Assembly: GCA_976226885.1 (NCBI GenBank)
Contig: OZ320316.1
Location: 62,248,001-62,312,000 of the forward strand
Direction: 5' to 3'
Source of the DNA: Iphione sp. A-MEVVRFRX5
Lineage: Eukaryota
DNA length: 64,000 bases
In this document: one piece after another, positions 1 to 64,000 of the stretch
Numbering within the stretch: position 1 is the stretch's first letter
Layout of the letters: each line of letters opens with the position of its first letter
Program-made: the position numbers and the translations under genes
The notes under the pieces: generated by a model
The model's input: only the letters and a program-made list of their open reading frames with translations
What the model was told of the DNA's origin: nothing
Database searches by the model: none

Positions 1-3000
1 TGCGGTGGCAGGACAAACCGCTGCGGTGGGTCTACACTCAGGTCAGATTTATTTATATATACTTATTTATGTATATTTAGAGATCGAGATATGATCAGAC
101 AACCGGAAAGAAAAAAAACGAATTCTGGACTGAAACAGAGATGTTCGGGTGTATATTTTCCAAAATCTGACGGCTGGAAATAATTAACAAAAGTAAGGTC
201 GTTAACCTTGCTCTGTCAGTTGTCAGCTGGGTTAACTGATGCATCAATAGGACACAGACATATAGCAAGTGTGTCAGAAAACATTAATCTGCCTGAGTTT
301 ATCAATTAAACACATCCTTTAGATGTGTGTGAATATGATTGAGAAAATAAATAGAGGACATAGGGCAGAAAGACCGCAGGCAGACAGGCATAGCTAGATG
401 GAGAGGAAGGCAATTGCTGTTGTCCCGAGGCGGGAAGCAGAAAGGGAGGCACGCAGATAAGCAGACACATGGATAATGCTACAAAGGTCCCACGTCAGCA
501 TCAGCAATGATAAAGCCACTTCCAATCGCGTTATAGTCCCAAAGGACAGCGTCGTTAAGTCGCCAGGAAGTTTCTAGACCAGAATTCAGAAAAGACTTAA
601 ATATGGCAAGAGGAGCACGTTATTCCGTGAGGTACATCACCTTTCATTATCGCGCTTCCATTGCCACGAATCTCAATCACTTTCCAAAATCCCAACGAAG
701 CAGAACTACTTGACATTGCCGCCGCGACGATATGGATTTCAACAATTTGAAAAATAAGCCTCCTTATCAACGTCTGAGATGGCATCGAATAGACGTCTAG
801 GGATCCCTTCACTCGATACTGTGGTTGAGTAGATAACGGTATCTTTCAAGTTAGTTCCGATCTTCAAAAGGTATTACGTTTCCCCCTTTGCGTCATGTTT
901 TATTTGCATGACGGTGCCGTCACAGGAATTGGGGACCTGCCGCAGCTGACATCAATTCTTTTCCTTTAGTCATATATGCAACTGACGAGGACAGAAAACA
1001 TCAAAATGATTAAACCATTTTTTTTCACAAAGCCCGCGAGCATTAAGTGTAACAGGTAATGAAATTCTGTAAGTCCGTTTTTGAATTTGTAGGGTTAAAC
1101 TTCAAACATCCTTTTTTAAAGATCCGACATGCAACAAATATACAGAGAAATATCTTGGAAACGAAATCGATTTTTGAAACCAAGCCTGAGACCTTTTTTT
1201 CTTGGATCGATGATATATCCAGGACTACGACATGTTATTTGGCCTACCTTAAGAAGGGACAGCTTAGATGAACTTAAAATGATCCGCTTGTGTTCTCTGC
1301 TATTTTGCACAATTAACGTTCCTGCAGACTAAACTGCCTTTTATACTATCCGTAACCTGTTGGCTGAGTAAAGAAGAGCTGATGTAAGATCCCATGGCAG
1401 GACAAACAGTCCTATGTAATAATCTGTTCATTGGTTTTAAACATACATTCTTATGGATTCATGTGGGGAAGCCGATTTTAGTACAGCAGGACCATGGATA
1501 TAGAAAACATTGTTCCGATGTAGTTTTTTATTCTTTCAAACTTCGTCGGGGGAGAAATTCTCTCGCCCAGTAACATCGTGCAATATCCGGTTGTGTACCA
1601 CAGTATGATGCCAGACCTCTTGGCGTACTTGGGGCAGGCCTGCAGGGCTGGAGAATACCGGAGAGTTGGCATGGTGGATGATTCCACGCCTCGCAGTCAA
1701 ACCATTCCAATGACGTGCTCACGATGGCCTTAGATGGTTGGCCTAGCCAGCTACAGGCCACATGGGCTCTAGCCTTCAGGCGGAGGGAAGATGTTGACAG
1801 GTCCCAGGATTGACGCGCCAAGTGCTCATTGTGACCCGATCGACAGGCTGGCAGTGGGCGGGGGGTTTGGGACATTAGGGACAGAGCACTGAGGCAAGGA
1901 GTTATTTACCCAGGCAACGGGCCTACCCAAGAGCTACTTCTGCTGCAAAGATGGCAAATTCTCGAAAGTCTACAAAATCGACGTCTCAGCCCCTTTTGAA
2001 TGGAAGGCTGCTCTTTGGGATCAACTTGACATTGGGCACTGTGGCCTAACCAATACTTGTGACGCTATTTCGCAAGTCTTTCTGTTTCCTTGGAAGATTC
2101 GCCGACTTAGAATCTGCCAAAAGTCAGCCAGCAGAATATTTACATCTATAACAAGTAATGTAGTAAAATACTGCATTATTTCAACACCAATAGATAGTCA
2201 AAGCTTCTCAGAGTTTCTAGTATTATAATATTTGTGTTTGAACGAAGGCACACATAATGGCGTATGACCATCCATATTCACTTATTTTGGAGTAATTGGT
2301 CTGTGCAGTGAAGAGCACATCTTTAAGAATGCACCTTAAGTACATACAGGATGAAACGCTTGGCAAAAGGAACATTTATGGTTAATAACATTTTACCGCG
2401 TTGTGTTTATTGCGTTGTGCGTTTTTTTGGCACCGATAAGATATGAAGAAAAACAAAAAAAGTTCACGTCAAAGATTTTTCATGCCATCCAGTAAAAAAG
2501 TGATTTGAGGACTATTGGTCTAAGTATAAAGTTTCAGTCAGAAAATGTGATAAATGTGATAAAAACTCCCACGAAAATTTGATAAATATTTGATAAAAGA
2601 TTAGCTTTTTCCAGTCAGTGGAATCACACAGTTTGTATTGTCAGTAAAGATATATCATAATCACAGATGGTGTTTGCAGTTGGTTCATAGCATTCAAATG
2701 ATGTTATGACAGTTTAGTTATAGATGCCCTGCCCAGAACCCCTATGACTGGATTGAGGAGAGAGATGGGTTAGGATCGCACTCTGGTATGCAAACATAGT
2801 TACTACATCTCAAGGCGGAATTCAGATTTGACTCGAACTGCCACACTGTGACCACTCTGAGCTCACGTATGTCATCTAGAGCAAGAGCAGGGCAGCATTG
2901 CACAATACATGTTTTGGTTGCACCCAAGACCAACACATGTTGCCAGTAACGAAATCTCGTTTCCAAGAAGACATACATTTTTAGGAAGATGCGTGTGTTA

Positions 3001-3289
3001 CAGAGGCAGTTCATGGGTTTCAAACAGGACATTCCAGGTAGATGCGATGGTCCTGTACACGAATAATGGCTAAATTCCAGCAAGAAAGGCAGATGGCCAA
3101 GATATATATCCGCCCCGTAGAAGCTCACTTCATGTCACGTTAGACACATGCCTCACTAAAAGTTTAGCTGCCCCAGGCATCAAATGATTGATTAGTGATA
3201 CCAGCTGCAACATGCAAGCCACAAGATTGAAGATTCAAGCGAATGTTATACTTGAGACCTCACAAACCTGCAGGCATGCTTCGTAGATA

Positions 3290-3995
3290 CAGGCAGCTTG
3301 TTCCATTAAGAGAGACAATATTGCCAGAAAGATCTACTATAGACGGTTGTCCTCTGTTGTTGCAATTTGATGCTGTTTGTCCTTCTGACCCGAGTAGAGG
3401 TACGTCTAGTTCATTTCATGACACCTAGCTTGGTCTGTATCCCTTTTAGTGTGTGCCACCTCATACAAACATCAGCATGTTCAATCCCACAGCATATGCT
3501 CTTCTGGCTGCAGAGAGGTAACAAGTGCAAAGCCTGGGACACCTGTTTAGATCTACCTGCAGCTCCACCCATCTGGCAGCAGATACATCATTTAACAGTA
3601 TGGCGGTGTACAGCATGCATGGCATATTAATTTAGGTAATATTCAGTGCGGTAGCTTCCACCTGAATGTAATTTGTGCGCCTGAAACAAAGTCCTTCTTT
3701 TGACTCCTTTTGGGTTCCACGGCCGATTAGTAGGTCCTCCAATTTAAATCCAAGTATAGCTCACTTCCAGGCATGTGCGACTGGTTTGCCTGTGAGAACA
3801 ACTTGACCGCTAAAACCTGTTGCCTTGCCAACAATCATGCAGAGACATTTGTCGATACTCAGTTGGAGATCCTCTGAGGTGCACCATCTCTGGACGTTAC
3901 TGCATGACAGCACCACATAGAGGTAGCAGATCTCCCTCGGCTCGCATCTTCCGCATACATGATTATGTCTTTCAGTAAAGTTTCTGTAGTTGCAT
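3290..3995 (-). mobile_element. Degenerate non-LTR retrotransposon (CR1/L2-type) RT C-terminal fragment
   Basis: Minus-strand translation across stops and frameshifts gives IMYAED (YADD-like), ILGFKLED (YLGVxLD-like) and ...RTTVYSRSFWQYCLS*WNKLP, the usual CR1/L2 ORF2 C-terminal signature. Confidence 0.7.
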
Positions 3996-4099
3996 CGTCA
4001 AGGTTATATGATTAGTATTGAAATATTGCTATGCCAATAATCAGTCAGAGCAAGTTAATATGCCATGTACTAACCCATGTTTTGTAATGAGAAAAATCA

Positions 4100-4185
4100 T
4101 TTACATAATCAACCATTTCTTAACCAATGTAAACAACAATATAAGCACAGGGACATGTCTAGTCGATTTAACGAAGTCATACATT
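4100..4185 (+). mobile_element. Short LINE RT remnant (NHFLTNVNNNISTGTCLVDLTKS)
   Basis: Resembles the CR1/L2 RT segment ...D/N-x-G-x-x-T-G-x-C-F/L-L-D-L-S-K-A-F-D. Confidence 0.5.
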
Positions 4186-4994
4186 ATACATAGAGAAAGA
4201 CTGATAACTTCTCCACAACACAAACATAGGTGATAATGTTATAGGAACAGCTCGGCGAGGATATCAATGGCTGGAGATTACTGACTGACATTACTGATAG
4301 GTCGAGGTACAAGTCTGTTCGTAACTGTTGTACATAGACATCTGGATTAATAATCTGGCAAAGACACTTGAAGCATTGCAATGACATTTCAGTCTCTCCC
4401 TTTGAAATAGGGTCGTGCAATATGAAGTGATGGATGAAAGACGGCCACTCTTTTCTAGATTCCTCTGTGTGTTGCAAGAAAACGCAATAGGGATGATATG
4501 TTTTCCCAGTAGTTTGGCATACATATATGTAAGTCATAATTACAAGGAAATTGATGTCCTTGGGTTGACACTCCGTATTTCACAGGATCAATACCTGGCC
4601 TCATTGTTTACTTTATTGATTTTTTCTTATATATTTTACCAACATTGACCAATCCTTCACATATGCCAGTCACGATAATAAATATTATCGAAGCCAACGG
4701 ACATTTGGTAAGACGTAGCTTTCGTGCCGTAAAGTTAACAGATGGGGAAAGGACCTGTACAGGTCGTTGGACGTAGAGCGATAATAGTACATATAGGATA
4801 CGGGAAATGTTCATAACGTAACAACAGATGTATAGTCGACTGATACTGGGAGACATCTATGGCACAGTGACGAACATTAAAGACTCTGCGAGGACCATTC
4901 AGCACTGTAAACCGTAGGATGTACGAATTGCCCGTGTTGCACTTGGTAACGCTCTCGGCAAACGAAACCGGAACCAGCCTAATGCACGTGGCTA

Positions 4995-5017
4995 ATATAT
5001 ATATATATATATATATA
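4995..5017. repeat. (AT)n microsatellite
   Basis: Direct read of about 11 AT units. Confidence 0.9.
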
Positions 5018-5313
5018 ACATAGTACAGGTCTCCTGCAAGACGATTATATCTTTCGTGCAATAAAAACCACGGATCGGATAGGTATTTGTATTTGCTTAA
5101 CCCGATGGCAGTTTATAAAGGATGTGGCGTCTGGTGTTTGTGCTGAGAGACGGTCTGCCGCCATAATGTTGTCTCAGAGACGGAGCCGCTCCATCGGATC
5201 GCGCACCTCGCGTGCGGCCGGGCAGGACGGCGGCATGCCGTCTTAACGCCCTCATTCCTTGCTGCTCAGCAAGAAACGTGAGCTCACATTCTTTTTAGAG
5301 AAAGTCGTCTCCT

Positions 5314-5363
5314 ATGTTTCGCATTGCCTGTTTTTTAGGCCTTCTTGTGTTTCTGTGTTATGT
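5314..5363 (+). CDS. Gene A candidate exon 1 (signal peptide MFRIACFLGLLVFLCYV)
   Basis: ATG at 5314, hydrophobic signal-like peptide and phase-2 donor GT|GTGAGG matching the phase-2 acceptor at 8223. It follows a CpG-rich segment (about 5100-5280). Additional small exons between here and 8223 cannot be excluded. Confidence 0.5.
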
Positions 5364-8222
5364 GTGAGGCATCTGATCCAAAGACAAGATTCTCATATTC
5401 TCCAGTACGCAGTACTGCGCTTCAGCCCAAAGTCATACTTCATATCCCAAGAGGCAGTCAGGAAAAAAGTATTAATTTGCTCCGCAACGAGATTGGGGCA
5501 GCATAGTCGAACGTAGGGATGAAACGGGAGGGTAGAAGGACGTTGAGTGCCACAGTCTTGGGAGGCGTTACCCCCGTCCTGCCGTCACGCCCGTTACCCG
5601 GTCGACCGGACTCGGGGCCCAGACCATCGTGGCCGCCGCCCAATTCACGGCTGCTAGAGACGCTCACCAGATGGAGACCCATCTTAAGGGAGCTGATCGG
5701 CGAGGATCAGGTTATTGATGACCGTCCTGCAATGACGACGGCCATGAAAGGGCCTCTGGGGGAAGTCGACTGAATGGAAGTTTTATCTGAAGTCTCCGCG
5801 GGCGACCATGAGCCTGTCCATCATGGGTCCTGTCATAGCGCGTTCGCCCAACAGGGCTATGTTGCAAAAGTTCCATACCCGAGCAGTTTTTCCTCATGTG
5901 GGTGAAACGGAGAAAACCATTAATTGATTGCCGATATTCACGTATGTGAACATACATGTACTTAAAAATATTTACTTATTCCATCCTACGTGGCAGCAGA
6001 TGAATGTTTGTGAGGAGGCAGTACATATAAGCATGTATATATATTCATATGCATATGCATATAGACATGCTGTCGCAGTTTCCTATTTGGGATAATAAAA
6101 TGACACAATATGCCCATATATTCATAGAATAGTCTCATTTATCATGTATTCAATCTTATTCTTATAACCTCTACGATAATAAAATCTTTACCACCACTGT
6201 ATATGTTGAGCAGCACACGTGCGCCGTACGTGTCCGTGAATGACAGCGTTAAGTATTTACTCATGCAACCTGAACCCAAGTGGGAAACAGATGGCGATTT
6301 ACTACCTGTGTAAAGCTGGGAGGTACGGCTAAAAGCATCAGTCGGAATTCAAATATGAATAGTCTGCCTAATGTGCAAGCATACCTCGCATGTTGAATAA
6401 ACATGTAGCTCCAGAGGAAATCAGACACCCCGAAAACATGTGCCATGTTCATAATGTCAATGACGCATCACGGTCGCTGTTCGACTGATTAATTTTTCAT
6501 TCACTGTACCCGGTGATATACTGTTTGATGTGAAAACAACCCGCTCGTAGACGGTTGTGGTTACCCAGTCCTGCCCGGGAAAGATTGTGTTGTCAGGAGA
6601 ACATGTTGAAAAACAATTACTTAACCGTCTAGACAAAACGATTTAGTCATCAAAGGGCTGGTGGGTTATAATAGGTCCGGCATGGAGCAGACTGCCGGTA
6701 GACAACAATTTTGAGGGCGATCAAGCCTTTCGGCCGTCGGCTGGGGCGAGCAACCTGCAGTTTGGATATTGCAGCTCGCCCACCAGCCTGTATCACTCGT
6801 CCCCATCTGTCGGGCTACGCATCAGCGGGCACGATAAGGCGGCAACAAGACGTTCGACACAAAGCTTCGCGGGCTTTGATCGGGCCTACCGGCCGACACC
6901 GAGGATCACTGCCCTGACTGCAGCCGGGCCCAGCGCCGTCTCAGCCATTCGGCCAGATAGGCCACACGGGGGCCGCCATGTACCGACAGGGTCTGGAAGA
7001 TATTGCAGCCACTTTCCTTATGTTTAGGCAACACGAGAAGTAGGATTTGTATGATAATCACATCAATGAAAAGACGGTTAGCCCTCCTTATCGAATTTAC
7101 ACCACGCGGAATGCTGAACTAGTCGCACACATATTTTGGAGATATTTAACGGGATAGGAAATCGTGGCTCGAAGCAATCCAACAGGAAAATTAGTTGTTC
7201 GTCGTGTGAGCTATCTTAGCAAGAGTGTTTTCTTCATCGATCACAGAAATGGACAGACATGAGTCAGAATTGATAAGCCAAGCAATCAAGATTCTTCTCC
7301 CTGGACGGCGACGATAAAGGACCAAATACCAGACCAGCTTATTACCCCTGGCGGGTCTCGGCTCCATATAATGATGCGACGCAAAAGGTGATAAATACAT
7401 GAGTTGAAAGACGTTGACAAGTCGCATAAGAAATGTGCTCTTGTTAGTTCCATAGGGGTGCTCAAGGGGTCCGTATGTGGGGTGTCACCAAGTATCACCC
7501 CATAGTTGTACTCCTATTGTGCTTCGATTTTAAGGATTAAAGACTCAAAAATGACATGCATATAAATTTGCCGGATGAGATGTCTACCACCGACAGGACC
7601 TACAGAGCCTCCAGCTATCATGTCGCCTAGAGTGATGGGATACCATAAATGTGCTGCACATACAGTAGATTGAAAGCAATATAAAACCAATTCAGACTAC
7701 ATTGTATACCCTATGTTTAGTATCTGAGTCAAAACTCTCTAGAATCCCTACTATTAGTTGTTCATCATTGCCCCTTTTCCGCCTCAATAGTATTAAGTTG
7801 ACTGAATATATTAATATCTATCAACATTCTTCATGTGTGCTTCCCCACCCCGACAATGCCCTGGATTTTGGAGCATTATCCCACCTTCGACATAATATTG
7901 TTACTACTACAGTAACGTCACTAACCAAGCCACACGAAAATGAGAGCTTGTTTCACTAAGAAACCTGAAGAGAAAGACACTAAGTTTGTATAGCTTTTTG
8001 TAACGAATCGGAGTGGGAGATTGTATATCACAAAAAGAGTTGATCACAAAAGGAGATGAGTTAGGATGAAAAGATCATGACAATTTAGCGTGAAGGAAAT
8101 ACACAGAGAATGACACGGAAGGGGATGTGTTATCGTTGAAGGCAGATTAAGAAAGGTAAACTGCGCCAAGCTTTACTGTTGTGCTAAACATATATCAGAC
8201 TTGTTTTCTTGTATTTTTTCAG

Positions 8223-8308
8223 CAATAAGAGCACTATCACTAAGGTGATCGAAGGATTACTGAACCGGAAAGACTATGACAAGCATATGAGGCCTGGTAT
8301 TGATCAAG
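8223..8308 (+). CDS. Gene A exon 2 (N-terminal helix, NKSTITKVIEGLLNRKDYDKHMRPGIDQ)
   Basis: Acceptor ttttttcag, donor AG|gtaggg; YDxxxRP motif of pLGIC extracellular domains. Confidence 0.9.
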
Positions 8309-11300
8309 GTAGGGAACGTAAGTGTCACCACTTTTCATTATTTCCTCAACTTGTACACTCAGCGCTGCTCCATCTCACTCAGCTTGCGTATTTACGTATC
8401 TTATGGCCACGTGATGTCCTTCCTGTAAACTGCCTCTGTGTAGTGGTAGGTATGTTTCTTTGATGTATATACCACACAGAACCTTTTGCTTATCATTTGG
8501 GTAGAACCTCTTGTGTTTTGCCAGCATTTGCTAGATAAAGTCGCACTGTTTTACAAATAAAATGAACAAAAAGTTAGTTACAGACAGTTCCTGCACATTC
8601 ATACAACTAAGTACAGGTAGCTCAATGTGTTAAGTCACTTGCCACTCTTTGTAGAAAAAATGCAGCGATTTTTTGACAGGGAGCCGAATGAAATAGCATA
8701 TGGTTTGAACGCAAGAATTGTCGTCGGTATTTAGATTGGGATCGTGTTTATTGTGTTCTTCATCTACTATGTCTACAGATGAACTAGTAAATCATAGGGA
8801 TTTTATGTACCTAGGGACTGGCTGTGTTAAGTCTCTATCCTACCCGCTCCCCTAGTTGTCCAACTAACAGGCTATTTGCGTGTCCAGAGACGGTTGCAGG
8901 GAACATTGCCACTTGACCGTCAGCCAAAAATGTCAACAGTCAAGAACCTGACCTGGCAAGAAAGTGCCTACCCGACGGCAGTATCCATTGTTACCTCAAT
9001 GTTGTGATATCCGATGCTGTTCACCCTGGAAATGATGGCGGAAGTGGCACTTCCCTGACGTGATAAGGGTCAATTGATAGGTTAGTTATTCGAGACAACC
9101 CTTTCCGCCGAACTTCAAACGATAGCCTCATTATCGCCTAATAACATTGGGGAGGGGCCATTGATTTCGTTGGAAAGACCAACGTCTATTACCTGCACTG
9201 CCCAGGTAATGTAGCTTGAAAGTCACCAGCTGCTGACATTAGGAAGGTCTGAGGTGGACGTCAGACAGACCAGAGCCTTCCCTGCAAACTGCCCCACGGA
9301 GTGGCCCCTCGTCTCCCACCAGTCCACCATCCGGCTAAAGGCAGACCTTTTTCTGAACACAGACCTCATGTCCCTTCTATCAGCCGCTTGCATGATGACA
9401 GCAGACCCTGGAGGACGCCCACTCCCGCCCTTCTGAAGTCAAGCGCGACAAGCCTTAATTCACCTCTGAACACGGCCGCCCAGCGGAAGGTCGTAATATT
9501 GTCGTAACGGGAGGGGAATCATTAATAGCAGAAACTGTGCGTGCTAACGACTGATAATGCGTTGCCTTTCTATGATCGGTCCGTGCAAGAGCCTCTTGTT
9601 TAGCAGGTCCGGACAGTTAGAGAGGCTCCAATCAACGACTGCGGCATGTCAGTCACATATCGATCCCGTCAAGGCGCCGCCCGACTCCGACCCATCTCCG
9701 TGTCATTATGGGGGTGCGTCATGTCAGAGCGAACCTCGTCACCGCTTGCAACCGCCAGTAAAAGCTGCTGTCATAGAATGCCAACTGATGAATTATAGAT
9801 CAGCAAAGCCCACAATCCGATTGTCAGTCATACAGAGATCTAACGGCGACACAAGCGAGGCACGCTCATTGCCACAGTAGCCCTCGCCAACGGCTCCTGA
9901 CCAGAAAAAAATAACTCCCGAAATGTTCGTAAATGAGCCCCACTGGAGCTGCGATTGTTTTGATTTGTTAGATAGGTAGAGGCAGTTTCTCTTTAAATCC
10001 AAAAACAACGAGGTGATGCACATGGCAACGAGGCGTATTTATGTGCAAAGAGTTGCCATAAATCCACTGCCCCAGCGCTATCACCTGCCAGCAGAGTACA
10101 CTATCTCCAATTCTGGTAATCGCAATTAGGTGCTTCAGTAATCATGTAGATGCTATCATATTTTATGATTTAGTCTGTGCGATGCTAATTAACTACTAAA
10201 TGTACAATTTTTCCTATTGTTACGTCATTTAAATTTGCTCCATCGAATAGGTTTTCACTCAGCAACTACCCAGAAACTACTCACAGCGTGTTTAAGCTAG
10301 AGATCCCTTAATATGGTACAGACGAACTTCTGAGTAGGGTATACAGGTGTAAGAGTACACGTTGCATTCAGGGGACTATTCAAAACGTGTGTAGCCGATC
10401 GCTTACCATGTGAGCAGTGATAAAGACATGAGGTCAGCTGTGGCCGTCGGTGGGTAGAGGTCGCCACCGTGTGCCACGGCCTGCTCTATCACGCCCCGCA
10501 CGTCTGCTGACCAGTGAGATACCACTGGCCAGATATCGCCTCTTGCCGCTAAATCGGATCCCGAACCGGCTGGCGGGGTGGGGTGGCGTGCGGGGAGGGG
10601 CGGGCTTTAGTCTGTGGAAGAAGACGGACAGCCAAAATGAAACGACAAAGACCGCGATGCTTTGCCAGCTGGCGGCACTGTTCACAGAAGCCAAGATGCT
10701 GCCTGATAAGATTATCGGCCAGTCCTAGGGTAAAGCAGAATGATCGGCTACTAATCGGATTAGATTAGTCCTACAGGCAACTCTGCCTCCTCTACTACCA
10801 TCCTGATGTGGCCTCCAGTGTATTGTTTCACCATTACGTCTAGAATTTTCTGTTCTTCGTCCTGAAATATGTTGTTCTAGACGTGAACTTACACGTCTGA
10901 GGCCCAGGAAGGCTACAAAGGGGAGGAAGGGAAATGTAATTTCAGTGGAGTATGTATACAGGGGTATGCAGATCATTTCCCCGTGGGCTTGGGGTGGGGG
11001 GTCAAGGAAGTTTCTGGGGGGATTAATTGTGTTCACAAAAAGTTTAGTTGGGCAGTCGACAGTGACGGTTGATTTATGCTCATTACGGGTATCAGGAGTT
11101 CGTGTAGCAGCACACAGAGCTCGAAAGCCGCACGCACGCCTGTCATTGATGTCATCCATAACTAGCTTCTTGGTAAAGAAACATGGAAAACAAGGGCTTA
11201 TAACAGAGGTGTGGACGTATGAAAGAAAGATGATTAGAATAGCACAACGAAACAAATGGTCGAAACCATTCTAGAATTGTGTCACAAGGGAAACTTGTGA

Positions 11301-11309
11301 TGAAAAAGT

Positions 11310-11445
11310 GATGACGAGAGACAAACAGACAGAGAGGGAGACAGACGAGAGAGAAAGAGGTGGAAGAGAAGGAGAGAGAGGACAGAAATAATGAAATAGA
11401 CGTAGCGAAGAAATAAGCCGAGATAAAGAGAAAGACGAAGAGAGA
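11310..11445. repeat. GA-rich low-complexity tract
   Basis: Degenerate GAGA/GACA/GAAA repeats. Confidence 0.6.
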
Positions 11446-11854
11446 GATTACTAATTACGCAAGTGAAGGCACAATACAACATTTAGAGACATCGTAACCT
11501 TAATGCATTTTCCTTCTGCAGTTTGCTGGCAAGTTGACTTTCAAACAATCACGCAGTGATCACCGCATTACACTTACGAAATTAGTTGGTTAGAGTAGGT
11601 CAATATAGCATCTTTACTTTGGGATATATCATAAAGAAATTATCGGTGTATTTAATACAATAATACATAATTAAGGAAAAAAGACGGCTGACGCTGTAGT
11701 TGATGTAGAGTGTCTTTCGTTTTGTGATTGTTCTTCTATTAATAGTGCTTGCTGTGCTTCCACCCTTATGTTCCCATTCCTTATAAAGAGCCCCTCAACT
11801 GGAAGTCCATTTACGTAACTGATGTCATTTTTAATTTATCTCTCTTTCCTTCAG

Positions 11855-11922
11855 AAGAGAACACCATAGTGTACGTCGACATTTACGTCATAAGCCTTAG
11901 TTCGTTCAACGACAAAGACATG
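11855..11922 (+). CDS. Gene A exon 3 (68 nt; EENTIVYVDIYVISLSSFNDKDM)
   Basis: Acceptor tctctttccttcag, donor ATG|gtgagt; the 68-nt size is typical of this exon in GlyR/GABA-A genes. Confidence 0.92.
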
Positions 11923-13078
11923 GTGAGTTTTTATATGTGGATTACTAGCTTGTCACTTAGCAGTCTGGTAATCCCATCCATCCCGGTAAATATATATGCA
12001 TAAAGCCATTAGGAGCTTAAAGGTCTGGCCACAACAGAACATCAACCATCAGTCCCCTGGTAAACACGACGGCCAGTATAGATGGATCATATTTGGCAAG
12101 TTTACATTCTTTGCGATACCAGATGATTAGCCTTAATTTTCATGTACCCATGTTTCATGTCTAGGTATCTTTAGTAACAAGACTCTGTGTTGTGCGAGCA
12201 GAAAAAGAAAAGCAAATACGCCATATGAAATTAAAGCAAACAAATCTGTTCTTTAAAGAAAATAGAGATGCTTATGTTTTGGCAAAGGCAAAGAAGAGGT
12301 GTTGGTTTCCATTGTGTAATTTTGCGGCACCAACCAAGTTTGACGTAGTGCTTTTTGAAATGGATTTTTTTTTAAAAATTAGCGCTAATATCTTTTAGAA
12401 TCACTTAGAACACGGTGACCTATGAATCCGCTGCTAAAGTTGCATTAGGTTATAAATGTAATATATATATAGCATCATTGGAATGGCTTGCAATTTAATC
12501 AGCCAATAATTATATGATCCCTTTTCCTCAAAGCCGGAAGCTTGGTACTCTTGCTGACAACCAATGTGTCCGTAGTAGATTATATCCTCTTGATGCAGTT
12601 TATACTACGCTCTATGAACATCCCTACGAGGCCAACAATATTAGAGCCCAACACATGAAACGAGAGCCACGCAGCCTCTCATGCAATCGTTCCTCGGATG
12701 CGTGTCACGAGAAGCTACGAGACAATGCAAGGCAACGTACTCAGGGAGTCGTCGCCAAAAGTCTCAAAATGTTCACTTTTTGGGGGTAGATTTCCGTGGT
12801 AGAACTTGTAGACCTGTTTCTACCATGTATGTTCGATGCGCACTGCAACCAGAAATATGAGATTTTGGTGGAATTTTGTCGTGGTTCATATTCACATTCC
12901 TTTTGCTCATAAATCTGCATTGTTTTCATTGTTTGTGCCCAGGTGGGGTTTTGTTCTAATGTAAATGTACATGCCATAGAGTCTAGTGATATAAGAACTA
13001 TTGTCATGCACTGATATATTACGTTCATTAGGTGCAATGTTTCATTTATACACTTTGTACGAACCTTTGCTCATCTAG

Positions 13079-13302
13079 GACTTCTCAGTGGACATGTACC
13101 TGCGTCAAACGTGGCGCGATTCCCGTCTGTCCTACGAGCAGTACCACAACAAGAGCATCACACTCAACTATGACCACTTCTCTATGATTTGGGTGCCGGA
13201 TCTGTTCTTCCGAAATGCTAAAAGAGGCATGTTCCACACGCTCACCGTGCCGAACCGACTGCTCCGTATATGGCCCAACGGAACTATCCTATACAGCCAG
13301 AG
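13079..13302 (+). CDS. Gene A exon 4 (224 nt; loops D, A, E)
   Basis: DFSVDMYLRQTWRD...WVPDLFFRNAK...NGTILYSQR; acceptor catctag, donor AG|gtacgt. Confidence 0.95.
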
Positions 13303-16300
13303 GTACGTTATGCTTATATCCTTGTCTGTTATTTACAATAAACCTCTAAATAGGAATTGATGCATGGGGAGACCAAGGGATAGACATCTCAAATTGCTGC
13401 TGATGCGAAAACACTATTCAAGGCTCTTGGAAAGAGTTGGGACCAATCCGACCATAAGAATGGGTTAAGTGTCTACCAAATAGCCTATGCGAGCAACCGT
13501 CCTCTCCGCTTACAGCTCATATCAGGCATTCCTTTTTCCACACTCTTGCTCTGGGCTTTTATTAGAAATATTAAATTCACAGCGAATATTAAGAAGGGTC
13601 AGCCATTTGTCATGGATGCTCAGTTCCCACAGCCTCCTAGTTGTCTGCATGTAGTCCAATTTAGACTCGGCTCATCAGTTCCCTTCATCGGAAGATAACG
13701 TCGATGGCCGCTTTCACATTGCCGTGGTTTCCTTCATCCAACAAAAGCACTGAGTGCCCTAATGTAACCCCGCTTGACGGCTCATCGCATGGAACGTTAT
13801 ATTACTGGCGAACTCATTAAGGGGTCTTGATTGTGTGTGAATGTCGGCTCCCCCTTATTTGCTACTCACTGGTAATGGTTTGAATGTGGTGGATGGCAAG
13901 GTAGCAGTGCTAATATGTACCGTGAAGATTTCCTATGAAAGGAAGTTGCAGCCCATCTGACAGGTAGTAATGAGCCTGGGCTAGGGTAATGCTATACATT
14001 TCATAGCAGATTGTTTGTAGAGAGTTTGTAGCCATATACTTTTCCGACAAGCGACACGTGCAAACATACTGTTGAAGGTTACCGCATAATCCTGTAAGAA
14101 GTAAGAGAGATATTTTGCAATCCCCTAGCGTACCATTACTATTGCAGTATATCAGAATTCAAGGGATGGTCATGAACTTAAAAAGAAGAAAAACATTGCA
14201 CTGTTCCTCGGACCTACAGGTAGCACAGTAATTGATTCATTAAAGTGATGACAGACTTCACAACTAACGTAACTACAGTTCTTCATTTGTTCTTCAAACA
14301 TCCTTTTCTCTAATTAATATCACGACAAATGATATTGCACGTGAAAGTGTTTTAACTTGTATTGCGGTGCTTGATAAAAACAGCATTCTAACTTAAACGA
14401 TGACACTTAAAACTGATGATCCTACTTAAAATGTCCCCGTTAGTCAAACAGTATGGATAATGATACTACTTAAGGGGTACCCTTTGAGATGGACGATTTG
14501 GTCCAGAAACAAAACAAAGGCCGAGCAGGACAAAATCATTAGGCATGTTACAGAGATAATACAGCGGGAGAGCATGATGCAAAAGAAACAGCCGTAGGTG
14601 CAAAGCCTAAGGGAACGAAGACATTGAGAGTTATGTGTATAGGTACTTGATAGGAAGACAAGCTCGATTGATGCCCATGTAATTATAATCCAGTACAGTA
14701 CAACGATACTGATATCGTCTAATGTAGAAGATTCTCTCCATGTGGACGTAACACGGACTTGCTGAAACTACTAATTTAAACTCCAGCAACAAACGTAGAT
14801 ATCAAACTAGTTTCGTGTCCAACTCAACCAATTGCGCCAAATAGAATTAGCGATTGTGTCTTTATAATTGAACTCACGGTTGTAGACGTAAGAAGTTTCA
14901 CATGTACCGCCACGATTGTCGGGATGCCTCCTCTCTTTGTGTGTTTATTGTTGGCTGGTGCATCTTCAGTTTAAATTGAAATTGGTGAACTATTGTACCT
15001 TTGGCTTGGTTAAATGCCATGAAACACGTCCTTTTCCCGACTTAGCGATCAATAATGAGTGCACGCCGGGTTTCGCCTTCAGAGAAATGTGAAACCTCTT
15101 TGTCGGCAGGGACAAAGAAAACAACCTGCGAGTCCTTTCAATCTCCGCCACCACGCTAATTAAACACATTGATTTGTCCAGGCCTTTCTCTGTAACTTTG
15201 AGGAGTGTGTGCCGGGACGGACGAAGCAACTGCTGCAAGGGTCTCATGGCCACACTCCGACCCCCTGGGGAGTGAACATGGCATCTGTCGATCCCACCAG
15301 ACACGTGCCCGTAGCCTAGCTCCTCCTCCTTCTCCCATTCCTCCTCTTTCTTCTTCTGCTCCCCCTCATGCTTCTGCTTCTGCCCACTCTCCAGCATGCC
15401 GTTGTCCAGTCTGAGAGTTACACAAACGCAAGCAATCTTACCCAACGGAATATTTTGGCGAGAGTTATTTGCAACACTAAAATTTAAACAACGATTCGGG
15501 GATGGATAACTTGGCTATTGGCTCGTCATTGGATTACAATTCAGAGCTTTTTAATTAAAATACACTCATGCCAAAAACTATGCAAACAGATGCCTCTAAA
15601 CTGACACAACTAATTACTAGTTTGGACAATTTAGAATATATTTTAGCACACATATATAAGCACATATTTAGAAACTGTATACATATGATAGGTGCGTCCG
15701 GACTTGTTAACAATAATCTATAGCCCGGAGCGACCATAGATTCTTAATTCACTAAGTAAAGGACTTCAGTTTTGCTTTGAAGATTTGCAATGGCATATCG
15801 ATAAAAAAAGGAAAAATAATATAAATACAATGTGACGGCACTTGTATCCCTATATTCCTCTTCAACTCAGTAATGCCTGTTCTACCCCGCACACGGAAAA
15901 TCAATTATACTCAATCCCTTGGAATGAGAAGTAAAAAGAATATCACACCGAATACTGAAATCCATCCTTGCGGGACCGTTTGGGCGGGAACAAGCAGGCG
16001 CTAGTGAAAGCTGCGTCCTAAAGGCTGCATGATTGATAGCCTGCTCAGCGAAGATTATTCAACTGTCATTTAACGGGCATGGATGCTGCGAGTTGCTCGG
16101 GAGCAAGTACTGATCCTTAACGATTTTAAGCGTTAATGGGCCATCTAGAACTGAGAGCTATTCCTGGTACTTTTAGGACCGGAATGGTCCGATCCGAGAT
16201 CGGTTGCGGATGGGCGGACGACAGGTCGAAAAATTCTGCTCCCCCTACAAGCCAGGCCGTCAGCACACGCCTGGTACACCCTTCATATTCCCAGGGCCTA

Positions 16301-18504
16301 CAATCATCGATAATGATCGCTTCCATGGGTCAATTTGTATCATACTGCTAGTAGGATAAGCAGGAAAACAAAAAAAGACAGATCTGGGTAAGGAATCAAA
16401 GGCTAAGTCGTTTAATACAGTAGACAGGAGGAAAGAAAAAGTTCAGTGAACCTCTTGAATCATACTCATGTGACAGTTTTTTTTCTATTGGATCAACTCA
16501 ATTGAGAAGGACTGATAATAATGTTATTAAAACGTTGTGGCTGTTTTGTCGTCTTGTTTTGTAAGGCTAGAGCGTGCTCATTAAACGAATGATGTTAAAT
16601 GCGTCATTAACCCGGTGATGGTTTCTTTTGAGTCAAGAAGAAATCCTGTAATCAATAAATCGTAATCGGTGATAATTGCACTTTCTACTCTAGCCCGCAG
16701 TGCTTTTTGAAACTGTAATAGTTTCATTAAAATTACATTAACCCCCATAACTAATCAGCTTTTCTTTATCTATGCCAATACCAATCTAAACTGACTCTAT
16801 CTGTTACGTTTGCTGACAAGTGCCACCTGATGTGACTGTCTCTATAGGCTCCACCTTATAAGACTACATGTGGCCACCACAGGTGCCAATGAATATGACT
16901 ATAAACGCTAATTGTTATAATGTAGCTAACAGGAGGCAACCATAGGGAGAAACGGAAGCAGGCGACAGATGGAGGAGATGGAGAGACCAGAGAGTATACA
17001 GAATGGCCCGGCGGAGGAAGGGAGTTACACTTTACATGCAGCAGCCACTCAGGCTGCACACTTGCTCTGAACACTAAAGATGTAGAGCAACGGTGAGAGA
17101 CAGACTTGCAAGCAAAGCAGAAGAGATAATGTGGCACCCATTCTCCAATTAATAGTGTTTTATTTATTGAGTTATTCATAAGTAGATCGCTTGATCTAAT
17201 AGTTTAACTTTCTGTTTACAAATTTCCCTATCTTTCTATTTGCTTGCTTATCTTCCTAGTAACAAGATATAATGAATGGAGAGATACAGGTGTGAAATGG
17301 AGGGCGTGAGGGATGGAAAGGAGGACCGAGGGAGTGGTGGGCAGGGTTGAGGGAGATGGGAGTAGGAGAAAAATGAAAACATGAGAAGACAGGAAATGCG
17401 AGAAAACAAATTATGACGGAGAGACAACACACGTCCTGACAAACATATTTCAGTTGACAGGTAGTGATAGGGGAAGAAGATTAGCATGCCAATAGAGTGA
17501 ACATCCTACCATCATTTTGGCTGCTAATTCCTCATGTATAGCAAAGATGAGGACCAAAAATACATGAATGCATATTTTTGCACCTATACTATCATCGCTC
17601 TGGTTTCAGATTCATGCAAAGTAAAACACCTATAACGCCCCAAATCTCCATGGTTACTAATTAACTCTAACAATGAATACAAACATCATGAAGTAGATAC
17701 CAGCTTAAAATTATATTGAAATTATACATTCGTCAATCATAGACTCATCATGCTTTTAGAAGTGTAGGTGAAGTGCGTTATTTCAAGTATTGGATTGATA
17801 AGTCATGGGTTGTGGTGGGGTCGAACACTTGTTTTAGCTAGAGCAACAAAGCAAATAAAGTGCAGGTCTTCCTCCAGACTGTCAAGGGAAGACGCACATG
17901 GTGACACTTTTATAGCACTTCTAACACTAAGAATAAAATTTATTATCAGTATCACTTTTTAATCCTTTTACTAGGGGGAAGCATGGTGATGAACTGAACT
18001 GTCATAAGCGCAGGTACATAAGGCACGAAATACAATATAAGAAAAGGAGAAATGACTTGTAAGAGATCATACGTATACCTATGGAATGGAAAAGAGTGCA
18101 GCAGGTCAGGTATAACATTTAAAGAAATAATATGTAACATTTCTAACATATCTCTTTGTTACATTTTCATAATACCTTTGAATTCTCTAGAAATCCAACT
18201 AACATTTCTTTGTGTAGACTTTGGGGTTCAATATAGAGTGTCTTGGACCTGACCTACTGACATGTGAACATTATACTGATTACACAACAGCATAAGGAAA
18301 CTGCTTCTTACCTACTTCCTGCCATTAGAAATTTCTCAGCTGAGATGTCAGCCTCTAAGGATGCTCTCTCCTGCTCCACTATGTGTGAATCCACGACCGT
18401 ATAATTTGCTTTTAAGTTAAATGAGCTTTGTGTGTGTCTTAGAGTCGTATGGTTTGTGTTTTTCTGAATTCTCAGTAAATAATATCGCAGAAAGGACAAG
18501 ATCA

Positions 18505-19223
18505 TTTCTAAAAACGTTTCCCTAAAAATCTTGAAAATGTTTTTGAAAATGTTTTAAAACATTAAAGTGGTGTAAAAACATTTTCAAAATGTTTTTGAAA
18601 ATCATTTAAAAATGTTTTCAGAAAACATTTTCAAATGTTTTCCAAAACATTTTAAAGCTATTTCTATAAAACCTTAATTTCAAAACTTTAAAAAGTTCTT
18701 ATTTTCTCTTCATGTATACTTTTATCTTCTAAATAGTCTTTTCTTGTGTAATTTCACTTTTTATAGAGGAGTGTTTTAGTTTTTCCATGATTTGAGATAT
18801 TGACTTGTTGGGGATTTGAACCCATGTCTTCTGCATTACTGGTGGTGCTTTTATCCATTTAGCCACTGAGTCTGCCTATTCTTAGCTGTGTAAATATATT
18901 GCCATCACTCCTGACCTCCTTTTCAAGACTTTTCAAAAAGTTATTCAAATGTTTTAAAAACATTATTCCATAATATCATCTGGAGCCTTTTGGAGATATT
19001 TTAATAACATTCTGAAAACATTGTAAAAACATTATTTTACAACATTATCTGGAGCCTTTTTGAAATCTTTTTAAAATGTTGTGAAAACATTGTAAAATCA
19101 TTATTTCATATTATCTGCAGCTTTTTTGAGATCTTTCAAAACTATTGTGAAAACATCGTTAAAACGTTATTTCATATCATTTGCAGCCTTTTTGAGATGT
19201 TGTGAAAACATGTGTTTGCTAGG
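18505..19223. repeat. AT-rich repeat element built from AAAATGTTTT/AAAACATT subrepeats, with a tRNA-derived core; ends ...GTGTTTGCTAGG
   Basis: Many direct and inverted copies of the AAAATGTTTT motif and tandem (TCTGGAGCC/TGCAGC)TTTTTGAGAT units; probable non-autonomous DNA element. Confidence 0.6.
18802..18872 (-). repeat. tRNA-derived sequence (A box GTGGCTAAATGG, B box GGTTCAAATCC); not a functional tRNA
   Basis: 71 nt with Pol III A/B boxes at tRNA spacing; only 4 of 7 acceptor pairs and a degenerate anticodon arm. Confidence 0.55.
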
Positions 19224-20475
19224 ATATCAGAGTGAACAGGCAACAGAATCAGGGAAAGGATATCATGGGACATATTAAGCTCAATTTGCCATGTAGCCGT
19301 GTTTCTGGCACAAATACGGGACCTGTAACTCAAGGAATGTACCCATATATCGGTTCATATTTGGTTGTGCTCACGAATGTGGGAAATGAATGGGAGTTGT
19401 CCCATTTTTCATAGTCACAGGTACATGTATCCAATCATCAAAACAAGTGTGGTGTGGGGGAAATCGGGAAAATGACTGTCTTTTCCAAAAGGTATAGTCC
19501 CAAATCGCTAATAATTTGCATTAGGTTTTCAAGTTATTGCAACCCAACAAATTATTATTTTCTTTTTTCCGTTATCCATTTTTTCCTTTCTATAAAGCTT
19601 TATGCGACCGTTTGTCCGATAGCAATCTAACAACAAAATAGTATGTTGAGAGGAATACTCTCAATCACATTCGCTTTACCTGTGACATTTACCCCGTACT
19701 AGTTACCTTCTCTCTCAATCGTAAGTCATACCTTTAACTTGAATCTTTACCTTTAAATGGTCTCTCAATGCCGAACGTGCCGAACTGACAACATAAACAT
19801 TTCCTTAAGACGAGGTAGTATAGCTTGTCTCGCCCGGTCATTAATGTCCTACCTCTGACCTAAGCCCTTCTACGACGACCGAACGTCTCTCCTTCGAATT
19901 AAACCCAATTTGATTTCCTTTTTCTTCAAAAATAAGCAGGAAACAATCAGATGATATCACCTACTGTTGACAGCACTGCATTAAAGTGGCATTGCTATGA
20001 TTGGATAGCATTGATTTGAAACTACAATCTTTCTTGCGAATGTCGTTTGAACCTTTCTTCATGACTGCTAAGAAGTGAAATTGTTCTGTATTTCTTGAAA
20101 GAAACGCAAAGTTAGGGTCTATATGCTGCAATATAATTGGAAAAGGGGGTCTACGGTAAAGTTAACGACAGTGTATAAACCGTATGTATGTCATAATACA
20201 ATAGGCTGGTACTTTCATAGATATAAAACCACAATGTTTGGTTCTCAATGCTGCATGAAAAATGGTCATTTGCCAATTCCTCTCTGTCTCATTCCAATTG
20301 AATACATGTATGTAAATCAACAGGCAATCACTTCCCTTGTTGGATACCAGGTATAAATCAAGAGGAAATATCTTTCTCAATATAGCATTTCCTTTTAGGT
20401 CATAACGTAAAACGTAACGCCAGCTTCTACCATATTCTACCAAGAAAAATTATTTGTGTTTATCTCCTTCTCCAG

Positions 20476-20558
20476 ACTCTCTTTGGTTCTCGGTTGCGAC
20501 ATGCACTTGGAAAAGTTTCCAATGGACAACCAGACATGCGACATTAACATCGGCAGTT
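20476..20558 (+). CDS. Gene A exon 5 (83 nt; Cys-loop CDMHLEKFPMDNQTC)
   Basis: C-x13-C with FPMD; acceptor ctccttctccag, donor T|gtaagt; canonical 83-nt Cys-loop exon. Missed by the ORF track. Confidence 0.95.
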
Positions 20559-22337
20559 GTAAGTAGCATCCTTAAAATAAGTTTCTACGGTCAAAACATA
20601 AGGACTGTCATATCGAAAGCAAATGTTATAGTCTATGTTTTTGTCCTCCATGATAGCGAAAATGTTTATATTTGGACAGGCTGTAACAGTCTTCTTTGTT
20701 CTCTTTGCCCCTTACGTGTTAACACACACTGGCACGGTGACAAGGATGAGCACCATGCTGGCAAGGTGGCTACAAAGCTTTGATAAATTCTTTCTTCACT
20801 AAGATACTATGCTCCTACTCTGTTTATTACAAGAACATGAGGTACAGATATTATCACAATGTTATGCTGCATTATTCACTTTCTCTTGAAGATGGGCTAG
20901 ACTTGAACCCTGATAAGGGAGGGATCGTTGGCCCCTTTCTCCTTGATATCACTAATTATAGTTTGCTCCACCCTTATACATTATTACCTCGGCATGGAGC
21001 GCCTTAAGTGCGTTACGCTCGCCCATCTAACAATTCGATCCCGGCCTCCTCGGACCGACCAGCATGGCTGCGACATTTGAACAGACGGTTTCGGACGAAA
21101 ATTGATTAGGCCTCGTAGAATCGGGCATGCTTTCCACTTCATTAATTAGAGAAGATTTCGCTCTGCCATTACGTCTACGACACATGGATTTTGTCTCAAC
21201 GTATTGACATGCTCAGATCGAGCAAGGGATCAGATGGTACTCATTAAATGACAGCCCAGCTGTCACTGCCAGATTAAAAGACGCCTCCTTCGTGATGGCT
21301 GTAATGATTGAGGCAATATACAACATATTCTATTAAAGTCGCATCAAGCACGGCGTACTGAAATTGACGCAACGATATGTATTCACGGCCGTTTCGTGCG
21401 AATGCATATTAATAAGTGAAAGGTTACTAGGTACATGCTAGTTGGTGTTGAAACAAGGTAATCCACGTACGTTGTATGGTATTCTGGTACTGACCTTGTG
21501 ACATTTGAATGTAGAGCCAGGGTTTCATGTTGTCTTGTATAATATTGCAACTATCCAAAGACTGTGGAGAGTTATGGAAGAACTACTATAACGAACGATT
21601 ACTTTTGTTTATTGGTGATCAGTGCCCCCAATGAGAAGGACTATGTTTCTTTTAGTTAGACACACAATTCAGACAGCCTCTTTCTATAGGATGTTTCCGG
21701 TTTCATCAAAGTAAGGCTCTACAGTTAAATTCTTAAATGCCCGGCGACATAACAGTATTAAATATTGTTATATATACATGAACTTAGGTGGCTATTTCGC
21801 ACATATGCAGTGATGGAGGTTGCTCAAAGCGTCAGTTCACATGCCCATCTGAGAACATTAAATATCTCACCTCTACAATATCCGAGGTATCTCTGTGTGG
21901 TTATCTGACAGTATATGGGCAGTGCGTTTTTGTCGAGGAGTGCTCTGTCCTGACAAGGCCAATCGATTCCCTTGTGTCCGTCTCCCATTATTACTTTGAA
22001 GTCGACATTGCGCCATAACGGAAGATAGAAAGCACACACAACAAAACATCAAACTCAAAGCGAAATATCTGGATATCACTGGCGGATACTCTCGACAGTC
22101 TGGCTATAGTTATAGTTTAAGTATGCTGCGATCCTCTCGGGAACATTATTTTTCCTGTGTAATTAAAGTCTGAGATTCCTCCAAGAAAGTGTCATAATAA
22201 AATATCCCATTGCTCTTATCTACAAACGGCCAGCATGTCGAGGTCGATGGTTGCGGTTGAGGAACGTTTGTTATTTCTGAATCTAGTGGGTTTTCCATAT
22301 TGATATTTTTTTAAATTTACAACGCTTAATCTTACAG

Positions 22338-22481
22338 ATGGCTATACTACCGATGAGGTAGACTTCATTTGGAACCCTATGAAGACAACGCCTCTTAATA
22401 TGAAGGACGACATATCGCTAGCAGAGTTTCTTATAACCGGCGCGTCAGCAGAATCGTGTGGCAAGAAGAAGTTCTCTACAG
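22338..22481 (+). CDS. Gene A exon 6 (144 nt; loop B end, loop F, loop C start)
   Basis: YGYTTDEVDFIWNPMKTTPLNMKDDISLAEFLITGASAESCGKKKFST; acceptor cttacag, donor G|gtaagc. Confidence 0.93.
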
Positions 22482-24289
22482 GTAAGCCAGCCGGTCTGTC
22501 AACAAGCCCACGTTTTATTGCTTTGGTCATGATTTAGATTGCAGCTATTGTAAGAAACACTTCAAACAAGAAAATTTGTGTTTGAGAAAGCGAGACATTG
22601 TGCAGTAAGCAGCCCAAGGCACGTTTACTGATTGTGATGTACAATTATTTGTTTACAATGTTCTTTCATTCAGGGAATTTAGTCATCATTAGGGACCAGT
22701 TTCTATACTTGCATTAATGTGTTGCATCTGCAAATGCATAAGTAGCATGTGGAGCAGGGCCTAGGGCCCAGCTTAGGATCAGAGATCCTTGTATAAAATG
22801 TACCCAATTTGCATATCGTTGGCACAAATCTATACAGTTCGACAACTTGAGATATTTGCAGTTAGTACCTAAGTAATACTCCTTGCTGAATTCCACATAA
22901 TTTTTTCTGTCCATCACATCTTCGCTACCTGTTTGTCAAAAATCTCTTTCCAAACGTATAAAAGACCACCAATAAATATTGATTTGAAAAGAACAATTAC
23001 CATAAATAAGTTCTGATATTTTATGCTACGAAAAACGTAGAAACAGAATGCGATCGTTAAAGAGCGAGGTATCCCTCCATTAAAATGATGTATTAGACAT
23101 GACACTTAATTTGCACATAAAACAGTGATTGGCTTGTTTGACCTTTTCAATGTCCCTACGTGGCGCAGTTGCCCCTGACATCTACCACCATAGTTTGCAA
23201 GCACCATAGGTAAAGTCCCAGGTTGACACATTGCCTGACCTCTCGGTCCGGTACCCACCGGTATCCTACTGCAGAGTCCCAGCCTATACCGGGAACGTAT
23301 ACAGTCATAGCCTTCCAACGTCTAATCCATCACGTTGACCTTCATGGTCGTAGTTACACATAAAGTGGGGCTGACGCCCTGTGGTTGGACACTGTCTCGT
23401 AGCATGCAGGATGGTCTCACTGGAAAGTCTCAATGAAATGCATAATTTGATGAACTAAATCAGTCGTATAGGACTCATTTTGGTTTAGCTATTCGATGGT
23501 GGTAGTAGAATTGGTAATCATGGACTAACTCACATTGCGATCCTGACATATATCATACACTTCAGCTGTGCTTAGTCTTAATGTTATTTTTATTGAAGCT
23601 GTCTGCATGGCAGAGATATTCAGCATAAGATAAATTAGGAAGGGTCAGACATAAGGTGGTATTTCATCCATACCTTATCGGTAAGGGTCACAAGGCCCAA
23701 GAGGCTGTATGATTTTACTATGCAGCTTTTGTGTTATATCTGTGAAGTTTCCATTGATGTTATGCTACAAAGGTATCAGTATGGACCTAGAATTCCAATA
23801 TTTTCACCCACTAGGGCAGCACTTATGGGACACTTAGACTCGTATATCTGTCGGTTTTGCCATACTATTCTGGTTTGATGTTAATTGATGAGTCCGTTTC
23901 TCAATTTTCCTGATTTAAAATTATGTTCTCCCAATTAAGTGAGTCGACAATAGATGTTTACTATTATGAAAATGCTCTATCTGTAACCGTTTTGTCATTC
24001 TCATGATATGTCACTAGAATGAGTATGTTAATAAACTGGAGGTACATGCAAATATTAATTGACTGCGTAAAGGAAGCCACGCTTCGGTATAGTTCTTTTG
24101 ATGCATTTCTAATGTCTGTTCACAAACAACGTTCGGTTTTTAGACAGGAACTGTCCATAGTCATAAGACGACTTCAAAATTATTGCGGATATGTCCCGTC
24201 TTTCAGCCCAGTAAGCTGCTTCCAATTTAAACATATTTTCGAATCTGCCACCTGAACCCTCTGTATATTCCCTTGCTTTTATTTATCAG

Positions 24290-24795
24290 GGGCGTTTGCT
24301 TGTCTGCGGGCGGAATTTCATCTAAAGCGTCAGTTCGAGTACTACTTCCTACAAACCTTTCTGCCGAGTGCTCTCGTCGTCATGTTATCGTGGGTATCTT
24401 TTTGGATTGACATCGAGGCCGTGCCGGCGCGTATCACTCTTGGCTTGCTGACCATCCTCACCATGACCACCCAGGCTTCCTCTATCAGCGAGCGATTGCC
24501 GCGAGTTTCCTACGTCAAGGCCATTGATGTGTGGATGGCCATGTGTCTTGTCATGGTATTTGGGGCTCTAATCGAATATTCAACTGTCAACGTTCTGTTC
24601 CGCAAGGACAAGGCTTCCAGTAAGAAGATGCAAATGGCGGCAGCGAATCGGGTGCCGCCAAGGTCGCCAGAAGGGGGTGGTGTCAAGGACAAGCTACTGA
24701 TGGACAACGACCTACCAGACCACCACGAAGCTGCACTGCACAGCCGCCACTCAAGCAAGGTGTCAACGCCCACCAGCGGGATGCCTCAGCCACAG
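24290..24795 (+). CDS. Gene A exon 7 (506 nt; loop C end, M1, M2, M3, start of M3-M4 loop)
   Basis: GAFACLRAEFHLKRQFEYYFLQTFLPS...[18 protein letters not shown]...LPRVSYVKAIDVWMAMC; acceptor tttatcag, donor CAG|gtgaga. Confidence 0.96.
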
Positions 24796-25230
24796 GTGAG
24801 AAGCTAGACGTAGTGACTGACTTTATGTGTGTCATCGGACTGCTTATTTATTTTAAATAGTGAGACAGCAGTGTTTGTGAACTTTGATAGAAAGACAACA
24901 GTAAAGGAATTTGCTTTCATATTACTTTGGCATTTTGGTATCTCATACCAACGGACACCTTTTGAGACACTTTTTTTCAATTCTATATACATCCACCATT
25001 AACCATGCTCTAGACTTCTGCTGACTGCGACAGTTTTTTCTTCGTATGCCGTTGTATTATTCTACGACATTTTCTTGGAAATTTTGTGCTAATGCTATTG
25101 AAGTAGACACTGGCTTTATGGTGATTGTCTTAAATCGTTTCTCACCACCTTTATTACGGGCATAGGTACTCGCACAATTAGATGGGATATGATTACTGAC
25201 CATCTATTTTGCCATCTGTGTTGCTTTCAG

Positions 25231-25263
25231 GAGTTTTCAATATGGCAGCGGCGAGTTCCAATG
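25231..25263 (+). CDS. Gene A candidate 33-nt cassette micro-exon (EFSIWQRRVPM) in the M3-M4 loop
   Basis: CTGAC branch-like motif at 25196, acceptor ttgctttcag, donor ATG|gtacgt, phase 0/0, no stop; frame-preserving between exon 7 and the last exon. Confidence 0.55.
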
Positions 25264-28200
25264 GTACGTCTAACTGATTAGATAATCGCTCATTACTTGT
25301 GAGGCTTCATTAACAAATGACATTTGCTTAGGGATAACGAATGCAGAACGAAATGGCTTGATAAACCACCGACGCTGGCTATCTGCATACCGCGTGATTA
25401 ATCATTGTTGATTGGATTTAAGAATTGGGAATTAAAAGACAATCAATGGACCTACGCATTAAACAACTCATAGGTACACCTTCACATAGCATGTATAGGT
25501 TAGGTATACGAATACGCCTGTGCACACAAGTAAAGAACTATTGAAACGAAATGTATGCATAATGTGTGCAAATTGGAATTTGGCAAGTCTGGGGAAAGGG
25601 ATGTTTTATCTCAGATTAATCGTTAGGTTGTATACCTGATTTTCGCCAAGGGGTCGAGACCGAACAATACTTTGCTCATTCTTTGCTAGCACAAGCAGCA
25701 AAGCGACATAGTGAATTAGTCTTAGGGGGCAAAACACGGCGCCGAGGCCACAACAGCATAAAGATGCTTTATAGGAAGTGAATATCATCTAAAATTTAGT
25801 AGTCTGAATCAGCCCACAAGCGAGCTGAAGGGAAAGTAGAGCTGGTGCGGAAAACCCGTCAGACTGAGAAGCTGGAAGACTAGAGAAGTGAACTCTACTC
25901 CAGTGTTGTTAGTAGGCGCAAAATATACATTACACATCAGTGTAGAGCGCATCCATGAGTGAGTAGTCACAAAAACGTTATTATTGCAATAATCAGAGTA
26001 AACAATAGAACCCTCTGCACACTAAAGACCTTCTTTGTGCCAAAAACTTAAATGCAGGGTTGGCCTTTGGTAAAGTATAGGTAGTAGGGGACATGTTCAA
26101 AACTAAGATCGGGTGTACGCAAATACGGACAGAGTTTTGCTGTCTATATTAGTGAGATTAGGATTTTATCACATTACACCTGCGGGGAGATATGGAGCAA
26201 CGTTTGCGCAATACGAGAGAATGTCGTATCTGTTTCAGGTTTCAGGAAACACCAGATAAACTTATTAGGTTGTAAGTCCTTGAGACTTTGTGTCAAGCCG
26301 TAGGCAGGAATAGGACAAAGCAGGGATACCTGATCCTTACCCCTGAGGTCCAGAGATTATGTTTAAGATATGTCATGGAATATAAGACGGCATCCACAGA
26401 CAAGACAATGACAGAAAGACTAGACGTAATACTCTCCTCCACCCTTCCTTTGGTATGGTGTTGCGTATAACAAAAACAGATACTAACACTCAGCCTAGCG
26501 GCTCAAACTGCTGAAACCAGCTTTCGCCTCGTGTAATGGTTGCTCACCAGCTCGTAGTATAGAAGCATTTTATTGTACATTTGGGGCTTAGGGTTGCCTA
26601 GCTATTTTTTAAGGCGCAAGGAAACGTTGCTGTGTCGATTCAAATTGGATATTGCGACGACATACATCAGTTGCTGACCAAAAGCACACCTTCTACATCT
26701 GGCGAATACCGTCATGATGCACGGCCAGATGAATTATAGTTGGTGTCATTATTGGAGAATAAGCAAACACCATGTCCTCATTTCGGATTACTCTCTATCA
26801 TGCCAAGCTGTTCTTCTTTCTTACAAGAATTCTAGGCAGCCCTATTAACTGTGCAAATAGTGTTTTTGTTGACATCTCACCTACAGGCTTTACTTATTGT
26901 CGTAGGGTATAGCTGTTGAATGTGTCTCCATGATCGGCTGTTTACAGATTGATCCCGTTTTAGTTTTGGACATGTTCCTCTTCGTTGGAATGTCCCAGGA
27001 AGCTGGCAGTGACCTCTGGTCATGCAGATGTAGTGCGCCACTGCATTTTGTCCTTGGCGTCCTTTGTTGCTGATGCTAGGGTTTCATCAGTAAACACCAA
27101 ATTGCTAGGGCACCCCAAGAAGATGTGAGAGGGCTAAACATCTTATAAGGGAGAGCATGATCAAATGTACCCTGGGTCTAGAGCATTTAGGTAATATATA
27201 CTTCTTAACACAAAACTAACCTAGGTTTGGAGTGAGGAACAGTGATATCATATAAGACTTTGAAATATCCAGATGGCAATATGGATGTATAATCACACTT
27301 TATACTCATGGCCTTTAGATTTTCAGCCAGGTTACGTATTTTCCAGCGCGAAGTATTTTGCACTACACCTGCTTAGTCCCACGTTTGAGACCAATTGCTG
27401 GATTTCATACAGAAATGCTTCTACTTGCAATATGGCCGTAAAATTTCAAATTTGCAATTGTTTTAAAACGTCACTAGAGAGATACATCCGTGGCGACTGC
27501 TTGATTTGGAGTACTAAGCCTTTAACGTTCTAATAAACAAATTCGGCGTACCTTGAGAGTCTATCCTATATAAGTCGTATAACATTTAAGATCTGTTGGA
27601 CAACTGTTTACAATTTCGTTTCTTTCTGCAGCCTACACGCTTGTGTATTACTTCTGTCTAGGAGTATTTTTTGTACTAAAGCACTATGTGAATTCTTGTT
27701 AGTATCCAAAAACACTAACGCTTTCGTGTTTGATTGTTATTTCCTCTTAAAATGTTGTTTTCATTGTAGGTGATTGTGTTTTTTCCCGCTTCATAAGCCG
27801 CTAAGCCCTTGACCGTATGAATGTTTTGCTTTTTGCATAATATATCGCTTTTTACATTTATAATTGCCCGCAGCCTATATTTTATGACGTGCTGTAAATG
27901 TTCTATTCATGATGTCCATCGCAAAATGGATGATAGCATAAGGAAGGGAATCAGCTCGAGGTATTTTGTATACATGTGCTTGTAGTTCGCCTATACATCT
28001 ACAAGGAAGGAAGTCCCTCTCTCCCGGTTGCTCTCTTCCCGCCATTCTTTTCTTGGTTCTGTGCTTGTCACCTTCTTTAGCTAATAGTTAATGCTAATAA
28101 ATAAAAAACCCTGTTTCTCACATTTAATTTCAAAGGTTGGTAAACGCCGCAGCTTAATATTAGCAGAATCCTAATTTACCCGGTTAATGGTAACCACAAC

Positions 28201-29550
28201 TTGTTTTAGAAAAACCCATCAGGCCAAGAACCACATGACCACTTGACAAAACATGGTAGGCTGCTGGGTTGTTTTAAATATGAATCATCTTTTGAAGTTG
28301 TCCTAGGAAAAACCTTTCAGCTTTGTAAGTTATAATTGGAATGAAACAAAGATCCCCTTGCTGGGAAATCGAAACCGAAATAGACGCTCCTAATTCCGAA
28401 ACATCACGTGTGGTGCGCTGCTGTGCATATTATTCTCTTTGGCAGGTGGAGCTTATACATGAATTAGCAGCAGCTTTGCTCTTCGTATTCTTAGTGCTTT
28501 ATCGATGGAGTGATACAAGTGTCGCTATGTTAATCAATAATGGTAACAGGAAGGGAACCATATCCTGGTGGGGGAATGGTGGATAGGGTGTGTGTAGGGG
28601 GGCGGGGATAATGCCTCCTGAGGAGGGCTTTGCCTATTTTAACGACTACTTCTCAGGATAAGAGGTGCCGAGCATAGGTCGGTAGCTCCAGCAGCACCTG
28701 GGTCGATGACGGGTCGCCACCAAAAATAGCGCACCAAAAGTACAAACAACGTGCATGGATATTCCATCCTCTTCGTCTAAAGGCTACATCCTCAACACTT
28801 GTGTCTCTACTTTATGTCCTCGGTGCAATATTGGGGAAGGGTCACAAGAAGCTTCTGCCCATACCGCAAGGTTTATGTGTGTGCTTGTACGTGTGCAATG
28901 GATGAGAACATAAGTAGCATCTTTCTGAATGGATGAAACGAGATTCTTCCCCCTATCCAGCGTCGACAAATACGAAGACTTGAAGTAAGATTTGGGATGT
29001 AGTTACTGACGAAAGAAATGTCCTTGCATCTCATCACAGTTATTGCTAATCGAGTGTCATGCACGTTTTTGTGTTCGTAAGTTGGTGGTGACTGATGAAC
29101 ACACGTAATAACAAATAACATTTGTTGTCATCTGTGAACATGCTGTTCAGTCACGTGGTAGGCACAATCCTCTGTGCATTATGGCTTTTTTTTTATCTAT
29201 ATAACTGAAACATTGAAATTGCATGCATTTTACTAAAACATTATAAGATGCAAGATAAGATATGCATTTGAAAGAGTATTATCTGCTTGTTTTTTTTTAG
29301 GTTTAATGGACGTAAATGGTCTATATGTAGTGGAAACTCTTACGTACTACAATGTACCTGTGTAAGTCACTGATGTAGGTTTCAGTAGACCAAGTCTGTT
29401 TGCTACATTTTAGGACGCGAAGTTCATAGAGCAACACGTAGCCCTCTAGACGCTATATAGGGGTCACCCTCCCCATCACGGTGTTCCTTGTTCCTAATGG
29501 TAACTATACATATCTGATACTATTGAGAGCTGGACCGATTTCCATTGCAG

Positions 29551-29799
29551 GTGAATAACAATCACAACTGCAATAACCCGAAGGAGGGCCCGGCGTCACC
29601 GACGTTAGAGCGGTTGCCGTACCAGGTGGCCGGCTCCAGGTCTCCTTCCGGCGACATGGATCATGATGAGAACGAAGGGCGGCGCGCCTGCTGTACCCAG
29701 GGGCGCGCGCTGCTCGTCGACGTCGTCTCCCGCGTTGCGTTCCCGATGAGTTTCGTCGCTTTCAATTTCGCCTACTGGACCTACTACCTGACGACATAG
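29551..29799 (+). CDS. Gene A last exon (M3-M4 loop end, M4, stop)
   Basis: Acceptor ccattgcag; ...VDVVSRVAFPMSFVAFNFAYWTYYLTT*, matching the typical D-x-x-S-R-x-x-F-P...FN-x-x-YW M4 pattern. Confidence 0.93.
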   Translation: MNNNHNCNNPKEGPASPTLERLPYQVAGSRSPSGDMDHDENEGRRACCTQGRALLVDVVSRVAFPMSFVAFNFAYWTYYLTT

Positions 29800-31011
29800 C
29801 CTGGTGGCAACGCCAGGACTGACCCGTGACCGACTAGAGCCTGATCTGATCTCGCCAACACCCATGTATAATGATCAAACATATCGACCGCACCGGTGAC
29901 ACTGCCTAAACACGCTTCACGCCGATGCCGCCAGAGGTCGCAGTCGACGCGAGCTGCTGAACTAAGCTCCACTAGGGAGCGTGGTCAGGCGTCCTTTGGC
30001 GTGAGAGCTCTGCTGACGCTTCGCAAATGGCTTTGGCGCTTTCGTTGCTTTAGGTCGTGTCACTGTTGACTCTTTTCATGTAGCTCTAAACAGAAACTAT
30101 AGACAGATTTATATTCAAAATACCTTAATATGTTATATGGTATATAATGCAGGATGTAGGTCTATGATTTATGACGAATTGAAAACGAGGCAGTCTCAAA
30201 GGACGCTTAAGCTAATTGCAAACGGGAAGACAGCTATATGTGTCCCTAAAATACCGACGCCAATCACCATGGGTGAAATGTAGCGGTAATCAAGATAAAT
30301 ATATGAATATATATTTCTTCCCGTTTTTTAATAGAAAGTGGTGACTCTGAAAGGACACCATGAAAAATGTGCTTATTGCATTGTCATTGTTATTTTGTGA
30401 TATCGTATTGGATCAGAGTTTCCAGTTCATAATCCCATTGATCTCAAGCAGGTGCTCTTGCACTCCTTGTAGGGTGATTACTACACCATTCTTACTAGAA
30501 TTCTGCGTTGTCAAATTCAAACAAGAATCTCTTCAAAGCCGAAATGAAATCGCTGTTGTACCGGCTAAACAGTATAAATGATCGAAAATTAAGGCACCAA
30601 GCAAAACTGCAATATTTATATATGGCATACTTTTATTCATGTAACACTGTCTGTGCTCTGCACCACAGTAGTTGTACTAGAATGGTGTATAATGCTGAAG
30701 CGGTTACACAATTAAATGCATGAATACTTTCAACTCAGTACCGGAATTCTCATGTACGCGTCTTTCACAGACATGTTCTTCGGTGGATGTCGAAAGGAAC
30801 AGCGTCTGGCCTGGGTGTAATACAACGAGTGTCCAGTTGCACCTGTCCTCAGTCAGCAGTAATATCAGAATTGGTCGTCAGAAACTGCTGCCCACCCTTT
30901 GTAGGCCCCTTCTCATCGTTTGCTGTTCGCGATAGTTTTCCTGCTATTAGCGTGGGCGAGCTTTTAAGAAAGGGCCACATCTACTCTCAGGGCTGAGACA
31001 CCGAGCGTTGT

Positions 31012-31017
31012 AATAAA
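31012..31017 (+). terminator. Candidate poly(A) signal for gene A (AATAAA; another at 32628-32633)
   Basis: Hexamer match downstream of the stop; which one is used is unknown. Confidence 0.3.
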
Positions 31018-32099
31018 AAGGACAATCTGGTTGCTTAAGATATATGATGGGCCATTACCCATCCACCCTTTGCCTGGCTGTAAGTATGAATGGGTGTATG
31101 TGAATGTGTGTTTCACTTTAAGAAGTGAAGACAGTTAGATGAAAATCTTAGTATTTCTATGTTTGGAACAGTAACTTTCTGTCGCGGATGCCCCTTTTAC
31201 TGTTTCATTCTTTACTTGTGGGAACAGCATTCATTATGATGTAGCACTATTTGAAGTAAAATCAAGAGGCAACGTTACACATTGCAGGGCACTTTTTCCA
31301 CATACTCCTGTCCTGAGATGCACTAATGATGACATTCAATCGATCAGCATTTATTGTTACACTGGTGACAGACTGATTGCCTTAGAATAAGGTAGTTATG
31401 CGTATATAAATATATACATGTATATATGTATGTACATATATATATACGAGTTCAAATATATCTGGGCTATTCTAATCTAGTACACTTTCGTCAGAGGCAA
31501 TTATAAAATTTGTACATTATTAGTATTGAACACAGTCCTTGGCATCACTCGCCAAAGTGCTGTGAGTTACCATGTCACGCGAGTGCGCAAGTACAAACAG
31601 TCTTGAGTCATGTGGTAAACATATCAACATTGTCTTTGTTCACGTCTATTGATAACCTTGTTGTCTTACACTACTTCTCGTCGATTGTCTAGGCGTTCAT
31701 AATGGGCCAGTAGCAGAAACCTCTAAACGTCTAGCAGTAACGCAATGCTGGAGTGAGATTCTTCTTATTGTTCTTTACATTCGTAGCGCCTCTCGATGTG
31801 ATACATATACCCGTGAGTAAATGCTATATAAATCTTAAAAACACGTAGTCATGTAACAATCTTGTTGTGGCTATGGGAAAAAAACGAGAAAAGGCTGGAA
31901 TGGGGCTGCCTGAATTCGCGAAGACACAAACAAAGCGGGAATATAGTTGTCTGATAAGGCTGGGTGTCCATGTACACATGTCAGCATGCGTGTCCATTCG
32001 TGAGCATGTCAGGGTGTATTTTTGCTAATCTGATAACCACTGTGTACACACTGTGGTGTGTGTATTCATTGTGTTTTCACATTTACACACCTGTTATAA

Positions 32100-32330
32100 T
32101 CATTCTGCCCAAAATACATGTCCCAAATATGCATCGTGAAGCATGGAAAATGGAACATTTCCCATTTTTGAAACATGGTGCATGTGTACACATTATGCAC
32201 ATGCACAGACACATGTGCATGCATATACTCATCATGTTAACCATAGTTCCCAAAATACATGTTCACAAACATGCACACACAGACATGGAGACATGTATAC
32301 ATGGAAACCTAGCCTAATGTCCCAAAATAG
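32100..32330. repeat. Degenerate subrepeat tract (CCCAAAATA x3, CATG/CACA-rich)
   Basis: CCCAAAATA at about 32108, 32249 and 32320; probable non-autonomous element remnant. Confidence 0.4.
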
Positions 32331-35300
32331 GATGTGTTGTGGAGATCAATGATACCAAATGACAGATCAGATGAAAAGGTTATTGGTTATTAATTCATTG
32401 ACCTATCCATTATCTATGACAATCTCGTTGGTTATGTATTGTTGTATTCATCGTTATTCGAATAGCGGTATTCCGTAGACACCATTAGTGGTGGACGTTG
32501 CAGTGCCAAACTGTGCACCAAATCTGTACCTGAATGCTTTCGTCTGTCGTATATAGCCCCGCTCCCCGGATACTCACCTGTCAATAACGTACACGTGCCT
32601 CACACCCTTTGACCTTACACCGACAACAATAAAGATGTCCCTGTTGTTCTTCACTGTGAAATTTCATAATAAATGTTGTTAATTAACATACGTCCATTTT
32701 ATTCTTGTATTGAAATTCCCCATCATACTAATAGGTATAAATGCTTTTTAAGGTGTCCAATATATAAATAGTTTCTAGTTGGAAAAGCCTTTGTGAAGCT
32801 ATTAGCACTAATCTGTTAAGATAAGAATACTATTTATTTTACATGTATTACAAAACATAGTATTATTATAGATAGAGTAGATGAGTCGCGATTTGAAAAT
32901 ACTGAACAGTACAATTTAATTTTTAAAGGAAAGCTCACATTATCTCAACCTCTAGTGACTTCATGAAAATTGGGAATCTTTTACGGGGAGGAGCACTTTT
33001 TCTCCTGATGGCCATTAGCGTTATTCCTCATAGTTTAACGTGTCGGAGTAAAGAGCTTAGATCAGTGTGGACATCCTTTCATATGGCAGGACCAATTCAA
33101 TCATAAGCATGTAATACAATAGTCTCATATCTCGAATTTCCAAGTTATACAAGCAAATATCAGTGATAGAGAAATGTTCCTACTTTCATAGTCCAGTCGT
33201 CAATGGTTCCATTTTAATTTGGCTGGAATGTTTGGGTGGTTGGATAAGTTAGAGAAATTGAATTGGATCTGATAGGTTTTAGTGCCTTCTCTGCTGGCTG
33301 GAGTATTGAGGTGACTGTTTGCTAAGGTGACTGAATTATTAGAGGTCTCTGGATATGTTTTTTCAGTCACTGGAAAATAAAGTACTCGGGGGATGGTGGA
33401 GACTGACAAAATATTCATTAATGTAGAGAAGTCAAGATTACGAAGGCTTTCTGAAACAGAAATGATGAACACGATGTAAAGGTCAAATGCCTAGATGTAG
33501 GTTCATTTTTGATGGATTTACATTTAGATGTTAATACTTGTATGTATATTATTTATAGTTATTAGCCCGTTCATGGCAGATGTCAGAGAAAAGAAACATA
33601 TTGAAGACCTCGTATCTTCGTACTGTTCGAGACACAAATATTTTAGGGACAATATTATTTTGTGTAGGGTAAGCTATATACTTATACATGAAACTACTTA
33701 GGTATAATAATTATTCCCCAAAGATAATTCAGATACTATATAGAATATTCTGGAAATGTACTTGTACATGTACATGTATTCACCAAATAGGCCAAAACGT
33801 CTACCTTCAATGTGCAAATTATTGCTCTCCCATAATCCATACTGAAAGAGTATATTTATAAGGAATAAAATATACTGGACCTATATTGAGGCATTTCAAA
33901 GTGGGCTTATTTATCAGAAATACATTAAATAATTGAATCTTAGTTCTTTTATAGAAAATACATTTTAATAAATCAGCTAACTTTCAAACAATGAAATCAG
34001 GCTGCACGTCATCATTCTTGAACACAGTGTGTCATTAAATTTCAGAAAACTAACATAGACTCTGTGGCACTTTGCCTGCTACATGTCTCTTTACTTTGTA
34101 GTGATACCATTTCCAGAGTTACTGTAATTATCAGAATCCTGGTAGGACCAACATTTGAATTATATTTACATTGCAATTCAGACGCATTTAAATACCATTT
34201 GGTCGCTTTGCACCAGGAGATAGTTGATACTGGTGGCAGATTGTTTCCATTTGATTCAGTTGACCGGTCCCTCAGCACTGAAATGTTGCCTTGAACTTGG
34301 AAATGTATACTGGTGTAAGGGGTATCAGCAATCAAAGATATCAATGAATTAATCTTTTTGAATTTTATTAACTCCTAGAACAAGTGAAAAAATACAAACA
34401 GGGAGAGTCAGGGGGTACCCAATAACGTATCACCAAGAATTAAAAACATGCATAATGCTTAAAGGAGGAGGAAACAATGCTTAACCAAGAATTGATGTTT
34501 AAATAATGTTCAGAAAATAGTGTCCAGAAAGTGCTCCGTAATGCTTCGCGCTCATTTGTAGAGGAGAATAACGTTTCGCGCTGAATTAAAATAGACAAAA
34601 CACCAGAATAGTTGACCCCCCTGTATATAAAACAACACAATGTTGGCTAATGTCGCAGTTTAACTTGTGCTAAACTTTCCAAAATTTGCGAATTTGTCTT
34701 CATAACAAAATGTATCTAGTTCATGTGTAAGATTCAAATGGTGGAAAGGAAACACAACTAGACCGATAGATACATAAATAGATAGACAAATAGATGGAGA
34801 GAGAATCGGAAGCAGGCAGCAAGAACTTACGGGCGGACAGAGAAACACAAAGAAATTATATCATGCACAAATCCCTTATTAAATACTACCGAGTGAATTT
34901 GCTTTTTAAGGATGTTTGTTTAATCTTCTTTGTAATAGCATGACATGAAATCTGTGCTCAGGAAATAAGAAAGGCGACCGGAAACAAAATATATTTACAA
35001 TACTCATGAATGGTAATGACCGATTTGGTTCAAAGTTTAGCGTCCAGATGGCGTCCCGGATGGAAATGAATCCTGAAGTGGCTCTCTCTTTTGTCGGTAA
35101 TTAGTCGGGACATTTGTTAGAGGACTTTTGTTGAGAAATTACGGTGTGAGTGATAACATTAATTTTCGCCTCGATCTAGGTTTCGATAGTTCATACAAAA
35201 TTGCGCCGCTTTGTTCATTCATCTCCAGTATCAAAGGTAACCACCTAGCATACCCTCAGGAGACAAAACAAACCAAAACTAGGCTTCAAAGTTGAGCACA

Positions 35301-35483
35301 CTCCCGTATTTTCTACACACTTGTGTATTTTAAGGCTTTGATAATTTGCTTCGGTACATATCGGCTGTTTGCTAGTAATCGACCTTTATCCTTTGGGGAG
35401 AGCTCTTCTTTCACTGTACCCTGTCATTTAATTGCCATCAGCAAACCTTACCATGTATAGGTTTACTGAAATCGCAGTACACG

Positions 35484-35487
35484 TACA

Positions 35488-35521
<34 letters not shown>

Positions 35522-35547
35522 CATACATACATACATACATACATACA
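35484..35547. repeat. (TACA)n microsatellite
   Basis: About 16 units with one TATA interruption. Confidence 0.92.
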
Positions 35548-36259
35548 CACACACTGCCGTGCACAGACAAACGACTTATCCATTCACACAAAGACACAGT
35601 CCCCGCACGTATTGGGCCGACTCATTCAATTTATGATGTACATGTATAGAGGTTATGAAATGTATCGTAGACTATATTAGCACTATGTTACCAAATGTAT
35701 CGGTGGTCACCTTAATACATCGCACCATCATTAAGACCGCTTAAGCACGGTGCGCAGACAGGAAGCAGACGAAGCCAGTCTACGGCCTCGGGTGTTGCAA
35801 GACAGGTCTACAATCTTGGCCATCGAAACATGTCGTACTGCGGCATATTACCACGATAGGATACGTATCACATAGCAAGTAACGTTTGTTATTTTCAGGA
35901 CCCTATTAATTTTAGTATGCTATAACTGTATGTCTATAAGTGTGTTTGTGCTTGCGTGCCTAGGGGCACACTCTCCAGTATGAAACAATATGAATAGTTG
36001 AATTTATGAACTTCGTCATTTCATCTCCGCAGAAGAAATTTCTAGATTGATCACATTTGATACTCTCAGTTTAACAGTGATTTTTAGGTATGCTAGAGAT
36101 CGCTAGGAGTATTATTTTTCTAAAATATACATAAATTATGGGAGTGAGCCTCACTTGGCTACTACCATGTTGCCAGAGTTACAAGTGAATATTGAGGGAT
36201 TCGGCGCGACAAGGATCTGTCCACCACCGAGCGTTTCAGAGGAGGGTGAGTAATAGTGT

Positions 36260-36970
36260 GTATCAGGAAGACCCATCATTGGACAAAACTCACTGAAGGA
36301 TGTTTATGTAATGCAAATGGTGAAGCTATCTGGGTTAAGGTAAAACCGGGCATGTTAAAGAATCACTACGTTTCTGTTGCTTATGGGTTCTTCAAAGGAA
36401 ATATTGCAGAACATAACAGCACACCAAATTGTGGTACACAAGGAAAATTGGCAACTATTTGGAGGAATTTTAATCTGATTTGGCTGCAGAGAATTTAGTC
36501 AAGGACTTTGTGTATTCATTGGTCGGCTATCTTCGGCCTAAGATTGCTTGTGAATGAATCCGGCCATGCTGGTGCTGTTCAAAGATGTTTGATATCATCT
36601 CACATAAGGTACTAAAAGCTAAGCTACTCAGTTATGGCTATTTAGGGATGGTGCTGAGATGGTTGGCCTCTTACCACTCTCACAGGTTCATTCAGTGGCG
36701 TGCAATAGTACGTTGTCCATGTTGAGGATAATCGGAAATGGGGTGCCACAAGGGCCAATCTTTTTCCCTCTGTTGCTATTGTTGGCCATAAATATGGTAC
36801 CCATGCCACCTAATGCTCTACATGGATGACATCGCTATCTATGGGTGAGGGACAGATAATCCGGGGCTGGCATAAAAACTGAAGCACTGCCTAGATAAAG
36901 TGCTTTTGTGGTTCCCAAATAAAGGGTTGATCATAAACATAGAGAAAAGCAAGTCCATTTGCTAGGAAAG
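36260..36970 (+). mobile_element. Degenerate, internally deleted CR1/L2-type LINE (endonuclease fragment plus RT core)
   Basis: EAIWVKVKPG...VSVAYG (APE-like), then FDIISHKVLKAKLLSYGYLGMVLRWLASY, GVPQGPIFFPLL...IN, LYMDDIAIY and LDKVLLWF...LIINIEKSK, with stops and frameshifts. Confidence 0.85.
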
Positions 36971-38003
36971 AACAAGGGAATTCATGCTGATTTAGTAACG
37001 GAATGGGTCATCTTGAAGAAAGTGAAGAACTTTTGTCTCCTGGGGCATATGATCGGTGGGGCATATGATTAATAATAAATTTGGAAAACCTTTCATTGTA
37101 TCTTTAACCAGGAACTAGATTCAATATCCTTTTAGCTGTTCCTCCATGATCCTCCTGGGATAGAATACTACCATCTATTATTGAGAATTGAGCGACCATA
37201 ATACACAGGGTTGCCACCTGTTCTTATTTCAAACAGGTTCCTGGGTTTTTGTGCATAGAAGGACAGAATCCTATACATCCACAGCCTTTATAACAAGTTG
37301 TGATCTACTCTGGGTTAGAACTACAGAAAATGCATCTGGTCATGATCAAGAGCCCCATTATCTGAACCTGCATCAAAGAGAGAAATATTTCCTATTGTTG
37401 TTGATTTATAATATGCAATATGCAGGTCTCTGTGATAATGACTCCATGGGTAAAACTTGCAGGAGATTTTGGGCTCAGCTTGAGGTAGACAGACCATACT
37501 TAGTCCTGTTTTTTTATTCCTTTTGCTACAGGAGATAATGTTGGCAGAAAGACTTGCCTCCCTAGATAAAACATGCTGGTAACAAATCTGCTGTAAAATC
37601 AGCATAGCAGATATTACTGCCAGGTAGAGGCTGGTAAGCATGTGCTCATTGACATACTAGGGACATAAAGTGTGACAATTTAATTTATTTTGCTAGCTTA
37701 GGATTAGATCGATGTAGTAAGGATCCATATGATGGAATGGTCTTATTCAGTTCGTATTAATGTCAGCTAGGCTAGGGTTTTGTAGATACTTTTTTCACGT
37801 AATATAGGCCCTACTGTAAAATCAACACTGCAAAGGTTAATGCTAGTTAGTGAATAGACAGATCTGGCGAAAATCCAAACATTGACATATTGAAGACTTA
37901 TTCCAATTCAATTTGTACTACTTAACCTCTCTGAAGCCTCTGAAACTGGTCACATAACCTTCCTCATTTGCAGAAAATTTGACTGAACACTGTGATTAGC
38001 ACT

Positions 38004-38126
38004 ATATGTGAGATATAAGTGATTATATGAATATATGTCTCCAAGACGCTGTTGTCATGATACCGTAACCAGGTTACTTGATTGCGTCATTGTATTCCAT
38101 CAGCACACCACCGTTTGAAATTTTCT
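38004..38126 (+). repeat. Split direct repeat A1 (123 nt)
   Basis: 121/123 identical to 41941-42063 (CA vs TG); contains a TATA-like GATATAAG. Confidence 0.95.
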
Positions 38127-38155
38127 GGTGAAGACGTGTCTCTGGTATCTCAGTG

Positions 38156-38983
38156 ATGGAGAAATTTTGTAGGAAGTGTGAATTCAAGCATCCGCCGCCA
38201 GTAGGCAAGCATTGTAAGAGAATTGATTCTCCTGGTGATCCAGGCAGAGACGATCATGATTTAAAGAAGGATTCTCCAGAGGATGTGGTCGAGAAGCGCT
38301 TCCAAAAGATAGAGACGATGTTACAAGCCTTGGTCCTGAGCAAGCCTCAAGCTACAGCGAACGAAAAGAAGGAAGACCTCATTAGCTCATCCAGTGATGA
38401 TGGATCATCGTCAGAGTCTGATGAGGATGAAACGAAGAAAAAATCGAAGAGAGGTAAGAAAGCCAAGAAACTATTGATTTCGAAATATGTGAAAGGTGAG
38501 AAGGTTGAGTCTTATGAGGATCTTGTGGTGGGATCTATTGGACTCTTGAAGAACCTGATGGCTAGTGGAGAAAAGGTGGATGGTTACGTGGATCACATTG
38601 CCTTTATCACTGACCGGGCTTCAACTAAGATTTACACAAGCTCATCGTTGATCGAGTACGACAGAGAAATGAGGAAGAAAGCCAGGGACGATGGAGTGAA
38701 AGCAGTCTGTTACGGCGATACGATGCTTATACACAGGTGCCTCAGCTTAGATGCAACAGTAGATGTGGCGAAAGCGAGGGATTCAAAGAAAAAGGCCAGA
38801 AAACAGAAAGGGATCTGTTTTCGTTATAACAACATGGGTTGTGATGATTCCAGCTGTCGTTTCAAGCATGTGTGTGAAAACTGCCTCAAGGCGGGGCATA
38901 AATCAAGCGATTGCTTCTCCGCTAAGACGGTAGGCGGGGACTCGGGCAACACCAAAGTGAAATCGGCTGCAAAGAAAGATTGA
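38156..38983 (+). CDS. gag: Gag-like ORF1 of the YR retrotransposon (275 aa)
   Basis: ATG at 38156 in strong context. N-terminal CRKCEFKH...C and C-terminal CFRYNNMGCDDSSCRFKHVCENCLKAGHKSSDC (CCCH plus CCHC zinc fingers typical of DIRS-order Gag). Confidence 0.88.
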   Translation: MEKFCRKCEFKHPPPVGKHCKRIDSPGDPGRDDHDLKKDSPEDVVEKRFQKIETMLQALVLSKPQATANEKKEDLISSSSDDGSSSESDEDETKKKSKRGKKAKKLLISKYVKGEKVESYEDLVVGSIGLLKNLMASGEKVDGYVDHIAFITDRASTKIYTSSSLIEYDREMRKKARDDGVKAVCYGDTMLIHRCLSLDATVDVAKARDSKKKARKQKGICFRYNNMGCDDSSCRFKHVCENCLKAGHKSSDCFSAKTVGGDSGNTKVKSAAKKD

Positions 38984-41041
38984 CTAGTCGTTGAGGACAG
39001 TTTGGATCATAGAGAGGAGTTGTTTGGTGAGAATGACTTTATTGATTATGTTCCAGGATTATCTTACTGGACTTTTGTGAACGGACCGCTGAAGAACGAT
39101 TCAGACAATGGTAACCATGTGGTTGCTAAGGATGACATTGTAAGTGACGTTGCTGACGTCAACACTCGGGAGTTGACGTATCTTGGTGTTTGCGAAACAC
39201 TGAGAAGGTTCGTGTTGAACGAAACAGGACTGGAGGACAATAGTATGGTTGTGAGTAGTTTCAATGGTAATTTATGGTTAAAAATTACTAATGACTGTGT
39301 TCAAGGAAACTGTAATTGTGTTCACGCAATAGGGGGTATCGTTAGCCCATTGAGGTTATGCAGATGTTTCGTTTACCTTGCTAGATCTAGGTTGGATGAC
39401 AACCGGATCATGGAGTTGTGGGAGGGTATAAGCGAAGGATTTTGCATTGTGGATAATAATTGTTCAACAAACTATTCTTGCAACAATTATAATTCGATAT
39501 TGAGTGATGTATTCAAGTCTCAGATGGATGAGAAAGTGAGGAACGAGTTGTCTCGTGGTATAATTTCAGAATGTGATATGAGGCCTCGTTGTGTTAATGC
39601 CATTGGTGCTGTCCCTAAAGGGGATGGTAGTCTACGTCCTATTACGGACTGTTCAATGCCACCCAAGAGAGCGGTTAATAATTTCATGTTAAATACTCAG
39701 AAGGAATTCAGCTTCAAGTCACTGGATGATGTGTGTAACATGCTTGAACAAGGGGAATTTTCAGCCACTTGTGATATAAAGAGTGCGTATCGCTCGGTGC
39801 TGGTATGCCCAGAACATAGGGAATTTCAAGGTTTCAGTTGGTGCCTAGATAATAAGGTGAAGAAATACTATATTAATAATTCCTTATGTTTTGGGCTGAA
39901 GTGTGCCCCATACATCATTAACACTCTATCAGATATGATTGTATCTGAGTTTGAGTTCAGATGTGAGTCTAGGGTAGTTAATTACCTAGACGATTTTGTT
40001 GTCATTGGTAGGGATGAAAATGAATGTGTAAATATTCAGAGAGTGCTGATAAAAGTCATTAGAGATATTGGTTTTGAAGTGTCAGAGAAAAAGTGCAGCA
40101 CTGCTTCTACACAATGTAAATTTCTGGGCATAGTTGTAGATACAGAGAAAATGGAGTTATCTCTTCCAGATGAGAAGGTTGTCGCCATTAAAGAGAAAAT
40201 AAAAAACTCACTAGGAAAAGATAGACTCTCCAAAAGAGAGTTAGAGAGTCTCACGGGATCGGTATCCCATTGCGCAACAGTAGTGAAGGGAGGGAGAACA
40301 TATACCCGTAGCCTCTATGATTTGCTGAAGGAAGCCACCTCCCCACTATGTAAAGTGAGGTTGACTGACATTGTGAAGAGTGACCTGAACTGGTGGTTAA
40401 AATTAATAGAGGTATTCAATGGTAAGAAAAAGATAATTAAAACAAGGTGTTGTGAAGCAGTTATTACCACTGACTCATCTCTTATTGGATTCGGAGGCTG
40501 GTATGATAGAGATTGGTTTTTTGGTAAGTGGTGTGAGGAGAGTTGGCCTATTGACATTTGTATTCACCATTCGGAGAGGTCACCTGAGTGGGATGATTTT
40601 GATGAGAATATCAATGTCCTTGAATTATGGGCCGTCCTGGTAGCTTTGAAGCGCTGGGGCTGTCAGTTGAAAGACAAGATGATTTTGTTGAGAGTGGATA
40701 ACACCTCTGTAATGTTTATGTTGAGGTCGGGCCGCAGCCAAAATAAGTCTTGCATGAGGTGGCTGCGCGAAATCTTTTGGAACTGTTTCTTCAACAACAT
40801 TGTGTTCAGGGTGGAGTATATAAATACTCACGATAATTACATTGCAGATGCCCTGTCAAGGGGGAATACAACACGTGTTCTAAGTGAATTGTTGTCGGCA
40901 TTGTGGTCGCAAAGGGCTTGTTGTAGGAAAAAGCTATACTCTCTTTGCAGGAAAAATGAGGAAATTGAGGAAGGAGATGAAGCAGTTGAAGGAGGAGGCT
41001 CTCTCGGACAACACGAAGAAAGCAAGGAGACAGCAACTTGA
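38984..41041 (+). CDS. pol: Reverse transcriptase / RNase H ORF2, in frame with gag
   Basis: GAVPKGDGSLRPITDCS, CDIKSAYR, LCFGLKCAP, NYLDDF and FLGIVVD (RT); TTDSS, INVLELWAV, VDN and NYIADALSR (RNase H). The frame is open from the gag stop; first AUG is at 39245. Confidence 0.95.
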   Translation, partial: LVVEDSLDHREELFGENDFIDYVPGLSYWTFVNGPLKNDSDNGNHVVAKDDIVSDVADVNTRELTYLGVCETLRRFVLNETGLEDNSMVVSSFNGNLWLKITNDCVQGNCNCVHAIGGIVSPLRLCRCFVYLARSRLDDNRIMELWEGISEGFCIVDNNCSTNYSCNNYNSILSDVFKSQMDEKVRNELSRGIISECDMRPRCVNAIGAVPKGDGSLRPITDCSMPPKRAVNNFMLNTQKEFSFKSLDDVCNMLEQGEFSATCDIKSAYRSVLVCPEHREFQGFSWCLDNKVKKYYINNSLCFGLKCAPYIINTLSDMIVSEFEFRCESRVVNYLDDFVVIGRDENECVNIQRVLIKVIRDIGFEVSEKKCSTASTQCKFLGIVVDTEKMELSLPDEKVVAIKEKIKNSLGKDRLSKRELESLTGSVSHCATVVKGGRTYTRSLYDLLKEATSPLCKVRLTDIVKSDLNWWLKLIEVFNGKKKIIKTRCCEAVITTDSSLIGFGGWYDRDWFFGKWCEESWPIDICIHHSERSPEWDDFDENINVLELWAVLVALKRWGCQLKDKMILLRVDNTSVMFMLRSGRSQNKSCMRWLREIFWNCFFNNIVFRVEYINTHDNYIADALSRGNTTRVLSELLSALWSQRACCRKKLYSLCRKNEEIEEGDEAVEGGGSLGQHEESKETAT

Positions 41042-41888
41042 GAACTACAAGAAATTTTGTGATGATTTTGGGTTACAGTGTTTTCCATGTAGCAGTAAAC
41101 AAGCCTGTATCAATGTAACCTTCCTCGGAAGGTCTATGTGCTACACTTCAATACGCAATTATTTGTCTGGCCTTGTATATTGGTGTAGGGCCTATGGCTT
41201 TGAACCACCAGATTATACTGACTTTGGCTTATCTCAAGTTATTATGGCTTTAAAGAAAAAGGCCTCAACTCCAGCCGTCCAAGCACATGCTTTCACAATT
41301 GAAGAGATGTATTTAATTTTTGGGAGGCTTGATGTTTCTAAGCCTGATGACCTTATGTTTTGGTTGGCGTGCTTGCTGGGCTTTAGATGCCTGCTACGCA
41401 AGGAATTGTTCACTTCTTTGAATGGTTTGAAGTGGTGTGATATAGTTTTCACTGATTTTGGTGTAACCCTCAATGTTAAGAGAGGCAAATGTATTACCTC
41501 ACATGCGGAAAGTTTTTCAATTCCAATTTATTATTGCGATTCCTGCTGTATGTGCGTTGTCACCTGGTTAAAGATTTGGAAATCCAATCATTTCAAGTGT
41601 AATGAACAGTTGGTGTTTTCTTATTGTGTTAAGAGACATACGAGGAGGTTATTGTATAGCGATTTTATGCATTGATTAAAGCAGGTCTGTGACTTTGTCC
41701 CGGACACTGAGAGAGTTTCTTCCCATGGCTTCCGACGTGGAGGCACCACATTTTTAGCAAGTAAAGGTGTGGACTTGGACATAATTAAAGATAGAGGTAA
41801 TTGGAAATCCCACTGTGTTCTAAGGTATATTGATCTAAAGGCTGATCAACAGTTGTTGTCAGAGAGGTATGTTTCTGTTTTTCTTTAG
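40956..41888 (+). CDS. Tyrosine recombinase ORF3, interrupted by one in-frame TGA at 41673-41675
   Basis: GFRCLLRK (first catalytic Arg), then beyond the TGA in the same frame SSHGFRRGG (HxxR), GNWKS and VLRYI (catalytic Tyr), ending at TAG 41886-41888. Overlaps the RT/RH 3' end. Confidence 0.9.
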
Positions 41889-41897
41889 TTGGGTTTG

Positions 41898-41944
41898 GGC
41901 CTGCGTGTCTCCCCACTTTGGTGTTGATAGTCTACTTGACATAT
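41898..41944 (+). repeat. Split direct repeat B1 (47 nt)
   Basis: 46/47 identical to 42079-42125; the last 4 nt (ATAT) overlap the start of A2. Confidence 0.93.
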
Positions 41945-42063
41945 GTGAGATATAAGTGATTATATGAATATATGTCTCCAAGACGCTGTTGTTGTGATAC
42001 CGTAACCAGGTTACTTGATTGCGTCATTGTATTCCATCAGCACACCACCGTTTGAAATTTTCT
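41941..42063 (+). repeat. Split direct repeat A2
   Basis: Copy of 38004-38126. Confidence 0.95.
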
Positions 42064-42072
42064 TTTTCTTGC

Positions 42073-42078
42073 AATAAA
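42073..42078 (+). terminator. Poly(A) signal of the retrotransposon (AATAAA between A2 and B2)
   Basis: Hexamer in the unique 15-nt spacer, positioned so that transcripts would end in B2. Confidence 0.6.
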
Positions 42079-42125
42079 GGCCTGCGTGTCTCCCTACTTT
42101 GGTGTTGATAGTCTACTTGACATAT
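42079..42125 (+). repeat. Split direct repeat B2 (element 3' end)
   Basis: Copy of B1; runs into an (AT)n(GT)n tract. Confidence 0.93.
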
Positions 42126-44009
42126 ATATATATATGTGTGTGTGTTCTCATAAAAGCAAGCCCTTGTTTTTTTCCATATAATATATAGATTTTCAGTCTA
42201 GTTTAAAATCACACCATAGGATTTGAGTCTATGTTTGATGTTGAGCCACTTTTTCATAGTTTGCACCCCTCTTTGTTAAATTAGATAGAAGACAACAGAC
42301 CAGTATCAACTACATCTCCACTAGCAATGAGCATATATTTAATGAGAGGTAATATATATATATAGTGTTTTGCAATAGATACACACAGTATAACATCCAA
42401 ATCTCTTGAAAATGTGTTACATTTTCTACAAAAAATTCACCGAAAGACAAAGACTGACCAATAAGAATTTAGATCTAACTGAAATGATTGATCAATGATT
42501 TACATGTATTTTGTTACTATGGTAACACCTGAAGGCTGCTGATGCAATATCAGCGATGCAGGTGATGCACCTAATGTTACTTTTTTTGTGATAAATGCAA
42601 AATAGTAGCTTATGTTACACAGTACCTCTTTGATGCACAATAACAAATGAGGTATCAAAAGATCACAAATCACTTACCTAAAATTTGCTTAATAATAAGT
42701 TTCTCTCTCTCTATGTTTCTTTTCTCTCTTGCCTTAACCTCAAATGGGACTTTGTTGATGCCCTATTTCACGTATTATAGGTTCAAAGCTAGGAATTACT
42801 TAGATGTGGCTAAGATCCGCCAGTTACCAATCTGCTTATTTGTATTGTCTGCACTAAATTTTTACCAAAGTAAATTTGATAATCCTTATGTATTATAAGA
42901 TATTGGAACTCAGTAAATACCGACATGGACAGTCTTCGTACTTACTGTATCAAGCCTGCATACTAGGCAAGCTGATTAGTTGTCAGAGGCTCAGAATGCA
43001 CAGGGAAACAATCCTATGACCTCTTGAGTTTGTTGTAATACGTTTATACGTGTTTGTATCCAACCATAGCTACTAAGAGAACATATTCCAGTAACAACGA
43101 TTAGGACAAATATTAGATTCTCATGGTGCAATCTCGAGCAATGGCATACAACAAACTAAATGATCAGAAATACGGAAAAGGGATTCGTTTAAAACTGATC
43201 CTCCTCTCTGAAACAAGATTAAGCTTGACCTCCATCAAGGAGTCTAAATTAACTATCCAGTTTGCTATTCTAGCAAAGCATCTCCACCCCTAGTTCCAGT
43301 CGATCCGGGGCAAAGGATGCTCTTGCTTGTGCTATGCTCAGCGCGACCTGGTGAACTGATATGCTACCCACTGAGTTCCAGTTGCACAGCTCCTGGAAAC
43401 CGGACCCATCAACAGGGGGGTTACATGTAGTAAACCAATGGGAGATGGTGAGTGCGCAGCTCAACTGCCTATTTTTCTAGTGCTTATCTAATGCAATTCT
43501 AGTCGTTAGTAGGGGTGCTCTTAACACATCCGTGAAGACTACTCATCTGTACAACAGAACAGTGAAACAGCCCGGATAGGATACTCTGGGAGCGCTAATT
43601 GTGAGTAAATGAGCACAAAGTTCATCTTTAAATTTCATAGCCTCGGAATATTGTTTTATTTAAAGTAGATAAATTTGTACTCTCAGTACACATGGAGTTG
43701 TTGATGCACAAATGAAATGGGGCTCACTTGTTCCCTCGCCTGTTCACATATAGAAGAAATGATGTGTTGATAAGTATACAACACTGAACTCAATCAACTT
43801 GCAAGGTTATGTTATTTCAGAGTCATAAAAATCGAGACGAGATTTTATTATCAATATTTTTTAAAAAGCTTAAAGAGTATGATTGATTTGCGCTTAAAAT
43901 ATAGCTGGCACTCGGAGTGAGCCGTCTGGCCAGAGTATTTTGATCGACCGGTCCACAACTCGGACAGGGCACTACAGTTTAGTCACCATCTGTATATATT
44001 TGCAGTCCG

Positions 44010-44227
44010 TGTGGTGCGTGCGTGCTTGCGTGCGTAGACAGTGCAAACGAGCGTGCGTTCCAGCATCAGTGCGGGTAATGCGTGCGTGCTATCCCAGCCC
44101 GGATCCGCACGCCGACCGCCAGAATGAGTAGATATGGGACGCTACTGATAAATATTACCGTGTAGCGTTCATAGCTTGAAGTTGTCGGTGTTCCAGACCT
44201 CGGCGGAGGTCGGCTGGCGCCGGCGGC
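44010..44227 (+). promoter_or_regulatory. CpG-rich promoter / 5'UTR region of gene B with clustered (T)GCGTG motifs
   Basis: Local GC/CpG rise and several GCGTG repeats at about 44015-44090, immediately upstream of the GGCGGCATGG start. Confidence 0.4.
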
Positions 44228-44391
44228 ATGGGCGACCTGGGCGGTGCGTACAGTCATCGACGGACGGCAGGGGTCACCTCCCTACTGCTTGGCCTCATGA
44301 TCTTGCCCCTCACTGACGCCCGCGCGTGCCCAAGCTGGGGCCAACAGTCACCTTGTAACGGAGGATGGTTAAGAAATCACACCTACACAGG
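44228..44391 (+). CDS. Gene B exon 1 (signal peptide MGDLGGAYSHRRTAGVTSLLLGLMILPLTDA-RACPSWGQQSPCNGGWLRNHTYT)
   Basis: Strong Kozak GGCGGCATGG, hydrophobic core, phase-2 donor GG|gtgagt. Missed by the ORF track. Confidence 0.8.
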
Positions 44392-46225
44392 GTGAGTCTA
44401 TTCTCCATGACTCCTTCCACTTGTAACGAATTTGCCTCGTTCGTGTCTTATGATACATCCTTTCTGAGCTGCTAAAAACAATCAAATGAAGTAAGTGTAG
44501 TATACAACTTCGATTCTATTTTAGAAGGTGACGCCCAGAAGTGAAACATTTTGAGCATGATTGTTTCTTGCTGTGCAATCATGGAACTGATCATTTACTT
44601 CAACTAATCATTTCAGCATTGTATACATTACTGTTTGATGCCTATTGAGGCACACGGGGAAAGGTGCAACTAAAATATTCTAAACCAGGGGTTAATTGAT
44701 CTAAATATATCTCTCGATTACTGCTAAATACTTCTCTTTATACTGAAATAGTTGAAATCTATTGCTAGATTCATATCTTACTCTCTTAACTGCATAAGGG
44801 CCGGTATACATTTCAGTAATAAACATTTGCATTATTTAGCACAATATGGACATTTGTATATAATAGGTTAGAGTGACATGAATACACTGTTTACATAGCA
44901 TATTTGATAGCCCCTTGTCACACTGAGCATGTACAACACATTGTCGTGGCAAACTGTGAAAGTATTCTTCTTGTACATAAAAGAGTCATAGGTCCAGTTT
45001 CCATACATGTAGTGCTGTCCGTATGTGATTCTGCACATTTCTGCATGGTATTATTGGATAATAGGCAATCAGTGAGAGGTGTTCCATACATGCAGTAGCT
45101 GTGCGTGTGCATTGAGGTGTGTTGCATTTGTTTCCCGTTTTTAGACCAGGTCTGACAATTTGCCACACACAGATGGCAACACAGAAAGACACTGCTATTT
45201 CTTCATACTTCTTCACATTTCTTCATATTTCTTCACTTTTAACATGATTTAAGCACATGTCCATACATGCCCACGCACGTCAGTAATTTTCTGCACATTC
45301 CCCCCTCATTTTCTGTGATTTTCTCAGCTTTTAGCATCATTTTAGACCTTTAACATCATTTTCCTCTCATTTTTGGCAATTTTTGCAGCTTTTAACATCA
45401 TTTTGTGCTTTGACATGATTTTTCCCGCAGTTTTGCTGCTTTTCGCATCATATCTGTCCTTTTGCAGCTTCCCCCCTTATTTCATGCACACAAATACACG
45501 ACATACATTACACGCAGGGAAAAGACAGGGTTGTTTCTCCGAATTGACGCATAACTAAGGAATATCCTCTACCGAGTGGGCCCCATGAAGTCAGGCGTTG
45601 CTACCATACCTACCTTTTGAAACTTACCACATACAAAGTGAATGCAATAACTAGGTTGCGCACGAAGCGTATCTCTGCAGTATCTAGGCGAATAATTTAC
45701 CACTGCATGTAGGTAAGGGTAGGGTAAGAACATAGTTATTACAAGGAAGTTTCCGTAATTCATTGTGATCAGCAAGCATGTGAGGTACAAACGTATATAG
45801 ATATACATGAAATTGAAAAATATGGAAATTCTCTATAAACATCAAAATACCAACCAATGCAACCACACAACAGAGAAGTCCATTTCACGAGAGCCACTTT
45901 ATGCTCCATGTACATGAGAATTCTTGTATAGGCCTAGTACATGTGATAAATTCTTGAAGTTCAGGAATAGGTGTTAGTGAATTACGTGCAACCTCAGCGG
46001 AACAAGATATATTCTAAACTGATAAGAAATTTAGAACATTGAGAGAAGAGTAGGACGCCTGATAGATGTGCTAGGATATGAATAAAAAGAAGGCCGTCTG
46101 TAGTTGTACTTCCTACTGTTTACTACCGGGCACGTTGGAACCACCTCTCTCAGAATAGTCACAGGTAAGCTTCCTCCGATGGAAATTTTTTGTATAGTAC
46201 ATAGACGTTCTCTCCATACTTTCAG

Positions 46226-46293
46226 ACGGAACCAGGTTCTGCAAAAGCTCTTCGATGGCTATGACAGTTTAGTTAGACCCGGCGCCGATAAAG
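46226..46293 (+). CDS. Gene B exon 2 (RNQVLQKLFDGYDSLVRPGADK)
   Basis: Acceptor atactttcag, donor AG|gtgagg; YDxxxRP motif. Confidence 0.9.
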
Positions 46294-46906
46294 GTGAGGC
46301 TGTTTACCCTGCAAAAAACAACACAGTAGAGACCCTCAAATAGGACCAGGCTTGAGATTTACCAACTTTGGTCAACATCTAAGCATCCTTCCTGGGTTGT
46401 TAAAACAATGCTGTTGTACATTTAATTCTTGAAAATCTTAATGCTTGCCCATCTATGTTGGTCAGTTCTGAAGTGGGATTGTTCTCTGCTTGAATGATCA
46501 TTTTCTTGTGTTAATACTGTACAATGAAAACCTGCAAGAGAGACCCTTGCATTTGCATAAAACCATTTGACTTTCAGTGGTGGAATTATATCGAAACGTG
46601 GAAAACAGGGCCACACTGGTGTGCCTGTAGTAAATACGATCCTTGTTTAATTTAAACGGCCCATTCCTCTCCACGAACTAACTATCAAATACAGTATTAT
46701 AGACATAAAATACTTAAATTTCAATTCTTGCGGAAGTTTTCTCGCTAGTAAAAATAAATAAAAAATATAGTGTAGTTTTCACTTTTCCACGATCCTTTTC
46801 AAGTTACCTTCTATTGTTTAAAAATATATTAATCTATTGGTTGTCATCATTTTGATTTTTTTCAGAACATGATCTTATTCAACACCATTTTTCCTGTTTG
46901 TGACAG

Positions 46907-46974
46907 GTGAACGAACCGTTGTGTCGGTTGATATCTTCATCAACAGTGTGGACTCCATCAGTGTTGATACTATG
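46907..46974 (+). CDS. Gene B exon 3 (68 nt; GERTVVSVDIFINSVDSISVDTM)
   Basis: Acceptor tgtgacag, donor ATG|gttagt. Confidence 0.92.
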
Positions 46975-47584
46975 GTTAGTGTGTTCATTCACGGTAGACT
47001 GTTTGCTCTTGGCATGAGTATGGAATGAGGAACAATGATCTATATTAATCACATTTGAGAACATTTGTCGCAATAGAACTAAACAAATGAAAACTGAATG
47101 ATTCATTTCAAACTAATGTCACATTACGAATATCATTACGTTGCACAACCTGTGGCCAGAACTGTATCAACTCAACCACCTCATAATGCACAATTCAAAT
47201 TGAATATCGCCAGCATACCGTTTGCCTAATAGCCGCAAAATAGTGACAACAAGGACACGAATTTAATCTAGTATGCATATAATGAAGGGAAAGAATCAAG
47301 ATGAAGCATCGTACAGGTTGTCGGTGTGTATCTTGTGTAGGACTATTTTGTGAACGTTATAACCACTGGTTTCCTACATTGGAAGACACACCAGTCATTA
47401 TTAGGAAGCCATATATTAGATTGGTCGAACGGGAAAGGGTTAGCGGAGCTGGACAGCACGATTACAATCTGGCGATGGTAAACGAGTAAAATAAAACAGT
47501 AACGGTACTGGGTATATGACTGCTTGAGACCTCTGCAGCAGTGACAAATTGGTTCATTTACATGTATGTATGTCTCTAACAAAA

Positions 47585-48200
47585 TTGATGTCAATGCATC
47601 AAAAAATATATATTGTTCAGTAAAACTCGACAAAATGTTAGAATTCTAACTATTAATCAACAATGACATGATTCAAGGTACTATAACTTATAACTAACTA
47701 GGGGTCACAATAGATAACAAGCTAAATTCAAGAGCCATCAATGCAATATCCCTTAGGTGGGATAGCCAAAAAACTGCTCATTGAAAATCCAACGTAAGAT
47801 ATTGAACACAGCAACAGCCCTGAAAATTGTGTGTAATATGATAAAACCAATTGTAAGCTATAGCAGTGTGATTGTCACAAAATCAACTGAGGGCTCCTGG
47901 TGCAAACTGAAATAGGCTCTTCTGTGTTTATATAAGATAGCCCTAGATAAAAATTACAAACCTTTGTACAAAAAAAAATTGAGTCAGCTAAAAATCCCTG
48001 CCATTAAAAATAGAAGAATGTTTTTCCATGCATCACTAGCACATAGTAGAGACCTCAGGAGAGATAACCATTTCCAGCCCCAGGTGCACCCAGGTAGGCA
48101 AGGATTGTATATGAAAGCATCCAGGCCAAAAAAAAGAATGTTTCAAACATTCATGCCTTTATCAAAGCATACAGAGATGGAACCAACTTCCCCTTTCCCT
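47585..48200 (+). mobile_element. Degenerate CR1/L2-type LINE 3' fragment in gene B intron 3
   Basis: Translates across stops and frameshifts as ...YN*LGVTIDNKL..., IKPIVSYSSV... and terminal ...AYRDWNQLP. Confidence 0.7.
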
Positions 48201-51124
48201 TAGGCAGACAAACTCTCTAACAAAGTTCATAATAGAGGTTAAAAAAGTATTACACAAATATGCTCAGGAGAACTACTAGTTCCTTGAGTTAAAGCCATAA
48301 ATATCTGTAACAATGGTGTACCAAACAAACAACAATGTGTACCTAGATGCCCATGGGACAGGATCAATGTACTCATACATCTTGTGCCTCTCATTGTAAA
48401 TATCATATTTGTATATATGTAAATATGTGTCATTTATATATTATTGTACCACCATCCATACCATTCACACAATCAAAAAAAGGGTAATTGAACAATACTG
48501 ATTTACATTAAAATAGGGTTGGATAACCCTCTCATTTTAAACAGCAATCCTGTTGTGCATTTTAATGGGTTATTTATTTTGTTGTGTAGTTTTTCATGAA
48601 TTCTTTGCTGAGTTGTTCATTCTTTCATGACTTATTCATGCTGTCATGTAATTATTTATGAGTTATTTACAGTTGTGCAGTTTTGTCCTGTTGTGTAGTT
48701 TGTCATGAATCACGCTACACAAAACACCTTGATACAATGGGGGAAACAACAGTAAATGGCAAAAAAGCAGGAAACAACACAACACAAGCACAACCAAAAG
48801 GGCATCCCCGTGCATTCCCATATGTGATTATAGTCAATGATAATGCAAAGGAACCTTATACAAATGCATTAATGCAAGTATGGAAACTGGCCCCTGTGTA
48901 CTGAAGTCTCTGGGTTCCTCCCTACGGTAATGGGTTGATTGCCGTTTTTCTGTCATTCCGATGTAAAATTATGTTGTTTATATTCACGGTAAAATTTACG
49001 TCATTTACATTGTGAGTTAATTAAGCTAGAAAAACAAGTTCTAGCTCATATTCTTTCTTAGAAACTCGATTAGCTTTAATTTGGTTAAAGTTTTATCAAA
49101 ATCTGACCATTAGGAGTTGATTATTTGGGCTTAGAAAGATACCTCCTATCTTCATTTTTCTACAGGCAGCATGTAGGCTGTCATAGTCTGAGGTAGGACT
49201 GACTGTCATAGCCTTGCTACCAGTTACACCGATTATTTTTATGGTGCAACGTAATTCGGCGATGGGTTCATTGATCAACAGAAAGAGTCTATCTCAAAGT
49301 GATGCAACGCTCATGTCAAACGAATAAGGATGTAGGAGGACTTGCAACAGCTGCGGGATTGATTTTGTTTTAGATTTTTATTCCGTCATACCTATTACGT
49401 ATATATTTACACGTACATCTTTGGAAGCCCCAAGTACATATACACTAATTGTCTTTTTGTATTTGTGCTGAGATCACATGGATTGCATGTTTTCTTGACT
49501 ATAGGATAGGTCCCAACCAAGGAATGAGGATTCTGCTTTGTGATAATTCAACTAGGGGAAGCAAAGGTACTCCCATGAAAACTTAGGCTTGATAGTTTGT
49601 AAGCTACCTGCCTTTGCCTCTACCACCTACCCTGACCTTTCCTATGTGTCCTGATACTTCATTATCTACCCGCCCATTTTCCTTACCTGCAGGAGACCGT
49701 GGGAGCCTGTGGGAGGTGGGTGAGTGTGAGCATATGTGGACAATTATCCGGACCCTCACACACCGGGGTATCCATGATAATGTGCATGTGTGTGCGTGCG
49801 TGGCAGTGCATGTGGGTCTTGAGGGTCTTGGTTTAGAGGATGGATCTTGGGGGTCTTGTTTTAGAGGATGGGTTGCGAGTGTATCTATGTTGGATATATG
49901 AAAGACGGTGAATTTGCTCTGAAAAAGTACAAAAAGAGGCGAATTGGAATATGTATGAAAAGTGATGAATTCGATGGGGACATGTGCAGATGTGTGGATG
50001 TGCAGAATCATATTATTTTAATTAAACTTAATGTTCTTCAAAGACTATCTGCCGTATACTAATAGAGCCGTAGGCTGCGGGTGCGTGAAATTGTGAGACT
50101 GACCGAATAGGAGCATATGCAAGGCAATGCAAGGTAACACAAGGTAACACACCTGGACACCGTTGCAGGTAAGGAAACCCCACAATGAAATCTACCTGTT
50201 CTATAAATGTGCACTACAGCACACTACAATGAACACAGACAGCTCCGTAAGTAAGGAAACCTGGCCTTACTCACATTTCTGCTGACCTACTCATACACAC
50301 TCCACATCCCTGGTCCAGGGGGTAAAGTCCATAGAGCAAACATCTGCTTGGGCACACGTCTTGCGACATAAAAAAAAAGCTGGAACCAATATTCTAGGGC
50401 AAAGGAAACAGCGGGAAAGTAGATGCTACGCAATGTATGCAGATACGTAACAAATAGAAACTGGAACAAAAAAGCCCATTAACATGAGCGATAGGTGGGA
50501 AGAACCGGTTTGATGGACGCCGTATACCTACACGTAGTGGACAAGGTGATTCATTTGGTTTAAGGTGGAGAGATCGGACGTCAGACTTCAGAACTCATAC
50601 ATGGGCCAAGTGGTGCCCAGTTCCATCCGAGATGTAAGTCAGCGCATGCGTCTTCTGCGCGAGGCACGGACTACGCAGCAGCTTCCCTCCGCCTAGCATA
50701 ACGCTTCAACTAACCAGTGCGCCTTGTAAAAAACTATGTTATGCGGAAGTGACTTTGAGAAGATTCTCTTCCAAACTTATCCATTAATACGACGTATAGA
50801 CCACACTCAAATAAGACCCTTAACCAGTATTACTCAATATCCAAATGTATGCATACAGTTCCTCATTCTTTCGGTTAGTGTTCTGTTTTTATTTCCTTTA
50901 TTTAAAGTCCTAGCATGACTAGTTTGATTTTAAATTTAAAATTGGATTGGAAATCTGTGATGCGAATATCAGAGGTAACACTCTGTCAGAGCATTACGAA
51001 ATCAATTATTTTTCAAAAGTAATACCACATATACGGTAGATGGATTTAGAATTAATCTCTTATTGTTACTACAAATAAACCACTACAAAATATATACTGA
51101 ATGTTACTTTCCTTGCCTTTTCAG

Positions 51125-51354
51125 GATTACTCCCTTAATCTGTACATGCGCCAAACATGGGTAGATGAGCGTCTACAATACAATGAGACGGAGCTAGGCG
51201 TGGACAGACTGATACTTGATCATAGGCTTTACAATGAGATCTGGGTGCCCGATCTCTTCTTCAGCAATGAAAAGCGGTCCAACATTCACTGTGTGACCGT
51301 GCCCAACAGTATGATACGCATCTACTCTAATGGGACAGTGCTCTACAGTGCAAG
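51125..51354 (+). CDS. Gene B exon 4 (230 nt; loops D, A, E)
   Basis: DYSLNLYMRQTWVDERL...IWVPDLFFSNEK...NGTVLYSAR; donor AG|gtaagt. Confidence 0.95.
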
Positions 51355-52135
51355 GTAAGTCGTTTGGGTGTGAGGTGCATGTGAAATTCAATTAAAATTT
51401 ATCGAGGATAATGCAACATATGTGCAGAGAATTCTGTCTTATTGTAACAGCATGTGCTACCAAGTCCTAAAAAGAATCTATGTTTCTGGTAACAAGCTGA
51501 AAAAATAGAGTGAGTAGGTAGGTGGCATTTGCTTGATTTTTCTTATTTTTTTCATCTAAGTTCAAAATGACAATAACACATGTATATGGCAATATCACTT
51601 ACACTGCCTAGAGTTTTAAAAAACCAGTAGTGTGTAAACGCTAGTGATTTAGATAAAAAAAGGTCTGCTGTATGAGTCTCTAGCTTCCTTTATTCTGAAG
51701 ATTCACAAAACAATACAAAAAATAATAAGTTGCAAATGCCCAAATATTAGGGTCGATTGGTACACATATTTCTTTAATAGGCCTAAGCTCGAGGTTCCGA
51801 CCTGTGGTGCGATAAGCAATTGAAACAATACTATGGTCAGTAATAAGACCGACACCATATTGCGCTGAATATCAAATCTGTGATTCTCCAAATACGTACC
51901 AACGATTTTTTTTCAATGTAAACAGGTTCATGTTTGAATCAAAGGAGAGTGAAAGCCCAGCAGTGGCCCCACTTGATTCGCCAAACAATGCTGAGATGTC
52001 TAGATAAGTGCAGAGAAAATATCATGTATATAATATATTTGGATCACACTTATGTCGCTGGATCAGAGCAGTGACCTAGCTGATAGGTGAATTGACTATA
52101 TCCTCAGTGCACACTGTCTAATGTATTTTTTCCAG

Positions 52136-52218
52136 GTACACTTTGGGTCTGGTGTGCTACATGAATCTCCGAAACTTCCCTTTGGATAGACAATATTGTT
52201 TCATAAAAATCGAAAGCT
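52136..52218 (+). CDS. Gene B exon 5 (83 nt; Cys-loop CYMNLRNFPLDRQYC)
   Basis: C-x13-C; acceptor ttttttccag, donor T|gtaagt. Confidence 0.95.
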
Positions 52219-52589
52219 GTAAGTATTGGTCACTTAACATTGCCATCCATCTACGCGTAGTTCTGTTTGCATTGCACTACCAGGGATTCCGTGACCAATG
52301 CACCCCACACTGACACCATAAAACATTAATCAACAGTTTCCAAGGGCACCGGGCGCACTAAAACGTTTATATGACGAATTTCCAACGTCGCTCGACAGAT
52401 TGCGTGAATGTAGAAGGGGACAAACAATGATGGAAGAGGGTAGGGGAACTGATGAAAGCGTACAGGGCATGACCAACAGAGCATTAAGTAGTGATAGCGG
52501 CAACAGGCCCGTATGTGTGTGAGCGTATTCTAGATATAGGATCTCATATTCAAGAGAGGAAATGACAACGAAAGAATGTTAAACGCGAG

Positions 52590-53259
52590 GTTTCTCAAGA
52601 TGATTCTAAATATCTCCACTTCAGACATTACCTCTAAATGTAAAAGTTTTTTAAACATGTCTACAACGTTGCAGTGAAAGTCAGAAAAAAACTTTCCTGA
52701 CACCATGACAAAACTAAAAATTCTCACTTTCCAATGCTGGATTTGAACCCACTTTCTCAAATTCTAAGTCCACCACCTTATCTACTGATCTATTTGAAAA
52801 CTCCTTATCTTCATTGTCGAATGTAACCAAACTACACTCTAGAGAAATAATTAAACAAACTACAATATTCTAGGCCTGTTTCATCCTAATATTACTTAAA
52901 TATCATGACTTAGATCAATTAACACTCACATATTTTATCATTTTCATCTCACCTAAGCTAACTACAATGTCATAGACACTTATTATGTGATGTTATCTGA
53001 AAGTTGTTATTTGTTACAATATTCTAGGCCTCTTTTATCCTAATATTACTTAAAATTTAATTAAATGACTTAAGCCAATTAATATTTATATATTTTATCA
53101 AAACTTTTTCAAACTTAACCAAACTTAATGTTGTAGACATGTATGTAATTATTAATGTTATCTGAAAGTTGTGATTTAATGTTTATACAATGTTGTGTCA
53201 AGGTATTTTTCTAACCTAACCAAACTACAATGTTATAGATATGTTGTGTGTTAGCTGGG
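52590..53259. repeat. AT-rich repeat element with tandem subrepeats (TACAATATTCTAGGCCT x2, AACTACAATGT..TAGAC x3) and a tRNA-derived core; ends ...GTGTTAGCTGGG
   Basis: Direct reading of the subrepeats; same layout as 18505-19223. Confidence 0.55.
52727..52799 (-). repeat. tRNA-derived sequence (degenerate A box, B box GGTTCAAATCC)
   Basis: About 73 nt with 6 of 7 acceptor-like pairs but broken T and anticodon stems. Confidence 0.5.
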
Positions 53260-55634
53260 CTCCAACGTACCAACAGGCAAACTTGCTGCGCCGTGCGATA
53301 CATTTATTCTACATCAATCTTGCCGCAAACTCATGACGGAGAGAGCAATTAACGAAGTGGTGTTTCCGGCAAATCAGTATCTAATCCGAATCTACTGGGT
53401 TGGACGTATAATGATCACGGCCATTACCGCTAGAGCACTTTGCTCGGAGAAGTACGTACATGTATGAGTTCGTGAGAGGCACTCGTCCCTTAGGTGATAG
53501 AGCCGTGCGTTATCCCGCGCAGTGGGTGGTATAGACAACACTGGCAATTGAATATAACCCACGTCCCAACGGTGAGCTACCTCTAATTCAGGCATTAAAG
53601 TTGGGCATTCTGTCAACATGAAAGCTGCTGACAAAGAGAGGGGAAAGCAATTCAGCAGTTGCTGTCAAATAACAGACGGTCGATGACCCACCAGCGATGT
53701 GAAGATCATATGATGTGTAGGCACTGAGGACACCACTAAAACGTGTTTGTTCCAACAAAACCGGTAGTCAACAAATGTTTATTCTGGATTTTCCCATTGC
53801 GGTTTGTGTTTAAAGAAACAGAACCAATAATGAGGACACACCAATATAAATCGCCAAGTAACATCACTGATGAAATGCAGTTCAGAGGGATAATAGGTGA
53901 CCAAAATAGTTTTTTATATTCATCGTTTTTATCTGCTAGTGATGCAAGATCAAACATGTATAAGAAGAAAGAAATGACCAAATTTTCAGTGACCTCAGCA
54001 CTGTCATTAGTAGTATACAGCAAAAGTATGTCCAGGGAATTGTCCGGCATCAGCGGTTCAGCCAAGGGAATTCAAACAATGATTTGATAATACAGCATGT
54101 CATAATGGATTAGACGGTATGTAAGCCTCGTTTCTTGTCATCGTGAGGCACGAACGTCCCTCGAAGTAAACAACTTCCAAAATAAGTTCTTGTCGCTAAT
54201 CGCCTTTCTATGCCGCACGTGGAAATATTTGGTGTGAGACGATGAGGTGGGAGAGTTTCAATTCCAGCAGCGGTTGATGATTTTTCTTCTGCACATTATG
54301 GTAATCCAGCGATGACGCAGTATAGACCCTCGTTTCTTATAGTCAACAAGCGCCTTTGGCGTCTGCACTGGTTGATTAGAGTGTGTCTGTAGCATGGTGT
54401 GTTTGTGTGTGTGGAGGATCAGAGACTGGGGATGGGGGAAGGGGCAAAGTACAGACTCATCTGGCCTTTTACAACCTTGGTTCTACTTCACTTATCAGAG
54501 GGGGGTAGGAATACACCACTCTGTGTTGAAAGTAGGGCCACACAGTAGGGACTACTTTTGGGCAACATTTTATAAGGGTAGTGTAATAACTACGGGTGAC
54601 TGATTGTTCCAAAAGCTTGGGTGACTCAGTGCGTTTACAATAAATCTAAATTTCATTATTAGAAAGCTAATACCTGTACCAAACAATATACTAAGTGATT
54701 ATCACACAACACCAAACGGTGGCCGAGATGTGTAAGACCGCAGTATGATCCATTGCAAGCTCTCAGATTTTTATCATGCCACACTTATGTCTGCTGCATT
54801 ACTAACACAGCACAACACAAATACCATACCCAGTAAAGGACCATCTAATCTTTGGAAGATTTATTTGCATGAATAGATATTTGCATGACTTCAAATTCAC
54901 AATCATCAGGCATATATGTCTTGCAGGAGGTATACACTGTAACATGTCTTGAACGGATGAAAAATTATGTCAGTATCTCGTTTAAGTTTAAAGAATAAAA
55001 TTTATAAGTAAAATCTAGTTAACTGCATGTACACAACATCAAGGTGCATGTTAGGTGTGACCATCAGAGCCCTAAAGGCTTTTACAACAGGGTCATGATA
55101 TTTTGCAATCACAATTGTGCAAGACCTTCCTTGATCACGGCAACCACAGGCCAGAAGCTGGAAGTGGGAGGCTGGCATATCGGAGTGCATTCCGGTATTC
55201 CAAACTCTGGTGTGGCTAACTGCCATGATGTAGTATCCGTGCTGGACAGGACATGGTACTCCATCCACCACAATAATTATATACTAGATATCATATCAAA
55301 CATTTTTTCGATCCTGAGAATAGAGTCTCTGGAGCTGGCGGCAAGGGTTTGGTAGTACCTAAAGTCGCTACACCAACCTCTTCTAATTATTTCTAATACT
55401 TTACATATTTTGCGAGGTCAGTTGTCACTTTGTTTTCTCTTATAGGACAATAACTGCATCCAATATAGACATAATCAATGCATCCGGTAGTCTGAGAATG
55501 AGCCACCTCGGGATTACTGCTTGTTTTCCTTTATATATCAGCTTTTGCGATGCGTGATTAACTTCGTATACTTCTGTTCCGTTCTGTTCCGTTTCTAAAC
55601 CATTTGCTCATATTTACACTGGCTCTGATTCTAG

Positions 55635-55769
55635 ATGGTCACACCATGGATGAGATGATATTAGAGTGGCGCGCAGTCGATCCAGTACAGACAAGTGAAG
55701 ACTTGGAACTTCCACAGTTTAATCTAATACGAACAACTACGGAGGGATGTACCAAGTCCTACATCACGG
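55635..55769 (+). CDS. Gene B exon 6 (YGHTMDEMILEW...LELPQF...CTKSYIT)
   Basis: Acceptor ctgattctag, donor G|gtaggc. Confidence 0.93.
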
Positions 55770-55880
55770 GTAGGCTCTTTGTGTGAAACAAGTTTCTAAT
55801 TGGAAATGATACTTAGTTATCATTGGTCCAACTTAGGTAGACGAGGTTTGGCATTTAAAAGTAATATTTTGTTTGTTCAG

Positions 55881-56110
55881 GTTCCTACGCCTGTTTGAAG
55901 GCGACAACTTTATTAGAGCGGCAGTACGGTTACTACATGATCCAGACATACGTGCCAAGCTTGCTGATTGTTTCTCTATCCTGGGTGTCCTTTTGGATCA
56001 ACATGGACGCCGTACCGGCGCGCATCACGCTGGGTGTGCTCACTGTGCTCACGCTGACCACACAGTGCGTAGGCGTCTGGATGTCTCTGCCACGAGTCTC
56101 TTACATCAAG
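55881..56110 (+). CDS. Gene B exon 7 (loop C end, M1, M2)
   Basis: [27 protein letters not shown]...[33 protein letters not shown]; donor AAG|gtaatg. Confidence 0.95.
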
Positions 56111-57213
56111 GTAATGTCCCTCCTGCCTTCATCGTTCTCCAACCGGCCCAGCGCTGTTTAAATAATCATATCATGACAAATAGAAACTATTTGCTTGGGC
56201 ACTTGGCCATTGAACTATTACGGGTTGACGTTTGTACTGCTGACAAATGTATCAATTCCGTACACATTTCATTTGCATGGGTTACCCTCAGCTGGATTAT
56301 ATTTATTCTGATCACATTTCATACATCTGCAATGTATATGCCAATAACTTCCAGTGAAGATAACATGGACACTAATGGACATAGAATCCAACCAATTTGT
56401 CCACTGACCAAACTGTTACAATCTAAGGTGCTTAATGTAAAAATAAACAGTCCTGTAAGGTGCTGTTTTGACAGTTTTAAGTGTCACTTTATGGTAAACT
56501 CTGAAATTCTCGTACAACATGTGGTTACAGTATCATACTGTTGAGTCAATAACAAACAATAAGTTGTAACTACTTATAAATTGGCATAAGAAATTAAATG
56601 TATACTCTATGTTTTATCATAACATGATGGACTATGATGTGATATTTTAAATAAGCATAACGAATGGGGAAAATGTGTAAATACGTGATTTAACCTAATA
56701 TGAATAGCATGTAACGTTAAGTTTATATGCATTTTGCTGTAACAGTATAGTGGTGTCTGTATGGATTACCAGTATAGTGCAATTGTCTAACAGTATACCA
56801 TATGATATATTTATTTATGTAATGCTAAACAATAACAACACTATATATACTGTGCTAGTGGCACCAATAGTAATGTACCATTATTTTACAGTCAATGCTT
56901 TAGAGTGTCCAGAGAAATGATATCATAGAATGGATCCTGCATGCTTAACACTTTTGTTATTATGCAGACCGATTTATCTTCAAATTTTCATTGATGACTG
57001 CGTATTTTTATTGCGTGGGTGGGCTGTATTTCCCAGGAGAAATCCTTGTTAGCTTGAAACTTCAAGCCAACTTGTTTGCTCTCTCTTTTCCAATATAAAT
57101 TACAAAATAATCTAGGCGTTCTAATATGCCCGGCGATTTGAGGGCATGTGCATATATTTTTATATATATATATTACGGTTGATCTCCCTAATGCTATTTT
57201 TCTCCCCTAACAG

Positions 57214-57372
57214 GCTATTGATATATGGATGTCGATGTGTGTAGTGATGGTGTTTGCTGCCATGCTGGAGTTCGCCATTGTAAACACCTTGGGGCGACAG
57301 GAGATTCGGCGCATGAGTCAAAAAGCAAGGTCTAAAGCAAATGACGCCGAGGGGTCGGTTCCATCAGATATG
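57214..57372 (+). CDS. Gene B exon 8 (M3 and loop start)
   Basis: Acceptor cccctaacag; AIDIWMSMCVVMVFAAMLEFAIVN...; probable donor ATG|gttcgt (weak, exact end less certain). Confidence 0.85.
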
Positions 57373-57876
57373 GTTCGTGTCAGCATACAATTCGTTTTCC
57401 GTCTACTTCTACCGGTGTATCATTTTGTTCTACTTACATTAGAAATTTAAATAAAAACAAGGCTAGGTACTTCCGACAAATGTTCGGAATTCAAGTATTT
57501 TTTTCTAGTGATATATAGTATAAAAAGAGCGCTTTCGGCACTTGCACTTCTTAGTTTCTGATTGATGCCCTGTGTCAACTGATGTCCTCGGCGTCAAGAA
57601 GACGCGGAGGACATCAGTTCAACAATACAATTAAGCCAGCAGGACGTTACTGGTGGTCTACAGCACGCCATTCCCATCGATCCATTTTAACACTCTGTGT
57701 AGTAACCTGGTCCTGGGCAGCAATCGCTGGCTTTTCCACATCATGACCTGTCCCGAATTTGACCTTCTACTGTATATCTGCCATCCAACTGATTCTTACG
57801 GAGATGGTTTCTTTTATGTCTTTCACATTAAGTTCACCATGGTGATAAGAAGATATATGTGTGTCATTATTTGCAG

Positions 57877-58038
57877 ATAAAGCGAATGATGGACGAGTAC
57901 CAGTATGGTACACCTCAGATCTTTGACCCTAACAGCCGACAAATAGCCAGGCGTATCGACAAACTTGCCAGGAAAGCATTTCCTATTTTTTTCATAAGCT
58001 TTAATATTGTCTACTGGTGTTTCTTTCTCATAAATTAA
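57877..58038 (+). CDS. Gene B last exon (M4, stop)
   Basis: Acceptor atttgcag; ...ARRIDKLARKAFPIFFISFNIVYWCFFLIN*. AATAAA at 58037 and 58107. Confidence 0.93.
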   Translation: MKRMMDEYQYGTPQIFDPNSRQIARRIDKLARKAFPIFFISFNIVYWCFFLIN

Positions 58039-59284
58039 TAAATGTTGCAAAAACGGACCTGTTGTGTACATGTACTTGCAAGCTCTGACTACTTGGAATC
58101 ACACCAAATAAACTATATATCGAGCACGGCCCTCTTCATACTATATACCACAGGGGTAAGCTACCTAAGATAAGCTAAATTAGCATCTGTGGTAATACAT
58201 TGCGGAAGCCTGTGATATGAAGGAAGCTCAATGTTTAGTTGAAACTTCTTTCCAAGGCCGAGTACTTGATCCGTTGATCTAGACCTTAATTATAAGTCAC
58301 TGGTTGGCGTTTAGAATATTGGGTCAGCGTAGCAAATTCGTGCGTATTGTGCTGAACTCATTCATGTAACTATAGCTGTGATGTAATTACTTCATTTGTG
58401 GAGCAGGCTTGCTGCCATATGTCTCGTCACTATTTCCTTTCTCAGGTCTAAGCATTGTGATGAGTCACGTGCTAACACCATTGTGTTCTTCACTGAGTAG
58501 TTCTTACCTTGAAATAAATATATCTAATACTTCAAAGGAATTGTGAGTCCTGCTGTAGTTATACAATTTAAGTAGCATGATGCTAGGCTCTGTGTAACTT
58601 CAGAAAATTACATCAGTGTAAAAGACATTTGCACACATGTATCTCTATCGTATGCCATAGAGTTCCGTCTCAAAATAATTATACTCTTAATACATAGTAC
58701 AACACAACAGATTGTTTACCGCACAAGTAATCGGATCTCAGGACAGCATATCACAGCCTAAAGTTTTATTCTAAGCAAGTGCAAGAATATTTTCTATAAG
58801 GAGAAAATCAATCTGTAATAGAACGGCTAATTTATCTTAATAATAAAGGCCTCATAACAGGCTCCTGTTGTTAAAAATAAACACCAGAGGGCGTCTCAGG
58901 AAGGGGGACAAACGAGCGTCTAAATGCAGGTACATTTTAGCTCATGAGAAACGGACACAATCAGGTGAGTGGCTGGATCGAGATGGGTATCTATACTCCT
59001 CGGGATGGTCAGAGCACGGCAACCACATGTCTCATCACGACCCCATTACAATTTTGAATATTGGATGTTCGAGATTTATCGTAAAATTTATCGCCTCCTT
59101 GAATCCATAAAAACTGTTGACGGTGGCTCCACCTAGCTCCATGCGAGGTGGCAATCTCAATAAAAGCGAAAATGCATAAATCATAAAAGCACACATGTTG
59201 AGACATTCATATCAGCATAACATTTCTCATTAAACAGATGTGTCCTAATTGTTCCCCAATAGGCGATCCGGGATGACTCGTTCT

Positions 59285-59444
59285 CAGGCCCGTAGCCAAG
59301 AGGTTTTCTGGGGGGTATCGGACGATACCCCCAATACCAGAGAGGTGGAACTAATATTTTTGTTTTACTATCAAGGCCTATAGTAATGAATGTCTATGGG
59401 GGGTATCGGACGCTACCCCCGATACCCCCTTGGCTACGGGCCTG
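59285..59444. mobile_element. 160-bp MITE with perfect 16-bp TIRs (CAGGCCCGTAGCCAAG) and a 5-bp flanking direct repeat GTTCT
   Basis: TIRs at 59285-59300 and 59429-59444; GTTCT at 59280-59284 and 59445-59449; no coding capacity. Confidence 0.85.
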
Positions 59445-61652
59445 GTTCTAACACAAGGAATTCCCCATGGGGCTGTTTGAAAATATAGTGCCATTTCTAG
59501 GTTATATTGACACCCTCACGCCTAAATCTAAAGACTTTTCTGTTGTCACTAAAAGAGCGGCATATGGAGAGTAGACTATATGCCTCTTTTGTTCAGGTTT
59601 TACTCGTCAGTTTTTTGTGGGGTTTCCAGAGGATGAACGTTACCTTTCTGGTTTTCCTTGAAATAAAAAAAATCCCATTTCATCATTGGAGACTAGAAAA
59701 TAAGTCATATCAAATTCGCTCGTTCCCTTTACATAATGTCTCGCACAGAGAATAATACTGCTTTTGCACTAGGTTAAAACATACCTGGGCAATTATGGGT
59801 GCAAACCACTATTTCAGAATGTCAAGCGCAGAGTGAAACAGATAACTACATGTTATGATTTCTTCGCTGGGGGAAGGACAAATTGTTACACTACCTATAT
59901 AAAACGTTGCCTGAAAGTAGTACCAGCCATGGTGGCAGACATCTTGCAAGAGTTTATGAGGCTTTGTATCACTACACCTATCATTTGGGCAGTTAGCAGT
60001 CTGTATACTTTGACCCCTTGAGTCAACCCCCAAGTCGGCGGCTGAAGGCGCTTGTTACAAATGACAATGCTGTACTTGACATGCTTCTGAAACGCATAAT
60101 TGGCACACACACATTTTAAAACAAACAATAAAAGATTATCTCAGCTAATATAATCAATTAAGCAACCTGAGGAAACAATCATTGCTGAAAAAGAATCACA
60201 TTGGTGTTATGTTCCCTTTAAATCATCAATCATTAAATTACTACACAATATTTGTGGAGTAAAGCTTACATCATGTGGATGGTGAATTATGAGATTCCTT
60301 TATTAAGGCTAAAGAGGGAAGGCTTATGATACCAAATACCCAATTTGGTTTTAAAATGCCATGATAAATATATAGCGGTCTGTTGATGCATAAGGTTGAC
60401 CGCCCAAAACAATCATGTCTTCACCGATCACTTTTGGGCTTTAACTCTGCCCACTGCAAAATGTCACAACCATGTGCTTCCAGCATACACGTTTATGCAT
60501 ACAAAAGCAAGTTATTTCAACTGTAACATTAAGACAGAATTTCAACTCTCCCATTGACTCTAATGCTAGACAACTTTGTCTGTCTATGCTCGATTTTCCT
60601 ACATTTCGGCAGAATGCCCTGGGATTGGCTAGACACAACTGTAATGCGAAAAAAAGCAATCAAATAATTGATGGCAGGAACTTGACACTTAACATCTCCA
60701 CAGCCATTGACTGACCAGAATTACGTTTACTTCAGTCTATATCTAATCGCAATGCAGTGTATTTTGTAATATGTCTGTTTTCAAACGCGAAAGCGACAGA
60801 TAGTTGTTTCAGATGTTGCAAATCAATGCCTAGACCTATTTCCCTACGCAGAGGATATTACACAGGTACTTGCTATACAAAAGGGGAACATGGCGGATAC
60901 TTCTTTCACCGTATAGTCTTGAGACGGATATGATACCAGAAATCTGCGTCCATATTTTGGTTATTGACAGGGAAAAACGATAAACATCTATATAATATTC
61001 GAGCTAAGCACAGCAAAGTGGACAAAATTATGTCAAATGAAGTGCGATAAAACGTTTAGAAGAAAGACATATTTCTTGGTACCTTTCATATGAAGGTTAT
61101 TTCACGTAACTGAAGACACTGAGCAGAACTGAAGAGTTCTTTACTCAAATACGCTTACAGAGAAATGACACCTACACATTAACACCATGCACCATTCTCT
61201 AATAACACACTATCCAAGTTACTTTCACAAAACATAAGGATTAGATTATCAATAGCTATAGATATTGATTAAAATTAAAACTTACTACCTGTTGTAGAAC
61301 TACTTTAAAATATTGCTACGAGACAAAACATCCTTCATTTGTAAATATACATTCTCATCGACTCCTATAAATAAATCTATGTACAAACGTAGGTAACCAG
61401 ACACAAATAACCTGTATGATAATCGCTTCTCTGCATGTTTATAGCCGAAAAACATTCATTTAACCAAGTAGCCCCACACGCCTTTCATGGTCCTCACTGG
61501 CAACTGTACCAGAAACAAGCTTTCATACATATAAATTATCCCCCTTTGCCGAGGTGGAGAACTTCAGTAGCCACTGGTGGACACGTCTAGCAGGCAGTTG
61601 GTCTCGGAATTCATTACAATAAGTCCAACATATTCTAAAAATTCAGGAAGTG

Positions 61653-61713
61653 CTAAGCCAATTTCTTGCTATGTTCTTCGGAGATCAACCATGCCGATTC
61701 CTGAACGGTGTAT
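61653..61713 (-). CDS. iGluR candidate short terminal exon (ESAWLISEEHSKKLA* from acceptor 61700, or IHRSGIGMVDLRRT* from acceptor 61713)
   Basis: The nearest phase-0 acceptors after the M4 exon; sequence alone cannot choose between them. Confidence 0.3.
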
Positions 61714-61849
61714 CTTAAAAAAATAAGTCATAGGAAATTGATCAGTTAAAAATACAGGCAACTAACGTATTAAGTGAATAAGTCGTCTTGTATATTTACC
61801 GACAGTTCGATAATGATTGTGATTTTTAAAGCAAATCCTTGGGGCATAC

Positions 61850-62027
61850 CTTTGGTTTGAGAATGTTTAGCTTACGAAGTAACCGTTCAACACCAAGCGC
61901 AATCAATCCGACAAAGAGGCCTCCAATGAGCACGAAAAACATGCCCGCCGCGTTCTCTAGTGTGAGTTCACTCGTTTCATCTGTAGTTGGTTTGGAATAA
62001 TCCTCACATATAGTATCTCCCCAGTAC
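61850..62027 (-). CDS. iGluR M4 exon (KYWGDTICEDYSKPTTDETSELTLENAAGMFFVLIGGLFVGLIALGVERLLRKLNILKPK)
   Basis: Acceptor cgttctag, donor AAG|gtatgc; L-x-L-x-N-x-A-G-x-F-x-x-L-x-G-G M4 signature. Confidence 0.92.
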
Positions 62028-62360
62028 CTAGAACGTTTATAAAACAGCATGAACGATCATATCCATGCATACACAATAGTTTTCTGGTTAGTGAGTTTCG
62101 GTAACGTGAAGGATTTATTCCCGACCACGGAGAGCGAATGGAAATAATTGTGGCATTTGTGCGAAAATATTCTGGATGATCAGCTGGCCTGTGGGACGTC
62201 ATCTTAGCAAAGGTTAGAATATCTGGCCTGGGATGTTGAGGACATGAATTAAGTAAATACATACTATCTAGTGTATCTATGTACATTCTATATATGGGCC
62301 AATAGTGTGGTGTAATCCTTAATGAAAGTTAAGTACATGCAAACATAACGAATAACTTAC

Positions 62361-63190
62361 TTTTGTTCGAGCTCAGCGATTCGCCCTTGGTCGCTGAGTT
62401 CTAGGATTGTAAAGGAGAGCTTTTCCCTGAAGGTAGTGCCAGAAGCCACAGCCATACCGAAACCCTTGGGGTCGAAAGCGGGGCCGATCTGGGTGAAGCG
62501 GCAGTCTGTCGCAGCTTTGTAGGACGTGACCGTGCTGTCCCACAGAAAAGCATAATTGCCTTTCAGCACTTTTTGGAAGCCCTCCTCTGTGGTGTTGACC
62601 ATAGCATCAGGGAAGATCTCAGTCATCTGCGTCCACATCTTGTCAAAAGGGCGCACTTTGGTGTGTTTGAAGAAGGTCTCAATACCGCTGTCGCGCACAG
62701 TGCCGAATGCAATGGTTGACTGATCGGCTAGGTCTGTCACAGAGCTGATTGGCGGATTGATCTTTTTCACAGTAAGGAAGGCAGCCAAGTTGGCTGTGTA
62801 AGTCGAGATCAGGATGAGTGAGAAAAACCACCACGCCCCGGTCAACAGGCGGCCGGGGAAGGTGACCGGTGCGGACTCCGTACTACCCTGCACCAAACTC
62901 CCGAAGATAAACCAGAAGCTCTCCCTGGCATTGAGCCGGGGCATGTCAGTCCGGCATGTTGTGCTATTTTTCTCATAGACGAACAGCGCAGCGCTGATGA
63001 GACCCATGCTAACGAGTGTGAATACCCACACCAGGCCTGACAATGGCTTCATGAACTGGAAGTAGGAAGACTGCATCTCAGGCGTGCGCATCAGGACGGC
63101 GATACGGCGAGTCATGAAGGGTTTTGTGAAGTCGATGACATTTTCACGCTTCGCGTTGATGCTCAATGGCGCGAAGCTCATTTCCGCGGT
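62361..63190 (-). CDS. iGluR 830-nt exon (end of S1, M1, M2 pore loop, M3, S2)
   Basis: APLSINAKRENVIDFTKPFM, SFWFIFGSLVQG, WWFFSLILISTYTANLAAFLT and NYAFLWDS; acceptor ttttctggcag, donor AA|gtaagt. Confidence 0.96.
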
Positions 63191-63773
63191 CTGCCAGAAA
63201 AGAACATCACGGTGAATATCGTTCGAAGACTCAGCATAGAAAAAGAAATTCATATCAATGATAGGTATGTCGCCTAAAGGGTTTGCGACAGAAATGGCTG
63301 TGGCGAAGAAGTCAATACTTACAACTGTACAGCTTGGGTATTTATATAATGTCAGGATATTGTAATATAAGCCTCTTTTGATAAAAGATTAAAGATCTCT
63401 GCTCGTTGTTTTCCTTATGATGTAATGCGAATGTGTATTTTAAATTAGTCTTCCTTTCTCCCTCTTTCTTTCTGTTGAAAAAGATGGATTCTGCATAAAA
63501 TGTGCAAATATGCAAATGCTATTGAAAACGAGTGGATTCTGTATACATTGTACCTGTCTATACATATACCATACATCAGACATACATTTCATGTCGCGTT
63601 CAGTGTATTTCTAGCCCAAGATGTGGATCCCTACACTTGAATGATGGGACAGATCCCAATCTAAGATACGGTCTGGATAAAACACAAACACAATGACACG
63701 CTGACATGCTGACAGGGGTACACCGAAATTAGACCTAAAGCAAAACATATGGACTTGATTTAACATAGAATAC

Positions 63774-63974
63774 CTTATCGAGTATTTCCCTGACCATACC
63801 ATTCCACGAGCCATCCGGTTGTTCTTCCCCGAACTTTTTGTCGGGAACCTCATAGAGCTCGTATTTAAAACCAAGGCGCGAGCTGATTTCGTCCATCATG
63901 TCGACAGAAAAGCCGTAAAAACGACCGTTTCCTGTGGAACCATTCTCGGAGCGTTTCATACAAAAAGGAGATTC
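63774..63974 (-). CDS. iGluR S1 exon (ESPFCMKR...FYGFSVDMMDEI...GSWNGMVREILDK); upstream exons lie beyond the window
   Basis: Acceptor ctctcgttgtag, donor AAG|gtattc; 201 nt, phase 0/0. Confidence 0.93.
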
Positions 63975-64000
63975 CTACAACGAGAGCATATCTATACAAA

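Follow-up and report, generated by a model that had tools for sequence, protein, structure and literature searches.

Lophotrochozoan and ecdysozoan glutamate-gated chloride channels (GluCls) differ in the position of a key Arg. Loop A carries it in all lophotrochozoan GluCls and loop G in the ecdysozoan ones (Lynagh et al. 2015; PMC4338433), a rule that the first-pass annotation of the present locus had quoted correctly. In GluCls, loop B must also begin with a small uncharged residue (PMC4338433). Introduction of an Arg at loop A restored glutamate gating in AVR-14B R76N, a Glu at the loop-B position (A197E) abolished glutamate gating in a GluCl, and replacement of the AVR-14B loop-C Tyr by Phe had no significant effect (PMC4338433).

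The functionally verified members of the 'Schistosoma-like' (S-like) group include SmGluCl-2 and SmGluCl-3 of Schistosoma mansoni, which are ivermectin-insensitive. Their genes have a single exon (PMC3757052). SmGluCl-2.2 (AGV21041.1; P0439 in our sequence set) is glutamate-gated, with response curves that match those of SmGluCl-2.1, for which the EC50 is about 12 µM (PMC3757052). In annelids, HroP83631 was named a subunit of the S-like GluCl clade by Lynagh et al. 2015 (PMC4338433). The annelid class considered here comprises such sequences as Helobdella robusta HroP83631, Hirudo verbana 'putative GABA receptor 12' and Paralvinella LSH36_407g01041; our literature search turned up no functional assay on any of its annelid members. 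Here we describe gene A, and its tandem paralogue gene B, in a window of 64,000 nucleotides, the whole stretch of DNA analysed.

Structure and conservation of gene A

Gene A spans positions 8223-29799 of the + strand; a first exon is tentatively placed at 5314-5363. Joining of its exons within the window yields a spliced, intact Cys-loop anion-channel gene with at least seven exons:

5314..5363, + strand: tentative exon 1; start codon and signal-peptide-like MFRIACFLGLLVFLCY; donor GT/GTGAGG, in a phase that fits exon 2
8223..8308, + strand: exon 2; N-terminal helix region, NKSTITKVIEGLLNRKDYDKHMRPGIDQ; AG/GT sites, phases match
11855..11922, + strand: exon 3 (68 bp); beta-1 strand and loop G
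13079..13302, + strand: exon 4 (224 bp); loops D, A and E; Pfam Neur_chan_LBD, E = 3e-16
20476..20558, + strand: exon 5 (83 bp); Cys-loop (C-x13-C) and start of loop B (NIGS); Neur_chan_LBD, E = 4.5e-06
22338..22481, + strand: exon 6 (144 bp); remainder of loop B (Y-GYTT), loop F and first half of loop C (CGKKKFSTG)
24290..24795, + strand: exon 7 (506 bp); end of loop C (AFAC), M1, M2 with PAR, M3 and start of the intracellular loop; Neur_chan_memb, E = 6.5e-33
29551..29799, + strand: exon 8, the last; remainder of the intracellular loop, M4 and stop codon; C-terminus of Pfam Neur_chan_memb

AG/GT splice sites, all canonical, are found at every exon from 2 to 8, and the model reads 452 residues without an internal stop. 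Of the candidates upstream of exon 2, only 5314-5363 combines a hydrophobic N-terminus with a donor in the required phase, and we tentatively infer that it is exon 1. Exon 2 matches the N-terminus of a mollusc homologue in local alignment, and the vertebrate GLRA exon corresponding to exon 3 is also 68 bp long. The exon 7/8 junction could be fixed because the related-species locus L001 keeps the exon 8 start QVNNNHNCNNPKEGP and a second locus, L002, runs into intron after PQPQ. The span first annotated, 13190-22481, takes in only the part of the gene from loop A to the middle of loop C.

Pfam domains Neur_chan_LBD and Neur_chan_memb (PF02931, PF02932) were matched on exons 4, 5, 7 and 8. The Cys-loop is CDMHLEKFPMDNQTC, with 13 residues between its cysteines, and the model contains four membrane helices, M1-M3 and M4. 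At the cytoplasmic end of M2, the pore motif AVPARITLG includes the anion-selectivity PAR (24424-24432). A second disulphide loop, C-GKKKFSTGAFA-C, is formed in loop C across exons 6 and 7; such a loop has been named as unique to GlyRs and GluCls (PMC13335744). Gene A fits the Cys-loop (pentameric) ligand-gated anion channels of the GlyR/GABA-A/GluCl branch. GlyR alpha chains were its best solved-structure matches. A PDB search with exon 6 alone, a short and divergent piece, gave no match, and a search of the ESM Atlas with the M1-M3 piece returned only generic clusters of GABA-receptor fragments.

Comparison with a related species gave a dN/dS of about 0.06, at saturated silent sites (dS ~1.2). 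Gene A is under strong purifying selection. Exon 6, including CGKKKFSTG, is kept in L001, and the stretch of exon 7 that begins with the end of loop C and closes with M3 is identical in L001 and L002. The introns of gene A and its relative cannot be aligned. Exons 4 and 5 were not found in L001, of which the 7.5 kb upstream of exon 6 were covered. A word search with exon 7 alone returned fragments only, the closest with 85% and 83% identity (ENA assembly, Logan run).

The ligand-binding pocket

Loop A of gene A, WVPDLFFRNAK, begins at position 13190 and its Arg codon lies at 13211-13213. HMMER places it opposite WKPDLFFANEK of the human GlyR alpha-3 and alpha-2 chains, with Arg at the A101 position and Ala at the E103 position; the PDB alignment of exon 4 to GlyR alpha chains has an E value of 1.5e-18. 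Loop B reads NIGS, Y and GY, the Tyr codon being split T/AT between exons 5 and 6, and its Gly codon (20552-20554) stands opposite the Glu of QLESFGY. Loop C, CGKKKFSTGAFAC (CGKKKFSTG/AFAC), crosses the exon 6/7 junction (22457-22481 and 24290-24303) and exceeds the GlyR loop C by one residue. Loop D retains its Arg (YLRQTW, 13103-13105) and loop E its Ser (LYSQR, 13295-13297). The loop-G position is occupied by Ile (11890-11892) where ecdysozoan GluCls have Arg. All these residues, as well as the PAR motif, had been listed in the first-pass annotation and were recovered at their places once the exons were joined. The 'AAA motif', which consists of aromatic residues in loops A, B and C together with a Thr in loop C, is present as Phe (loop A), Tyr (loop B) and Thr-Gly-Ala-Phe (loop C).

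The annelid class shares with gene A the F-x-R-N-x-K and G-S-Y motifs, the Arg of loop D, the Ser of loop E, a loop C that exceeds the GlyR one by a single residue and the PAR pore. It differs in reading F[VI]RNLK and GSYAY where gene A has FFRNAK and GSYGY, and by the Lys-Lys-Lys run of the gene A loop C. This run has no counterpart in verified GluCls. In loop A, gene A carries an Ala where most relatives have Glu and the annelid class has Leu.

Flatworm S-like GluCls resemble gene A in FFRN[GA]K.G, in [NS]IGSYGY and in a lengthened S-[ST]-T-G loop C, and they share the loop-D Arg, the loop-E Ser, the lack of a loop-G Arg and the PAR anion pore. The loops of SmGluCl-2.2 are FFRNGKDG, NIGSYGYT and CSSGYSTSTGQYTC, compared to FFRNAKRG, NIGSYGYT and CGKKKFSTGAFAC in gene A. 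However, overall identity to the flatworm GluCls is only 35-42%, their loop E ends in Gln-Lys and not Gln-Arg, and the single-exon organization of SmGluCl-2 and SmGluCl-3 contrasts with the seven or more exons of gene A.

Ecdysozoan GluCls (C. elegans GLC-1 and GLC-3, H. contortus AVR-14B, Drosophila GluCl-alpha) belong to the superfamily of gene A and share with it the second Cys-loop, a small first residue in loop B, the Arg of loop D and the Ser of loop E; their ligand and ion are those predicted for gene A. In these channels the alpha-carboxyl of glutamate is held by the loop-G Arg, whereas gene A has Ile there and the loop-A position is predicted to be used instead. GlyRs, vertebrate and invertebrate (GlyR alpha, Alvinella Alpo5 and Alpo6), share with gene A the layout of 224-bp and 83-bp exons, the second Cys-loop and 38-39% identity. 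Unlike them, gene A has lost the loop-B Glu (E157 of alpha-1), carries Arg at the A101 position and lies outside the GlyR clade.

The combination of a loop-A Arg with a small loop-B residue was found in 32 of the 193 aligned relatives. These are the annelid class, the GluCls of flatworms, rotifer sequences, three sequences from gastropods, a mite/unnamed pair and two members of the ecdysozoan GluCl clade, both of which also have the loop-G Arg. It is confined to few groups among these 193 relatives and is not a chance pattern. The three gastropod sequences, with FFRNEK and IASYGY, are taken to be Aplysia-like (A-like) GluCls. They have the combination in common with gene A but lie in another lophotrochozoan clade, on the side of gene B, a placement that fits the independent origin described by Lynagh et al.

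Phylogenetic position of genes A and B

Gene B is the tandem paralogue of gene A, with 47% identity to it:

46907..58038, + strand: gene B; exons 46907-46974, 51125-51354, 52136-52218, 55635-55769, 55881-56110, 57214-57372 and 57877-58038

Its pocket is of the GlyR type (FFSNEK, IESYGH, CTKSYITGSYAC), and it forms a clade (100/100) with GlyR-like proteins of nemerteans and one protein of Owenia.

A word search with a Macrostomum protein returned mostly vertebrate GlyRs, and SmGluCl-2 was reached only by a profile search of 50%-identity representatives. In the IQ-TREE phylogeny, gene A and 10 annelid sequences including Helobdella HroP83631 form an annelid-only clade of 11 rows (UFBoot 99 / SH-aLRT 93), every member of which carries F-x-R-N-x-K, G-S-Y and the lengthened loop C. 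Within it, gene A branches outside the other sampled members (Terebellida plus Clitellata). Its closest named relative is HELRODRAFT_83631 (= HroP83631), with 58% identity over 277 residues from the LBD to M3. In the free tree the annelid class adjoins a Paralvinella pair whose loop A has Lys and whose loop B has Glu (92/79), and the backbone linking the class to flatworm GluCls is a polytomy. Constraining an annelid-flatworm clade, which the free tree does not recover, made the tree 9.3 lnL units worse, and the test does not reject this clade (AU p = 0.31). The ecdysozoan (E-like) GluCl clade, including the CBR-GLC-3 cluster, is separate from gene A (100/100), and the chordate GlyR clade, Branchiostoma plus vertebrates, excludes it (100/99).

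Genes A and B are held in a clade supported at 99/94, outside which fall the Branchiostoma, hemichordate and vertebrate GlyR-like proteins. No deuterostome sequence lies inside the clade of either gene, and their near relatives are all annelid, nemertean or other lophotrochozoan proteins. We take the genome to be lophotrochozoan and probably annelid. The first-pass annotation had considered that the locus might come from a deuterostome such as amphioxus and represent an unexpected GluCl there; the phylogeny leads us to reject this origin. Its preference for glutamate over glycine or GABA, by comparison, is upheld as a prediction by the motif, the likeness to SmGluCl-2 and the annelid clade. 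It had also foreseen that, with a known GluCl orthologue in a lophotrochozoan, the prediction would stand and the novelty would be lost, and this is how the matter turned out.

Predicted ligand and alternative readings

Gene A is probably an anion-selective pentameric channel subunit belonging to the annelid class of S-like lophotrochozoan GluCls. Glutamate rather than glycine or GABA is the best-supported prediction from its sequence, because it carries the full motif, its loops are near those of SmGluCl-2 and it groups with the annelid class assigned to the S-like clade. By analogy with the cited mutagenesis and with docking, L-glutamate would bind at the subunit interface. Its amine would sit in an aromatic box made of the loop-A Phe, the loop-B Tyr and the loop-C Phe/Thr, the Arg of loop D and the Ser of loop E would hold its gamma-carboxyl, and the Arg that loop A (FFRNAK) contributes from the principal face would hold its alpha-carboxyl. 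The loop-B Gly would stand in for the Glu that suits glycine or GABA and kills the glutamate response of a GluCl. Opening would then pass chloride through the PAR-type pore and the cell would be inhibited. The sequence data show an intact gene, its motif, its clade with annelid subunits and purifying selection; we infer the ligand, the binding mode and the way in which gene A works, be it by itself or together with another subunit, for instance gene B.

A less probable but possible reading keeps gene A in the same annelid anion-channel class and gives it a natural trigger other than glutamate: protons, as in Alvinella Alv-a1-pHCl, or another acidic or unknown ligand, which the Arg/Gly pocket would serve unless it is partly vestigial. 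Alvinella Alpo7 (= Alv-a1-pHCl) is indeed anionic and proton-activated (PMC4801368; PMC10338036), and its activation was not reported in a screen of Alvinella receptors with 33 compounds including 10 mM L-glutamate (PMC4801368). Moreover, the class differs from flatworm GluCls in loop C and at the x of R-N-x-K in loop A (Leu/Ala versus Gly/Ala), their link is the polytomy described above with an AU p of 0.31 for the joint clade, and a 2026 cnidarian study cautions that reading the ligand from phylogeny is not easy (PMC13335744). However, Alpo7 may lie outside the annelid class; Paralvinella has at least four anionic paralogues among our sequences. Loop B of gene A is identical to that of SmGluCl-2. 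Finally, the six motif positions on which glutamate recognition depends are conserved without exception in gene A and throughout the annelid class, which argues for selection on that pocket.

In a further form of this idea, which we consider unlikely, the annelid class would be a separate functional type, for instance a relative of Alvinella pHCl whose chloride channel senses protons or dicarboxylates. Its Arg/Gly pocket would be kept or convergent, and the Lys-Lys-Lys loop C would tune gene A to another acidic ligand. If true, the 2015 assignment of annelid subunits to GluCls would be wrong.

It is very unlikely that gene A encodes a GlyR-like subunit gated by glycine, GABA or taurine, of the kind of Alvinella Alpo5 and Alpo6, or an accessory subunit of such a receptor that binds no ligand itself and pairs with gene B. 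The best solved-structure matches, the GlyR-like exon structure with its second Cys-loop, the tandem arrangement with a gene whose pocket is of the GlyR type and the existence of glycine-gated channels in annelids (PMC4801368) are compatible with such a subunit. However, the loop-B Glu suited to glycine or GABA is replaced by Gly, at a site that acts as a ligand discriminator since insertion of Glu there ended glutamate gating of a GluCl (PMC4338433), and an Arg lies at the base of the pocket. Gene A also falls outside the chordate GlyR clade (100/99), is separate from the hemichordate sequence and lies outside the clade of gene B. Lastly, a decaying duplicate with drifting pocket residues, a reading that the tentative first exon might suggest, is strongly disfavoured and was rejected, given seven exons with canonical splice sites and no stop codon, a dN/dS of 0.06 at dS ~1.2, identical M1-M3 beside unalignable introns and a pocket motif common to the entire clade.

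Inhibitory glutamate-gated chloride channels have several origins in animals and are drug targets in parasitic worms. Gene A leaves unchanged the view of GluCls as protostome channels, and adds to the channel class predicted for annelids in 2015. That annelid GluCl branch has since been a prediction from sequence, of which gene A is a clean example, intact and conserved, that carries the predicted binding motif in full. The adjacent genes A and B would thus provide a handy pair for asking whether annelids make use of glutamate-gated inhibition and how the loop-A Arg and the loop-B Gly alter the choice of ligand.

Gene models in the window

The eukaryotic DNA of the window contains no N runs and has a G+C content of about 40%. 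Self-comparison of its stop-free segments revealed two pentameric-channel exon sets, both on the forward strand: gene A, the Cys-loop anion-channel gene studied here, at about 8-30 kb, and gene B, its tandem glycine receptor (GlyR)-type paralogue, at about 47-58 kb. Gene A extends beyond the span given in the first-pass annotation (13190-22481), which starts with loop A and stops halfway through loop C.

Exons of gene A, placed by alignment to relatives and splice sites except for the first
5314-5363, +, tentative signal-peptide exon (sole upstream candidate)
8223-8308, +, exon
11855-11922, +, exon
13079-13302, +, exon
20476-20558, +, exon
22338-22481, +, exon
24290-24795, +, exon
29551-29799, +, last exon

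AG and GT flank the seven exons from 8223 to 29799, and their joint frame is unbroken over 452 residues to the stop codon. Pfam locates the ligand-binding and membrane domains on these exons. L001, a locus from a related species, has exons 6, 7 and 8; it keeps CGKKKFSTG, and the stretch that starts where loop C ends and includes M3 is identical to gene A. The intron separating exon 6 from exon 7 yielded no alignment with L001. In L001 conservation restarts exactly at the predicted acceptor of the last exon, and in a second related locus, L002, the open frame continues into the intron past the predicted exon 7 donor. Together these two loci fix where exon 7 is joined to the last exon. Comparison of gene A with L001 over 297 codons gave a dS of about 1.2, which is saturated, a dN of 0.076 and a dN/dS of 0.06. 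Gene A is thus under strong purifying selection. A pseudogene reading is excluded by intactness and selection.

Other features of the window
about 37950-38250 and about 41790-42200, near-identical repeats flanking the retrotransposon
38153-41675, +, retrotransposon in the interval separating gene A from gene B; its ORF encodes a reverse transcriptase (RVT_1, E = 3e-20)
46907-58038, +, gene B
62357-63253, minus strand, 298-residue open frame with Lig_chan (E = 3e-30) and Lig_chan-Glu_bd domain matches (ionotropic glutamate receptor)

Gene B keeps a glycine-receptor-type pocket (FFSNEK, IESYGH, CTKSYITGSYAC). It also keeps an intron at the boundary of the M2-M3 loop and M3; gene A has lost this intron. 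No position was found for the first two exons of gene B. The retrotransposon region has a strong G-over-C skew (about 0.24). By the domain matches of the 298-residue frame, an ionotropic glutamate receptor gene directly follows both chloride-channel genes downstream, in the reverse orientation.

Binding-site residues and their distribution

According to Lynagh et al. [quoted passage not shown] This Arg is supplied by loop G in ecdysozoan GluCls and by the F-F-x-N position of loop A in lophotrochozoan ones. In an AVR-14B mutant without the loop-G Arg, introduction of a loop-A Arg restored glutamate gating. Replacing the first residue of loop B by Glu (A197E) abolished gating (PMC4338433). The rule that the first-pass annotation took as established is the result of this study (PMC4338433).

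All binding-site residues listed in that annotation were recovered. The loop A motif WVPDLFFRNAK is present from 13190. HMMER aligns it gap-free to WKPDLFFANEK of the human GlyR alpha-3 and alpha-2 chains, and therefore the Arg of gene A occupies the A101 position and the Ala that of E103. Loop B consists of NIGS, a Tyr whose codon is split over the exon 5/6 junction, and GY, its Gly facing the Glu of QLESFGY. Loop C exceeds its GlyR counterpart by one residue; exon 6 encodes CGKKKFSTG and exon 7 the remaining AFAC. The loop-D Arg (YLRQTW) and loop-E Ser (LYSQR) are both found, the loop-G position is occupied by Ile, and the PAR pore motif is present.

A word search with exon 7 matched mainly lophotrochozoan fragments. 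Among named sequences, gene A is closest to HELRODRAFT_83631 (HroP83631) from Helobdella, at 58% identity over 277 residues. A profile search of a representative library, combined with cluster look-ups, recovered SmGluCl-2.2 of Schistosoma mansoni (AGV21041.1), several other trematode homologues and a nematode cluster with CBR-GLC-3. The glutamate response curves of SmGluCl-2.2 matched those of SmGluCl-2.1, which has an EC50 of about 12 uM (PMC3757052).

Loop A, loop B and loop C of gene A and relatives
Gene A: FFRNAKRG; NIGSYGYT; CGKKKFSTGAFAC
SmGluCl-2: FFRNGKDG; NIGSYGYT; CSSGYSTSTGQYTC
Calicophoron (trematode): FFRNAKDG; SIGSYGYA; CSIEYSSTGSFSC
Helobdella 83631: FVRNLKAG; ELGSYAYT; CSQQMSSTGNFPC

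The nematode GluCl clade has a loop-G Arg, a loop-A Gln and Ala-Ser-Tyr in loop B. Gene B and vertebrate GlyRs retain the loop-B Glu. Of the 193 aligned relatives, 32 combine a loop-A Arg with a small residue in loop B. They comprise the annelid class (gene A and its annelid relatives), the GluCls of flatworms, rotifer sequences, a mite/unnamed pair, three sequences from gastropods, and two from the ecdysozoan GluCl clade that carry the loop-G Arg as well. The gastropod sequences fit with the Aplysia-like class. The mite/unnamed pair, Varroa destructor P0459 and transcript P0381, has FFRN[VL]K and a loop B that begins with Gly, but lacks the two cysteines of loop C; these arthropod subunits are another lineage with a loop-A Arg. 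Bdelloid rotifer proteins (P0143, P0150 and P0216, from Rotaria and Adineta) carry FFRNAK and NIGSY, the motif of gene A and flatworm GluCls. No mention of rotifer subunits was found in the GluCl papers cited here. Their tree position, beside an Owenia protein with a loop-B Glu, may be unreliable.

Phylogenetic position and host lineage

A tree of 71 rows and 404 columns was computed with IQ-TREE (LG+C20+F+G4 by PMSF), after removal of gene models that were fused or very long and of most duplicates from vertebrates. Gene A is sister to ten annelid sequences (99% ultrafast bootstrap, 93% SH-aLRT). The annelid rows grouped with it, all proteins from annelids, are Paralvinella 407g, three from Helobdella (including 83631), Hirudo 'GABA receptor 12' and six transcripts. 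This class nests in a 46-row clade whose named members are lophotrochozoan or rotifer only, with flatworm GluCls included and a polytomy as backbone. Outside it lie the ecdysozoan GluCls (100/100), the chordate GlyRs of Branchiostoma and vertebrates (100/99) and a hemichordate sequence. Constraining gene A, the annelid class and flatworm GluCls to one clade cost 9.3 log-likelihood units and was not rejected (AU p = 0.31). The tree is therefore compatible with the published Schistosoma-like (S-like) lophotrochozoan clade, of which it is no independent demonstration.

Gene B groups with one protein of the annelid Owenia and two nemertean 'glycine receptor alpha-2-like' proteins, its closest relatives (100/100). 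No deuterostome sequence falls in the clade of either gene in the 71-row tree. Since the relatives are instead annelid and nemertean, the deuterostome host on which the first-pass annotation had made high interest depend does not apply. A host related to Errantia or to early-branching annelids would agree with the branching of gene A outside the Terebellida and Clitellata members of the annelid class.

Two anionic subunits of Paralvinella palmiformis that are close relatives of each other, P0132 and P0136 (KAK2168692.1, KAK2168694.1), with Lys in loop A and Glu in loop B, form the sister group (92/79) of the annelid Arg-Gly class. The two have near-adjacent accessions and lie on one contig, and so tandem arrays of this channel subfamily recur in annelids.

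Predicted ligand

The best reading of gene A, which we hold with moderate confidence, is a glutamate-gated chloride channel subunit. Its loop-A Arg would hold the alpha-carboxyl of the ligand. The gating by glutamate or another acid proposed in the first-pass annotation is, as a prediction, sound. No functional test of a member of the annelid class was found in the literature. The main rival, a trigger other than glutamate, seems to us rather doubtful. It draws on Alpo7 (Alv-a1-pHCl), an anionic Alvinella receptor opened by protons; compounds screened on Alvinella receptors included 10 mM glutamate, and activation of Alpo7 by the screened compounds was not reported (PMC4801368). Loss of the loop-B Glu makes a role as a glycine- or GABA-type receptor unlikely.

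As a putative glutamate-gated subunit, gene A belongs by motif to the lophotrochozoan S-like GluCls and is predicted to work like them. More exactly, it is within the annelid class described from the Helobdella and Capitella genomes in 2015, when four subunits of these annelids, HroP83631 for example, were placed in the S-like clade with the shared motif (PMC4338433). The larger novelty suggested at first, a deuterostome GluCl, is unsupported, and the annelid class itself has been known since that year. Peculiar to gene A are the Lys-Lys-Lys run in loop C, the Ala at the E103 position, the fused M1-M3 exons and the GlyR-type tandem neighbour.

Follow-up and report, generated by a model that had tools for sequence, protein, structure and literature searches.

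A candidate readthrough stop, UGA-CUAG, between in-frame gag and pol genes of an Ngaro-type tyrosine-recombinase retrotransposon

The window analysed here, the whole stretch of 64,000 nt, contains a 4.1-kb split-direct-repeat element that was assigned to the Ngaro type of tyrosine-recombinase (YR) retrotransposons and has the order A1-[gag, RT/RNase H, YR]-B1A2B2. The features of the element are as follows.

38004..38126, + strand: repeat A1, the element's 5′ end, sharing 98% identity with A2 across 123 nt, with two differences
38159..38983, + strand: gag-like ORF1 of 274 aa, from ATG to TGA, for which the representative library gave 283 relatives at E<=0.001
38816..38914, + strand: CCCH-like finger followed by a CCHC knuckle at the C-terminus of Gag, read from the sequence, with a weak Pfam zf-CCHC match (E 0.08)
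38981..38987, + strand: UGA-CUAG, the gag stop with its leaky 3′ context, read from the sequence
38984..39244, + strand: acidic linker of 87 codons lacking an in-frame AUG, from sequence and composition tests, with five +1-frame ATGs inside
39002..39056, + strand: core of an irregular RNA hairpin, a possible weak stimulator, not significant
39245..39247, + strand: first in-frame AUG of pol, preceded by 29 ATGs on the element strand
39296..39361, + strand: Cys-rich motif CxxGxCxC ... LxxC, from the alignment, with the end coordinate read off the sequence
39611..40135, + strand: reverse transcriptase domain with YLDD at 39983 (Pfam RVT_1, E 3.2e-20)
40616..40768, + strand: RNase H-like match (Pfam RT_RNaseH, E 0.0032, below the curated cut-off)
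40884..41888, + strand: tyrosine recombinase ORF3, in the +1 frame relative to pol and overlapping the pol end, with its first ATG at 40956
41898..41944, + strand: repeat B1, of a 47-nt pair, 98% identical to B2
41941..42063, + strand: repeat A2, paired with A1
42079..42125, + strand: repeat B2, the element's 3′ end, paired with B1

Ngaro elements are defined, in the parts of two descriptions used here (PMC8547959, PMC4157794), by split direct repeats in the order A1-[gag, RT/RNase H, YR]-B1A2B2 and by the lack of a methyltransferase. Split direct repeats, a zinc-finger gag-like ORF1, RT/RNase H and a same-strand downstream YR with the HxxR motif (HGFR, 41724) are all present here, and Pfam gives RVT_1 and RT_RNaseH only, with neither a methyltransferase nor a protease domain in pol. 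The split-repeat tyrosine-recombinase architecture proposed in the earlier note was thus upheld. Pol terminates at TAG 41039-41041, 90 residues past the RNase H match, and the closest protein relative shares 46% identity. The copy is not intact, because the YR ORF is interrupted upstream of HxxR by an in-frame TGA (41673-41675), and a Pfam Phage_integrase match (E 0.001) lies on the portion of ORF3 past this break; with its YR broken, the copy is probably non-autonomous. At a drift of 0.9%, the repeats being 98% identical, the copy would be expected to carry about 1.8 nonsense changes. No sister copy of the element was found within the window.

The junction between gag and pol was confirmed codon by codon as AAG (38972), AAA (38975), GAT (38978) and TGA (38981), followed in the same frame by CTA GTC GTT GAG GAC AGT TTG GAT. 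Stops in the gag-pol frame lie at 38129, 38981 and 41039, so that TGA 38981-83 is the single stop in a frame of 960 codons running from the gag ATG 38159 to the end of pol. The other two frames shut within four codons, +1 at TAG 38985 and -1 at TGA 38992, the latter being open from 38926 to 38991. The search of this gag for slippery heptamers of the form X_XXY_YYZ found none, and pol lies in frame 0, which does not fit a -1 frameshift. Frame 0 is therefore the only route into pol, since the +1 frame closes at once, the -1 frame closes after four codons and gag has no slippery heptamer. The tetranucleotide after the stop is rare: TGACTAG accounts for two of the 2520 TGAs that the window has on its two strands and one of the 129 in the element, CTAG after TGA being predicted by base composition at 0.35%. 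Selenocysteine recoding was considered and rejected, as there was no SECIS and an Rfam scan of 37900-42300 to E=1 returned one weak snoRNA match below the gathering score.

Because gag and pol share a frame and are parted only by a stop of a type that is often ignored, it is probable, with moderate confidence and as judged from one copy, itself decayed, that Pol is made by readthrough of UGA 38981. A single RNA would be translated from ATG 38159. At UGA 38981 most ribosomes would terminate, yielding the 274-aa Gag, and a few percent would insert an amino acid at the UGA, since the CUAG context weakens termination, and would go on through the acidic linker of 87 residues. The predicted product is a 960-aa Gag-linker-RT/RNase H fusion, through which the RT may enter Gag particles in a low, fixed proportion and which, as no protease was found, is probably not self-cleaved.

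The same stop and four 3′ bases are found in the cellular UGA_CUAG motif (OPRL1, DUS4L and others) and at the alphavirus UGA, where the readthrough product is the polymerase, as pol would be here. Readthrough of UGA_CUAG in human cells is given as about 1.5-17% in the part of PMC9841425 drawn on, a range for mammalian cells that may not hold in the animal host of the element. These cases concern mammalian genes and RNA viruses, whereas no retroelement case was found in the literature searched. The gene layout has closer parallels in Tca2, an LTR retrotransposon of Candida albicans, and in MuLV, which according to the section of PMC2194720 used have gag and pol in frame, a single stop between them (UGA in Tca2, UAG in MuLV) and a low Pol:Gag ratio. 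The element described here likewise has one frame with a lone stop between gag and pol, but Tca2 and MuLV are LTR or integrase elements with a protease and with a purine-rich spacer and pseudoknot, whereas no significant structure was found here.

The linker itself bears the marks of coding sequence. Eighty-seven sense codons precede the first in-frame ATG (39245), as the earlier note had counted; base shuffles left this stretch stop-free in 45 of 20,000 cases, and among stop-to-stop segments outside the element a length of 87 codons was attained by 61 of 6494. The composition score of the linker, which measures likeness to the pol extensions of relatives, was 14.3 and was matched by none of 1297 null segments. 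When thirds of the linker were scored, 4 of 4709, 1 of 3532 and 73 of 3646 null segments scored as high, and by the first of these counts the linker looks coding-like already in its first 24 codons. Net charge switches from +3 to -6 exactly at the stop.

A weak 3′ stimulator had also been proposed, with a 7-bp pairing of 38986-92 with 39095-101. This pairing can be drawn, but it is absent from all three minimum-energy folds, which share instead the irregular hairpin core at 39002..39056. In a pseudoknot-free model the z-scores were -1.33 (200 nt), -1.94 (92 nt) and -1.80 (147 nt), and 19, 10 and 6 of 200 shuffles, respectively, folded as stably. The stimulator as proposed is unsupported, the stem being in no fold and no structure being significant. 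In alphaviruses a conserved 3′ stem-loop boosts readthrough up to 10-fold, whereas the hairpin here is marginal.

Comparison with related Gags bears on whether TGA 38981 is instead a nonsense mutation private to this copy, as is the one in YR, within a family that has a single gag-pol ORF. The second in-frame TGA at 41673 and the expected number of nonsense changes speak for such an origin. However, the knuckle pattern was found in 132 of 150 related Gags, and 125 of the 150 stop 4-20 residues past it. None of the 150 Gags was fused to Pol, and a Gag profile found no Gag in 204 Pol relatives (136 + 68 sequences from the Pol search and the Pol clusters), so that at family level there was no sign of the sense codon that the earlier note had allowed most copies might carry at this position. 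A search for longer fused forms gave three LTR-type polyproteins only, which is weak evidence because it was limited to 1113-3175 aa. Moreover, the stop sits exactly at the switch from basic to acidic residues where the relatives end, and just 2 of 589 possible one-step nonsense changes elsewhere in the element would yield TGA-CTAG. As 125 of 150 Gags end just past the knuckle and none is fused to Pol, the reading of TGA 38981 as a copy-specific interruption of a fused gene is rejected, and this origin is regarded as very improbable.

The end of this particular Gag is atypical. Its basic tail past the knuckle has 22 aa, which exceeds those of all 125 relatives with tails of 4-20 aa, and its C-terminal residue is Asp, as in none of these 125, of which 82 end in Lys. 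In one Gag subclade 42 of 43 end in Lys despite varying tail lengths; the Lys endings suggest a conserved stop signal in the related Gags. In a FastTree phylogeny of 129 rows the window Gag stands on a long branch.

If the in-frame stop is a family trait, Pol might still be reached with the UGA left undecoded, by ribosomes that reinitiate or start internally (at AUG 39245 or at a codon other than AUG), from an internal promoter, from a spliced RNA or by a Tca2-like bypass. A Pol started at Met88 would keep the entire conserved region, which begins in the clade with the Cys-rich motif at residue 105, a motif that corresponds to no Pfam family. CxxGxCxC was present in 53 of 104 Pol matches, and all 53 relatives have 41-245 residues of open frame ahead of it, but a Met within 25 residues before the motif was seen in only 13 of them. 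The position of AUG 39245 is thus not conserved as a start, contrary to the pol initiation there that the earlier note had set against readthrough, and scanning is opposed by 29 ATGs further upstream, of which the linker contains five. AUGA stop-start coupling was rejected as a family rule, with 17 of 62 cases against a background of 32%, a result that loses weight since GTG or TTG may have been taken as starts by the gene caller. For splicing, a gag donor at 38496 (8/9 consensus) and an acceptor at 39056 (pyrimidine-rich YAG, 12/17) are both in phase 1, but by the same crude consensus count similar scores occur in 20 of 269 GT and 9 of 94 YAG of the element, and the 24 codons ahead of the acceptor are already coding-like. 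A precedent is offered by the Tca2 flanks, which, in the portion of PMC2194720 consulted, showed minor promoter activity and no ability to bring about readthrough in yeast. All these routes leave the CUAG unexplained, and taken together they are considered unlikely.

Searches for the junctions of relatives in DNA gave one informative element. A GTDB scan with the near-clade alignment returned 46 pattern matches and no relatives, the phage scan gave no match, and the plasmid scan gave one 28% match, an LTR-type element. Among 12 matches of a scan with the distant-clade alignment there was one relative, L002 (contig JBEVXV010000245.1), an intact distant Ngaro-type element with split direct repeats 99-100% identical, the gag/RT/YR order and a Gag that matches the Gag profile weakly (E 5e-5). 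In it gag and pol overlap, pol being in the -1 frame, and A_AAA_AAC, the sole slippery heptamer of its gag, lies two codons before TAG. It differs from the element described here in having no long acidic linker and no overlap of YR with pol.

L002 raises the alternative that the family uses an overlap with ribosomal frameshifting, and that a private indel put the present copy in frame, the CTAG being coincidental. This would agree with published Ngaro ORFs, which overlap or lie in alternate frames, and with the state of the copy, namely its decay, its long Gag tail lacking the usual terminal Lys, and a -1 frame open from 38926 to 38991. It would require an indel in a short window in addition to a context of 0.35% frequency, in a gag that has no slippery heptamer. 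Slippery-site enrichment in the Gag tails of relatives was rejected, slippery-compatible tripeptides being found in 72 of 125 where shuffles average 73.2 and, in a further count, 23 against 24.4. A long gag/pol overlap as a family rule was likewise rejected (0/80), and 80 Pol N-termini showed no alternative-frame knuckle within their first 60 residues. L002 also falls outside the clade, with 99% support, to which this element belongs in a quick Pol tree of 58 rows, made from a subset of the 104 matches, L002 and two LTR outgroups, in which the relatives are unnamed save the tardigrade protein P0096 and no named reference Ngaro was among the matches. Frameshifting as the family mode is accordingly judged improbable, more so than the routes that leave the UGA undecoded. 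The UGA-CUAG signal could nevertheless be peculiar to this copy, given that the distant L002 differs and that this Gag is atypical.

Run-on tails of related Gags were scored with a frame classifier that assigned 21 of 21 held-out linkers correctly and, among simulated shifted linkers, erred on 0 of 60 and 3 of 60. Of six such tails, P0111 and P0161 were informative and favoured the frame of the linker, with margins of 23 and 10 log units, which is what the loss of a stop from an in-frame layout would give. In P0174 the run-on follows a linker's +1 frame by 11 log units, which fits an in-frame or a shifted layout, and the short tails of P0133, P0231 and P0131 resemble natural long tails and were left out of the evidence. 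At its end P0111 carries, in a shifted frame, codons for the Pol Cys motif (1 of 2000 shuffles); by the same test one other of 150 Gags matched, internally. Compared directly, the P0111 tail and Pol linkers showed no significant similarity (best E 0.75), UGA-CUA was certain in none of the three run-ons P0111, P0161 and P0174, and such tails could also come from indels.

In the sources covered, Ngaro ORFs are described variously. Those of one amphioxus Ngaro are annotated on alternate reading frames in the part of PMC2632668 used, those of Xenopus overlap, and another description has overlaps as usually absent; an in-frame gag stop or readthrough, as proposed here, is not mentioned. The portions of DIRS-order descriptions drawn on give three ORFs, often overlapping, and do not address the route of pol translation. 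No report of readthrough or frameshifting in DIRS or Ngaro elements was found in a literature search that took in few subscription papers and did not extend to Goodwin and Poulter 2004 or the Repbase entries.

The mechanism of readthrough is already well known, and what the case would add is therefore a new setting, with no new kind of biology. If true, readthrough at UGA 38981 would carry gag-pol readthrough, known from retroviruses and LTR elements, over to tyrosine-recombinase retrotransposons and would show the mammalian and alphavirus UGA-CUAG motif working in an invertebrate-looking genome; annotators would misread such copies as prematurely stopped although they are intact at the junction. 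More tentatively, and with doubt outweighing confidence, a wide animal Ngaro clade may have gag and pol in frame and control Pol by recoding at the gag stop, mostly at a Lys-stop and in this lineage at UGA-CUAG, with a sister Ngaro clade using a -1 frameshift at A_AAA_AAC. That would be the first account of DIRS-order Pol expression, with switches of recoding mode within one superfamily, and an uncleaved Gag-RT fusion would be the working enzyme.

In the further searches with Gag, none of 809 candidates from a word-indexed search were relatives, and in the cluster look-up all ten Gags were singletons. The Atlas matches were to eukaryotic clusters only.

The split repeats and tyrosine recombinase (YR) gene that the earlier note had proposed for this retrotransposon were both recovered, and the element satisfies the structural Ngaro definition, as given in the available text of PMC8547959 and PMC4157794, on four features. 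It was delimited as follows:

38004-42125: Ngaro-type element; repeat order A1, B1, A2, B2, with 98% identity within each pair

Its Gag carries a CCCH-like finger and a CCHC knuckle, its Pol an RT (Pfam E 3e-20) and an RNase H-like region; neither a methyltransferase nor a protease was found in its ORFs with Pfam. The YR lies in the +1 frame relative to pol and overlaps the pol 3′ end (40884-41041; first YR ATG 40956), and its translation may involve a second case of recoding. The copy is decayed and probably non-autonomous: the YR is broken by an in-frame TGA at 41673-41675, upstream of HGFR (HxxR motif) and followed by TTA, which is no leaky context, and the divergence between its repeats corresponds to a drift that would bring about 1.8 nonsense changes. 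This was reason to weigh seriously whether the gag stop, too, is a private mutation. At its 3′ end the element passes into a TA/TG microsatellite (42116-42145), and a short ATAT-containing junction common to both element ends may be a recombination site.

The gag-pol junction reads AAG AAA GAT TGA CTA GTC GTT GAG, which confirms at 38981-83 that the two genes share one frame and are split by TGA-CTAG. From the gag ATG at 38159 to the pol end there are 960 codons with this TGA as sole stop, while the side frames close at 38985 (+1) and 38992 (-1). The absence of an early pol AUG was likewise borne out, since the first in-frame ATG is at 39245 and 87 sense codons (the linker) precede it. Within the window 2 of 2520 TGAs are followed by CTAG (0.35% expected from composition), and only 45 of 20,000 base shuffles leave the linker without a stop. 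On these sequence grounds it appears rather probable that most ribosomes would end at the gag UGA, releasing Gag, and that a few percent would pass it owing to CUAG, yielding a Gag-linker-RT/RNase H protein of 960 aa. In human cells UGA_CUAG gives ~1.5-17% readthrough, according to the section of PMC9841425 consulted. The layout resembles that of MuLV and the Candida LTR retrotransposon Tca2, the signal that of OPRL1 and alphaviruses.

Whether the linker is coding was judged by a composition score, not by dN/dS. Against the composition of the relatives' Pol extensions the 87 codons scored above all 1297 null segments; the linker score was equalled by 4/4709 null segments for the first 24 codons, 1/3532 for the middle 32 and 73/3646 for the last 31. 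The switch of net charge from positive to negative coincides exactly with the gag stop. In all 53 Pol hits with CxxGxCxC this motif is preceded by an open frame of 41-245 residues, variable and acidic, and 13 of them have a Met within the last 25 residues before it, so AUG 39245 is not conserved as a start. The Cys-rich motif itself (CxxGxCxC ... LxxC, 39296-39361), at the start of the conserved Pol, is clade-specific, has no Pfam family and is possibly a zinc site. There is a modest chance that pol is instead reached by a bypass, through an initiation event, a spliced RNA or some non-canonical route. A donor at 38496 and an acceptor at 39056 are compatible in phase, although similar sites are common in the element, and Tca2, in the part of PMC2194720 available, offers a precedent for passing the same layout in other ways.

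Of 283 Gag relatives the best 150 were compared: the knuckle was recognisable in 132, 125 ended 4-20 residues past it and none was fused to Pol. A Gag profile found no Gag in 136 Pol-search sequences and 68 further cluster members, and none of 104 Pol hits exceeded 827 aa (lengths to 1199 allowed; 7990 best candidates scored). Gag termination at this place is, as judged from these sequences, the family rule. A single gag-pol ORF with a private nonsense change, named in the earlier note as a refutation, is thus very improbable and finds no counterpart at family level, even though this decayed copy has the other in-frame TGA at 41673.

In yeast, readthrough is favoured when two adenines precede the stop; in Euplotes, AAA-UAR is the +1 shift site. 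Lys directly before the stop ended 82 of 125 Gags (from the best 150 of 283, P0105-P0254), a count raised by relatedness, against a mean of 34 and a maximum of 56 in random draws of tail residues; yet the last residue is constant while tail lengths vary. In one subclade 42 of 43 end in Lys, the exception being P0174, a Gag with an overlong tail. Neither AUGA stop-starts (17/62 vs 32% background) nor slippery heptamers (72 observed vs 73.2 by shuffling) account for this end, and the residue is possibly needed at the protein level. The Gag of the element is atypical in that it ends in Asp after a 22-aa tail, which fits a lineage-specific signal and fits decay too.

The frame of overlong Gag tails was assigned by a codon model that called 21/21 held-out linkers correctly. 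For P0111 and P0161 the tail fell into the linker frame; for P0174 it fell into the +1 frame of a linker. P0111 runs into pol, since the Pol Cys motif is encoded in a shifted frame at its end (1/2000 shuffles). For each of the three sequences two origins are possible, either loss of the stop or a small deletion in an in-frame layout, or an indel in a shifted one; UGA-CUA is certain in none. A shifted layout was seen in L002, the single relative represented by DNA, an intact Ngaro-type element of another clade (quick tree):

L002 (JBEVXV010000245.1), 1692-1704: canonical slippery site A_AAA_AAC, two codons ahead of the gag TAG

Its pol is in the -1 frame and overlaps gag, whose 3′ end, TCA AAA AAC CAA TAG, holds the only slippery heptamer of that gene, and we regard L002 as a candidate for -1 frameshifting within the DIRS order. 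Folding of the 92 nt past this site is no more stable than that of shuffled sequence (z -0.21); A_AAA_AAC ranks among the shiftiest sites on mammalian ribosomes (PMC5009743, in part). L002:1-4976 is a complete eukaryotic-type retrotransposon within a Sedimenticola MAG (GTDB), the contig probably being host contamination. In the portions of the literature available, amphioxus Ngaro is annotated with ORFs in alternate frames (PMC2632668) and Xenopus Ngaro with overlapping ORFs. Together with L002, these make readthrough no rule for all Ngaro. That a wide Ngaro clade recodes at the gag stop with switches of mode is a tentative proposal, and a frameshift design put in frame here by a private indel is unlikely, somewhat more so than a bypass.

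Readthrough was ranked first by likelihood because every rival leaves the 0.35% CTAG context to coincidence; confidence is limited by the single decayed copy, by a site noticed after the fact and by the ways around the Tca2 layout. The readthrough proposal of the earlier note is partly supported, by a stop lying at the family Gag end and by the coding-like linker. Its 7-bp pairing as 3′ stimulator is not, occurring in 0/3 minimum-energy structures. The region 3′ of the stop scored z -1.33, -1.94 and -1.80 in three folds, which share an irregular hairpin core (~39002-39056), and an Rfam scan of the element found no SECIS. In the literature searched, neither readthrough nor frameshifting is described for DIRS-order elements; the founding Ngaro paper lies outside it, and an earlier mention is possible. 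Such recoding is absent from the accessible text of PMC6681497, PMC3783388, PMC7192593, PMC3266345, PMC12440569, PMC8310308 and PMC2632668 (including two supplements), and DIRS is not mentioned in the searched part of PMC5009743.

The surroundings contain the following features, of which the two exons indicate by their sequence an animal host:

24256-24807 (+): host exon, Cys-loop ligand-gated channel, transmembrane region
62357-63388 (-): host exon, kainate-like ionotropic glutamate receptor
18500-19210: AT-rich minisatellite, units ~55-69 nt, with short inverted repeats
35470-35560: TACA microsatellite

The 5.3-kb record NZ_CP087956.1, labelled a Wolbachia plasmid, carries annotations for retropepsin, RT and RNase H at 808-3546 and appears to be a circular LTR retroelement of the host.
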